Shown: positions 1 through 64,000 of the stretch, piece by piece
Layout: every line of letters begins with the position of its first letter
Position numbering within the stretch: position 1 is the first letter of the stretch
Program-made: the position numbers and the translations under genes
Origin: Ramazzottius varieornatus
Lineage: Eukaryota > Animalia > Tardigrada
DNA length: 64,000 nucleotides
Assembly: GCA_001949185.1 (NCBI GenBank)
Contig: BDGG01000001.1
Coordinates: forward strand, 248,001 to 312,000
Reading direction: 5' to 3'
Notes under the pieces: generated by a model
Database searches by the model: none
What the model was told of the DNA's origin: nothing
Seen by the model: the letters and a program-made list of their open reading frames with translations, nothing else

Positions 1-245
1 GTTGGGTCAGCACGGACCTGACCTAACACAGTGGTGAGCACAGCCCTGACTTGCGCATCATCTGATTTTTCCATTTTCGGAAAAAGAAATCGGGTTTTTC
101 ATTGCGCTTTTTACGCGATCTTCCAGTGCCGGTATCATTCAGGACCCTGATCGATCATTCTGGTGGTTTGCGAATTAACAGTTTTGTAGTCTCTTACTTG
201 ATGAACATTCTTACCAGATTGTCCAGCAACAGCAGAGCCAAAGAG

Positions 246-2748
246 ATGGAGAACGAAGAGCAGTGCGACTTATCCGAATGCAAACCATCCATCACCCTCG
301 TCGACTCCTGCGGACGGGAATTTTTCACCACAGTGACACCTCGGGACATGGATCTCCTCATTAAGTATTCCATACTGATGCGGGCCAAGCAGGAAGCAGC
401 GGAAGAGTCACTGTACGGTCCCACAAAGAGAAAAATCCGTGAGGAGAAGTCGAAGGAACGAAAAATCAAGGTACGACTCAATGCCGGTATTCTATTTACA
501 CACAAATCGCACAAGTCACTGACGTCATCCGTTTACTTCCACCCGCTCTCGAGCTAGTGTTCACGATTGCCAAGGCAGTCAAAATTTCCGTCCTCCGTGT
601 TAGTCGTGATGAACCGGAGATGAATGGAATTACCGCAGCTCGGCCTTCCAGCGTTCTTTCGTGGTCTCTTCTAGAACTTTCTTTTCCCTGAAGCAAAGCA
701 GGGATTCGCTAAGATTCCACATTGTTTTCTGTACCAATCGAAAGATGAAAGACAACTTTACAACGTCATGAGTTGAGAAGAACTTCAGTGGCATGAGTAG
801 CCCGGTAACCGTGCCACGTTAAGCCTGTTCGATCTGAAACTTCTGACATGTCACGTGGCTTCTCCTTGTACGTAGGAATGTTTAAGATCACTTGGTGTGC
901 GCTATTTGATCGAAGCGATAGGCCGAGTGCCGGTGGTGGTTTGTTGACAGTGAATGACGTCATTCATCCATTCATTCCGCTTGATTGTTGATATTTTGGT
1001 TTTCGCAGATGGAAGAATGCTCACCAGAAATTCCTCTGCCAAAAGTCCGCATCGCAAAGAAGGATCTGTTCTTCACATATCCGACGTCAAAGCGAGTACC
1101 CAAACCCAACCGCAAGTACCTGGAAATCCCTGGACCCATTCCCATTGATGAAGCTGGCTCTCCTCCACACTCGTCAGAGTGGGAAAGCGTTGATCTGTCT
1201 ACTGCGGTACGTTTTGTCTCACCTCGTTGAACTCGCGCATCACCCTATGTTAATCTGACGGGTTAAAAGCGTCGGTAGCTGTGCTCCCGCCAGTTTTTGA
1301 TCAATCGGCGCATTGTTTTCTTGCGTTTATATGGTGCTGTGCGCCGGTTGGCCGAGGTCCGTTGAACTCACTCTTCATTTGCGTTTCAGGACATTCCGCC
1401 ACGCATACGTCGCACCTTTCTCGGAACTAAGATTCCTGATACATCTCCAGCGGTAAAACGAGGTAAATACAAGACGAAGAAGAATGGACTACGAGCGGAG
1501 CGAAGTTCACCAGAGATACCAGCGACATCGAAGCCATTCACGTTGCTGGACAGCCTCCGCTGCGATGAAACGCTGGACTCTCCAGGAAACTCACAAACGG
1601 TAAACCAGCCGTTCCTTTGATTTTTTCCTTTCTTTAATGTTTATTCTTTCAGCTCTTAGCTGTGTTCGAGGACAAAGAGCTGTTGGACAACGGCCGGCAT
1701 GGAATGCCTCCGACGTCGGACGATCATAACTACGCCACGAAGATCTCGCGCACGTTGAAGCTGAGTCGACGCCAGGCCGGCCACGAAGACATCCCGCCAC
1801 CTCTCCCAAACATTAGGCTTCCCTCTATCAAGATCAAGATTCCAAAGTTGAAGAAGATGAAGCTCGGGGTAAGTAAACTCGTTAGCCGAGACTGGAAATC
1901 ACAAATCGATCAGTTCGTGTACCGCATGCACGTGCGTACGTGGGAAACATTGTGGGCGTATGGCTCGCTGTACATAGGTGCTTGAGTTATGGCTCGAATG
2001 CGCCACTTGATCGCGGTGGTGTTTCGGTCTGTGTTACTCCCGTGTACACTATGGTGAATGCATTTTTGGCCTCTCCACGGTGACTTGTTGGCACTAATCA
2101 AGACTGTGTTGTTTTCAGAAACACCCGAAGGTTCATCCGACTGATTTGACAGCTCTGCTTACGCAGCAGAACCAGAAGCAAAAAGTCGTGAAAGAGGGAA
2201 GACGCGGGTGTCGTCGGGAATACGGCATCGAGGGTTTCGAGCAGTGGTGCAGACATTGTCAGTGGAAGAAGGCCTGCACGCGTTTTGGCGGGCGTCTAGG
2301 CAAAATCATTCACCCAGAGCCTGGGCATGTGAGAATCGAAGAGCCAGTCAAACCTGTCACAGTGGCCGACACCAAGTATCCGAAACGTAGGATGGCTGAT
2401 GCGTTGTCAGACAGAGACCGTAAGAAAGTCAGGGAGTTGAAAACTTCGAAGGTCGAACAGCAACGTCTAGAAACGTCACCGGAAGCGAAACCGGATGTGA
2501 AACCAGAAGTCAAACCGATCATGACTATTTGTAACACTTCCTTAACTCCTGTTCCGATCGCACCTAATTCAGCAGCGAGTAAATGGCTCGGTTTCGGCAT
2601 GGGGTATGAGGTGGAGGAGAAGGAAGTGATTAAGACTGAGATGAGACCAAAAGAGAAGCAGAAGATTCCGCTGCTGATTCCACTGACGCTGGAACCGGAA
2701 GTGCCCACACCTTCGTCTATCTCAGCATCTTCACAGGACAGTTCCTGA
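246..2748 (+). CDS. Five-exon gene encoding a C-clamp (CR3) DNA-binding domain protein, ZNF395/ZNF704/GEF-like
   Basis: Exons 246-470, 1009-1206, 1390-1599, 1653-1868 and 2119-2748 join in frame over GT-AG introns. The last exon has KEGRRGCRREYGIEGFEQWCRHCQWKKACTRF, matching the C-clamp consensus KKCRKVYGxxxxxxWCxxCRWKKACxRF. Confidence 0.75.
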
Positions 2749-3448
2749 ACGAGTGAAAGAAGATAGTTGAGAATATTTCTTTCGTAAATAAAATAGTTTT
2801 CGTGTTGCTCCTTCAACTTCGGTATAATTTGAAGAACATTCTAATCCAGACTTAACTTCTCCGTCTTCCGTGGCTTATTGTATTCCTCTTTTCGTTGTAG
2901 AAAATTCCCCTTATCATTTCTTTACGATATTCATCCATCAAGCGTGATTGTTTTCCGTCACCGCTGTACCAGCAGGTTGACCACTTGTTTTCAATCGCCA
3001 TAAGTTATTCTTTGCTTGCACAGTTTTCCTCTCCCATTTTTCAAAGTTTTCGGAATTCTGTGCGTTATGAGGGAACCGAAATCAAGAATTCGATTCAACA
3101 CTAAGAGATTCATGGCTTGGATTACTGTAAGCAACAAGCAGAAAAAAACATGTTCTGGGCCCGAGGTTTCCGAAAAAGAAACACTCGGAGGACAAAATTC
3201 ATAATGAAGCGTGGAGTACCTTAAGAAAAAAAAACTATGAGACATAACAACAACAAAGAATCAGTCGAACCTCTTAGTCCCAATCCAGTAAGACATCCGG
3301 TTCCGGCATTCTGTAAACATAAACAAAAATGGTAGCTTCGCACACAAATTCGGAGATATTGGTTACCCAACCGGCGCACTTTCTCGGTGCAATTGGCTGA
3401 AAGCCTGCACCACTGGGAAAAACGAGCGCCTGTCCCATATTTGGCCCT

Positions 3449-4817
3449 TTAGGGATATGGACCTATGAGATCCTCTATCGAATTACGAAAGTATTGAACT
3501 TGCCTGAAAGGTGCAAGATAAGGCGAATGTTTTATTCCCAAGTAGAAAGAAGCTGGCCGAGGCCTGTTGGCCATCGTCGGACTGTACGTTGCTGGACCAG
3601 GAACGTTCAAGCCACGAAGGTCTGGCCGGCGGTCCTTCAGCGAGTAAGCTGGAGGCCTCGTCTTGAAAGTTTCCAGCGGGACGACTTCGTACCTGTAGAA
3701 AGATCGGAAAGACTACCCGTTAACTGAGAACAGGAAAGGGGGCAAGTGACCATACCGATTCGCGCCAGGAGAGTGCGTGAAGTCTTGAGTAAAGCTCCCG
3801 ATTTCCAGTTTCCTTAAAAAATAAAGCAACCCATCAAATACCTCCGGTACCTTCAGAGCTGTCAGACGTACTGTCTCATGGAGTAGGCAGGGGGATTCTG
3901 TATGTAAGGACTCCTGGCTCCTGTCAGTTTGGGAATTTGGTACTGATTGGGCGCGGGGTTCTGGTTGATTTTGGCCGCCAAGCCAGCTAGTCCCATCTCC
4001 CAGGCTGGAGCACGATACCGGCTATGTAGCTCGTGATATATCACATCGTAGGCATCAGGAGCAGGTGTCTGTAAGAACAAGGGAAATTGCAGTTACCGGA
4101 AGCGTGGAAAAGAACGGTATGACTATATATCCAAAAGTCGTCTTACGCCATCCTTCTTCAAGTCCGGTAATCGTATCCCCATTGGCCCACCTGGTACATG
4201 CGCCATACCATTGTTGATCAATTTCGATGGATAGACATGTGCAGTAGGTCCCGGTGAACATGAGGTGTCTTCTACGGAACAGGAACAGAGAAACTTATGT
4301 TATGACCAGGAACGAAAAGCGGGCAACCCCGGTGAACCAACGCTTGGTATAATCACGCACACGAAAACGTAGTGCTTTCATGGTGACGGTTGCAATGTGG
4401 TACAAAACCGGTCGTTATGAATAAAAGGACTTACTCATCGTCAGAATCATCCGCATCGTATAAGCTGAAAAAAAAATCCAGTCGTTCGATCTCATATGTA
4501 AAAGAAGGATGTTGCAGCGATGAAATACTGCGGGGAACTTACCGGGCCATCTTTTGAGCGTAAGGTTGTGGTGGTCCCAACCAAGCGAAGGCGGAAGCAT
4601 GTACCCACCGGGACCTAAAAACGCCGACACAATCAAACGCATACATCCCCCGCAAAAAAACCTTGACAAACTCTTCTCTGCGAACAACTGGGCCACCCTG
4701 GGAAGAGCTCTGAGTGCAGAGAAACAGTAGAGTAACGTTCTGTTTAATTCTACCTGGTCCGGTGAGTTTCGCTGCGATAGGATACGAAGGTTTCCGCTCG
4801 ATTACGAGATGCGGCAT
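3449..4817 (-). CDS. ODF3/SHIPPO-1 (PGP-repeat) ciliary microtubule-associated protein, multi-exon
   Basis: Repeated GPGGY, SPGPTA, TPAPDAY, NPAPNQY, PGPATY and PAYS motifs across minus-strand exons. Starts MPHLVIERKPSYPIAAKLTGPG. Confidence 0.75.
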
Positions 4818-5340
4818 CGCGGCGGCTGATCACAGTACTGACTAATGTAGAGTCAGAAGTACAACGAGCTCAAGGAATCCCACAGATATATGTATGGAAC
4901 GTCTTCCGAAGACGTTTCGAGTCCAGCATGAAGGGTTAATCCTTATGGGAGAAGCTAGTACAACGTTCACATGGTGGAAAAGTGTACTACGGACTACTAG
5001 GCAACCCATAGAACATTCCTTGGACTGCATCCATTTCTTTACCCAACAGTGACCTTCGACGAGCTTCTGAAGCGCTGAAAACGGCGAACGAACCTCGGCA
5101 GATAGACTGTCAGAGATGTTCGAGGTGTCGAAAAACCTCACTTCACGCAGCCGAACAATCAAGCGAGCCATAAAATCAAGCGAACGCTCTACTATGGAAA
5201 AAAGTTATCGTTTCCAAAATACCTTTCGTTGTTCAATGAACGGTCTAAAAAACCGTTTTTGATACTCGCAGAGAAGAAAGGCTCTGAACAAAAAGGTGTT
5301 TACTCTTGGGAAACAAAAGAGATGAGACGTACGTGAAGGT

Positions 5341-6061
5341 TCAGAACGAGCCTGCTCCACCCAGCACTTCTTCCGTCACGTCGATGGAATCGTTGTCTTC
5401 CATTTCCAGCATTTCCGGAGTGTCAATTGTCCGGAGTCGCTTGCCTGCAAAACACATTCGTCAGCCACCTAAGAGCCACTGCGAAACTAGAAGTCGAAAG
5501 GTTTAGGGGAGTGACCAAAGTACCCACCGTCGTAGAAGAAACGCAGATTTTTCAGTGGTCTTTCCGTGCGCTGAGCGTAGGAATCCATGATCTTCTCCAA
5601 CGGAGTTTGTGGTGTAACTTTGAAAATGAACTGCTGGTTCTCCTGACTGTTCACCCTATAAATGCAGACCACAAGATAGAACGAAGGAAGACAGGATAGG
5701 AGAAGAGTCGAACTCACTTGACGCTGATGATGACTTTCTTGGGCTTTTTCTCCTTCCTGACTGGCTTCGCTTCTTCTTCCATCTCCTCCTCGTCCATCGG
5801 TTCTTCTTGCTTGATGTTCTCAATGTCAGGCTTGATGTCTTCTTGTTCCTCCACGTCCATGCTGGCCGTTACGTCAGCCTTTCTGACCGCTCGAGTTTCC
5901 TCCGTTTCTTTCTTGGGAGTTCTGCATTCAGGCTGCGATTCCGTTTCCGTCGGTGGCTCGGGTGTCTTTGGTCCGACAGCTGTCTCCTTTTCCATACTTT
6001 CGGTGTCCAGTGACAGAGGGATGCTCTCCATGTCGGGTGTCTCCATCGTCGTGTCAGCCAT
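5341..6061 (-). CDS. SUMO-like ubiquitin-fold protein with ~110-aa acidic N-terminal extension (3 exons)
   Basis: Spliced C-terminus reads IISVKVNSQENQQFIFKVTPQTPLEKIMDSYAQRTERPLKNLRFFYDGKRLRTIDTPEMLEMEDNDSIDVTEEVLGG-AGSF*. It has the SUMO hallmarks LRFxxDG, TPxxLEMED and a di-Gly followed by a 4-aa propeptide. Confidence 0.85.
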
Positions 6062-6755
6062 CTTTGTCCAAGTCCGCGAAGCTAGAACCGACAAGAAGAG
6101 CACAGACCGTGAGACGGTAAGACGGATGAGGAGCGGAAGAATTTGCAGTTAACACCTTGAAAAAAACAAAATCAAACACGATCATGACGTCACACGGCAG
6201 AGGAAACGCGGGATCCCGGATCATTGATCAGCTGGTTTTCTTTGGAGTCCTTACATCAGCGGATCGTCAAGGCCACTCCGCCTGCCAAACCTGGTTCAAA
6301 GTGCCATCTTGGCGAGCTGTAAGGAGAAATTTCCGAACGTTCTGATCAGGAACTGGCCATCTAAGTTGTGTCGGAATGAAGCCACGTGGTGAACGATTTG
6401 TTTACGGATCGGTCAATGATTCATCAGATTGACATCAGTGGCGGCCAAACATTTTCTCCCCACTTCCTTCATCCTTTATATTCAGCCGCAGGCAGTCTAG
6501 CCCGTTCTCACGTTACGTCGCCGCGATGGGCAGTGACCTTGGCTCCTGGGGCCGACTACCGTTGGTCAGCACAGCTTGGCAGTTGGCAGCGATCCAGCAT
6601 CAGCCCATGGGCCATGGCGCCTGTTTGCCTCTGTGAGAAATGCGCTTGGACCTCTGGAGCCAATGTTGTCATCGGCTCAGCCAGCCAGCCATTCTACCTT
6701 TACATTTTGGTCTCTTTCGGACGTTTTGTTATTTTCTCTTTCCAGCGTATTCGAA

Positions 6756-8937
6756 ATGTCGCATGGTTCGACAGAGGCTGAGAGCACTTCCGGTTCCGAA
6801 GTTTCCGAAATGTCGGAAGGACGTTTGCAGCATGTAGTCGAAGATGGCCTCGTCTTCAACCATACCCACCGTCCAGCGAAGCCATATCCCTACGTGTCAG
6901 AGGCGGAAAAGAACCCCGATGTTGGAAGAGGAGCAGTGATCATCTGGGATTTTGACACTGCGTCGTTCAAAGCGGGTAAGTCTCACCAGCGATACTCGCG
7001 TACGGACAAGTTATCCGTAACTTAAGCCCTTTCGGTGATCATGCGTATACAATATATGCCCGGACGCAAAATTTACGCGCATCAGAAACTGTGTGCCGCT
7101 CGATCCGAACACGAGAAGTTTCTGGGTTTTTCTCTCCTTGCTAGAGCACGCTGAGCCTGTCGTCTCTACCTTGCTACGACTATGTCGAGACAAAGTTCCT
7201 CGCTACATACGACACAAGCCAACCATCCTTTTCTGCTATACGAGAAAGATTCGGGACTTAGACTATCCTGGACGCGAGCAAGCCATCACCGAGGTCCGCC
7301 GTCGGATTCCTCCCCATTTAGCCTACGTACGTTTTGTTGCTGTGTTTCCGGTCTGGCTCATTCCTTGGTTGCTCACCTGCTTCTTTTTATTGCCACTGGT
7401 TAGGTACGGACACGAACGACCGAGCAGAAGGAAGGGATGGAAGCGTACGAGGCTCGGCAGGAACTACGAGCTGTCATTCGCTTCAATATTCGGGAATTCC
7501 AGAATCGATCGGTCCCTGGTCCTCTGATGGTGATAGTCTCAGGTTCGTCATATGATGTTTCTTACCCGTACTTGGATGATCGAGGAGATACAAGGGAATG
7601 AGAAGAAGTTGCACAGTTTCCTTTTGAAGTTGTCAATCAACGGTATGTTAATTTTGGTAATTGCCATTTGCCAGTCAAGGCCGTGCTGAAAGCCTGAAAC
7701 CCACCCCTCGTGACGTCAGTGAGTCAATTGTTTCACATGTATCTTTTTTAACCAGATGTGCTATTTTCCAGTGGCGCACGTTACCAGTCAGTAACACTAC
7801 AAGCGTGCGTCACCTGAGAAAATAGCCTTGTCGATCTTATTTGCCGAGCTCTCATAGGCGTCATTCTTATCCTACAATGGCCTACATGGACGATATGGTT
7901 ACAATTGTTTTTTTGTCTTTTCAGGAGATGGCGACTCAGTCGCTTGGCATATGAAGATGAAGGTGACGGCTGCTTGGGAGACGTTGTTCGTGATTCCTCA
8001 CGAACTTCTTCCGTTCGTTTGGCGAGCCACACGTCAACCCACGAGCTCGTACACCTGGGACTTCCACAAGGGCATCGTCGGCGAGAATCCCAAATGGGGC
8101 TTGGCCATCGGTAACGGCTCCTTCCTCCTGCCACCACCGCTCTACTTCTCTCCAGACAGCTGGCTCACGCGGGGCTATCAGCCTACCGTCTTCTACATTG
8201 AAGAACCCTGGTTGGAGCCAGTCTTGTGGATCCCCCAACCGCCTGTCGAACAGGTGAGAAACCACGAACCAATTCGATATTATAATCATCAACTAATAAA
8301 TGGTCTACCCTACAGGTTTCTCAGAAAAGTTCTTTCGTCAGCTATCCTTACCACTTCTTGGAGTATCAGCCAGCCTCTTCGCAGCCTGTCCATTGGACCC
8401 ACGCACCGGTAAGAAATTTTGAGAGGCCCGTAAACGAAACGCACCAGAACATATCAAGTGGCGTACGTTTTTTTTGTTATAAGCTGCAGGTGTGCGCGAC
8501 TTGAAAACCGATCCTATCGAATTTGTCTTTTCCAAGTGGCGCACGTGTGCATGATGGTTGATCAGAAGCGTGGGTCAGTTGGCCAGAAATCCCTGCACTT
8601 TTGGTTTACCGGCCATTCAACTGAAAACCGACCATTTTCATGATAATTCTGAACAATGGCTGACGTGCCGTTGCTGTGTTCTTTGCAGTCGCCTTCAATG
8701 ATGGTGATGCCAGCTGTTCCGGGTTTCGGCCAATCCTCGCCGATGATGGTGCCAACTCAGGGTTTCAGCCAGTCGCCTCCCATGGTTTGGGCCAGCTCTC
8801 CTCCGTGCCCCCACTGGTACGAACAGCCTTACCAAGCTTCTCTTCCCTCGGGCGACAGCTCCCAGCAAGCCCCTGCTTCATGGTTCGGGCAGTCCCATCA
8901 GGCTCCCGTGTTACACCACGGCGGTCCCGCCAAGTGA
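6756..8937 (+). CDS. NYN-domain (PIN-like, MARF1/limkain-b1 type) putative ribonuclease with P/Q/S-rich tail, multi-exon
   Basis: Exon 1 has AVIIWDFDT (NYN motif 1, hhWDxxN-like). Splicing at about 7541/7925 rebuilds LMVIVSGDGD (NYN motif hhhSGDxD). The final low-complexity exon is 8689-8937. Confidence 0.65.
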
Positions 8938-9665
8938 AGAAGGCCCGTGGTCTGGGTTCCTGGTCCTAAAACAGCTTCTCTTCTGGTCGTACACCTTCCC
9001 TGAATTTCTTTGATTTTTGCAGCTATTGCCAAGTTTAAATCTGACCACTGTCTCGTTGGTTCCTTTCTTTATTGCCAGTTTACACTGATGAACAGCTTGT
9101 TATTTTGCCTGTTATTATCCTTTCTGTCCTTGGCATAAGCCATTTTTCTTTTGTTTACACCACTCAACCGACTTCCGTTCTTTTCTTCCCTTATTTTTCG
9201 TTGGGAAAGCGTTTAAAACTTGACATCTGCTATTCCATACCTGCCTTTGACTTCCTCGTTCAACGTTACTTTTTTGCCTTTGCACAAAATTTCTTTCCCA
9301 TGTACTTCTCAAACTTATCTCCTTCAAGCTTTTATCCCTTATGTGTTATCGAGACCTCCTTTTTTTCTGGTGTAAAAATTTCCCAAGTGAAGAAATTGAC
9401 CTTGTATGAATTCTAGAGAGAATACCTACTGGACAAACAAACTCGATAAGATCACTTTTCCAAGTGGCGCACGCTTTCCAAGCCATTACACTGAACACGT
9501 GCGCCATTTTGGAAAAGAATCTTCTCGAGCTCTTATTTCTGTCATCTTTCTCGAACTGTCGACAGGCACTATTATTTTACACGATTAAAACTCTCAACGG
9601 AAGGTTAATTTGAGTATGAGAATGTACATAAAAACAATAACCGACCATTATCTCACAGAGCATTT

Positions 9666-12600
9666 CTATTCGTCATCGGAATCGTTGATGCTCAGTTTGG
9701 GTCTTCTTCCAGCCGTCGCTTCTTCCTCGTCGTCTTCATCTCCCTCCTTCTTCTTCATCTTCTGGTCGTCATCCACCTCCATGTCTTCTTCATCGTCAGA
9801 CCTCAACGCTTTTGTCTTTTTTGGCAACTGTTTCTGATCCTCTCCTTCTTCATCCTCAGACTTGTCCTTCTTCTCCGCCTTGTCATCCTCCTCATCAGAA
9901 GAAATCAAACCTTTCCTGGCCGGCTTTCGGCTCCTCTGACCTGCAAAGATATTACCCCAAACTCACAATCGGAAGAAAAACACCGGAAAGAATATTTCCA
10001 GCATATGCGCTGAAGAAAACGAAATTGTATGGGTCACCAAAACAGAAACCAAATTCCACGCCAGCATCACTTACACTGTAAATTACCTGACAAAGTCAGA
10101 GTAATTTAGAATACGGCCCACAAAATTGAAGCGAAATTCAGAAATATTCTCCGATGAAATTACCTTCGTTATCGGACTTGTCGCCATCCTTATCCGGTGA
10201 CTTGCCTGAGCCGTCTTCGTCGTCCGAGGAAGACGATGATTCGGTGTCGGAGATGATGGCCTTGGTCTTGTACTTGCGACCCTTTCGGTCGTACTCGGGT
10301 TCGCGCGGGGCACGCGTGGTCTCTGCAGCACCGGCTTCACCGTCCTCTTCTCCGCCGCTGGAGTAAATCATGCCAGATTCCCGTTCGCGTTCGCGACGTT
10401 CTCGTCGAGCTCGCTTCTTCTCTCCACGACGCGAACCACCGTCAGCTCGAAGACGCTTGGCGCGAGGCTGTCCATCGGGACCAACAGCTACAACAAGTAA
10501 CGTCAAATGAGTTTCCGCTTCTCTAAGGATTCTTTCACTTGGGAGCTCGGGATCGATTAGGACAAAAATGTTTTTCCAAGTGGCACACAGCTCTCTGTCA
10601 CTGGAAAAAGCGATCTTCTCCAGCTTGTTTCTTCTCCCAGGTGGCGCAAGTTACCACTACTGTTGGCAGCAAGCGCACGCCACTTGGTGAAAACATTTGT
10701 ATCGACTTTGTTTTCCCAAGTTGCGTACCTGTTGGATGTTAATCGCTGGGAGAGTGCGCCACTTGGAAAACTCGACCAGATCGTTTGTGCAACTGGCGCA
10801 CGTTCTTGGCCAATAAGAGTGAAAGAGTGCGCCACTTGGAAAGAAAGTTCTGTAGAGTCTTTTTGCCTGAATTTCATTCTATAACATGATTTCTAAGGAA
10901 AGACCAAACTGGCTGAAAGACTCGGGTGTAAGTACCTTCAGTGGTGTAGTTGCCTTCATCGTCAATGAAGAGTTCGTCTTCCATGGCAGCTCGCTTCTTG
11001 GCTCGACTCTTGACTTTGACTTCCGGTTCGGTTTCCTGCTTCATGATCCTCTCCTTCACTTCCGCCGTCTTGGCTAACACCTCTTCACGCTTTCTTCTCA
11101 GCTCTTCCTGCTGCCTCATCTTTTCCTCCATCAACATTTGCTGTTCCTCAGCCTGCCTCTGCTGATACTCCAGTCTGTATAGAATGAAAATAGGTTCGAA
11201 ACCGTTAGGGAAATTCTTCCAAAATTTCCGTTACCTTGCTTGTTCGATCTTCTCCTTCAACAATCGGTCCTCTTCATCGACTTGAGTTGCTCGAACCTGC
11301 AGAACAAGCAACTGTGAACCTTCGGATTCTTTATTTCCAATTTAGTACTTTAAGTTGAATAATATATCTTCCAGTTTCCTTGTGGATTTTGTCACCTCGG
11401 CATTCTGGGCTTGCGTGAGGTAATCGTTACACAGTTTAGCCAATTTTGCTGCTCTGTGCATATCCACCACGGCTTTATCCCCTTCCGTTGACAGGAAGTC
11501 GAAGATGGCCTGTGCTGTCTGCAAGTCTTCCTTGGCGCCCTTCACTTCCTTCGAGCTCCTGAAGTCCTTCAAGGTGTTGACCGCCATTTTGTGCAGTACC
11601 AACCCCAGGTTGAATCTCAACTGCTGATTCTGAGGGGCCAAGACCCTTGCTTGCTGCAAGGTCTTCCTGGCAGCCGACAGATCGCCATTCAGACACTGAG
11701 CACGAGCCAGGTACAGGAAGACTTGTGGATCGAGCGCGGCTGTCGGGAAGCGCTTCAGCGCGTTCTCGTACATCTTGATTCCTGCGATGAACTGCCGCTG
11801 GTCACAGTACAGGTTACCTATGTTGATCCACAGATCCAGAATGTCGGCTGTCGACTCACGAACCACGGAAAACATCTCTTTGGCTTCTTCCAACTGCCCT
11901 GTAAAATGTAACGATTGGCCACGGTAGAACTAGATCCTACCCACGTTCATACTACGACGATTGCGTAGGTCCTACCAGTTAAAGAAGAAATCATTAAAAT
12001 TTGTAGTAGGGCTTACGCCTACCGATGAAAACTGCCGACAGGAGTCGGTCCCACCGAATGAAAAAAATGATATACTGTATTCCCTCGAAAGTTCTACGAA
12101 TCACCTGACTGTTGTGGTAAATATCATCCGGCGGGCAACAGAAAGTATCTATACCTTGAATCAAAGACTGCTCCCCAGTCAAGTGTAATGATGGGCGACA
12201 TTCAAACAATCAGCGACACCAGTGCGGGTGTAGTTTACTGGCATCATGACGTAATTCGCAGAACTATCGAGGCAATACAGTACGAAATTCCCCGTAGGAC
12301 TTACGCCTGCTGCAGTGGAAAATTGCCCCGTGTGAGTATGTTTTGCCACGAGCAAATGAGATTCTTACGGGTATGAGCAAGAACAGCTCCCATGCCGTTT
12401 ACAGCATACACATTGCTGGGGTCAATCTTTAAAACTTGTTTGTACAGTTGGAAGGCTCTTTCAGAGTGGCGCTTCTTCTTTTCGGGGTCGATGGGAGTGT
12501 ACAGCGTCTCCAGCCAGATGTTGGCTAGGCTCAGCAGGGCGTAGGTGTCGTTCTTAGACTTTTGATTGCTCAGGACCTTCTCATACTTCTTTTGAGCTGG

Positions 12601-15318
12601 TCCGTACTCGCCCTTCGACATGTGGAGATTGCCGAGGAGGAGGTGACTGTCCGGATGGTCGGGACTGACACTTCCGGCTTCCTTGAACCAGTCACTGGCT
12701 TCCAGGATGTTGCCTCGGTCGCGCGAAAGGCAACCGACGCGCAGGTAGCAGTCCACGTAATTGGGATGATCCACCACGATACCCTGCAAGGACACAAAAT
12801 CACAAATCCTTTCAGGTATGAACAGAAATCCTTGCTGAAAAACTGTAAAAGGTTTCTCATTCGGCTGGCATATTGGAAGGCCGGTAAAAGAACGTACTGG
12901 ACTGCCATCTCAAGTGCCGCACAATTTCATTGTACATGGCTGAAAGCGTGCGCCACTTGAGAAGTTCGATCTTCAGTGGCGCACGTTCCAGTGTTTTTGG
13001 CTGAAGCACGCTCCACTCAGCAAACTCAGACGTTTCATCCATTGGTCAATTTCTTTGAATTTTCCTGCTGTTGGAACAATTCGTGTACGGCACGGCCTTG
13101 TTCGACAAATTTCTCGTAGAAAAAGGCAGAGTTGATTCGTGAGCTTTGTCAATAAAGTACCTTGTAGCATCGTTGAGCCTCGTCGTGGTCCTTCTCCGCT
13201 TCAGCCAATCTTCCCTTGTTGTAGAGCATGGTGGTCTGGATCCACTTGTAGTGGTGCTCGTTCTCCGCACTAAGCTTCTCTTGTTCCGCTTCCGCACGGG
13301 CGATGGCCCAGTCCAAGTACTTCCGGCTCTCCTCAATTTTCCCCAGCTGGAAATCCAACACGCTGACGTTGTTCAACAGCTCTGGAGGTATCACATCGTT
13401 CAGGGTATCTCTTTCGCGGTAGATCTCGATCACTCGACGGTACGTGTTCAACGCACCTTCCTACGAAGACCAGAGAAGTCAAGTCTACCCAATTGCAGCA
13501 GGAATCGAAGGAGTTTCAACGGCGCTCATAGTATGAGCTCACTCAGTTTCTATTCGAACTTCCGAACTGTTTTAGGCCATATGAAACCGTCGGAATAGAA
13601 ACCAGGCAAGTTCAAGCATGATCTCTACTGCACAGCCGCCTGAGTTCTATCTCACAGTATTCAAGATGGAGAGACTTACTGGATCGAGAGTTTCTTGGAG
13701 TTCCGCGAACTTGATGTGAGCATCAATGTCATCTGGTCTCGCTTCACAGACCCTCTTGAGGTAGTTCTTGGCCTGGTTTTTCTTCTCCTTCGTTCCAGTC
13801 TGAAGGTACAGTATCCCGAGAATCTTTAACGTCTCGACGTTGTTGGGCGACACAGCCAGCACTTTCTCGAAGCTCAGCATCGCATTGGCGATGTCGTTCC
13901 TCTGCAAGTACATCTGCCCAAGGCCATAGTGAGGAAGAACGAAAGAAGGCTTAGCGAACTGCGTGGCTTGGTAGTAGAACTGGAAGGCTTGGTCGTAGTT
14001 GCCGTCGTAGTGGTGACACTTGCCCGCAATGTAGACACTCTCAGCCTTCAGATGCTCACTCTTGGACTTCTGGATGGCCATCATGGCCAGAGGGAGAGCT
14101 TTGTTGGTCTCTCGACGGTAGAAGAAGTGCTCGGCCAGCAGGTTGAGGTTGATGGGTTGCATCTGGTCGATCTTGTAGACGCGAACGATGTGTTGCATGG
14201 CGGTCTGGACGGAAGCGTCCGTGTTCTCGTTGAGGAAGATCAGCGCCAGACCGACCATCGCTCCAGTGCATATCGAATCGAGCTGAAGAGCGCGTTCGTA
14301 AGCTAGTCGAGCTCGCTCGTGGCGACCGAGCTTGAAGAGACAGTGACCAATGGCCATCCTACGGCAGAAAAGCAGTCAGAAACGTTCTGGTCAATCAACA
14401 AACCAAATCAACCGTACGACCGACGCAAAGCCATATTTTATCCTCAACTCGCACATGACGTCAAATCTGCCAGCGTTCATCCCGCTATTACCCCCCGAAA
14501 ACCCATCCCATCAGGTGACGTCATGCGCTGGTTGGGTGGTTGCCGAACTGAGCAAAGGCAATCATCAATCAGCTCAATTTTGCTCAGTTTGAGTAAAAGG
14601 TTCAGGAAAGTTTCGAAGAAGGTTTAAGGGTAGACAAGACTTACCGGATTTCAGGAGAGCAGTCAGGATGCGCTCGGAGGATATTCTTGAAGCAGACCAG
14701 CGCCTTCTTATAGTCTGCTTTCTGGAACGCCATCAACCCCCTTCCCTGTAACGCCAGATAATCGTTGGGGAAGCTCTTTAGCACGTAATCGAACTGTGTA
14801 GCAGCTTGATCCAGCTTCTCGGGGTCCAGTAGACAGAAATAGGCTCGACCAATGAGATGGTAAAGCGAGGTGACCATCAGCTGATCGACATTGCTATACA
14901 ATCTCATAGCCTTGGTAAACATTTCCTTCTTCTCCTTCTCCGAGTACTTGTCCTTGGTCAGTTCGATGGTGTAGTAGTTGGCCATGAGATCCATGCAGAA
15001 GGCAGCGTCGGGACGGTCGGGCGTCTCGTTGTTGGGGTAGCGCTGAATCTGCTTGTAGGCTTCGGAGAGAATGTCGATGAAGATGTCCTCGTTGCCGCGG
15101 GCATGACAGTGGAGAGCCAGCACGTTGGCGATCTTGATGGGAGGCTCTTCGTTCTGGATGACTTCCACCAGGTCGTTCTTGTGGGGCAGGTTGTCCAGGT
15201 AGATTTCCACCACGTCCGAGCTGTTCTTGATGGGCACCGCCATCATCGTCTCGCTGAGGAAATCCTTCTTCCAGTAGTCTGGCGGCGGCTGGATGTCAAA
15301 GGTGTTGTTGTGTGCCAT
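9666..15318 (-). CDS. CTR9: RNA polymerase-associated protein CTR9 (PAF1 complex TPR subunit), multi-exon
   Basis: TPR exons with YDQAFQFYYQATQFA, FVLPHYGLGQMY, HPNYVDCYLRVGCLSRDRG and FSVVRESTADILDLWINIG, followed by an acidic/basic tail with KYKTKAIISDTESSSS. Confidence 0.96.
10575..10845. repeat. Tandem cluster (about 4 copies) of a ~50-bp palindromic repeat in a CTR9 intron
   Basis: Arms CAAGTGGCGCAC / GTGCGCCACTTG about 25 nt apart. Other copies near 3367, 7768, 8455, 8532, 9460, 12911, 12973, 54238, 58749, 59530, 59607 and 60697. Confidence 0.85.
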
Positions 15319-15625
15319 CGTCGTGGCTGGTCCTTTCCCTACCCTGCAAAATCAAACAGCACAAAGGAGACAGACAGAATCCCAAGGTGTGAGATGGTGA
15401 TGATCGAAGGACAAAGTAAATGTTTTGCGATCGTCGCAGAGTCAGACTCATATAGAGATTACAGAACGAGAGAAACTCCAAACCCCTCAAACTCACTTCT
15501 TACTTCGCGATGTCCGATTGATTGTTGATGGACTGGCAGATCCATAGAACTGATCAACAATCAAGCGAACGCGCCGAAATGAAAGGGGATTTGAGGGGCG
15601 TCATTGTTTATCTGATTATCAGATC

Positions 15626-15747
15626 CAGGGCCGCCGCGGCCTGTATCGAATGTATCACGTCGCGATCAATTTTGCACTTTGGTCAGCCTTAGTCAGTGCC
15701 GTCACGCTGCAATCGTGATACATTCGATACAGGTCGCGGCGGCCCTG
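15626..15747. mobile_element. 122-bp MITE, hAT-like termini
   Basis: 34-bp TIR CAGGGCCGCCGCGGCCTGTATCGAATGTATCACG with one mismatch. Flanks atcagatc / gtcagatg match 6/8, consistent with a decayed 8-bp TSD. Confidence 0.75.
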
Positions 15748-15766
15748 GTCAGATGACATGACTTAC

Positions 15767-16286
15767 TAGTGAGTATTCGTCCGGCGCTGACGATTACAAT
15801 ACAATGACGATGGCTCCTCTACGTCATCAAAAATGGGAGGAGAGTGCCTCTATTGTAATCGTATTGTTATCGTATGAAGATACTTGGGCAAAGTATCGTC
15901 ACGAACTTTGGCTGCTCATCGATCCTGTTTCAGAGCACCCACATGGTCAAGCTTGATACCAAAATGTGGGGAAAACATTCCTCTTCCATTCGATATTTTC
16001 CGGGAACGAGTAGACTGCACCTCAGCAATCCAAACCTAAATTTAGTGGGGTGGAAAAAATGAAATTAGCCATTTTAGCCGTTCCGCAGCTAAAATCAAGG
16101 CGTCACAGGACGTCACGTAACCCGGCGTAAACCATTGCTTTCAGCGGCGGTACGGAGCGACTCCTATCGTTCGTAAGTCGTTTCTCGATTGCCAAATACA
16201 CACAGCTCGTTACCATGCGCAGACGATACGACTTCAATTGAATTGTATCGTAATCGGGATCGTAACTGCAGGACGAATACTCACTA
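15767..16286. mobile_element. ~520-bp non-autonomous TIR element
   Basis: Perfect 16-bp TIR TAGTGAGTATTCGTCC plus subterminal CGATTAC repeats in both orientations. No TSD recognised. Confidence 0.55.
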
Positions 16287-16737
16287 CTATTAGGTGCGGA
16301 AGTATGACTTGTCCGCTGTTTTCGAACACCAACTTCGAACAATTTTTTTCTCCCGTTTGAACCAAGTATTTCAACCCAAAATTTCTGCAATATAATGCAC
16401 CATGATTTCGGGAATCGGGAAGGCTATCGGGAATGCTCACGCATATCGAAATCACGAGTGTTCGTCGAGCACCAAAATCAATTTAGCAAAAGTGGCTGGT
16501 TCGTGAAAAACTCGCCACTTTAAGGACAGCAATTTTTGCGAGCGCGCAGATCCCTTTAGAAGCCTAAGCAGTGGCGGCCATACAAAATGATTTACCGGCA
16601 GAGACAGATAGTGCTCGAATGTACCACTTGTCGATGAGATAAGCCGCAAGAATTGCGTCTGCTATGATGACGCAAGGGCTAATGTACCGTTCGGCCGATT
16701 GAACTTGGTCTTGTACAAAAAATTCAATCAAGCCGCT

Positions 16738-17681
16738 TCAAAATTCATATACGTCATCATACGCGTCCTTAAGCCAAAAGAATTCGTCATCGATAGACCA
16801 TACTTCTGCAGTATCAGCTGTCTTTGCCGGCAAATATATCAATACTACGTTGGCCGCAGCTGAGCCTGAGTATGTCTGCAAAGCATGCTGCGATGGTTGC
16901 TTTTTTTTAAATGACTTAAGTTTTCTTCTCAAACACTGGCAGCAAAGTTATCCGGGTGGAAACTTGGACTCGAGTTCTAAACTACAGTCACGGTCACGAG
17001 TCATCGTACGACTATGGTCTTCATTTGATTGCCCGTAGTTTGTGGGATCTTCGAACAGGAAGATGGTCCGCACTTGCTTTGCATACTGCCAAACGTTAAA
17101 GCCACTCTCCTTCTCCTCGCAGTACTGTCGCAGGAACGGTGCCGACTCTCGCGAAATTTCAGCCTTCCAAGTGCTGCTTACCCTAAAATCACTGAACGAT
17201 ACTGAGATGCTCACCCACACCTTGCCGTTTTCCGTCATCTGATTGCTGGTACTTTAGCACGATAACCTTACCGTCGCATTTTGAGCAGCTTGATGAAATC
17301 AATGGAGTGCAGGATTTCTTCGAGCAGGGCTGCGAGAATATCCTGCAACTTGGCCGAAGCCATAGCGGCGAGGTGCGTCTCTTGACATTCAACCAGTCCG
17401 GGTGCGTCTCTCACCTCCAACGACATGCGTCCGAGATACGGGGCAAATATATTCATCCGAGCGGCCATTCTCCTTCAAGATACAGTAAGCAAGTCGATAA
17501 AGTCGTTCAACAATTGGTTTTCCCTCTCCCTCCACAATTGTAGGATTTTCGGCTCGTGGTATCGCACAACCAGCATCGCAGAATCATCTGGACACCACTG
17601 GTTTTGACGTACCACATACTGCGACGTTACGGAGGATCTTTCGAACGACAAAGGCCGAGAGTCGGTCGTCGCAAGTCGCAA
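16738..17681 (-). pseudogene. Decayed ORF of unknown function
   Basis: ORF pieces 17475-17681 and 17268-17468 are in frame, as are 16948-17238 and 16738-16932, separated by stops and a frameshift. No recognised domain. Confidence 0.35.
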
Positions 17682-18024
17682 CAGGTATTTTAAAGATATT
17701 AATATTTACAATTTGCAACTGGACTGAATAACCTCACCTGTTGAATTTGTTGAACGACTTTATCGACTTGCTTACTGTATCTTGAAGGAGAATGGCCGCT
17801 CGGATGAATATATTTGCCCCGTATCTCGGACGCATGTCGTTGGAGGTGAGAGACGCACCCGGACTGGTTGAATGTCAAGAGACGCACCTCGCCGCTATGG
17901 CTTCGGCCAAGCTGCAGGATATTCTCGCAGCCCTGCTCGAAGAAATCCTGCACTCCATTGATTTCATCAAGCTGCTCAAAATGCGACGGTAAGGTTATCG
18001 TGCTAAAGTACCAGCAATCAGATG
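17236..18024. repeat. 278-bp near-perfect inverted duplication (17236-17513 vs 17747-18024)
   Basis: Direct sequence comparison. It explains the identical ORFs at 17268-17468(-) and 17792-17992(+). Confidence 0.95.
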
Positions 18025-18185
18025 CTAAAGTACCAGCAATGAATTTGACAGAATGTTAAAGACATTCATCAAGGGTACTGTAAACTTTCACTGTTATATC
18101 GATGGATCCAGTAACTACTGCAGTAACTACTGCAGTCGGACTACGAGCAACATTCTCAACTGAGCGACCCTCCGATCGAATCTGA

Positions 18186-18240
18186 GAACGTCCAGTGGCT
18201 GTATGTGGCCTGTGCCTTTGGGCGGTATCGTATTTCCCGC
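18186..18240 (-). pseudogene. Tiny pogo/Tigger (DDE_1) transposase-like fragment
   Basis: TIPPKGTGHIQPLDV matches the DDE_1 motif PPxxTxxxQPLDV. Confidence 0.45.
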
Positions 18241-19543
18241 CAGGTCGATCTGGACGTCTAAGTACAAGATCAAGCCTGAGACATGCTTTAAAATAGCGAT
18301 ATAACGGTGAAAGTTTACAGTACCCTTGATGAATGTCTTTAACATTCTGTTAAATTCGCTCGGAGGGTCGCTTAGTTGAAAATATTGCTCGTAGTCCGAC
18401 TGCAGTAGTTTCAAAATGCTGAAGGGATTAACTGGATCCATGGTGCTATCGGAAGGAGAAGAAGAGGAGAAAGGGATTCTCAAAAACAGAAGTGATGAGC
18501 TTGCATGCTGAAGCACGATGTAGCTGTGTCAATCAACAAAGAATCAACCACATGGAAATCAAACCGCTTGATTGACTAACTATGTACCGCCCAGATTTTG
18601 ACGTCCCTTCCGGTTCCTGTATAGGCTTCCAGGATTTCATTCGCCAGTCTACGCCAGTTTCAGATGATGGAGCAGACTCTTCTCTACCATTCTATCATAC
18701 CAGAATATTTCGGGAAGGCGGAGGACAGGCATAATCCCCTCGTCAGCCGTCAAACCACCCCTCGTCCACCGGTAATGGACTGTCACGTAATGTGACATGC
18801 ATTACTGTACTGTATTGAAGAAAAAGGGAAAGCGCGCCGGAAGTCAATGGTGCATGCACTATTAAGATAACAGGGCGCATTACCAGTGGAACAGAATGCA
18901 CAGCTAGCGCTCACACAAAGCCACACTATACCGAGGTGCATCCTCACGCACCTGCATACCTACAATGTGCAAGTGTGTCTGTGACCATTTGCATTATTTT
19001 TGTTCTGGACTTTCTTCTGATTTTCGTGATTTTCTGGACGTTCTTTTCTGCTTTGAAGTAGCGTGGGTTGCTTGTTAGCCTGTAGACGTGGACAACAGGT
19101 CTCTGGGAGTAAGTTCTGACCTTCCTGGGGAAAGCTGACCGCTGGCTATCGAGGAAACTGCTGACCAGTTCAGTCACCGTACTGCGATATTCCATTCAAC
19201 TTTACCGTCTTCTTTGATGCTTCCAAGCTTTGCCCTAACTTCCACAAGCTCCTCAAAGCTTCTACCAAGATTATTGGACGGAATCCGAGTCGGTGGTGGA
19301 TGTCTGACGGTGGATAAGTCATCCGTCGAGGTGAGAGTGTTCACTTCGATAACTTTCCGTGTCGCGCAGTCACATGAGCTATATTTCAAAAATTTGCGCG
19401 AGTTGATCAGGGCTGACCAATTGTCGTTTGCTGTATCCACTCAGAGCGGCGCACTTTATACAGCGATATACTGATATAGTGCGCGAGTTTTAAACAAGTG
19501 TTTGCTTGCTTTTAGTTGCAGGTTGTCGCGTTCCGAATCCAAA

Positions 19544-20447
19544 ATGCTGCTACTGTACGCTCTGTTGTTGGTGTTCTTCGCTGGAACCGAACAGGCCTGT
19601 CCGCTCAAGTGTTCCTGTCAACTGGAGGCGGTGATTGACTGCCGTGACATGGCCTTGACAAGCTTGGGCGGGGAGGATGGAGTGATTGACGGGAGTATCC
19701 GAACGGTAAGTTTGCGAACTGACCTGACCTGACCTGACTTGACTTGACATACGTGACAAGACACCCAAAATTGTAATGTTTCTAACTTTAACGTTCTCAC
19801 TGGATAAAGCTGGATGGTATGTGGTGACAAACCATTTACAGATGTTCACAATGTGTATTTTAAATTCCAATAGTTGTAATCATTTTCAGATCCTGGCTCG
19901 TGACAACTCGCTTCGCCACGTGAGCGTGTCTTTGCTGTTGATGTCCTACCCGAAATTGAAGCTGCTAGTTCTAACCACTAATGCCGACCTGGAGTGTCCA
20001 TCGCAGCAGCCGGAAGTTGCCATTGTGGGATGCTTGTACAGTAGCACCAACGTCGCTCAAACTACAACCGCCGCACCAACAACTCGCTCAACCACCTCCA
20101 TCAAGACTAATGCAATAAATCCATACATCAATGAAAGCGGTGTGGATAATGTCAGCCAAGCCTCCGAAGCTCCTCAAAGTATTTTTCGTTTTCTCAAACG
20201 TTTTTAAGTATTTTCGATGCGGTTTTTTGTAATTTTAGATCCAACGTGGAAGGTCACGGTATATGTGGCAGTGGGAGTTGTGGCAAGCGTGATCTTTGTT
20301 GCGGCTTTTGTCGGTGCAGTGTACTTCGCTTGTCGAAAGTTTCGCAAGGACCAGCCACTGGAATTTTACAGTCCCCGTAGTCTCGTTAACCCGAATGCTG
20401 TTTACGCGTCGCGCCTTGACGAGACTGACTCGATTGAGTCGGAATAG
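19544..20447 (+). CDS. Intact 3-exon type I membrane protein: signal peptide, LRRNT cap, short LRR-like region, Thr-rich stalk, TM helix, short tail (~219 aa)
   Basis: Exons 19544-19705, 19890-20178 and 20239-20447 are in frame with GT-AG introns. CPLKCSCQLEAVIDC is an LRRNT motif. TM is VTVYVAVGVVASVIFVAAFVGAVYFAC followed by RKFRK. Confidence 0.8.
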
Positions 20448-21957
20448 TGTGCTGACCTGGACGTTTACTCATCTATTGCAGAGGTTTTTGGTAGCTTCTT
20501 TCCCAGACAGATCTGTACAGTCCTTCAGATTTCGCTTGTTTACAGATGCTTCTGACGTCTGATGTGGATTTTACTTGAGAAGTTTATGTACTTTTAGCAT
20601 TCTTTTGTTGAAACGGTGAACAGTGAGAATTCATGTGAAATAAAACGTGTCAACTGCCGGATATTTACCGTGGAGTGATAACAAGTGACAAAAGTCTGGT
20701 TAGTTGCCGTGAGCCTTTGTGCCGATGGGATGACAGGCTGAGATTTCTGTGCAAACAAGATCATTAACACGTTCATGACCTATGGGCGGTGTCGAATCAC
20801 CTGTCGTGAGCGCTATGATAATGAGTCGACAGGTCGTAATTTCTGTGAGAACAATTTCATCAACAGGTTCATGACCTGAGCTGGAATATGGTCGGCACAA
20901 GGATGGAATAAAAGCACCACCCCGACGGCGTCGTAAAACAAAGATGGAATATTTCAAGTAGTCAACACTCGAAATCGGTCACACCCACCTTCCCGAGTCA
21001 AGCAATCATATAAAAGAGCTCCAACTCTGGAATATTTCTTATCAGTTTGATTTTCCGGCATGTCTGTCGTTGCTTTGAACGTTTCAGTCAAAGTTCGGAT
21101 TTCCAGCCTTGGCAAAGCAAACGAAGTGTAGGGTTTTTTACGTGATCGCTGCAAGCTCTGTTACCGCTTCTTTTACCAAGCTCCTCGCTTCTTAGTTTGC
21201 CAGATTTCTCATTTCCTCGTTACTGACGAACCATCCGTTGTGCTTTTCCAAATCCGTGTAAAGCCAGCTCCTGCCCTTCATCCCCGTCCGATCCTCGACA
21301 CGTTCCGATCTTTTCGTCGCATCGACCAAACGCTGACCGACCGCGGCGTTATCTCCCCCTTTACCTTCGCTACAGTCCGATAAAACTCATCATGGCCCAA
21401 ACCTACAACGCGATTGCAGTCTACAATCCGGAGCAGCCACAAGTCGACCGACTAAAGCTCTGCGACACACGGAACGTCTTGTTCACGGTAAGTGCTGCCA
21501 CCTGCTAACTTTACGGTACTATTGTAGGAATTTTCGACGAATAATTGGATTCGGACCAGACTATGTCCAATTTACTTTACCAAGTTTAAGCGTTCATCAA
21601 TGAACCATCCACTTTTTGATCGACTCATAAACTCGTACTAGACGGGGCGTATAAAATGGACATGAACTGGGCTGTTGCAGAAAATTTTTGCTGACTTTCG
21701 GATTGCGCATAATTTGATACTATTTGTTCCTTGAACAGCCGAAAAACTTTTCAGCTGTAACGAGCGCACTGTACTATCCTCGTGGCATTACGTATCATTT
21801 TTAGCTAAAAGATTGTGCGGGCGGTTTCTCCTACTAGAACGAGCAGTTCGTTTTCGACTTCCGCCGATAATCTGAGAGGAAGAATGGCTATGTTGCATGG
21901 TCGGGGGAAGAAGCCCTGCGTATAAGTCTATCCGACTTTGACAACTTTGTCGGATGG

Positions 21958-22551
21958 ATGCAGGGTTTGATGGCACAGCTCAAGTTGGGGGAGAGCCGGG
22001 GTAGACGTCTTCACTATTTGTGTGAAGCCGGGAACGCCGAAACTGACATAGATGGGCGGGGAAACGTCAGGTTCACCAAGCAGGGTTTTAAGGTGACATC
22101 CTTCGAGCTAGACATGCACCAAATGGGCGCCTTCATGGCAGGCATCATAGAACGGCGAGATTTCTCCGAGAGCACCCAGGGATCGCTCTCGCCACACCGC
22201 GTCTGGAAGCGGGAACGTGACTTTTTCAATCAGCAGCAGGGGTTCAATCAGCCTCAACAGCGAAATTTTAACCAGCAGCTGCAGCAGGTCAATTACCAGC
22301 CTACACAACAGACATTTAATCGGCAGCCGGGAAATGATGAACGTGAACCGCCATGTGTTGGACGTCAAGTGGTGCAAACATACAACCAAACCCAGGGGTT
22401 CATTCAACAGCATGGGCAGGGGTTCCCGGCCCCGCCGATGCTTCCCCCAATTCTTTTCTGCAGTCGCAAGGAAGACCAGCGGGACAAGAAGACCGACATG
22501 CTGATCGAAATCAAGAAAGAACCGCTTGAAATCGAGAACATCAGCCCGTAA
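21958..22551 (+). CDS. Maverick-associated accessory ORF with Q/N-rich repeats
   Basis: 197-aa ORF with FNQQQGFNQPQQRNFNQQ repeats and a C-terminal IKKE. Same strand as, and just upstream of, the pPolB block. Confidence 0.45.
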   Translation: MQGLMAQLKLGESRGRRLHYLCEAGNAETDIDGRGNVRFTKQGFKVTSFELDMHQMGAFMAGIIERRDFSESTQGSLSPHRVWKRERDFFNQQQGFNQPQQRNFNQQLQQVNYQPTQQTFNRQPGNDEREPPCVGRQVVQTYNQTQGFIQQHGQGFPAPPMLPPILFCSRKEDQRDKKTDMLIEIKKEPLEIENISP

Positions 22552-22623
22552 GACGCTGAAGTGTTTGGACAGTGAAAATTTGGGTTTCTACCATAGTATA
22601 GAATAGCGTGTTCAAACTATACT

Positions 22624-22915
22624 ATGTCTTTCAGGCCCAATACCAGCAAGCCCCAGCCTCCACCCGCTACCGCCAATGCTAATGGCATAGGGGATAAGAA
22701 GTGAGTGTGACTCCATTCCATTTCGATATTAGCTACGCGCTCCAATTTCTTTTACTGTACTGCGAGCTATCTTGTAACTTCTTGTCTTCAGGTTGGTGGA
22801 CGAGTTTGAGTTGTCTGGGCCGCGACTCATCCGCACAGTTGGACCGAAGCGCAAGAACGGATTCGACAACGAGAACGCGGAAGTCAAGATTACGGCCAAG
22901 AAGACGAAGAAGTAA
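22624..22915 (+). CDS. Small spliced basic ORF (~66 aa) whose stop overlaps the probable pPolB start (TAATG)
   Basis: ATG at 22624, intron 22701-22791 (gtgagt...ttcag), in-frame exon 2 ending KITAKKTKK*. Confidence 0.45.
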
Positions 22916-24990
22916 TGGCGCGTCCATTTGTTTTTGCTCCTACTCGCCATTCTTATTATCGAGTCATTCAGCCTTTTACTATCAACCATTATGAGTACTT
23001 TAACACGAGTGATAGAACTGCTTATCCCTAATAATATTCTAAGCCTCGCCGACTACGATTTTGTTCTGGAGCAAGTCTTTACTCAGTTCTTGAACGACAT
23101 GATTACGAAATTCCAAATCTGCGTCAATGATCGTTTGCGACTTGTGTTCAAACATCCTCAAATGCTGAACTCATCCGTATCAATGCCTTTAGCCTACAGA
23201 CGGCAGCTCAGCGCACGGGGACTGTTGAACTTTATCGAAAGCCTCCTCCGAAGTGGGGAAAGTTTTTGGATATTTGATGGGGAAATGGTTGTGAACTTGA
23301 CCTTGTTCAGGAACCCGGAAGGTTCAGGGTCGGCTTCTCGGGTAAATGCTCCGCAGCAGTTTAGATCAGCAGAGCGAAAGAGCCTGTCGCATGCGATTGT
23401 GTCCATCCAACCTAGCATGTGGGATCCAGACAATAATCTGTGTTGCGCTCGTTCGATAGTCGTGAGCCTTTCGAAGATAGAGGACACGCTGGCAGAATAC
23501 CATGCAGTTCGGGACTCGAGAATGAAGTTGCAATGCGAGCGCGCCAGGCAGCTTCATCTCAGATGAGGGTGTTCCCTTTGGGCCGTGTGGTCTTCCACGG
23601 ATCGAGCTCTTCCAGAAACTACTAGCCAAACGTGTGATCCAGCTGCTGGCGTTTAATTCTAACGCCAACAGAGCTCCAATGAATAACAGTCCGCACTTCC
23701 CCAAGCTAGCAGCATTCTTGTACGATGCTGGGCACTTTGATGCGGTTACAAAGCCGCACCGTATTGTCGGCAAGGATGCTCGATGTGGAGGTACGTAAAC
23801 TAACGTTTCCGGCAAATTGAAAACTACCTTTAAAGCATTATTCAAAATTGCAATGTTCGGTCAAACCTGGGTACTGTGTAAATTTTGGTGGACGCAACTT
23901 GATTTGCGTCCATGGTTTTTATGCTCGGTCAGACCCTGGGTACCGTGAAAATTTTAGTGGACGCAGCCTGATTTGCGTCCATGAAAATTAGACCGGCCTG
24001 CGTTACATCCATAAATCCGAGGTAGTTTAACAGCCCTACATTTACGAGTTTTATACTGGTGGATTGCAGTGGGCTTCGAGTTTGTCAACAACCCAGCACA
24101 GCATGCCTGCGCCAGAGCCTGCTCTAGATGCCACCAATTTGAGTGTTCGTCCAGACAAAACCCTCAGCCGTGCACAATCACCTGCAAAGACTGCCGGAAC
24201 AAGTTTTCTGCTGAAGACTGCTACCAAAACCACCTCAGGTGTATCGTTCGATGCGACGCAAAGAAGGAAGCCAAATCAACTTGCCATGCTTACGAGCGAT
24301 GTGCAGATTGCTACAGTTTTATCAGAGCTCCCGGACGCCCAAGATCCGACCCATACGACTGCGATGCTCAATATTGCTCGGTGTGCAAGAAGTTCGTATC
24401 TCATGGTCATCGGTGCTATATGAAGACCGGCAGTGCTGCCATTCCGAAAAGAACTTTGGTGGCAACAAGCAAGAAGAGCTATGCCGCAGGAGAAGAGCAC
24501 GGAGTCGAAGATTTGGTTTTCGGAGCTGAAGACTTCTTACCAGATGGCCAAGCTCAACCACCAGCCGCTAGAACGCGAGGTAAAAAATGCCTGCTCGGTA
24601 GATTTCTAAAACCTTCCCGCTGGCCTGTGTCAATTTGATTCCACCCCGTTTAATTTCGTTATGGTTTTTTTTTCTTTCAAGGACATCATGATCAACGGAC
24701 ATTTACTTAAGATTTTGAATGTATGCTCGATCTTGCTACCGGAATGCACAGTCCCAACTGCCTCGACTTTATTTGTCTCGAAGACCCTACTATCACGGAG
24801 ACCTTCTATGGAGCAGAGTGCCACATGCAGTTTCTTGACTGGGTCTTTGAGAACTGCACCAACTGCACCTTTTTGGCGCACAATACCAGTCGGTAAGAGA
24901 CTACATTGTAAAAAGTTGTAAAATTAATGTTAAAATCTGATCTCTTATAGGTACTTATACATTTAAAATACATCTCATGTCAGCCGCCCT
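22915..24990 (+). pseudogene. Protein-primed DNA polymerase B, N-terminal half (OTU-like protease, Cys-rich region, 3'-5' exonuclease); 3 introns, frameshifts, polymerase domain deleted
   Basis: DNNLCCARSIVV, LH..GVPFGPCGLPRIELFQ and GHFDAV (OTU Cys/His); CxxC clusters; FT*DFEC (ExoI), HSPN, FYGAEC..FLDWVF and FLAHN (ExoII). Introns 23791-24069, 24580-24681 and 24893-24950. Confidence 0.88.
23853..23984 (+). repeat. Two tandem ~68-bp hairpin-containing repeats in pPolB intron 1; third copy at 32095-32170
   Basis: Shared TCGGTCA..CC(T)GGGTA...AAATTTT.GTGGACGCA.C.TGATTTGCGTCCATG, with stem TGGACGCAA/TTGCGTCCA. Confidence 0.9.
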
Positions 24991-25499
24991 GAAAACGGCC
25001 CCTTATTGTCGGCCATTTATTTTAGCGAAGTACCATCAGTGCACTACTGAAATTTTCTGGCAACGCACTTCTGATAAATAATTTGTTGGACCCGAGCATT
25101 TTCTCGTTTCCGCACTGGTCGACGATTGTGTTGAGCTGGAAAATTTACGTTGCAGTGAAGCATTTGGTTTTGTCGACGAAGATTCTGAAGATTTTGTACA
25201 CGATAAGACTTTTGCATTTCCTGAATAAGATGCAGCAGAATAATGGCCGATCTTTTGGGAAAGTCAAGTAACATTGTGTTTTGGACGTTATACCATGCTT
25301 TACCTTTTTTCTTGTCGCATGCCGTGCGAATCGCTGTAGGCGCCAGTGGATACTTCCCTAATAAAATAACCGTACAAGCAGCTGCATCAAGTCTTCTAAA
25401 TTGGGCCGTCTCGTCAGCGCCTAACATTGTCAGCGATCTTTTTACAAGTGGCGATGCTCGCGAAACCTTGACAACTTCTACGGAAACAAAACCTCCGGA

Positions 25500-26066
25500 A
25501 TGGAAACAAAATTAAACGGCACTATTTCACATCCAGCAACAGTACTATTGTCAGGGATGAGCGGTAGTGGTAAGACCACCTTCATGCAACGACTTCTGCT
25601 ACGCGATAAAATAAAGCCTAATCCTACGCGTATTGCTTGGTTATACGCGCAATGGCAACCAATTTATGATGCGCTGACCAATGCCGCACTACCAATCGAG
25701 TTTCTTGAGGGTATCCCCGCAGCATTATTTATTCATGGGAGCAGTCATCGAAACTTATCGATATTTTATCTGATTCATAACATTTTTTGGAAGAGTAGAG
25801 TGGCGAGGGAGATTAGGCTGAATGCCAAGTACATTATTGTGTTCCGTGGAGCCTCCGACTCTGAGCCTCTGCTTCGTCTTGGGCACCAGCTCTTCCCTCG
25901 TCGACCTAAATATTTTGAAGAGGCAGTGGACTACTGCATGGCCAAGGACAATGGATATCTCATTATCCAGCTGTACCCCAACATCGCGGACGACGAGCGC
26001 CTTATGACCGATATCTTTGGCGAAAACCCTTACAAGTCTACTGTAGTCTTCAAAGCCATCAACTAA
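25500..26066 (+). pseudogene. A32/FtsK-like DNA packaging ATPase with internal in-frame deletion
   Basis: HPATVLLSGMSGSGKT (Walker A), LFIHGSSHRNLSI, REIRLNAKYIIVF and GYLII. The Walker B segment expected between EGIP and LF..GSxHRN is missing. Confidence 0.88.
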
Positions 26067-26067
26067 A

Positions 26068-26392
26068 ATGGAAGACACATCCACCGCTAAAAGCTTAGAT
26101 CTTCTCACTGTCGCGCGGCGACGCCAATGTTTCCAAAGCTTTGCTAAAGAACGCCGATGACACGCTCGTGGACGCCATCTCGGATTGCTGTTTACAGATC
26201 GTAAATGGGACAGTAAAGATTGAGCACGAAAGCGCACGTCGCAAGCTGGAAAAGTTGCAACCTATTCTGCAGCAGCTGGCTGAGAAAAGCTACTCAAGAA
26301 AGAAAAAGCGCGAGCTGCTGTTAGGAAAGGGTCTGCGAGTCTTGGAGATTTGTCTTCCGCCTGCATTGCAGTTTTTCTTATCTCTCTTATAA
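26068..26392 (+). pseudogene. Conserved small Maverick protein (frameshifted)
   Basis: LVDAISDCCLQIVNGTV...KL...LQQLA...KKKRELLLGKG resembles the widespread Maverick ORF with IxECxxNxLxGxV...KKxxLxQxG. Confidence 0.65.
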
Positions 26393-26393
26393 C

Positions 26394-27028
26394 ATGGCTC
26401 GTCGAATGTAGTTGATAAGTGAGGAGCGGTTACGGTACCGACTTAAACAGCCGCAATAAGGTCTTTGCGCTGGCGGATGCTCACGAGCGAATGGATAACG
26501 CGGACGGTTCTACGCGGATGCCCGGCAAGTTGACGCGCATTGCACATAACAATCTGCCTGTGCAACCTAGCATAAGTAACTTGGACCGTCGAGCGGAAAC
26601 GGTACAGTAGGAAAATTTCAGAAATCACACGCCGAAAAGTTTATTCGTTTCCTATGGGAGATCGGCATGGACATTACCGACGCAATGGAGCCAGTCGTCG
26701 ACGAAACCGTGAGGACCGGAGCCAACTTGGCCGATATAATCCACTGGGTTACAAACCCCATCAACCACTCTTACGCCCCCCGCAGTTGGAATCGTTTATG
26801 AACCTGCTCGCCCGCAACTTTATGCCTGCTACCATGATACCCAACAAGGACAGACGCTCGATGTACGCCACTTTGCAGCAGGATAAAGACCTCTATGGTG
26901 AGAAACCTTCGACCAGCACTGCACAGAATCAGCCAGGAATCGGGAGCGCTTCGCAAGACACCTCATTAGACTTGGCTAATCCTATTTCGAACCAAAACGG
27001 TAGCGGTGTTAGATGGTCGTTTTATTAG
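26394..27028 (+). pseudogene. Conserved Maverick ORF (decayed)
   Basis: FMNLLARNFMPATMIPNKDRR and terminal QNGSGVRWSFY resemble the FxxxLxxxNxPxxxIxNxxR...WxxY ORF found next to the ATPase in such elements. Confidence 0.5.
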
Positions 27029-27601
27029 CTGTATAGTAGCTGTATACATTTTCAAAGAGTGCATCTCGGGTAGTCTGAGCGCATCTGCATCCACACATTT
27101 TCTAGCATTGTTGCAAAAGTGAAGATTCTCAATAGCAAACTTCCTCAATAAAGCATCGTTACTCTTCAGATTTTTTGGATACGTGAAACTAAATATAATG
27201 CGACGTAGGGCATAACCACGGCATTTGTGGTAAAGGTAATAGAGAGAAAAAAGACCACAAAGATCCGAAGATGGGTGTTGTAATTGAGTGTAGTCTTCTT
27301 TGTACTTTCCTTCGCACTGCGGTGCCATTCTCGTTATAAAGTCGTGTATCTCAGCGCCGTAAAAGATGGCTGTCTTTCCAAATGAGTCGAAGAACTCTGC
27401 TTCTTTTCCGCTTTGGATCCATACCGCCACCCAGTGCGTACCACCGTCTCGGTCACTGGCTTTAGACGTATTAATGATGACACCAAATGGGTACCGACGT
27501 TTGCGTATTTTGGCAAGATAATCCCGTGGGAAGACGCCAGCAGTTTTATCCTTCCCATGCGGATCATGATGTAGAGCATCCCACAACTCGAACGTGTTCA
27601 T
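26966..27601 (-). CDS. Adenain-like maturation cysteine protease
   Basis: GVFPRD, IINT...GTHWVAV (His), EFFDSFG (Asp) and QLQHPSSDLCGLFSLYYL (Gln/Cys). ORF uninterrupted. Confidence 0.93.
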   Translation of the reverse strand: MNTFELWDALHHDPHGKDKTAGVFPRDYLAKIRKRRYPFGVIINTSKASDRDGGTHWVAVWIQSGKEAEFFDSFGKTAIFYGAEIHDFITRMAPQCEGKYKEDYTQLQHPSSDLCGLFSLYYLYHKCRGYALRRIIFSFTYPKNLKSNDALLRKFAIENLHFCNNARKCVDADALRLPEMHSLKMYTATIQLIKRPSNTATVLVRNRISQV

Positions 27602-27606
27602 GATTC

Positions 27607-28929
27607 TCACACATGTTTATAGGGCAAGAACGGGTTTCGGCGTTGGTCAATCTCCAGAATGCTGTCTCTATACAAATGAGCGTCATGGTTCCGGGCAAGG
27701 CTGCGTGAAAACGCAAATCAAGTCCCACAACACCAGTTCGGCGTCGACTCAGACAGGACGAATGACCCAGATCGGGTTCAAAAGAGAATTCCATCAAAGC
27801 AAACCCTTCATCCCAATGGTCAGGATCAAAGAGCAGACTCGAATTTTGAAACATTAGGCCAGTGGTTTCTAGCAGAGAGAGGTATCCATCCCGTTCAAAT
27901 CCGTTTCCGGGCGTGAACTGGAGAGGGCGTGAGGGGAGGTTTTCGCCGTTAACGATAAAGCCGACCTGACTGAGGCTGACCGACTCCACCTTTAGCGGGT
28001 TTTTCTTGTAATGCCCCGCAATAGCGGCGCTGTCCACAAGGGCTAAAATTACTTTTTTAGAAATAATGCCTCTAAACAAATCATCTCTGGCAAAACTCAT
28101 GACTCCGGCGTTGATCGTCAGCTCTAGCACATTCTTTCCTTCGAAAAAGATTAAAGCGTTTCGCTTGGCCAGCAAAATTTCATGGGCAACCAGAAATTCT
28201 GGATCCATCTTTATTTTTCGTATCTTCAATTGCGCTGACGTTAAGATTAGCTTCAGTCCCAGTGCTTCCTCCTCACTCATCATGTATGATGCCGCCTTGG
28301 CACGATGCAGAATGAGCTTGATATCCATTCGGTTTCGAATGAGCAGAGGCTGTTTGGCTAGTTCACTAGGGAACCTAGAGCGTAACTTGCACGTTTGGTC
28401 CCCTTTCAGTTGGTTATACCGATTTCGCAGTCTGGAGTTGGTCATGGCCGCATTCGTCGGAGTGGTCACGGTAGTATCATGACTGCCGGCAGTGTCAAGG
28501 TGAATTCCTTGTAGTTCCAACTGCTCTTTAGAGGGTGGTCCGTAGCCCAACAACGCCTCGGCGTAATTAGCAAAGTTAGCCAGCTGCGACACCCCAGTTA
28601 CCAGCTCCCCGTTTAAATAAAATTCCTCTGTTTGCTACATGGTGCTGGCAATCGTGTTGATAGGCCCGTAGGTGACGGTGTCGGGAACTATAGAGACACC
28701 ATCGGCCTTTCGAACTTTAAAATCCGACAGAAGGTAGGAATTATGTAGGTCTACAAATTCGTCAGGGCTGCCCGTAACTTCAAAGCTGATGGATGCCATG
28801 TTTTGACTATTACCCACTGGATTTACATATATCCATTTTATCCAAATATGACTGTGTAGGGGGTACGCTATTCCTGTACTCGACAGCAGTGTTAACACAG
28901 TTCGCTGAGGCAGGATGTACTTTGGCCAT
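27607..28929 (-). pseudogene. Double jelly-roll major capsid protein (hexon-like), frameshifted
   Basis: Starts MAKVHPAS...VPPTQ; ISFEVTG..EFVDLHNSYL; YAEALLGYG; AGHYKKNP; NGENLPSRPLQ; ends DSILEIDQRRNP. Confidence 0.88.
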
Positions 28930-28931
28930 GA

Positions 28932-29448
28932 TTAGGCTGCAAAGGGGAAGAATGTTGAATGAGTTTCGCAAGTGGTACTCCACGGGCTTTCTTGTTTGTC
29001 TTTTTCTTGCGAGAGGCTTTCTTTTTGCTCGATTTGCGAGGTTTCTTCTTCGATACTGCCTTTTCCGCGACTGACTTTCGTTTGCGTTTTCGTTTGGTGA
29101 TGCCTACGACCACTGGCTTCGCCTTCTTCGCTCGACGCTTGCGTCCTGATCCGGTCTGTCGTGCGATCCCCATCAGGCCTCTGATGACGGCCTTGCCCGT
29201 ACGGTGAATAGCGCTAGCAGCAAAGTCCCGGCCACCGACCACGTCGCATAAGGCTGATTTTCCTATGTTAGCGCTGGAATCAGTGTACTTTTGACACCTC
29301 GAGCAACGGCGCCAGATAAATTTCCGAAGAATCCGTGCCCTACTTGTGCGCCAATGCCGACGAATTTTGGTACGGAGCCGCCGGTTGGCTGTAATAGCTG
29401 AACGAAAACATGTGCAGGAATGGCAGACGATTCAAAGTTACTTTCCAT
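28932..29448 (-). pseudogene. Basic DNA-condensing core protein (pVII-like)
   Basis: PKFVGIGAQVGHGFFGNL and QTGSGRKRR followed by a K/R-rich tract. Lies between penton and major capsid. Confidence 0.7.
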
Positions 29449-29450
29449 CG

Positions 29451-30146
29451 TTAGGCTCTTTTGCGAAATCTTAGTCGCACAGTTGTAATGCCGTCAGAGA
29501 AGGGAATGATCCGACCAGTACTATCGGCCAGTCCTACAATAATTTTGTCGAATGAGTTGTCTCCGATTGGGACGAATTCGGCCCTGGGTCACGCTCTCAG
29601 CGGAAACTACAGCGAGAACCTGGGCCTTTGTATTTCCCACCAGCTGAGGTCGAATCAAATTACAGTAAACATAGACTGTGTTGGTGTGGGTCGTCAGAGA
29701 AGCTTCCCGTAAGCCAAATGGCTGCTCAATACCCCACAATCGTTTCATATACGGACTGAGCTCGACTGCCATTACTGTATCGTTCGGTGCCCGTGATACT
29801 GTTCGGTCGAGTGCATTGTACTTGAAAACCTCCCAAAACCCCCCAGGTGACAATAGATTCAGTGCATTACAAAGAGCCTCAACGTCCTGATAGTAACCTT
29901 GAGGTGTGACTTTCTGGTAACTTTTGCCATCCTTCATTCGAAACACCACGTTTCGCTCATCCCCATCTTTGGGAAAGGTGGCAATGCGTTCCGGGCATTG
30001 GATAGAGACAAGACTCATCTCCCAGAGTTCACAGTCGGGGATACGAACTTCCTCCGCCAAGTCGGTGGTAAAGCAGTGGAGGTATTGTGGAAAAAATCAC
30101 GGCTGGCATCGCTTGACAAGGTGATGATAAAGTTGTTAAGCGACAT
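29451..30146 (-). pseudogene. Minor capsid protein (penton), frameshifted
   Basis: NNFIITLSSDAS, FTTDL...WEMSLVSIQCP, VYVYCNLIRPQLVGNTKAQVLAVV and GRIIPF..G.TTVRLRFRK. Confidence 0.85.
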
Positions 30147-30935
30147 TCTTGATCATGCCGTTAAACTTTCTAGTCGTTACCCACTCGTCGAATTTTTTAT
30201 CCCAGCCAACGTAATGCACCAGTACTTTTCCCGTTTTCCGGTCGAGTTCTTGGACATGAAAGAGCTCGTCTTTGGTGTAATTAACCGACTGAAGCTGTCA
30301 CGGATAAAACCGGCCCTTCACCGTGTCTCCCTTCAGATCTTTCAATAAATAAAGCACTGCTCTGTCCTCGGTGTTTTCCACAGATAAAACTCTACACTTC
30401 CGAACTCCAACCTCGCAAAAATCCCTTTTCAAAACTTTTCTTCTGCAGCGATACACGCACCAACTGCTCCGGTACAAACTTCTCCTTGGACGAACGCCGA
30501 AATGCGTAGGTGACTTTGTGAGTTCCATACACAGCATTCTTGATCTCTTCCTTGTTATTCTCGGTCACATTGTTGGGTGCAACGAAGCTCAGTGTCTTGT
30601 GTGGTGTTTCATTGTACGAGTCCACGAAACTTTGCAGGACTTCAACGTAGCGTTTGTTACCGACTAATAAAAAGTACCGATACAGCCGTTCGGTAATTGC
30701 TCGATGAAAGCGCTCGACGATCGCTGCTTTGGTCTCAGAGCCCAGTTTTGAGAAATGTTCAATATTTTTCTGACGCATATATTGCTGGAACCTGTCGTTG
30801 TAAAACTCCGTACCCTGATCACTCTGCAATACTTGAATATTTTCTCCCGATGTCTCGTACAGCTGCCTAAAGCCGGCCAAAACAGCCTCTTTTGTCTTGA
30901 TGCTGGTCGGCTGAAGATAGGCTTTTCTCGAAAAG
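30136..30935 (-). pseudogene. Retroviral-type (c-)integrase with C-terminal chromodomain, 5'-truncated
   Basis: FSRKAY, LQSDQGTEFYN (second catalytic D), KAAIVERFHR (E), YNETPH, FEKGF..GWSSE, KGRFY and chromo VLVHYVGWDKKFDEWV. Confidence 0.92.
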
Positions 30936-30974
30936 GGCTTTTACGTTTGGCACATGCAGCCATCCGTCCTTCAC

Positions 30975-31460
30975 TCTGTACGTGTAGCATTTGACGTGTT
31001 GCTCATCGAGGAAGAAACCCGCTCTGGCCAGTCCGTTGGGATCTTACACCTTCTTTCCAGGCCACATACAAAGGCTCGCAAACCGATCAGTATAGTTGCG
31101 CATATGATATTGTATACCATGTAATGGTGCGTGTAGTAGCTTAATATCCAGCGAGTCTGGTGTGTCGTACCCGATCTTCTTCTCCACGGCAAACTTCACA
31201 CCCTGCCGCATTTTGTAGACGTCCAGCGCAAACTTACATTTTTCTCGAAGGTACAGGTGCTCAGACATAGGATCATCACCATCCCGCAAACACTCGTGGA
31301 CAAGAACACCACAATAGTCATACTGTACTACGTCTTTCTTGCCTGTATAGCGTAGACCCGCCGCTGCCAACGAAATGGGACTAACATGAGTGTTTTTCCG
31401 CGTCGCAAAACTTTTCCGGCGCTCGATAAAGTCCACGTCCAGTACAGACATATATTTCAT
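30975..31460 (-). pseudogene. Inhibitor-of-apoptosis (IAP) protein with two BIR repeats, decayed
   Basis: BIR1: RRKSF...LAAAGLRYTGKKDVVQYDYCG...DGDDPMSEH....EKCKF. BIR2: RFASLCMWP...*DPNGLARAGFF....VKCYT, with an internal stop and truncation. Confidence 0.85.
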
Positions 31461-31977
31461 ACAGCCGTTGGACAGAATATGTTTGGGTGGTTGCTTGTGA
31501 CAAGCGTCTTCGACGGAGTAAAGCCGAAACTAGAGTACCACCAACTAGAAGAATGACGACCATGTTCGCACCAGCAACTTGTAGCGCAGTCCTGGTTGAA
31601 TCAACCGAACGATACTCTAGTCCTTCACCGTTGATAGTGATGAATGGTGGTTGGTTAGTACGTACACATGCTGCAAGGCGTTGAGGCGGTACAATACTGC
31701 AATTGAAATTATCGTTGCCTCGTACGTCCAGTATGTTCAGGTTGGGATAATGGTGGAGCAAGTCGGTGTAATTGATCTGGCGGAGATAATTGTAAGCGGC
31801 CAGAATATGATACACTCGCTTATCAAACGTTGCGTTTTCCAGCTTCAACGGGTGAAGACCGCGATCACGACAATCGATGACAGCCGGCGAATTTCTGCAA
31901 AAGCATCCCTCAATACAAACCGAAGCAGTTTTGAAAGATACCAGAGCGATATAGTACACAAACAAGTAATTGGCCAT
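31381..31977 (-). CDS. Intronless type I membrane protein with LRRNT cap, homolog of the gene at 19544-20447
   Basis: Signal peptide MANYLFVYYIALVSF; CIEGCFCRNSPAVIDCRDRGL; ILAAYNYLRQI..LLHHYPNLNILDVRGN..FNC; TM MVVILLVGGTLVSALL followed by RRRR. Confidence 0.78.
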   Translation of the reverse strand: MANYLFVYYIALVSFKTASVCIEGCFCRNSPAVIDCRDRGLHPLKLENATFDKRVYHILAAYNYLRQINYTDLLHHYPNLNILDVRGNDNFNCSIVPPQRLAACVRTNQPPFITINGEGLEYRSVDSTRTALQVAGANMVVILLVGGTLVSALLRRRRLSQATTQTYSVQRLYEIYVCTGRGLYRAPEKFCDAEKHSC

Positions 31978-32332
31978 CCTGACACGGGCACGTAAAGAAG
32001 TCTGTAAACCGAAAGACAAGAGACTGAAATGATCAAGTAACTTGGATTATAAACACTGAGCGACTGCCGCACCCAACGAGCAACTCTGTAACAGCTCGGT
32101 CAAAACCCTGGTATGGCGAAAATTTTAGTGGACGCAACTTGATTTGCGTCCATGATTTTATGTTTGGTCGCTGAAACGTCCCTTATCCACCAGCTACAGA
32201 GACAGAGGGAGCTCAAGCTAACAGCAGCGTAAAAGGTAGGTTTAAGTCAATCTGAGAAATCGACTTCTCACTCCAGCACAGGCGCACTAATTACCCTCCA
32301 ACAACTTCCCCAATTTAATTATATGGTACAAG

Positions 32333-33148
32333 ATGGGCGGGGTAATTGCCCGCTATCTGGCCACGTATACCGCTCAGTCCCAAGTTAAGAGCGACAAACG
32401 TACAGTCCTCCTCAACAAGCTGGTCTACGGGCATACGACGGTTGGTCCCGATGGACTGGAACATGCAGTCACTCGTCGAAGTGGCTTCTCAACGGTGCTC
32501 CAAACAATCCAAGATTGGCCTGGTGGTGTCAAGACTCTTCGAACCTGACGCCGAAGAGGCCACAAGCATCCAGTGCGCGGATACTTTCGGTAAGAGCACT
32601 GCCTATGTGGAAATTGGGAAACAAGACTTCTTTCAAGTGACAGAGGACGATCTGTTGGTCGGCGAGGCAAGCGGCAAAGTCTTTACCTCCTCCTTGGTCG
32701 ACTTGTTCATTCGCAATGCCAGTCCTCTGCCTGGAATTCTGATCTTCAATCTGTGTAATGGTATCAAGAGCTGCTACGGCCTATCTACGCTTTTGGCACA
32801 GCTTCTCAAGAGGTGAGACAGTGTCTGACACTTCTGTAAGGCTTTGTGCAACTCAGTTTGTGTTTTCGATGTAGGTTCGATCCGGACAACAAGCAAGCAC
32901 TGCAGGACGCCAAACCGGAAAACATCCGTCGTTTCGTGGCTTCGGCTCATCCAGTGGTGGCCCTTCTTCGGCATTATTATGACGAGACGATGAAAGATCA
33001 CAAGGCTAGCATGCAGAGGATCCTTTACGCCGAAGACACTGCAGGCTATGACAGTGATGGGTACCACGACTACAACTACGGTTACCCGCAACCCTGGGAG
33101 GAAGAATATCGAAGCAACTACGAGAGAGCTTTCGCTCATAAGAACTGA
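32333..33148 (+). pseudogene. Spliced accessory gene of unknown function (one frameshift)
   Basis: TATA-like sequence just upstream, MGGVIA start, frameshift near 32530, intron ~32813-32874 (gtgaga...tgtag), Tyr/acidic C-terminus. Confidence 0.45.
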
Positions 33149-33409
33149 TGGCACACTGACTGCAGTACGATGTCTCGCCACATTCTACGATAGCCTATGG
33201 CCTGTTCTACCTGTATAAGAACAGTTTTCTTCAGTTTTCGGCTCTTTCTTATGACTGTTTTCTTTAGTTTGCTACATTAGCTTTCGATTATCTGCTTGCA
33301 ATTGTTAGCAATAGCTTACACCTTCTCAGTAGATGTGTCTACGTTAATGTCACGCTCAGTACGGTCCTTCATTTTCAGTACGAGCGAATACGGTATTTTC
33401 CAGAATTTA

Positions 33410-33950
33410 TTAACCAAATAAGTTGCGCTTTCTATATGCGTTTGTATTGTACTGAGGCAGGTTACTGTGGTCACTATATTTGGCGTCGGAAAGCGGAACC
33501 GTGTCAACTGTGACACTGTTTAAGTCAGTAATGGTGGCGTGATTCAGTACATCTCGTCGTCCATGGAATACGTACACAGCTCTGCAAGAGGAACCGTCGT
33601 CATCAAATGACTTTTTGTCAAGCATTGGATGGACATATTGCGAACACAAGACCGAACACACTTGATCTACAGCGTGCCAATAATGCACTAATGTCGCTCA
33701 CGAGTGGTGGCACTGTAATGGCCGGAGTTGCTCATAAGATCATTGTTGAATAAATTGTCATAAACAAACACGTGGTTGGGGGAGGTTGCATTTGCAGCAA
33801 AAACGTCGTCATATTTTTCCGGGTTTTGCCGAAGTTCATCGACGATAGCGAACCGAACATTCACGAATTGAGACTGATCACCGTTAAAAACGAAGTATGA
33901 AATAGAGGCACTCTCCGTCTCCTGTTATGGGTATGATTTGTAGAAGGTGG
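33410..33950 (-). pseudogene. OTU-like cysteine protease domain downstream of the Helitron helicase
   Basis: LQIIPITGDGECL(Y), then after a frameshift SISYFVFNGDQSQFVNVRFAIVDELRQNPEKY. Matches the OTU N-terminal motif GDGxCLxxSxS...xRxxxxxxL..N...Y. Confidence 0.65.
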
Positions 33951-34075
33951 TCTTCCAGATATGCGGAGCGGAACGTCGGATGAGTTTGTGTTGCTTGTTC
34001 CTTTTGAACGGTTTCTTTCTGTAGTTAACGGAATGATGATCTCTTTGCAGGCTTAGTTTGATGTGGCCGCGTGAT

Positions 34076-35930
34076 TCAGGGTTTTTGCAGCAGTAATTCG
34101 GGGTAGACAATATTATCCTTAATGGGGTGTGCTTTCTCGCTGATTTTGTCCGGTTTGCATAGCGTTAAAATTGTGTCCCGTGTCTGAGTGCGGCTGGTTC
34201 CGACGTATAGCTGTCCTTGTTCAAAGGGAGGGTCTCTCAGATCAATGCCGCAGCGTTTCAACGTGTCCCCTTGCGAGCTATCGAAGGTCTTACAATACCC
34301 ACATCTTATTAAGAATTGTTTTCTGGTCATTTTGACTTTTATTCCCGGTGCGTTTAGTTGAAATGTCACTCTTGGTATTAGTACGGTTTCGCCGGTCGAT
34401 ATTAATTTTGCGGTTATGGGCTGACGTGAAATATTCTGGAGTACGATTTTTGACTTGTTAAGCAGACGATAGGTTCCGTAACAAATAGCAATGCATTCCT
34501 TCTTTCACATCGAGAGTATGAGGTGGGGTGTTTGGTTTGTGTACCGAATTAAAGAACTCGTCGCTCAAACTAAGGGCTCCCAGGTCAGTATTTTCGTCGT
34601 TGTCAAATGCATCATGATTTAACATGGTCATTAATGGGGCTGGTAGGTATGAAGTGATTGTTTTGTTTATTTCATCGACGACTAAATCCCGTACAGCCAG
34701 AATTGCGCTGTGGGCAGTGTGGGCGAATCCTTCCGTTTGTAAATTGGGATAGACAAACTGAATTAGGTCGTTAAGCTCTGTTGTGCAGTTGATTAAGTCG
34801 AGGATGACTTCTCCGTCTTCGTTTTGGTCCAAAGATCCGTCTCCAACGTCGTCCAGCATTTGTGCGTACTCAAAGTCCTGAAGTTGGCGAACGGGTATGA
34901 TGAGATTAAATTTTCAAGTTTCGGCCAAAGCGGCGAGCTTATCAAACTCGCGTTGATTGTGTCCTTAGCTGTACCGCACTGTATCACTGGGGGGATCTGA
35001 CGAAAGTCTCCGAGACATATCATCACAATTCCTGCGGCCACAGAACTATTCTGACGTATTTTTCTCAGCATCGCGACAGCGGCCTCGAAATTATGTCGAT
35101 GCATCATTGATATTTCGTCCCAGATAACCGGACGACATTCTCTTAGTAAGGCAGCTTTATCAGAGCTGGGAAGGATATCGCATCCGACGTCGCTCAGGTC
35201 TTGCAAATCGTCTCTTAAGGGAATCTTGAAAATGTTATGTGCAGTTCTTCCTTCCACTTGGGTAATTCATCGCTGCAATAGCCGAACTTGCCCATGCAAG
35301 TGCGGTCTGACCTTCCCCACGGACATAGTTCAGGAGACAATTTGACGCGTACGTCTTACCTCTGCCTGCGGGCCTGTTAAGGAAAATAAGCCCTCCTTGT
35401 TCGTCGTCCAGTTTACGTTGTATGCTGAGCACGAATTCACGTTGCTCATCGTTCAATGTTTGAGAGCGTTCCTCGAAATTTTGTGTACATTCTTGTTTAT
35501 TGTATTGCAGGCGCATGCTGTCTATCTCAGACTAGTGATCGAGAGGCTCCGGCAATCCATAATCTGCGTTGCATTTCCCCATACAATCCAACTTTCCCGA
35601 GATATGAAGTAGCGTTTCGTTCTCGGCCTGTTGTCGATGTAAAGACTTGTTGATGGGGAAATCTGCACTGAGCGATTCGAAATGTTTGTTGTATAAGTCC
35701 ACTGCGGGAGCACCTTCGTTTATCAACAGCACAAATAAACCACGCAGCTGCGACGGTGTCTCTAGGTTTTTTACCGCTTCTGCCATGCATTGATCGGCCT
35801 CTCCGTCCTTTCGAATATGACCGAGTGCGTACGCTGCTTCCGAAAATGAACCATAAATGACTCCGTCGACCGTTCTGAGATCCTCGTACGATCGCGCAGG
35901 AAAATACTCTAGCAGATGTCTAAGAGAGTA
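34076..35930 (-). mobile_element. Helitron Rep-Hel, PIF1 helicase portion (pseudogene, Rep/HUH domain absent)
   Basis: SYEDLRTVDG...FSEAAYALG, PSQLRGLF, PAGRGKT, GRTAHNIFKIP, IWDEISM, GDFRQIPPV and SQGDTL..GIDL..PPFEQGQLYVGTSR. Confidence 0.92.
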
Positions 35931-37694
35931 TCCCTATCGATCACATTCCCGCAGAACTCAACAATGCGGTCATCGCTGATAAATCAGCCGACTTCTGTTT
36001 GCCGTAATGCGGATTACTGGAGTCATTGCGGACATTTTTTCTAAATGACTCAGTGGAGACAAATTAATCATTCCCACAAAATCCTTAATGACGTACCACT
36101 GTAGTGGAACTCATTTTCAGTTAATACTTATCAAGTCTGAGTTTTGCTGAGATCTAAAGTCATGCAAGCTTAAATTCTCAACCGACGGTCTTTCCATCAA
36201 TATTTAATTTTCTTCCCCAGCTGTCTCCTTAAATATACAGCGAGACGCGGCAGTGAAAAGAAAAGCCCAGCAGGTGGCGATACAGCTAACAAATAATATT
36301 ATCCGCCAGTGCAAACGCTACGGTAAAATATGGAATATAATAGCACAATGGGATCCAATCACGTTCAAAGTTTATGGGGGAGCTACAAATCGCAAGTTTT
36401 CGTGAAAAATTGGTTGTTTACGGTCGACTGATGGCCCTGTTCTCACTCGACCTTTCTTGCATTCGGGAAAGGCTTTCTTCATGATTTCAGCAAGAAAACG
36501 AGCTAGCGTTCTCCTGTCTTGCGAATCGACCAGTGCTTATGGGAACTGGCCAGATTGTGCATGTCTTTCAAACCCGCCAAAGAGGCATACAGTGTGTCTC
36601 CAAAGCTCCAGATGTCGGCCTTGTGCGTGTACTGCTGAGGTGGACGGACGACTTCAGGAGCCATGTAAGTGCAGGTGCCCACATAAGCAGTGGTACTTCT
36701 CACCATTTCTTGGAAGCTTTTGGACCAACCCAGATCGGCTAATTTTAGTACAATATCTCGGCAAGGCGTTCTCCCAGGAGGGGTTTTTCGTTTTATTTGC
36801 AGTAGAATGTTTTGCGGTTTGAGGTCCCTGTGACAAATTCGCATATCGAAAAGGTCTTCATTCCATTGCTAATTTGTTTGGCGAAGCACCACAGATCAGA
36901 TTCCTGGACTGCTCCGACATCTGGAACAAATCTCCCAGAAAAACCCGTCAGTCAAATTTCTCAGTTCTTCCGTTCGACCTACAGACAATTCGTACACGCA
37001 CGAAGGTAAAGTTTGGAGCAGTAAAAAGTTTGAAACAAGCGGTTTCGAAACACCAATGCAGTTTTTGACAATTTCTACAGGTGAACTCTCAATTCTGCGG
37101 TCTTTTCCGTCTATTCAAAACGTTTCACTGCTCCAAACTTCCCCTTCGTACGTGTACGACAACGAGCTGTTAGTGCAGACTGCCGCTCTGATGGGTACGT
37201 TTTGCAAACTCGGGTCGTCAGCCGTACCCGCTGGGTACGTGAGCAGTTTGAGCATCATTTATGGTGTTTATTGGTCAGCTGATCGGTACATAACCTGACC
37301 GATGTTTCGCCTACTGGCCGGGAAGTTTCTTCACTCAATTCTATTGCACAAAGTTCCCAGCAGACCAGAGGTTTAGCTGTCATTCACAGCTGTCATTCAC
37401 CTTGGTAACCTCTTTACTGTGCTGAGATACGGCGGCATATGCATAATATGCTAAAGCCTGGGCGTGGACTGGCTCCATGGATTCAGTACAGAAATTCAGT
37501 TGCTACTCACGTGCCGCTGTGGAGAAAACGTGGACGAGTACACGCACGACGGGAAACTTCGGAACAGGCGGAAAAGACGCAGAATTGACAATTCAACCGT
37601 AGAAAATTGCTAGAAAGTGCATTGGTTTGAATTGCACACGTATGTACGAACTTCAATTCCGCTGTTCCGCAGTTTCCCTTCGTGCGTGTGCGAT

Positions 37695-38230
37695 CAGCAC
37701 GGCTTGAGCTGTGAGTTTAGTGGCGGTCGTTACAGCCGGTACAACGCACTAAACGTGTCGCTCACACGTGCCTCGACATCAGCACAGATACCTGCCATCC
37801 TTGAGTCTCGAGGGATCTTCCGGAAGGACAAGGGACGACCAGACGGCATGACGCAAGTTTCATGGGAGAACGTAAGGAGCTCGTCTGGGACGTGACAGGG
37901 GTTGACACCCTGGCCCAGACCAACTTCACCGCGTCAACAGTGAAAGCCGGATCAGCTGCTGATGCCGCGGAAAGAAGAAATATTGCCACGTACCAGCACA
38001 GTGGAAGCCAGCTCCAGTTCTGCCCTGTTGGTTTGGAAACCCTTGAGCAATCTGGACTCTGTGCAATAGAGCTGTTTGAGGTGGTCGGAAAAAAGATGGC
38101 AGAAGTGCCGAGTCTGGATTTTTCCAGTTTTTTTTAAGCAGCGAGTACCAATAGATATTCTTCGTGGCAATTGTTATTCTGTTCTCAGTACTGTGAAAGA
38201 TGCGAAAGGTCTGGGCGAGGTGTTTTATGA
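37695..38230 (+). mobile_element. 3' fragment of a CRE-like non-LTR retrotransposon (zinc knuckle plus restriction-like endonuclease)
   Basis: HGLSC..SGGRYSRYNALN, RPDGMT..SW, LVWDVT.VDTLA, AADAAE, PVGLETL and QRV.I.ILRGN. Confidence 0.85.
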
Positions 38231-39116
38231 TTTCGATGTTAAGAACGGTGTCGCTTCTTCCTCAATTTTTAAGTGACGATTATTGCCTTCAGATAGAGAT
38301 TGTGTCAGTTGCCACTCCGGTTCACTTTCCGACTGTAGTAACGGATTGCTCCGCCCCTTTTGTGACCTGTAACTACAATTTGCCTTCCGGAGCTGCCCTT
38401 ATTTTCGGAAAATAGCACAATCGGGGTTATGGTTAGCTAGCATTGTGAAGCATGGTGGTTGCCCAACTATTCAAAGTTGCAATCAGCTGCTCCGGTTATG
38501 GGTGACGCTGCAGCCCATTCCAGCTCCAGTCGGACTTTCATCTCGCAGTGGCAACTTAATCTCTGTAGTACTGTATCTGGATTTCTCTTCGACTTGTACT
38601 CCGTATCTGGACTAGATGTCCTTAGATCCCCAAAAAGAGGCAATAAACCCTCACACATCTGTTTCCCTTGATAGGAAAATTGCAAAGGAGGATACCGCGC
38701 GAGTGGTATGCTTATATATGTACATCGTAAGAAGCCACGGAACCCTACTGCAGTCCAGGGTCTGATGTCGTCTAACCAGTGGTTAACGACACCGGGCGGG
38801 CGCCATTCTGCCATCGCGTTGTCTAAGGTATGATCTGCAGTAGATCGAGATTCGTGGTTTGTTATAATGTCAATATAATCGCATAGGTCGTGCGGTGTCT
38901 TTCTTTGTAAGTTGTCTTTGAAGGAAAAAAAGGATATCTGGTTTTCTTGCTGTTTTTCGGCGATCGAAGGATACGCGGTCCAGATACCAAGTTCAAATTC
39001 GGGCGAAATCCAGATCCTGGGATCCAGCAATCCAGTCCAGGTCCGGGTCTTAGCATATGCCAGATACAACAGCTGACAACCGCTACATCAGTATTAAACA
39101 TAACGAGATCGAAGTA

Positions 39117-40335
39117 CATGGTTTTTCCGCCAAGTGACTACCACCGTGTAGTCTTCATGGCTCTGTCAAATGAGTATTCTTCATCCTTACAACTGTTTTC
39201 CGTGGATTAAGCACACCTTTTGCTACCTTTTATAAATAACTCGCCTTGTAAAAATGTTTATGGGAAGTCGAAGCTCGACGAGAAGCTGCTTCGGGGCTAT
39301 CTTTTCGCTCCTTCTCCCTCAGCACAAAATCTTTTCTTACCCATTTCCACTTTTGCGCTCAAACTTCTGATTGGAAGTCGTTTAGCTGTAACTTGCCTGC
39401 CGAAAATGATATGCTTTGTTTTTGTACCACTCGCCGATTGAATGATACAACAACTGTAAAAAAATTGGGCCGAAATATAGGCCGTACAGCTAGAAACAAG
39501 GTTTTTCGAAATGATTTTGATCCTGTACCGGCACTTAAAAGTATATACGCTATTTAAACTTAATGCGCTATTCAAAAAAGGACTTTTCTTGGTTACACTA
39601 AGCGGATCTTGAGCGCAAGAAGACATTGCGCAAAAACCGAGTTATCGTGAATCAGCAACTTTTTCGCCTTTCGAGGCAATATCGAAGAATTTTTATCCAT
39701 CTTTCTGACAAGTTCTCGCGGTGCTAAAAGTAACAGTAGTACTGTAATGCTTCATGAACTTGGCGAAGTGAGCCATCATACGCGCGAAACATCCCTTAGG
39801 GGATCGATAGGGCAAAATTTCCGGACCGGGGTTCAACTGTACGCGTACGATGACTCACTTCGCCAAGTTCATGAAGCATCACAGTAAGTATAAAGACAGG
39901 GCTGCACGACGAGTGGGGGAAAGCCTGAAGTTTTGGTTTGGAGCGTAAGTTACGATTTTTGCCACGAGGAGTGGTTTCCCGGTGAAACGGGTGAAATCGA
40001 CGGTTTTAATTCGTTTGTAAGGTTCGTTGCAAAATTCTTCAGTTTCCGATCATAGCTCAGATAGCTGTGAGTCCGTTAAAATCGTACTGAGGGGAATTAC
40101 TCACACATGGAATTCCACAGACCCGGTTTTGTTTGTGGTAAGAAGTCTTCCCCATCGGAAGTCGTTTTAGTTGAACTTTCCAGCCTAGAGCTCAATGTAT
40201 GGGGATAAGCTGTGTCTCAGCGAAAGCAGCGTAAAAAGTTGTCGGAGGTGACTGGTGCAACGTGACGTAAACAAACAACCTGAATTTTTTTTGTGCCAAA
40301 GTTCCAGGTGGTAGTCACTTGGAGGAAACACCTTG
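39117..40335. mobile_element. Non-autonomous Tc1/mariner-type element (~1.2 kb)
   Basis: 29-bp TIR CA(T/A)GGT(T/G)TTTCC(G/T)CCAAGTGACTACCACC (26/29 match), flanked by TA on both sides. Confidence 0.75.
39742..39884. mobile_element. 143-bp MITE nested in the previous element
   Basis: ~45-bp TIR CTGT(A/G)ATGCTTCATGAACTTGGCGAAGTGAG..., with TA on both flanks. Confidence 0.8.
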
Positions 40336-40994
40336 TATACAACAGAAAATAGGACATTTACCTTCAAGTTGTCGATTTCGCGCTTGGCCATTTTCTTTTT
40401 CTCGGACTGGGGATCAAACGTCGGTGGTAATATTGTCTTAACAGCAACCAAATAAGAGAGCTGCAAGAGAGAACCGGTGGAATCCACGAAACAAAGATCG
40501 CTGATTGCATGTGCCTGATGAGTCATGACTACAGTACCCAGGTGTTCATACAAGCCAACCAGACCGTATGCACCTTTTCCCAGGTTTCTTTTGAACTTGT
40601 AAGGCCCAACGTCTGATTCCTTCGCTTCTTTCGACCTGACGTTTCCGTTGGTTATATGGATCTTGCGATGGGAAAGGGCAACATTCAAGTCAAACCAAAT
40701 TTTCGACAGTTTCTGCAAGCAGAACCGCCCGCAAGCGAACAAAATAGTGTTACATGAAGGATTAACTTTGGTGCACCTAGAATCCGGCATTATTTCAGCG
40801 ACATCACGGTTGTTTCTGACCTAATCAGTTCACATATGTCTATCAAACCAGCTATCTTTGTCCCTTAAGTATATATAGTATCGTGACTGCATGAGATAAC
40901 TACCGCTTGTCTTTCTGTCAAATGCAAATACATGTGCAGCTGCAAACTTAAAATCACCCATCTGCGACATAATAGCACGCCGTGAGGAGGACTA

Positions 40995-43795
40995 AGGTCG
41001 GGATCACAACAGGGAGGGGAGCACTCTCGTACAGAGAAATTTCTGAGCCGCTGCCCAGATCGCTTCCTGGAGAAAATGTTGAGCGATCTTCCGACTTCGG
41101 AAATCGTTTTGCATGTTTTGATTGACAGGATTTGCTCTTGGTCATCCCGCCATCGGGGATATTTTTCTTGATTGTCCGCACGCTACAGACCAACCCGCCC
41201 ACCGTGGACTTTGGACTCTGACGTCAGTCAACCTGTTTTGAAAGTTTTGTCCCATACTTCCGCGTTTTACATCGGGTACCACAGCAAGCGCCCAAGCCGT
41301 CCGCAGTCTTTACAGGAAAAGTTCTACGTTGTAATAAGGGTTCGGCTAATTTATGGTAATGGGGGATAATTATTTTCTTTGAATCTACAAAGTATTACGG
41401 GCGTGGGACGAATTTCGCAATTAAGCGGGACACGGTAAAGACACTAAAACGGAAGCAAAGCTAGGTCATTGTCATCGTCAAGATCTTGATCCAGGGGCTC
41501 CAGGTCTCCGCCCTCTTCAGCAACGTCCTCATCGGCTTGCTCGTCACCAACTGCCTCAATGCGGTCTTCCTTTGTGTCGATATCCCAGTAGTCATCCTCA
41601 AGCTTGATGCAATGGGCGAAGAGCTTGGAGAAGTCTTCTGGCTCGAAGATATCAGCAGATTCTTCCCACAGCTTGATCAGGTCAGGCAGCTTGCTGGTGG
41701 TGTTTTGCTTGGCGACATACCCTTTGCGGCGAGCCCAGCCTTTTTCAATCGGGTTGAAGTCACAGCGGTAGGGCGGCAGACGAACTGTCTCGATGCCTTC
41801 TTCGGTCTTCAAATAGTCATCCATGTAGTACCTGTCGCCCACGTGATTTTTCAGAAAATCCGTCGCCTTCTGCCACAGCTCGGCCAGCAGTTCCCGCGCA
41901 CCGAACTCGATCCTATGGTCAGTCAGCCACTGCTGGGTTTCTTTCTTCACTCTCTTGGGTCTTCTGAACTGTAGCATCAAGCGGGAATGATAACTTGCGT
42001 TATCCAGCACGATCACAACCGTGTCATATCCGTGGAGCCGAGCAAATTCTTTTAAACGGGGAAACACCACCTCCTTCATAAACCTAAAACCATAACAGCC
42101 AAAATTTATCATCACGTCCAGCTTGAAGCATTGGCATTCCGTCACGGTAAGAGTTTCATCACAAATTCTTTCATAATCAGAAAGACCCAGTCGACATCTT
42201 CATTTTGTCTGCTCGGACCGGAAAGATGCAACCAATAGTTTGCGAGATATACTCAAAAAACTCAATTTTGACCCACTTTTTTTTACTTTTCTCTAAATCA
42301 AGCCACTTAATTGACCTGGTGCAACGAGCAAATCTCTCCCCAATGAGAAGACCATCAAAACAGATCATACAAAGTTTGATTGATTGATTTGACAGACTGG
42401 CTTACTTCTCGTAGTTTTGGTAGTTGAAATTCCCGCGGTAGTCCCTAGTGTGCTTTGTGTGCTTCCCAGATAAGTCCACATCCGGGAACGAATCCCCTAT
42501 TCGTCACCACGTCGAAAATGACCCGACGTTTTCCCGATCCACTTGGATGCGACTGTCCGCAGTCCTCGCACAGGATTTCGGCTGTGCCGGTGGATTTTTC
42601 TTTGTCGAGTTCGATCCAACTCTTGCGAAACTGGTAGTTCTCGTTTAACCAAGTCTCATCCAGGAAGGCAATCAGGGCAGTCTTCTGTCAAAACTGACGA
42701 ACCGCTCGGATGTAACGGATACGCCTGACTTTGAGGCTTGGGTCACCAAACAGGTGTTTAGTGGACCGATCCCGATATCGGAAGCCCATTCGACGTAACA
42801 CACGATATATCGTGGATTTCGCCACCTTAACACCGACTTCCTCCTCCACCAATGGCAGTAGAGATTCCACCGTGACGTGTAATCTTGTACTCCCGGTGAA
42901 TTTCGCACGAATTTTCCGGTATTCCGACTCCTTCAACAAGTGCCGACCGACGCCCGCGACACCCTCCATTTCTTCCGCCTCGACAACCGGGTCCAAGGTT
43001 TCATTTACGTCATCTTCCGGAACGGTGTTGCTCTCGACTGCAGTTCCGCTCGGTGGACCAGTTATCAAATCCCAGTTCGTAGTGATGTTCTGGATGGTGC
43101 GTGGACTTCGCTGGCACAGATGCGCGATTGCCTTACGGCGACCTGCCAGAGTGGTCAGAGTATATTTATTCGACCCAGAAAACGACGGACCCAGCACTTT
43201 CCATAAATGAGCAATATGCCTCACATCCACGGGATACAGAGAAGAACTGGAAGACATCTCTCAGCTTCCTGTTAGTTTTGTCAGACTACGGTATACGCTA
43301 TTGTAGAATACTGTGGTGCATTTGAAAACTGAGGAGACGGTTTTCGCTTGTGTTTGATGGAAGCTCTTATCTCTCCAGTTTTTTCCTTGCTGACTCTTCA
43401 TACTTTCCAGCTGTGATAGGAGAAGACAACAAAGAAGTTGTCTCGACTCTATCGTTTTCCAACGTGCAGTATGAAGGTCAGATGCCAGAAGGCCGATAAG
43501 AATATCGTCTGTGCCGGTACTTTTTACATTTCACGCACGCAACAGATTTCATTTTTTGCCTGCTGACGTCAGAGTCCAAAGACCACGGTGGGCGGGTTGG
43601 TCTGTAGCGTGCGGACAATCAAGAAAAATATCCCCGATGGCGGGATGACCAAGAGCAAATCCTGTCAATCAAAACATGCAAAACGATTTCCGAAGTCGGA
43701 AGATCGCTCAACATTTTCTCTAGGAAGGGATCTGGGCAGCGGCTCAGAAATTTCTCTGTACGAGAGTGCTCCCCTCCCTGTTGTGATCCCGACCT
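40995..43795 (-). mobile_element. IS630/Tc1/mariner superfamily transposon, DD85E (Sailor-like), 233-bp TIRs
   Basis: TIRs 40995-41227 and 43563-43795 are nearly identical; TA target duplication; transposase inside. Confidence 0.93.
41444..43257 (-). pseudogene. DD85E transposase with one intron (42084-42405), premature stop and frameshift
   Basis: HTH region KSTIYRVLRRMGFRY; AFLDETW (D1), IVLDNASYHS (D2) and RLPPYRCDFNPIE (E). 85 residues counted between D2 and E. Confidence 0.88.
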
Positions 43796-44633
43796 TATTA
43801 TACAGCCCGCCCAAGCCAACTTGCTACCACTCATTTCTCCAAGGCCAGCTCGATTCTATTAGCTTTCCACTTCGAAATCAATCTTCCCCGGTTTAGCATT
43901 ATCTTTGCTGCCTCTCGGAAACTTATTGGCAAAAAATCTGTTTACGGAAAGTCATGATCGACGTTAAACTCGGGAAGGTCCTGAGTGAAAAACGCACCAA
44001 CTTTTGTCATTTCTGGGTCCGTTTTCGAAAAATTGTTTCTCAGTTTTCCGTTGGCATCTCGCGGTACGGTTACCAAAAACAATCAATACAAACATTGAAC
44101 TAAAGGAAAAGTGGCTGAAGCCGCAAATCAACCGTTCTGGAAAACGGTCAGAAATTTTTCCGAAAACCAGTTTTCCCAGCAAAACGGTCCTATTGGACGG
44201 TTTTAAATCGTTTGTCGAATTCGCCTGGACCTTTTCTGGTCTTTCTCGATTCTTTTCGGCAATTAGAATAGTTATATCGTTTTACATCAATGTCACGATA
44301 AGAACTCAAGCATGGAATTTTGCAGACTGCGTTTTACCCCCTGGCGGTATGTCTTCCCCACCGGAAGTCATAGTACTCAAGTTTTTCAATCAGCTTGTCA
44401 TCACGGCATCGTCTTGCACTGATTCATGTGCGAAATCGTGCGATCTTTTTCGCGTCGTGTTTTCTTCCTGGTACAGTCAGTGTCAAACGATCTCAGCAAA
44501 GAGTGAACGTTGCTGAAATCGCAGATATAAGTTATTGAATTGACTCTCGCCGGGAAATGGCCTGTTTGTATTATAATTCAAGTCAGAGCTATGAAAGATG
44601 ATAGCCTTAGTTTAAGCTTAATGTTTTGGGTGA

Positions 44634-45305
44634 TGCTATAGGCAAAAAAACCCCGTTTGGCTATAGGCACCCCTATCACACCCCGTTAGGCTATAGGCAC
44701 CCTGGTCCGATTCATTAATTCCAACACCCCTTTAATTCGCTAGTACAACGGACACCCGTTTTCAAAATCAGTTTTTCCTTCGGAATTTTAGATACTTGTT
44801 ACTCCTATCCGAACTGCAACAGGTAGATCTCGTTCAACAATGTCACATGGTGATTTTCATCAGTCGGAGGAAGCATGCTTAACAATACAGGCGAACTTCC
44901 TGGTATAGTGTTCACATCAAAGATGAGAACGCTTTTCGCTGCAGCTCCCGAAGTACTGATGGTCGACGTGGCGTACAACATCGTGAGTGCACTGCTGATG
45001 GGACAGGAAGCTGCAGAATATCGTGGCAACCGGTCGAGAGATGAAGATTGTGATGCGGTGAACATTCGGCTAGACTTACGTCGTGTCACGACCGAATTTA
45101 CTGTAGTGCTCGCCAACAGACCCATTGTGGGATGGAGCGCTTGATCTTGTGTTGAAACATTTTTTCTGCCTCATTAAAATTCGGGGAGTCGATAGCTATT
45201 TGCCGGAATAGGGGTTTCCTAATTAGTGAATTAACACAAGAATTAAAACAGGTGCGATAAGGGTGCCTATAGCCAAACGGGGGTTTTAGGGGTGCCTATA
45301 GCCAT
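44634..45305. mobile_element. Foldback/MULE-like remnant with inverted GGCTATAGGCACCC subrepeats
   Basis: Three copies at 44634-44703 and two inverted copies at 45261-45303. Internal MRTLFAAAPEVLMVDVAYN resembles the first-Asp motif of MULE transposases. Confidence 0.5.
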
Positions 45306-45903
45306 TTCCTAATGTTTTTGTTCCTGCGAACGCAGCACGCACTCTTTGAAACAGCAAGGTTTGCAGTGGATTCGAAGAGCCTCTCGGCCTAGTACAGTGC
45401 GGTCACGCCCAAGTTGGTATAGTTTGCAGGAAAAGATTATGCCCCTCCGTGACCACCCATTTTTACACAGTGCCTGTAAATATTTCCGTGCTAGAGCAAT
45501 ATTTTGGCTGCCGTTTAGCCAGTGCGGACCTGCTTCGCGAATTTTATGAAGCATGTGCATTACAGTATGACCTATCGGTGTGCAAAGGCAGTTGCACTTT
45601 GTAATAATGTGCAGTTATACGTAGTCTATGCCCGTCTCACGGGCACGAAGTGAATGTTGCTGGTAAATTGGCTAGAATCAACGTCTATGGTTTGATTCGT
45701 CAGGTCTACTGGCTCCTCGTTTTACGAAAATGATGATCCGAAATAAGCCATCTCCACGTAACTACACTGCCGTTATTGCCCACGGCTGTGGCGTCGTTGC
45801 CATGCTACCGAAATTTCAAGCGTCCCAGAACATGCTTTGTTTGCTTGAGGAGCAAGACATCGATAAAAAACTAGTGCACTGTTTACTGGATGGAAAATGC
45901 ACC

Positions 45904-46631
45904 ATGTCTGCCTTGGCCTCAGATGATTACGATTACCTCGTCAAGCTCCTGCTGATCGGCGATTCCGGTGTGGGAAAATCCTGCTTGCTTCTCCGCTTTG
46001 CCGACGATGCCTATAATGAATCGTATATCAGCACAATCGGCGTGGATTTCAAGATACGAACTATCAAACTGGAGGACAAAACTATCAAAATGCAAATTGT
46101 AAAAGCAGTGCGTTATGCTTTTTTTCAAAACAATAATTAGACCAGCATTCGGGTGAGTACTCGTAAAGTTAACCCTTTATTTGGGTTTAGTGGGATACAG
46201 CTGGTCAAGAACGTTTCCGCACAATAGTATCCTCTTACTACCGGGGCGCTCACGGTATCATTGTCGTGTACGACGTCACAGAGTCCCTGACCTTTCAGAA
46301 CATTCGCCATTGGTTCGATGAGATCGACCGCTACGCTTACGAGAATGTCAACAAGTTGATAGTGGGCAATAAGAGCGACCTGTTTACTCGCAGAACCGTC
46401 GACTTCCAAGTCGCAAAAGACCTCACTGACACTCTGCGTGTTCCGTATATTGAGACTAGTGCGAAGGCCTCTACCAATGTCGAAGAAGCTTTCATCCTAA
46501 TGGCCAAAGAAATTGAACGGCGAGTTTGTTCCCATCAAACGGATGGCTTGCCTCGATCGCTCAAGATGGTCGAAGGGACTGTGCTGACACCTGCCGTCGG
46601 GAAACCTGCTTCGCTTGGTGGCTGCTGTTAA
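45904..46631 (+). CDS. RAB1: Rab1-family small GTPase (2 exons)
   Basis: [40 protein letters not shown], intron 46099-46190, [22 protein letters not shown] and C-terminal GGCC. Confidence 0.92.
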
Positions 46632-46813
46632 CCACTCTGTACTTTACTGTAAACTTTACTCTTCTCACCGCACATGGGTTTTTTCTCCCTAATTTCTCAA
46701 AACCTTCACTGTCATTTGTCCTAAGTTTGGAGTAAGTTAGTATCGTGAACGCAGAGTTTTAGACATTTGGACTTTTATTATGTGGGTATACAGATTGACG
46801 GTGAGTGCAAACT

Positions 46814-48730
46814 TCAACACAGATCACAGCTACATCCCGCTATCATGGCGATAGTCCTCAGCACCACTTTCTTATTTGCACAACGAAGGCGAACAGACTT
46901 GGACTCAAATTCGTTAGGCAGACAACACAACTTCCGTCCGTCAGGTGGGGGTAGTCTACATTCCCTGGCGCAAGTTCGCTGATGTACGAGGTGCGTACTT
47001 TTGCAGTTGTCCTCCTCAATGAAGGCGTAGCGATGGTACATCGTATTACTACATGATCTCCTGGCCTGGGAAACCAAAGGAAATCAACCCGACAACCGTA
47101 CTGCGCAGTAAAGACGATGAGCTTACGTTTGTGATGTCATCGACTGTAGCTTGTACAAATCTGGCTTTTTCCAAGTCTGTACAGCCCTTGGTGGGGCACG
47201 AGCGTTGCTGGACCGTCCACTGGCAATCAGGGTTGCGGTTCGTCCATTGGTGTGAAATGGGGACTGCGCACGAGCAGTCGGTCCAGTCGAGGGTAATGTT
47301 GGAACAAGGGATCACTTCCTGTTGACACACCCATCGGCTGCAGCACTCGCTTTCCACAACGAGCTGCCTTCCGTATTCGCACTCCGATGGCTTCTTGTCT
47401 GGCAGACAAACATCGGAACAACCGTACACTCCATCAACGCACTGGCATACCGTCTGACAGTCCGGCTTCCAGCTTTCGCCATCTTGATAGATATTCCCGT
47501 TCACCTCACAGCTTTTAGGGTGCGAAGCTACAACAGAGTATATATAAGAGTAAACTCAAAATTCTAACTAGTCTAACATCAGTTAGGCCATTTATTGCGT
47601 TATTGTTCGAGCATTTTCTAATTTTTTGTCAGTGAGACATTTAGGTCAACGTCTTCTCTGCTTACCGCGACAAGTGCCCCGAGAACAATGTAGTCCGATT
47701 TCACAACTGTCGAGTGCACTACACTCGTCCCCATCCTGACGCGCGCAATGGTAGCAGCCACATCCACACAGGTCCTCCACCAGGCTGACCCCATCAGGAC
47801 ATTTTTCCGGGTATGCTCGACATACTTTGTGACAGCTCTTTGGACAACTCAATGTCTTGTCGTTCTCTGAAGATGGACTCTGTATGCAATGCAAAAGCAA
47901 ACCGTTAGAAGGTTCGAGATAGATTTTGGTTTGTAAACTGTAAATCCAACATGAGAGCTTCATCGATCCGAGACCCTATCTGATTATCCGCACCAAACAA
48001 ATCTTGTTTGCTCAACTAACAGATATCCTGAATGGTACGCAAATGTCAATACCTTATAGTTCGTTTTTTCTGTACAGAAGGAATATTGTAACGCACAGAT
48101 CAGCGGACTTCTTTAGGAGTAATTGTAATTTCTCTATTGAATTTGCTGAATGATGAACGAAAATCAATAGGCCGTGATTGCATGTGGTTAGGCTTCCCAT
48201 GCGCAAGCTAAATCTCTTCGTAAGCGTCAGGCTCACTCTTTCAAAATGCAAAGGAACAACGAGGTAAACAGGAGTGATGAATCTGTTTCCCGTTGTATTT
48301 GAAAGGAGAACTTCTGCACATCGATTTGCAATTGCGTGTGCTATATCACGATGGCATCGGCATCGTTATGGCGCCAACTAGTGATGAAAAGGCTCGCCGC
48401 TTCATTCTGCCTAACTTTGGGAAACATCTTACTCCACAACGAGGAGGGAATCACGCGGAAAATGTAGGCTAATCGTACCAACTAAATGTATGGTAATTTC
48501 AGCTAAAATTAAAGCCTTTACTCTGCCAGAGCTTTTAACCATTTGATTTAGTGGGAGAATAAAAATGTTAGAACGTAAAGCGGCTTCGGAGTTGGATAAC
48601 TAGACCGGCCTCCGCATCGTTTGTTTTTGTTGAGGGTTCTCACCTGAGAATCTTTGAGGAGAGAATTTGACGATTGGCCGTAAGCTGATGGATAGACGAT
48701 GCAGAAAAACAGGAAACAAAATAGATCCAT
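46814..48730 (-). CDS. CCN-family matricellular protein (signal peptide, IGFBP, VWC, TSP1, cystine knot)
   Basis: CPDGVSLVEDLCGCGCYHCARQDGDEC (IGFBP); NGNIYQDGESWKPDCQTVCQCVDG and ECCSRWVC (VWC); WTDCS..TNRNPDC (TSP1); DGRKLCCLP...LRC...IAGCSC (CT). Confidence 0.88.
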
Positions 48731-50797
48731 GGCGTAAAACGCAGGCGTAAAATATTCGATAAAATAATCAGTTCATATTCGGTCGGCTACACCTCATCAT
48801 GTAGTTTGCGACCATGCCTTAGGAAAATCTTGGGGAAGTCTGAAAATATGGCCTAGTTCCTCTCGAAGGAAATACGTCTACACCACGCCTCAAGGCAGAT
48901 CACATTCCATATTTCATGCACGCGTCATATCCAAAAATAAGTTCACATTGACCAGCATAATATCAAGCTCTAATTTGGCCAGCGGGCAGTATCAGTCGAT
49001 ACGTCGAGTAGCCAAACCAGATATGATCCCCAGTATCCGCAAATGTGACAGGAGCACTGTACAGCCTCAAGGCAAGTGTCAATCCCGATGGAGGAAAAGC
49101 TCCTACATCAATACTGGATTTCACCGTGGGAGTCACCAACAGCGCTCAACAGCTGCTACCGGCATCGAACAGATCACACACTGTGCATCCGCCGTCCATT
49201 ACGCTGTTCCCTTCCGTATTTGATTGGGAGGGCAAGAGGCGGGAAGGCTGATCCGCCAAGATGGATGTTATTCCGCTTTATTAGACCGACGTCCTCCTCT
49301 TAATGAAAGAGCAACATGGCCGTTTGCAGTAAAAGGGAGTCAAGTGCGGGACGCGCTACCAAGCATATTTCCCAAAATCCCTTCCCGGTTGGTCCCGTTG
49401 TGGAAGCCAGCTTGAGCTAGCCGAAAGTGTTATTGAAGCATCTCCCATCTTGACATGTGCGTGACCACGTTTCGATGAGGATTAATGACTAGCGCAAACA
49501 TAAACCAGTGCACACCATTCTACAAAGATTGCGGATCCGCCCAGATTTCACATGCGCCACCTCCAGACTGACTGCGGCCAAATGGATCCTCGAAATAAAA
49601 AACGGGATAACGAGACGTTCGTCGTACGCATGAAGTGCCTGGTTTCTATTCCATCATATTCAGCTGACTTTCCTGTTCGTAAACAGGTTGCACTGGAAAT
49701 GTGGGCGTTATTCTGGAGTCACGAACGGCAGCCTGCTGCGCAGCAGGACATGCTGATGTATTCGGGAGGAAACGAAATCGCAGCAGGGATTCACAAAAGC
49801 TTCTAAACACTCGTCTCTACCCTGGTGGAGTTTCAGCCTACTGCACAACGAGGACTTCGATCGGTCAGCTTTATCATAGTCCATGATGATGCACTCGATA
49901 TACAATATTTTGCTTTCCTCTCCATTCATTCCCTTTGGGGACTTCTCTGATATCCTATCCCAGCGATATTTATGCCAAGTTCATCGGTAAACAAATAAGC
50001 AGCCCAAACAGTGCTAATTCACAGAAGCAGATGGATTAGATTATGACGTGGTAAAGGCATGCTATGCCAAGTGTCGGTCTTTCGCGTGGCTTGGCCGGCC
50101 ATGCATCAGCCCTTTCATCCCAGTCTGTGGAAGTCTAACGCGTGCTTTGTGGATCTCGTTCTGCTTATGTGCAAAGCGGCTACGAGGAAGTGTACTGCTT
50201 CACATTTTGCCACGATGGAAATCGGATTAATTATTCTGCTGGGGCAAGTTAGCGGATGAATAATGCAAGCCAAACGGGTATATTAAGGACCTGCTGCTTC
50301 CACCAGGAAGTTCATAAAGTGGTGGTTTTTACTGCTCACTGTACAAGGAAGGAATACTTTATGAGGCATTCTTCAAAGTGGCCATAACTGACATTTTATA
50401 TATACACGAACGTGACAGCCACCATAAAGCACTGAGTGAACACAGCGTAGAACGGCCAAACGCTCGATTGATCACTTGATAGTTCCTTCTGATTGATGGA
50501 TATGGCACAGTATACGTTTGATTGGTAGCTTGACTAGCTTCTTGATCCCTTGATTCGATTTCCACCGGACATCGCACTTCCAGATGGCGCTGCATGTATG
50601 ATGTTGGTAACACCGTGGGCACCAAACCCCATCAACAAGCTCTAATCAAGGTAGGGCCATGGTTTCAAAACTTGCTGTCGCTGCTTCACGATATGATTTG
50701 ATTTTCTTTCCAATGATACGTTTCCCTCGATATTCCTCCTGCGTTTTCGGACGAGCAAAGTCTTCGTTCAAAAAAGGCGAAGAACATTGAGAAAAGG

Positions 50798-51691
50798 CTA
50801 CACGACACAGTTCAAAAATAGATTATGAAAGTCTGCATGGTCTTCTATTTTTCCTTTGAGTTTGGCCATCTGGATTGCAGCTTCCGGTGGCAACTCCACT
50901 GGCATCTTCGGAAAGTATTCCGACTCCGAACTTGTTACACTGTATCCCAGCTTTTCCAAGGCTTTGGCCACCTTCGAAGCTTCCATTGGATCACAGACGA
51001 ACCGTACAATGCCAGGTGCGGCTCCGCCGAGAATTTCTTCCGCGCCAGCTTCGATGGCTGCTTCCTCGGCCTTGTCCACATCCACCTCTACGTCTTCGCC
51101 TTTGTCATGCACGGCCGTCACGACGGTCTTATGGTCGAAGTTGAACATAATGCCCCCTCCATCGACCATGGCACCCATGTTTCGGTTGAGTATGCCGCGC
51201 AGTTCACCCTGTGTTCGCTTTGGGTTGTCTGTCATCACTTCGAGGATCATCAGCGCACCTCCCGGTCCTTTGGCTTCCATCGTCAGCAGCTCAATCTTCT
51301 TACCCACCATTTTGGCGATTACACGTTCTATACTGTCGTTAGGGAGGTTTAGCTTCTTGGCTTCTTCCATGATCTTGGCCAAATCGGAGTTCTTCTTCGG
51401 ATCAGCCGAGCCGTTCTTCCTTACAGCAAAGCGTAACTGTCTGGATATGCTGGCCATCACCAGCGATCTTTCAAAATCGTTCTTTCCTTTCGTGGCCTGG
51501 ATATTCTGCCAGTGACTGTGGCCTTTCCATAATGATGAAGAAAATGAGTAGAATCTCATAGAAGACCTGGAAAAAGGAAAGGAGGAAAGTTGTCTGGAGA
51601 GACAGCTGACGACTTCCGGTGAAGAAATCTGCGACTCTTTCATTGTCCTTATCCAGGGTGACAAAAGTGAACTCGCTCTTCGCCGGAACAT
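50798..51691 (-). CDS. TACO1: Translational activator of cytochrome c oxidase 1 (YebC/PmpR family), mitochondrial
   Basis: Presequence-like N-terminus, then GHSHWQNIQATKGKND, ADPKKNSDL, EAKGPGG and TDNPKRT. Confidence 0.93.
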   Translation of the reverse strand: MFRRRASSLLSPWIRTMKESQISSPEVVSCLSRQLSSFPFSRSSMRFYSFSSSLWKGHSHWQNIQATKGKNDFERSLVMASISRQLRFAVRKNGSADPKKNSDLAKIMEEAKKLNLPNDSIERVIAKMVGKKIELLTMEAKGPGGALMILEVMTDNPKRTQGELRGILNRNMGAMVDGGGIMFNFDHKTVVTAVHDKGEDVEVDVDKAEEAAIEAGAEEILGGAAPGIVRFVCDPMEASKVAKALEKLGYSVTSSESEYFPKMPVELPPEAAIQMAKLKGKIEDHADFHNLFLNCVV

Positions 51692-52666
51692 CTTTAGCCG
51701 CTCTGTGGAAAACCAGAAAACACAGAAGGTTAAACGACAGGAGATTCAGCACTTACTTCCGGTGGAACGTGGATTTACTGTAATTCATTCGAAATTTCAA
51801 ATCCAGGCATAGACCAGCGGCTGAATATGGCCTCTACTTTGACATGGCTTGCCAACACTCTGAAAGCGGAAAACGCTGTTTGCTGAGTCATCACGAACTC
51901 CATCATATCGATTAGTACAGCGTACGTGGCGCAGACTCATAGTGTGGAGAACGTGTTTCAAACCCTGTGGCGCAGCTTTTTACTGCCGTTTTTCTGTCTG
52001 GTCCGGAATACTAGTCCATTTTTTTGTGTTTGGTCTGGAACCTTTCACGACTGCGACGTTTTTTCTTCTGTTTAGTTTGCTTGAGTTTGGCGAGACAGTT
52101 TTCTTTTGTTGCTCGCAGTCCTTGATTGAATGAAAAGCTCATTATGAGTTCTGCTGTGGATTACATCAAATGACGTACTGTATATCATATACACTTGACG
52201 TCAACCGTATCGGCCATGCCTACTTATTAACGGAACTAATCAATCAATCGCTCAATCAGGTGTCTTACGCTCCAGCAAGGCATATTCAGCAGCTTGTCTA
52301 TGAATCCAGGCTATCCAGCCATGATCGATCCGACCCCACAACTCAATCAACCTGTTCAATCAACTCACACTAACCAATAAGCTAGGCGAAGCGATTTATA
52401 GATCATATTAGTAATCCGTCTCGTCGCGAAAAGTGACCATCTCGGTTGTCCGTCCATACTGAGCGTGAAGCTTTGTCAGGTCCTACAGCCCTGGGATATG
52501 ATTTACGGTGACGTTCCTGCCGGTCCGCATGGTTGGCAAATTGCAATCGCAGTTTTAGTTCTTTCTGCTTTCCAGCCGACTTCGTATGTTTCCTACCTAG
52601 CTCCTCCGGAAGATCATCCATCGTCGAAGCTCATCCTTGGTTGGACTTATCCGGATCTCTTGAAAG

Positions 52667-53131
52667 ATGGTAGGCGGATGAACTTTCAGGATGGCTTTGT
52701 GGATCACCATGATGTGTTTTCGTTCCAGGCCAAGCGTACGAAGAAAGTTGGTATCACCGGAAAGTGGGGAACGCGTTATGGTGCCTCGCTCCGAAAGACG
52801 GCCAAAAAGCTGGAAATCACCCAGCATTCAAAGTACACCTGTCTCTTCTGTGGCAAAGTAAGACCCTAGCCAGCGTTTGGAGTGGTATTGTAAGGTTGAA
52901 AGATGGATGTTCGTTTCAGGATGCCATGAGGAGATCGTGTGTGGGAATCTGGTCATGCCGTCGTTGCCGTAAGACTGTGGCTGGTGGAGCATACGTTTAC
53001 GCGTAAGTCGGTCCATTCCTTGTATTCTTGCTCTTTATTGATGCAGAATGGTTCTCGTGTCTTCTAGGACAACGGCTGCTGCAACGGTAAGGTCCACGAT
53101 CCGTCGTCTTCGTGAACTGAAGGACATATAG
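52667..53131 (+). CDS. RPL37A: 60S ribosomal protein eL43 / L37a (4 exons)
   Basis: ATG, intron, [23 protein letters not shown]...YTCLFCGK, intron, [25 protein letters not shown], intron, [20 protein letters not shown]. Confidence 0.96.
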
Positions 53132-53693
53132 ATTCATCCCATATCCATTCATGGTTTTAACCGTTGATTCCTTGATGAGGCGATGTGACTTCTGACTTCC
53201 GTTCGATTTCTTCTGATTTGACACCTCGTACTGACTCGCAGCGGTTTTTCATGCTCGTTTCTCGCTACTTCGCTGGATGTAGTGTTCCACGAAGAGAAGT
53301 TCGGCTGTTTGCGCTGAAGACTCCGAACATTGTCGAATAAAACATCGTTCCGAACTTCCTGCTGTTACTTTGTCGTGGTTTGTAAAGCGAAACGTCTTGC
53401 TTGAACATCCGTCTACTCAGAAAAGCCAAGGAAAAACAGCATTCTCATTCCATCAAAAATTGATGGAGGACAGCGAAGAGAACAATTCACACAGCAAGAC
53501 GATGACACTCAGAATGATCAAAAACATATCAGACAATCTCACTGAATTAACCTGATACAGAAGGACTCCAGGCGTCACAGCTGTGCTCGCATATGAAACA
53601 TGATCGAAAAACTGTTATAACAAGTTACATTAAACAACCGCGAAGCTATCGGCCAAGAAACGTTATCGGAACTCGAAAGGCAACATGAAATTG

Positions 53694-55071
53694 CTATTCC
53701 GCAGCTGCCGCAGCGCTCGTTGTAGGTTCAGTAACAGCGCGTTCTTCCGGACTTGCGGGCGACTCATGTTCTTCCTCCTTCGCTGTCTCTCCCTCAGCCG
53801 GTGTTTCAGTCGATACCTCTGGCTCAGCCACGGCCAAGTTTTCGCTAGCTTGGGAGTTAATCTTGGCCATCATATCGTCTTCTTCAGCCGTCAGATCAAC
53901 GACGGGTTCGATAATCTTGGGAGCTGCTTCGGGTGCAACGTTGACTTGTTGGACCGGAACGAGGAACGAGACTTTCTTCCCGTTTTCCACCTTGCTTTGG
54001 ACCATAAACTGCTGTCCTGGTGTTCCGGCGGGACTTCCGGCGGGAACAGCCGTGACGATGGTGCCTACTGGCAGCGTCTGGACGTTGGCGACATTGACGG
54101 CTGTTCCTGCCTTTGCCGGAGCACTCTTTGGCATGACTGTAACGAGCAAAACATGGGAATGCCTCTTCCGATACATTTCGGAATTAACGAGTACAGTACG
54201 CAGGAGGACGGCAAACGAGGCGCACGAGATCGTCGCTTCAAGTGGCGCAAACTCCTGGCCAAAAACACAACCAAAATCTGCGCCACTTCAGACAACGCAT
54301 TGAATGTTTAGTTTCCGGCCTCCGATCGGGAAACCGAATTCGCAAAAGTACCTATCGATCGAGAACCAGGACGGTCAGGAGTAAAGGTGACTTTACGAGC
54401 AGGAGAAGAGGTGCTGCCTGGAGGACGGCCCACTGGTCGAGGAGCGGACGAGATGGAAGGCTTGGCAGCCGAGTGCGTGCGCTTCGCTTCATTTGCCTGC
54501 ATCAGTTGAAGACTCCTCTGGGCTGCTTGAGCCTGAAGCTGGGCAGCTTGCTGGACGACGCGCAGCGACTGGTCAGTTTGAGCTGTGAACTTGCTGGGAT
54601 CTAGTCCTCTTCCCTGAAAACAGACAAGAGGAAATTCAGTCAAAACGAACACACAATGGCTCACTGTGGTATGCAGCTGAAATGAGGTAAAACTTCCCCT
54701 GAATAGCCTTCAGCTAGCACGACATTCAGGCGGGTAAAATAAACGGATACTGAATGACCTGCGTCACTTACGATAGCGTCGGATAACAGAGGAATGAAGC
54801 TGCTAGGAATATTTGGGGAAATTTTGGAGGCTTCCAGTTTGCTCTGAAAATAAAGCCCAACGTGTGAAAAAGTCTGCACAGGCATGGAATCATCGGGACT
54901 CACCATTTTAATGCAGAGATCGGAACGTTCTAACTTGAGCCTGTAGATGTCTCCTTCCAACGATCGACGTTTCGCTCGTTCTTCATCCAGCTTCTTTCGC
55001 AAGAAGGCAATCTCGTCTTCGGGATCATACTTGCGCTTCTTGTTCCAGGCACGGTCGTTCACGACTGCCAT
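53694..55071 (-). CDS. Unknown multi-exon protein: NLS and coiled coil followed by low-complexity region
   Basis: MAVVNDRAWNKKRKY...EIAFLRKKLDEERAKRRSLE; further exons with GT-AG boundaries; GRPPGS (AT-hook-like) and VVDLT (SIM-like) motifs. Confidence 0.55.
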
Positions 55072-57403
55072 CTTGACAATTTTAGAAACTAGGATCGGAA
55101 CGTCGGGAATGACGGGGAAAGAAGAAATTTTCGACACAGCAAAATGGAGGATTCTCCCAGTCACAGCTGCGCACCACGCAGCTTGCCGACGTGGGGCGGG
55201 TCGGTATTTGCCCAGGAGCCAACCACAAAAGTCATTTTTACAGCCGAGAGCCGTATTCGGTGGTTCAGACGCAGATGGTGACGTCAGCCAGTTCGGTTCG
55301 AGTTTTTCTGGCTGTTTTCCCAACTTCGATCTCAAATCTCAGTCCTGACTCTTGGAAGAAGCTCCTGTTTTCCTGCGCAGCAAACTCCGAGCACTCCCTT
55401 GCCTGTTGCGGGATCTGGAGAAAGAAGATCGCGGTATATGATTCCATTCCGGACCACTGCCTGCTCTTGCTCATCCGGCTGATCCAGCTGATGAAACAAG
55501 CCGGTATATCTCCTGTTTGTTTACATTCAATCAACAATCTATCATATGGCGGCAGATTGACCAGTCCGACCACAACTGCCACCAAGCCTGTCCACCGTTC
55601 CAGCATTCCGCACATTCTTTTGTTGAAATCTGGAACTAGCGAGAAACCTCTGTATCGCGCTTGTTTGCTCTTGCAGGAGTATTCGGATACATTCTGCTTC
55701 GCTGGAGTACATCTCAAAACGAATCGCGATGCTCGTCTTTGTGCCCTTGATTGAGTGCTCAGGTAAGTTAATTATTGATTTGGTTGCTGATTGTGTTATG
55801 CTGTGCCGCGTGACTATCAGCGGTTATTTGACCCATGGTTGATCACGTGGTTTCGGTCGTTGCTGTGAAACGCTTCATCCATTTGGAATATTGGTGTGAA
55901 TGTATTGGTCATGATTTGAGTTGTAGATTTGCTTCTCATTAATTGTGCTTACAGCCGATTTATGTAGAGTAAGGGCACACGTTTGAGGGTGGGACAAGGA
56001 AACGCATTTGCGCAGGAAAGGTTGAAGGGGGAGTTCGAATCCGATTTGGAGTGCATCAGGGTGTATTATCAAGAGTAATCCAGGTTTATCCTCTGGAGTC
56101 TCGAACAGCTGCTGTCAGCTGTATGAGTTAGCCTTCACTCCTTCAGGCGTCGTTTGCGGTCCCCAGGCAAATTTGGGCTAGCCGTGAAGGAATGCAAAGT
56201 TCAGGCGGGAACCTCAGAGTCAGGCAGCGGAAGCAAACTCTGTACGAGATCGATCATCAGTGCTCAAATGTGTTGGTTCTCTTATTTCAGGCTGTCGTCT
56301 TTCCTGTCGGTCTCTCTCCCGCCATGCGGAAGTGCTTGGAGAAGAATAATTAAGGGCACATTGCTGAGGCGGAAGTTGGTTGAATTCACACGTGCGGAAA
56401 ACGTGCGATATCACTTTTTCTTGGTCGAGACTAAACTTGCAACAGATTTTACTATGCAAAATTATCCTGCGCCTGTTTTTTCTTCGATATTTCCCAAGCT
56501 TGTTCCTCTACAGCCTGCAAGGATAGAAGATCGACGAAGGCAAGTTAAACCAAGGAGAGCGGAACGAATGCGGGTTGACATATGATATTGACTTTTGAAG
56601 CGTAAATCATTACGGCTGTTTTTACGTTACGTTGAGCAAATTTGTTGAAGGCTTGTTTTGCAACTTCTCTTTGCGACTTGCACGGACCGACTGTTTTCTA
56701 GACCGAGCAGCTGCTGCTGCTGATGTTGTCATCCGATCGTTACACAATGCTTGGACTTGTTGCAGAGGAATTCCTGAAACAAGGACGGCCTTAATGTTAT
56801 ATTCCTCCGTCAGCTTTCGAAAATCTCCTGAAAATCTCCTTCTTCGTTGTCTGTTTTTGAAAATCGTGAATTCTTTGCTGCGCCGCCTCTGCAATGCCTC
56901 GAAGGTGTGATTGTGTGAGTAATCAGATCTCGTCGGCTTATTTCTTGTTCTATTTCATGTTGTAGAGAATCACGCGATGAAACATCAGGAAAGCTAGTTC
57001 TTTCTTGTGGGACCATGCGTGCTTCTGTTTTGGTAGAGAAACATTTTGAAAAGGTGGCAACATGCATTCCTGACCGTGCATCGGAAGACAATGGTCCAAA
57101 GTCCAGGTTTCGCCGACGGTGGTGTAATTCGAAGGCTTACAATAGTCCACAATCGGAAGCAGTGTTTGTAATATCAATATCGAACCCACTGTGAAATGTA
57201 TGAATCGGTCATGCTTTCATCGTGTGAGGTTGCAATGTGGAATCATTGTTCTTCGAGGAGTGGTTGGGACAGGGAGTTGTTGAAATTGTGTGAACGTTGG
57301 TTGTAATCTGGATCTGATAAAAGCTGGGTGTTTCTACTCTTTTGTAGGTGGAAGAATATCAGTCTGACGATAAGGTTTGGTATGCCGCAGTAAAGCCCTA
57401 GCC

Positions 57404-60400
57404 ATGCATGTGCATGGAAGCAACCAAGTCTCGCCGAAGGCTGCGCGAAGACCGAGTGACGTGAATCGGCCCATCTCCAAGTCTCACGATCATCTCAATG
57501 TGGAAGCCTTCGAGTCGCCGACACTGGGCCTCCGCCATCCCTCCCTGTCCAAGTCGATGCATTCGGTCAAGGCTGCCGCCTCCCAGCTGGTGGCTCCCGA
57601 CGGGGGCTTCGGCTGGGTCGTCGTCTTTGGTTCCTTCCTCGTCCATGTCGTCATGGACGGCATCACTTACTCCTTTGGTGCACTACTGCCGCATCTACTG
57701 GATAAGTTCCAAGCAGGAGAAGCCTCCACGGGCGCCGTCGGATCGACGCTCTTTGGAGTCACGCTCGTCGTCGGTAAAGTTTCATTTCAGGATTTTGGGG
57801 ATCAAAATAATGCTTTTGGTGATCAAAATATAGTCCGGAATAAATCAGATTAGTTTAGTTAGATTCCGCCGTCGTCATCAGTCCAACCCGATTATTCTAA
57901 GATTCTTCTTGGTGAAATACAGTCTCATTTGGGAATGATTCGGCCTCCTTGAAAAAAATAGTTGGAATTTTGTTTGTAGTTTTTGATGGTGGAAATCACT
58001 GCAATTTTGCGAATTTTATCCGACTAATTTTCTCAAGATTCGTTTTTTGAATGTTGGCACGGGACATTTGTTTGTAGTTCTTCAACGATGAGCGTATGAC
58101 GTTGGTCTTTTGGTTTTAGGTCCAGCAGTGGCAGCTTTAGTGAATCGTTTCGGCTGCAGATCGGTGACGGTCGTTGGAGGACTGGTGGCCACCATCGGAT
58201 GTGTTCTCAGTGTTTTCTCACCCAATATTACTTTCATGCTGGTCTTTTTCGGAATAGTAACCGGTGAGAAACTATCCTCGACCTTTCCAGATCGCTTTCA
58301 ACAGAATGTTGTTTTCGTGGGATTATCTGATGGTTTTCCTGTGAAATTTGGTTTATTTCTCGAAGTTGTTTTCCAATAATATTTCAAATTATTCTGCTGG
58401 TTGAAGGTCTGGGTGCCGGTTTGATTTACTTGCCAGCTATCGTCAGCGTCACGCAGTGGTTTGAGAAGCGCAGGTCTTTCGCCACGGGAATCGCCGTTTG
58501 TGGATCGGGCCTGGGCACTTTTGCCTTCCCGCCTCTCACGGAAATGCTCATCGAACAGTACAACTGGAACGGCGCACTCCTCATCATCGCCGGCATCGTC
58601 TTCAACAACTGCGTCTTTGGCATGTTATTCAGACCTGTCGAATACGACCACACCGTCACCGTAAGATATAATACCCAAAATTTCCAGGGGAAAAGACCAA
58701 ATTAAGATATGGGAGCCCGGCGATTAAACTCGACAGGATGGTTCTCCTGAGTGGCGCACTTTTCCCGTTGTATTGACGGGAAGCGTGCGCTAGTTGGAGA
58801 AGTGATCTCCTCATGCCTGTTTGCCGAGCTCCCAAATTGATCCTGGGAAAAACGGATGGAGGATACTGAAATAATTGAAATAGATGGTGAAAAGTGCGCG
58901 ATTGAGCCACTCTACTGTGGAAACTTTGACGCTAAACTTTTTGTGCGATTTTGTAGGTGGTGAATGCAACGGAAAGTCCGCAAGATGAGCTGGGAGAACT
59001 TCCAAATCTTCGAATAGATTCTCACTCAAGAATGAAGAAGATCAGCACCGGTAGCATGGACGACAAGTACGGCACAGGATCCACCGATGCGGACAGAAGT
59101 CTCATTTCCGCAAAGTCCGATACGCATATACATGTGGAACAACGGAGGACCAGCAGGTCCAACAGCATCAAGATGGGCAGTCGGGGGAAACTGAACGGCT
59201 TGCATAGCTCCAGCATCAGGTAAGGAAAAGCCGTCACTCAGTGGCAACTGTGAAAGCTGCTTTGACTGCTTTGTGTGCTGGTAGGTTAACGGAAGTGAAG
59301 CAGGATGGCAGTGTGACCGATGTGGCCAAAGTGGGCCTGCAGAGTCCCTTCACCAGGAAGGATACGCTGTATACGGGGTCGCTGTCCACCATACCACTCT
59401 ATAGGGAAGACCCGACCAAGTATAAGAGTAGCATGCTGGATCTCTCTAAAGCCACAGGTTTGTTGATCGAAAAAAGTCGCCAGAGAATAAAGTTGGGTAG
59501 ATGAATCGAATCAGATGATTTTTTCAACTGACGCATGTTGTCCTTGTTAGTCGCTGGGAGCGTGCGCCACTTGGAAGAACGGTCTGGTCGAATTCGTTTA
59601 TCTTTCCCAGTGGCGCACGCTTGCAGTGTTATTGGCTCGAAGCCTACGCCACTTGCGGAGACCATCTGGGCTCAGTTTATTTGCCCAGCTCCCACTCCAG
59701 ACTGGTTGAAATGATTTCCGGTTTAGTGGTGGATGCGAAAGGTTCGCCTTCAAAGCTGCAGATCGATGAGACGGCCGCGCCGCGCAAGACCGGCGTTCGT
59801 GGTTGGTGCTCCCGAATTTCGACAGTCTTCACCGAAATGATGGACCCGGTCCTCCTCACAGACTGGATTTTTCTGTGGTTCTCCATCAGTAATTTCTTCA
59901 CCTCCATCGCCTTTCAAGTTCCTTACATCTTCCTCATCGACCGCGCCGAGAAGGAGTACCACATCGAGAAGAGTATGGCGGCCTGGCTCGTTTCCGCCAT
60001 CGGCATAGGTGACAGAAAAGTCACCTTGAACAAAAATCCAGAAATTCACCCCTCGTTTTCTTTATACAGGGAATATTTTTGGGCGATTGGGTTTCGGTCT
60101 CCTCTCTGACTTCAAATGGGTGAACCGGCTGGCTCTATACAACGTGGCAGTGACGGTGGCTGGGGTGGCCATGTTCGTGAGTGTCTGGTGTCGGACGTTC
60201 GTCACGCTGGCCATTTTCGCCGCGGTCTTTGGCATCTTCATCGGTGAGATTGCTTTGAACCACCATTATAGAAAACACGGTTTCTCTTGTGATATTTGAC
60301 CGTCAAAGCACCGTGGTTTCTATCTCGGAAGCTCCATTCTGATTTTAATGGTGGAGTTTGTTCTCGTGTCGACAGGGGCTTTCGTAACGTTGACGCCAGT

Positions 60401-61114
60401 CATCCTCGTCGATCTTTTCGGTCTGGAAAGATTGACTAACGCTTTCGGCATCCTTTTGCTCTTTCAAGGCATCGCTTCCTTTGTCGGACCACCGATCGCC
60501 GGTAAGAACTTCACAGAATCGGCTTTCATTCTGATTGATCTGATTCTCTGATTCTGATTCATACTGATTGGGAAATTTTGCCGTTCTTATCCGAAAAGGC
60601 TACCAAGGCCGTGCTCGGCACGATCTTGAGAGCCTTGGTCGAAAGAGGAAGGTAGAATTAGGAGGCTAGCAAATGCAACGCACAAGATGGATATCTCAAG
60701 TGGCGCACGGTTACAGCCAATAACACCGAAACGTGCGCCACTGGGGATCGAACCGGTTGGTTAATGTTTACAGGATACCTCAAGGAAGTTACGGGTGATT
60801 ACGACTCGGCTTTCCTGGTTTTCGGCCTCATGATGGCAGCTAGCGGTGCCATGCTCTTCTTCATTCCGTGTCTGCGGACACTGCAAGTCAAGTGTACGGG
60901 CCGCCAGCCCGTTACTAGTGCGCCCACCGCCGTGGTCTACACTGCCCCCAAAGTGGCTTCACACAACGGCAAGCCTCTTCCCGAGGAAACGCGACTCTTG
61001 GACGAACATGGGCAGGTGACGTTACCTGATGAAGCCATGCCAGATTTGGTCCTGCCGTCCATCCAGATCAACGACAGGAGAGCCTCGGCCACGCCGGGTG
61101 CTGTGGTAGCTTAG
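57404..61114 (+). CDS. Monocarboxylate transporter (SLC16/MCT, MFS), multi-exon; the start may lie further upstream
   Basis: APDGGFGWVVVFGSF, NRFGCRSV, YLPAIVSVTQWFEKRRSFATGIAVCGSG, FTRKDTLYTGSL and LVDLFGLERLTNAFG. Confidence 0.94.
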
Positions 61115-62679
61115 CATATTTGCGAAAAAGATTTTGAAGGGACGTGAAAAGAGTGCTTGTTGTTTTTTCTTTGTTGCTCAGTTTGAGTGGACTCTAATAC
61201 TGTTGCTGTAACTCGGTATACTCTCTTGCTGACTATTTACTTTGACTTCGTGTTCGGGAAGGATGCATCGTTTCCTGTTCAATGTGGACTAACAAAGCTA
61301 CTGTACTCATGCGAAAAGTGCCTTTGGATCTTCCTAGTTTTCTTTTTCTTACTTGTTGATATAATTGGAATAAAATGAATGCAATTACTCTTCCATATGC
61401 GACAGGGTCACGTTTGTAGTCTAGATGGCTCTTCACTTTCGTCTATGTATTCCTGTAATTATGATCAACGGGAATTTAGGATACTTTGGCGGCAAGTCAA
61501 GCATCAGTGATTGCCACTTTCGATGAGCTTGTGGGTAGATGTCAGACGATGTTCACACGGAAGAAAAGCCGTCGTCGGTGGAGCAGGAACATGGTGAGAT
61601 GAACACGCATCCTATCCTAGCAAGAAGGCCCTTCTAGAAAGCAACCGTACTCACGACGAGATCGCCGGACTGATGGTGGATATGGTTCAACTGCAAGAAG
61701 AAAAACGCGCGGTTATCTGTCTCCGGAGCAGACATGGCACTTGGAAACTGAGGAAAAGCTGGATAACATGAGGACGCGCGGAGAAGGGGTCTGTGGACAA
61801 GCCCTGTCCGTCGAGCAGCCAGTGGAAGATCTGTTCGGCTACGCCCAAATTACAGCAAAACAGCGGAAGGAAGGCGACGAATCGCATCTGGTACTCTGGA
61901 TCACTGAATATCTTGGTTTGGCAGACTACTGGGCCGACAAGCTTGAACCTTAGCCATACAGGTTGATTCACATCAAGCCGACGGATTCTGAAAATCGTAG
62001 AAAATGTACCTTGCTCGTCAGAGTCGTGCTTCCACCCGTTAGAAAGATCATGTTTGGATCTTGCGACGAGCATATATTCTAAGGTCATAACTTTCACCAG
62101 AAAGAGAAACTTTGAGCGATGTTCTTTTTCTCCTATGTCGTTTTGTGGTTTCAGGAAGATAGCATCAGCGGAATGTTTTTAGCAGCTTGCTGTAGTAACA
62201 CATAATTCTCAACAGAGCCAATTCAGCTTCAAACCGACCCTCGATTTCTGAGTACCGGCAAATTTTTCGAACCTGCTTTTTTTACCAATCAACCGACATG
62301 CCCCAGATTTTTAAACAAAGGTTTCAAGAGCTTGAACTAATAGGAGACAAGATTTGACAGTAGGCAAAGAAGCGCAGAATTTTTGCAGCACTTCAAAATC
62401 CGTCGGCTTGATCTGAATCAACCTGTAAGCGTGATTTGGGATCGGCTGTACTGTACGAGTGCCCCATAGTACAGTACGAGTAGTGCAAGCGTTGACAACA
62501 TAATGTCCAACTCCAGAAGACCTTATTTCTTGGTGGAGACCTTGTTAGAACATTATTTGCCAACCCTTCAAACTATGTAACGCCTTGCAGAAACAGTATT
62601 GATAGTTTATTCAAGCGTGTCTGTCTCAAATGAGGCCAGAGTGCGGTAGTTTCCCTTTCGGCACATGTTCAGTAGGTAC

Positions 62680-63018
62680 GAGGTAAACGACATAATTCGG
62701 GCATAGTTACTTTTCACTCGTAATTTGGGCATATTTTTTTCTCACCTCCTGCTGCGCGTACTGAATTTCTTTCTGTTTCGCGAGGTAGACTGATCCCTTT
62801 TTTTCGAGATTTTAATAGGTTTGAGAACGACAAAGCGTTGTGAATCACGGGAATTTGGCCTGGGAGAGAGATGGGTATGTCCAATGTTGAAAAGCCCAGT
62901 GGTGTATCAACAAGCGTACAATGAGACATGAATCAAGCGTTGACGATCATGTTCAAACTTTTCGCGTTGGCGGATTATGGTGCGAAAATCGATATGCCCA
63001 AATTATGTCGTTTACCTC
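62680..63018. mobile_element. ~340-bp MITE-like element
   Basis: 26-bp TIR GAGGTAAACGACATAATT(C/T)GGGCATA. No TSD recognised. Confidence 0.6.
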
Positions 63019-64000
63019 CTAGTGTGAACAGCGCCAAATTCCTCGTGGTTTTTGCTGGTCGAGTTGAGTTGTAAATGGATAGACTCTTGACGTTTTTCTA
63101 AGACCTGTTAGGGTAACGTGTTCAACCTTGAGTGTCCCAGTACGTTTAGTTTCCTGCAGTACGACGTACAACGCGGGATATCCCGCAGAGAAAACCTATT
63201 TTACAGTCCGTTCCAGCCAAGTTGTTCCCGGCACGTTGTCGTCCACTTTCAATTTTCGTCTTCGGAAGAGTTATCTTTCAAGTAAAACGTATCCAGAAAG
63301 GAAAAATTCTATGCCACCTTCCGCGTATTTTCTGCTAGCCAATATAGTTCTACATACAAGACCGCTGTCGTCTTATGTCTGCGAAGCATGGTAAACCAAG
63401 AGGACTGAGATTCCCAACTCACTAGAAATTTGCCTTCTCCGTGGCCCCAACAAATTGATCGTCATTCACTAGCGACTATAAAACCTGAAACGCTTGACCA
63501 TGACTAGATAGCGAAGATGCTGTCAAGTGACAGGAAAGAAGTAGCAGGGCGGTCTGACGGAGGAGAGCAAAATCACGAATCTCTGAAGTTTAAGGTTTCC
63601 AAAATTCGCAAGTCATACTTTCGTACTTAATAGTATACTTCTTTATTACCTGGGCAGAACGGGAATGTTGAAGGCGATGACCTGCAAGCAAACACAGGGC
63701 CCCTGGTGGCAGTCACAGAAATCTGACTTGAGTCCACCTCGGCCAGAAGGTGCGTCCAGAAGGCAAGTTTTTGTCGTAAAAGTTTGCGTAATAAAACAAT
63801 ATTTCAAAATTGGACTTGACGTCACCGCTCGGTACAAACGGTTCGGTTTCGGTGGGTCTATGAAACACGTCGAATAGGGTTTAACTCAAAAATGACAAAG
63901 ACGAAGCCTTCGCTGGGCAGATCGACACCAGTCGAGTAGCAAACAGCATCTGATCACTTTTTACCATATTTGGCTGACGAAAAGCCATTCAGATTCACAT

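Follow-up and report, generated by a model that had tools for sequence, protein, structure and literature searches.

Two mini-LRR membrane-protein genes that travel with a decayed Maverick element in a tardigrade genome

Our analysis of a 64,000-nucleotide stretch of the Ramazzottius varieornatus genome (the window) revealed two small, related genes, each encoding a predicted LRR ectodomain and a single predicted membrane helix, that both travel with a Maverick/Polinton element, now a relic. We favor, with a probability of about 0.6, the reading that gene A (RvY_00102) and gene B are old paralogs of a recurrent Maverick gene for host interaction that was duplicated, and that one copy of gene A was later switched on. 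It is likely that the element used the gene pair to alter the host cell surface, and the host may now keep one of the two, gene A.

The two genes and the element around them

Gene A is a spliced ORF of 219 aa, identical to the annotated protein P0010 (Table 1). Its splicing was read from RNA-like contigs of four runs from four studies; the RNA nature of these runs is a guess, not on record, that the splicing joints back. The two introns predicted in the earlier note are joined in all four runs, and a further intron, absent from that list, lies in the 5' UTR. RNA-like contigs over the 5' end start at 18810, 19007, 19022 and 19184, and RNA extends past the coding end to about 20,550-20,890. In the published expression table (PMC5034306, Supplementary Data 2), RvY_00102 has FPKM values of 24.2, 23.5, 18.6, 14.1, 16.0 and 15.5, compared with at most 0.68 for its paralogs RvY_01795 and RvY_01862 and at most 1.09 for RvY_00103-00109, the rest of the element. 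In that table gene A is thus the element's sole clearly expressed gene model, and it is transcribed in embryos and in active, dried and rehydrated animals. The four RNA-like runs did not cover gene B or the core, and run X23 had no cover over gene A at 80% likeness; neither observation carries weight as absence.

Table 1. Features of the element and its two mini-LRR genes, in window coordinates
Feature	Position	Strand	Evidence or remark
Multi-copy element relic, approximate extent, ends not defined	18755..32340	.	contig depth, variant letters
Gene A, 5'-UTR exon	18810..19330	+	RNA-like contigs; start is a lower bound
Gene A, 5'-UTR intron, 185 nt, GT..AG	19331..19515	+	joined in 3 of 4 runs; also in X1
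Gene A, coding exon 1, for the signal peptide and the LRRNT cap	19544..19705	+	PF01462 weak, E 0.031
Gene A, intron, 184 nt, phase 0	19706..19889	+	joined in 4 of 4 RNA-like runs
Gene A, coding exon 2, for the two LRR turns, their two-cysteine cap and the Ser/Thr-rich stalk	19890..20178	+	
Gene A, intron, 60 nt, phase 1	20179..20238	+	joined in 4 of 4 RNA-like runs
Gene A, coding exon 3, for the TM helix, the basic stop-transfer and a short tail ending in acidic residues	20239..20447	+	
Broken polymerase-like fragments, N-terminal half	22916..24920	+	six-frame view
Packaging ATPase (A32/FtsK-type), Walker A present	25500..26066	+	E 4e-18 to L003 ATPase
Small conserved ORF after ATPase	26099..26392	+	40% over 67 aa to ATPase-adjacent ORF of L005
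Adenovirus-type cysteine protease	26966..27600	-	PF00770 E 2.5e-4, score at cut-off
Probable major capsid gene, stop and frameshifts	27564..28950	-	six-frame view
Probable minor capsid gene, frameshifted	29450..30165	-	six-frame view
Retroviral-type integrase, broken	30140..30940	-	PF00665 E 9.5e-6
BIR (IAP-type) ORF directly behind gene B	31044..31460	-	PF00653 E 4.1e-10 to 5.6e-10
Gene B, intronless mini-LRR/TM gene	31381..31977	-	198-aa ORF

The proteins share their build. Each has an N-terminal hydrophobic stretch and one TM stretch followed by basic residues, in keeping with the signal peptide, membrane helix and stop-transfer described earlier. They align with 35/96 identities (36% over 96 aa) and a score of 123, which none of 5,000 shuffles reached (maximum 56), and the match extends beyond the LRRNT cysteines: exon 2 of gene A against the part of gene B after the LRRNT scores 62, a value not reached in 20,000 shuffles (maximum 58). 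The fold prediction for gene A (pLDDT 78-95 by block over residues 21-100; an earlier fold from a seven-row alignment was unusable at pLDDT 42.7) shows the LRRNT cap and roughly two turns that had been read from the letters, with a cysteine-rich N-cap leading into parallel LRR turns in both the model and the fold searches. Its top PDB matches are extracellular LRRNT-LRR proteins, among them osteomodulin (Z 9.3, rmsd 3.3, 87 aligned), TLR9 (Z 8.9, rmsd 2.6, 91 aligned), a 119-residue GPIb chain (Z 7.6, rmsd 2.9, 83 aligned) and VLRs (Z 7.6). Like gene A, platelet GPIb-beta/GPIX and lamprey VLRs combine an LRRNT and very few turns with a stalk and a single anchor, but they have a four-cysteine LRRCT, whereas gene A has only C90 and C102 after the turns and no PF01463 match, and identity is 14-26%; these matches are tied with many LRR proteins and imply no special kinship. 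Matches in BFVD were confined to giant-virus LRR proteins, with E no better than 0.007, and Atlas matches were generic LRR clusters. The tails, of about 20-40 residues, contain no Pfam domain and no cytoplasmic signaling domain, so the term receptor, as used before, overstates the case for proteins with neither signaling domain nor ligand.

How intact are the two genes? The earlier note contrasted two open ORFs with a broken core. Gene A does have an intact ORF and splice sites, against about 11 breaks in the element's 5-kb minus block, but its openness is not significant, since at the break density of that block a 657-nt ORF would stay intact with a chance of 0.24-0.35. Gene B, 59-73% identical to four homolog clusters of 173-177 aa, has in-frame deletions of three residues and of one residue relative to them, and a frameshift near 31,465 makes it read about 25 codons beyond the family's end into the next ORF; judged by its sequence, it is open in a trivial sense only. 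With B damaged and an open A expected about one time in four, we rejected open ORFs as a sign of selection. A recent retrocopy of gene A was likewise rejected as the source of gene B, given the low protein identity and the lack of any DNA similarity in a direct comparison. What survives of the proposed processed copy is an older event not leading from A to B: the B lineage probably lost an intron long ago, since the B-like exon fragments P0022 and P0023 of other assemblies break at the site of gene A's first coding intron. The BIR ORF, between gene B and the integrase, is ended by a stop where the second copy (P0013) reads through.

The element has Maverick/Polinton features: integrase, protease, ATPase, two convergent modules and dispersed copies. 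As had been noted, genes A and B occupy the outer ends of the two convergent blocks, and both are oriented inward. About 30 residues across the Walker B region of the ATPase are missing; its L003 counterpart matches PF02456 and PF04665. The ORF behind the ATPase we take to be PZ-like. The fragments at 22916-24920 presumably resemble the N-terminal half of a protein-primed family B polymerase; they match nothing in Pfam or NCBIfam, nor the L005 or L006 polymerase, and the catalytic core was not found. By position and motifs we assume a major jelly-roll capsid gene at 27564-28950, and presumably a minor one at 29450-30165; the major capsid ORF has no domain match and nothing like it in PDB sequences or phage records, and none of its three pattern matches in viral contigs was true. 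Gene models RvY_00108 and RvY_01868 are artificial fusions of element genes. Summed contig depth, which is no measure of copy number, is 28-140 inside the element with many variant letters, including across gene A and the core in DNA contigs; from 32341 on, a single 3.6-kb contig of depth 28 marks the return of single-copy sequence at about 32,340. No terminal inverted repeats were found in the window copy, the test on this relic being equaled by 50 of 300 shuffles. The left flank is rearranged, with a 278-nt perfect inverted duplication at 17236-18024. A bacterial promoter scan was set aside, the host being an animal.

The sister copies were assessed through protein records and the published table. 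Gene A has three paralogs at 92-95% (RvY_01795, RvY_01862 and RvY_12114), and so was rejected as a single-copy host gene. The intronless gene recurs as well: in a second copy of the element, RvY_01862 is accompanied by the RvY_01868 model, which comprises B, BIR and integrase, with A and B in the same order and six gene numbers apart, as in the window. The left neighbors differ, a TPR gene in the window and the reverse transcriptase RvY_01861 at the second copy. RvY_01862 is the only one of the three paralogs tied to Maverick genes; the neighbors of RvY_01795 are uninformative. The expressed copy has private changes at LRR-domain residues 58, 62, 66 and 84, one of which removes a glycosylation site that the other three copies keep.

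A wider family and its closest known relatives

Both genes belong to an unnamed family that combines a mini-LRR, a stalk and a TM. A profile search yielded 48 matches at E<=0.001; of these, 37 are proteins with a single module from outside this genome's records. Distant members have in common a fixed two turns, a two-cysteine cap and a conserved Pro and Asn, and because this module is shared, the sequences suggest one origin rather than repeated truncation. For one distant subfamily, 150 pattern matches contained 14 true loci, with a PF03175 polymerase adjoining the gene in 5/14 and an ATPase in 4/14, the rest being short or decayed relatives at >=78% DNA identity; these 14 loci belong to one element family and count as one independent case, from one of several homolog subfamilies. 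Its L005 gene is intronless, encodes 245 aa with a TM and a class I PDZ end, and lies between packaging ATPase and polymerase. With dN/dS at 0.23-0.70 in those 13 pairs, out of 15, whose dS exceeds 0.2 (polymerase 0.13-0.19), this Maverick-borne subfamily is under purifying selection. The joint recurrence of A and B and a homolog borne by a second, unrelated Maverick support the proposal of a virus-borne module.

A class I PDZ-binding end occurs in 12/17 TM-bearing short members, representing 8/13 lineages, and in 0/24 members without a TM, against a background of at most 5.4%, a pattern noticed before it was defined. The ordinary host LRR-TM protein P0054 also ends in a PDZ-type motif. Neither window protein has one. 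Viral proteins such as HPV E6, adenovirus E4-ORF1 and rabies G dock on host scaffolds through a C-terminal class I PDZ motif; most TM-bearing family members have the same [ST]-x-hydrophobic end, although the proteins are unrelated.

In the tree, A-like and B-like sequences form one side of a branch (91/92, not starred), and gene A sits on a long branch. The closest homologs of B, P0001-P0004, could be host genes, as could P0018, P0022, P0023, P0026 and P0028, which are spliced fragments of the A-like and B-like kinds. The Atlas lead for P0017 is GPIb-beta (0.90). Searches elsewhere were empty: the B alignment gave 0/168 true matches in JGI metagenomes, viral contigs gave 0/5 for P0021, 0/301 for A7, 0/103 for A8 and 0/92 for A9, P0004 had eight matches there with one chance locus (L001) and no useful context, and a word-indexed profile search returned eight proteins, none of them a new named member.

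We found no description of this family in the Maverick, adintovirus or LRR literature, where supplements and Repbase entries may list such ORFs. As excerpted, Barreat and Katzourakis 2021 (PMC8097293) describe animal Mavericks/Polintons in which accessory regions flank two convergent core modules; like the window, these have inward-pointing modules, integrase, protease, ATPase and extra outer genes. Most copies there are degraded, and 2,166 have no discernible TIRs. Intact elements in that text have intronless core genes, whereas the window element has one spliced, expressed accessory gene; LRR, leucine and apoptosis are not mentioned there. Nematode Mavericks, in the portion of Widen et al. 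considered (10.1101/2022.07.12.499685), resemble the window in an intron-bearing terminal gene and an element-encoded signal-peptide/TM protein. Their cargo, wasp proteases and krma kinases, has large host families, whereas the window family looks element-borne, and their TM protein, MFUS-1, is an 866-aa fusogen, compared with an ectodomain of about 85 aa here; that portion mentions no LRR. Adintoviruses, in the sections used of Starrett et al. 2021 (PMC8502044), are animal Polinton-like viruses and resemble the window element in their host-derived, membrane-directed accessory genes, but PLA2X, GasderminX and the cupiennin-like genes encode membrane-lytic virion proteins; neither LRR nor apoptosis is mentioned in those sections.

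Origin and present role

Based on these data, we propose the following model. Both genes would derive from one small accessory gene of Mavericks (polintoviruses). Its product was likely a host-cell-surface protein with one membrane helix and a stalk bearing a predicted LRR binding face of two turns; the tail of most family members is predicted to dock on host PDZ scaffolds. In an active cycle, the element would set this protein at a PDZ-organized membrane site, where the LRR face may bind one host or viral surface partner without signaling, by blocking, masking or tethering, while the accompanying BIR protein would restrain cell death. The B lineage would have kept the PDZ tail and lost an intron, the A lineage kept its introns, diverged fast and lost the tail. 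After insertion in the window the element decayed, and most likely a rearrangement at its left end put gene A behind a constitutive local promoter, giving transcription at all stages measured. The promoter idea draws on a single low-depth contig, X2 record 9: its match ends at 18933, whereas RNA contigs start at or before 18810.

What might gene A do today? At slightly below even odds, nothing: its expression would be an accident of the insertion site, and both genes would be remnants of a viral gene that was once useful. The origin we prefer can accommodate this reading, which differs only on present function and agrees with a dead element, a damaged B and sister copies near zero FPKM, although stable expression at 14-24 FPKM with precise splicing in all four RNA-like runs speaks against it. 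Endogenous retroviral env genes, Fv4 among them, keep related elements from entering, and gene A could by analogy have been domesticated as a constitutive tardigrade surface protein with such a role. Its expression, unique in the element, across life stages and studies and its survival among the breaks favor this, but an ORF of this length survives readily by chance, full length is also kept by two paralogs that are barely expressed or unmeasured, the expressed copy is the one with private LRR changes and a lost glycosylation site, and the insertion is young, its copies being 92-95% alike; we consider domestication doubtful.

Host origin is also unlikely, if a little less so: gene A would have been taken from the host, introns included, as cargo at the end of the element, B would be an older, intronless capture from the same host family, and the similar genes in other Mavericks would stem from separate captures of host LRR genes in truncated form. 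Gene A has three ordinary spliceosomal introns in a terminal region, in nematode Mavericks a terminal region of 2-5 kb holds cargo genes that have introns (10.1101/2022.07.12.499685, in part), core Maverick genes are intronless (PMC8097293, in part), and spliced A-like and B-like fragments occur in other assemblies. Against it, no host parent outside a Maverick was found, and A-like records of full length are limited to the four copies here; the one A-like copy with clear expression in the table sits inside the element, and the same fixed module unites distant members. It is very improbable that the copies stem from a segmentally duplicated host region in which a Maverick had merely inserted beside gene A: while no TIR fixes the left end and the left flank is rearranged, the left neighbors differ, single-copy sequence returns on the right, and the element harbors two genes of one rare family.

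Mavericks are virus-like, and their particles have rarely been seen in animals. With fusogen, lytic proteins and host cargo as the known accessory genes, the question addressed here is how these elements deal with the host cell, and a recurrent, selected surface protein with a predicted scaffold-binding tail beside a BIR gene points toward an infection cycle in which the host is manipulated. As a long shot, we speculate that animal polintoviruses share an ancient, PDZ-tethered surface protein, the smallest LRR module with a membrane anchor, controlling entry or immune recognition, one copy of which the tardigrade turned into a constitutive gene of its own that blocks re-infection; were the domesticated and PDZ-tethered reading true, it would be a DNA-virus counterpart of retroviral env domestication. 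The tardigrade locus, with one spliced, steadily expressed copy among near-silent sisters, is testable, and a knockout method for R. varieornatus is published (PMC11175437).

The gene pair and its history

Gene A, a spliced mini-LRR/TM gene annotated as the protein RvY_00102, and gene B, its intronless relative, part of which forms part of the artificial fusion model RvY_00108, are a pair of paralogs in the tardigrade Ramazzottius varieornatus, borne by a decayed Maverick whose two gene blocks converge. They share 35 of 96 residues with an alignment score of 123 (maximum of 5,000 shuffles, 56), and the segment behind the cysteine cap, aligned by itself, reaches 62 (maximum of 20,000 shuffles, 58), so that the homology proposed in the earlier note holds, also beyond the LRRNT cysteines. 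At the DNA level, A and B show no similarity, and on this ground and that of the protein identity we rejected B as a recent retrocopy of A.

Both introns read in A from the sequence are spliced in the contigs of all four RNA-like runs, from four studies, and a further intron in the 5'-UTR is spliced in three of them. The structure model of A, built on an alignment of 44 sequences, has high confidence in residues 21-100 and in the membrane helix. In structure searches it matches N-terminal portions of extracellular LRR proteins, the top one with Z 9.3 and rmsd 3.3 over 87 aligned residues, with many matches tied. The predicted fold agrees with the minimal architecture suggested before, in that an LRRNT cap is followed by only two turns and, further on, the membrane helix; behind the turns it has a cap with two cysteines in place of a standard LRRCT. 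The claim that both reading frames are open fails for B. Compared with four homolog clusters (173-177 aa, 59-73% identity), the window copy carries two short deletions and departs from the family frame near 31,465. Directly behind it, at the end point of a family-length B, lies a BIR/IAP-type ORF, a putative anti-apoptosis gene in a tardigrade Maverick; in a second copy, the model RvY_01868 reads on into an apparent second BIR repeat.

In three ORFs from other assemblies, an A-like first exon reads on into an intron at the same position as in A, and the B-like exon fragments P0022 and P0023 end at that position, one from each side; both observations come from proteins only. In an ectodomain tree of 44 rows, four of them half-length, a branch (91/92, not starred) separates the A-like and B-like sequences from the rest; A itself sits among the B-like ones and has a long branch. 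The simplest reading is that the ancestor was spliced and that, after a duplication, B's lineage lost its intron.

Features of the element and its flanks in the window
Feature	Position (nt)	Strand	Remarks
TPR-rich host gene	12301-15351	-	Left of element; spliced; TPR matches; presumably CTR9-like
Inverted duplications	17236-18410		Left flank; one of 278 nt, perfect, and two of 57-61 nt; recent fold-back rearrangements
Very high-copy repeat	~18,040-18,750		Beside the inverted duplications; small minus-strand ORF
Decayed Maverick	~18.8-32.3 kb		Two convergent blocks
Gene A	19544-20447	+	Introns 19706-19889 and 20179-20238
Gln-rich ORF	21871-22551	+	Open, 226 aa; between A and polymerase-like region; no family match
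62-nt palindromic repeat, two copies	23854-23984		In polymerase-like region; likely a small host insertion element
Segment differing in another copy	25044-25511		Between polymerase-like fragments and ATPase; joint 25167-25440; possibly an inversion
BIR/IAP-type ORF	31044-31460	-	Directly behind B
Gene B	31977-31381	-	Intronless
62-nt palindromic repeat, third copy	32094-32155		Just upstream of B
PIF1-type helicase	33700-36000	-	Right of element; broken; PF05970 E 3e-27; probably a Helitron relic
Integrase			PF00665 match
Adenovirus-type protease			PF00770 match

Linkage to Mavericks here and elsewhere

Besides integrase and protease, the packaging ATPase of the element was recognised by the tools, with its Walker B region missing. 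Candidates which we take to be the capsid and polymerase genes, from position and familiar motifs only, gave no match in any library searched. About 11 stops or frameshifts, counted by eye, interrupt the 5-kb minus block, and a search for terminal repeats found none. DNA contigs show variant letters over A and the core, single-copy sequence starting at ~32,340. Three paralogs of A, RvY_01795, RvY_01862 and RvY_12114, occur in this genome (92-95% identity). RvY_01868, a model fusing a second B with the BIR ORF and integrase, is 89-92% identical to the window, and the A paralog RvY_01862 lies six gene numbers from it, the same spacing as between RvY_00102 and RvY_00108. The left neighbours of these two A-containing copies differ; the gene models around RvY_01795, another A paralog, are uninformative. 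We consider it probable, at roughly 0.8-0.9, that the A and B genes originate in the element.

A profile search with A and B, run over 1.84 billion proteins, returned 48 at E<=0.001: four seed proteins or fusion models of this genome, seven longer multi-repeat LRR proteins (five judged by sequence, two by length) and 37 single-module proteins. For one subfamily, 150 pattern matches yielded DNA context at 14 loci, which all belong to one element family (~39% GC). The mini-LRR gene has no intron there, with a packaging ATPase on one side (4/14 loci) and a PF03175 polymerase on the other (5/14, by Pfam); the remaining loci are short or decayed relatives. The proposed linkage to Maverick genes stands for this subfamily; context searches for other mini-LRR subfamilies found nothing. 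This other Maverick and the window element have the ATPase and a small ORF next to it in common; we assign the former to a distant lineage because no alignment was obtained between its polymerase and the polymerase-like fragments in the window. Here a comparison with a core gene was made: dN/dS is 0.23-0.70 in 13 of 15 mini-LRR pairs and 0.13-0.19 for the polymerase, the pairs not being independent. The two remaining, near-identical mini-LRR pairs carry 2 and 9 replacements with 0 and 1 silent changes. Near the ATPase of this other Maverick, its loci L005 and L008 hold an ORF (L005 750-1178, plus strand) with an HWGR stretch, presumably like the BH1 motif of Bcl-2, and no Bcl-2 Pfam match.

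The A/B family is apparently an unnamed, recurrent accessory family of Mavericks. Mavericks are described as having accessory regions at both ends (PMC8097293), and terminal cargo genes with introns have also been reported (10.1101/2022.07.12.499685); the window element is similar in having extra genes at its outer ends, and A in being intron-bearing and terminal. Literature searches, and term searches in the text of these and other Polinton/adintovirus papers, found neither an LRR surface gene nor a tardigrade Maverick.

Expression of gene A and possible roles of the family

In the portion of Supplementary Data 2 of PMC5034306 used here, RvY_00102 reaches 24.2 and 23.5 FPKM in 2-day and 4-day embryos, 18.6 in active, 14.1 in dehydrated, and 16.0 and 15.5 in two rehydrated states. 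RvY_00103-00109 stay at or below 1.09 (RvY_00108, 0.12), and the other copies are similarly low (RvY_01795, 0.64; RvY_01862, 0.68; RvY_01868, 0.33). Expression therefore appears special to the RvY_00102 copy, a comparison that covers the paralogs RvY_01795 and RvY_01862 within 8,991 table rows. RvY_03105, with the same best integrase match as this element's, ranges from 0.8 to 6.2 FPKM in the same data. RNA contigs of A begin at 18810 or earlier, and one low-depth contig of another copy stops matching at 18933; these contig ends, the rearranged flank and the high-copy repeat give a weak hint that the A copy captured a promoter.

Retention by the host had been raised as a possibility. We regard domestication of this copy as unlikely: given how dense the breaks are locally, chance would leave A intact with a probability of 0.24-0.35, two other A copies are likewise full length, and four changes in the LRR domain are private to the expressed copy, one of them abolishing a conserved glycosylation site.

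What might the encoded protein do? Fifty proteins entered a tail screen, in which three were too short to score and six longer than 420 aa were left out of the count. In 17 of them a TM helix is followed by a tail, and 12 of the 17 have [ST]-x-[VILMF] as their last residues (8 of 13 with close relatives collapsed), a pattern that was seen before it was defined and that host LRR-TM proteins can share. At the C-terminus, this sequence is a class I PDZ-binding motif. It occurs in none of 24 proteins without a TM helix (background at most 5.4%), and the Maverick-linked L005 protein also ends in it. The tail of A has an acidic stretch instead, and B in the window has lost the motif through its frameshift. 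We propose that the family protein does no signalling of its own at the cell surface, where host PDZ scaffolds would hold it and its small LRR face would bind one partner, and that the mini-LRR and BIR genes together would form a host-interaction set; we give such a PDZ-tethered surface role even odds. Other architectures occur among the homologs. P0031, an 802-aa single ORF, joins mini-LRR, stalk and TM helix to a long tail with a histone-fold domain (PF00125 E 1.3e-16), and P0043, P0047 and P0055 form a subfamily with an amphipathic helical end in place of the TM helix.
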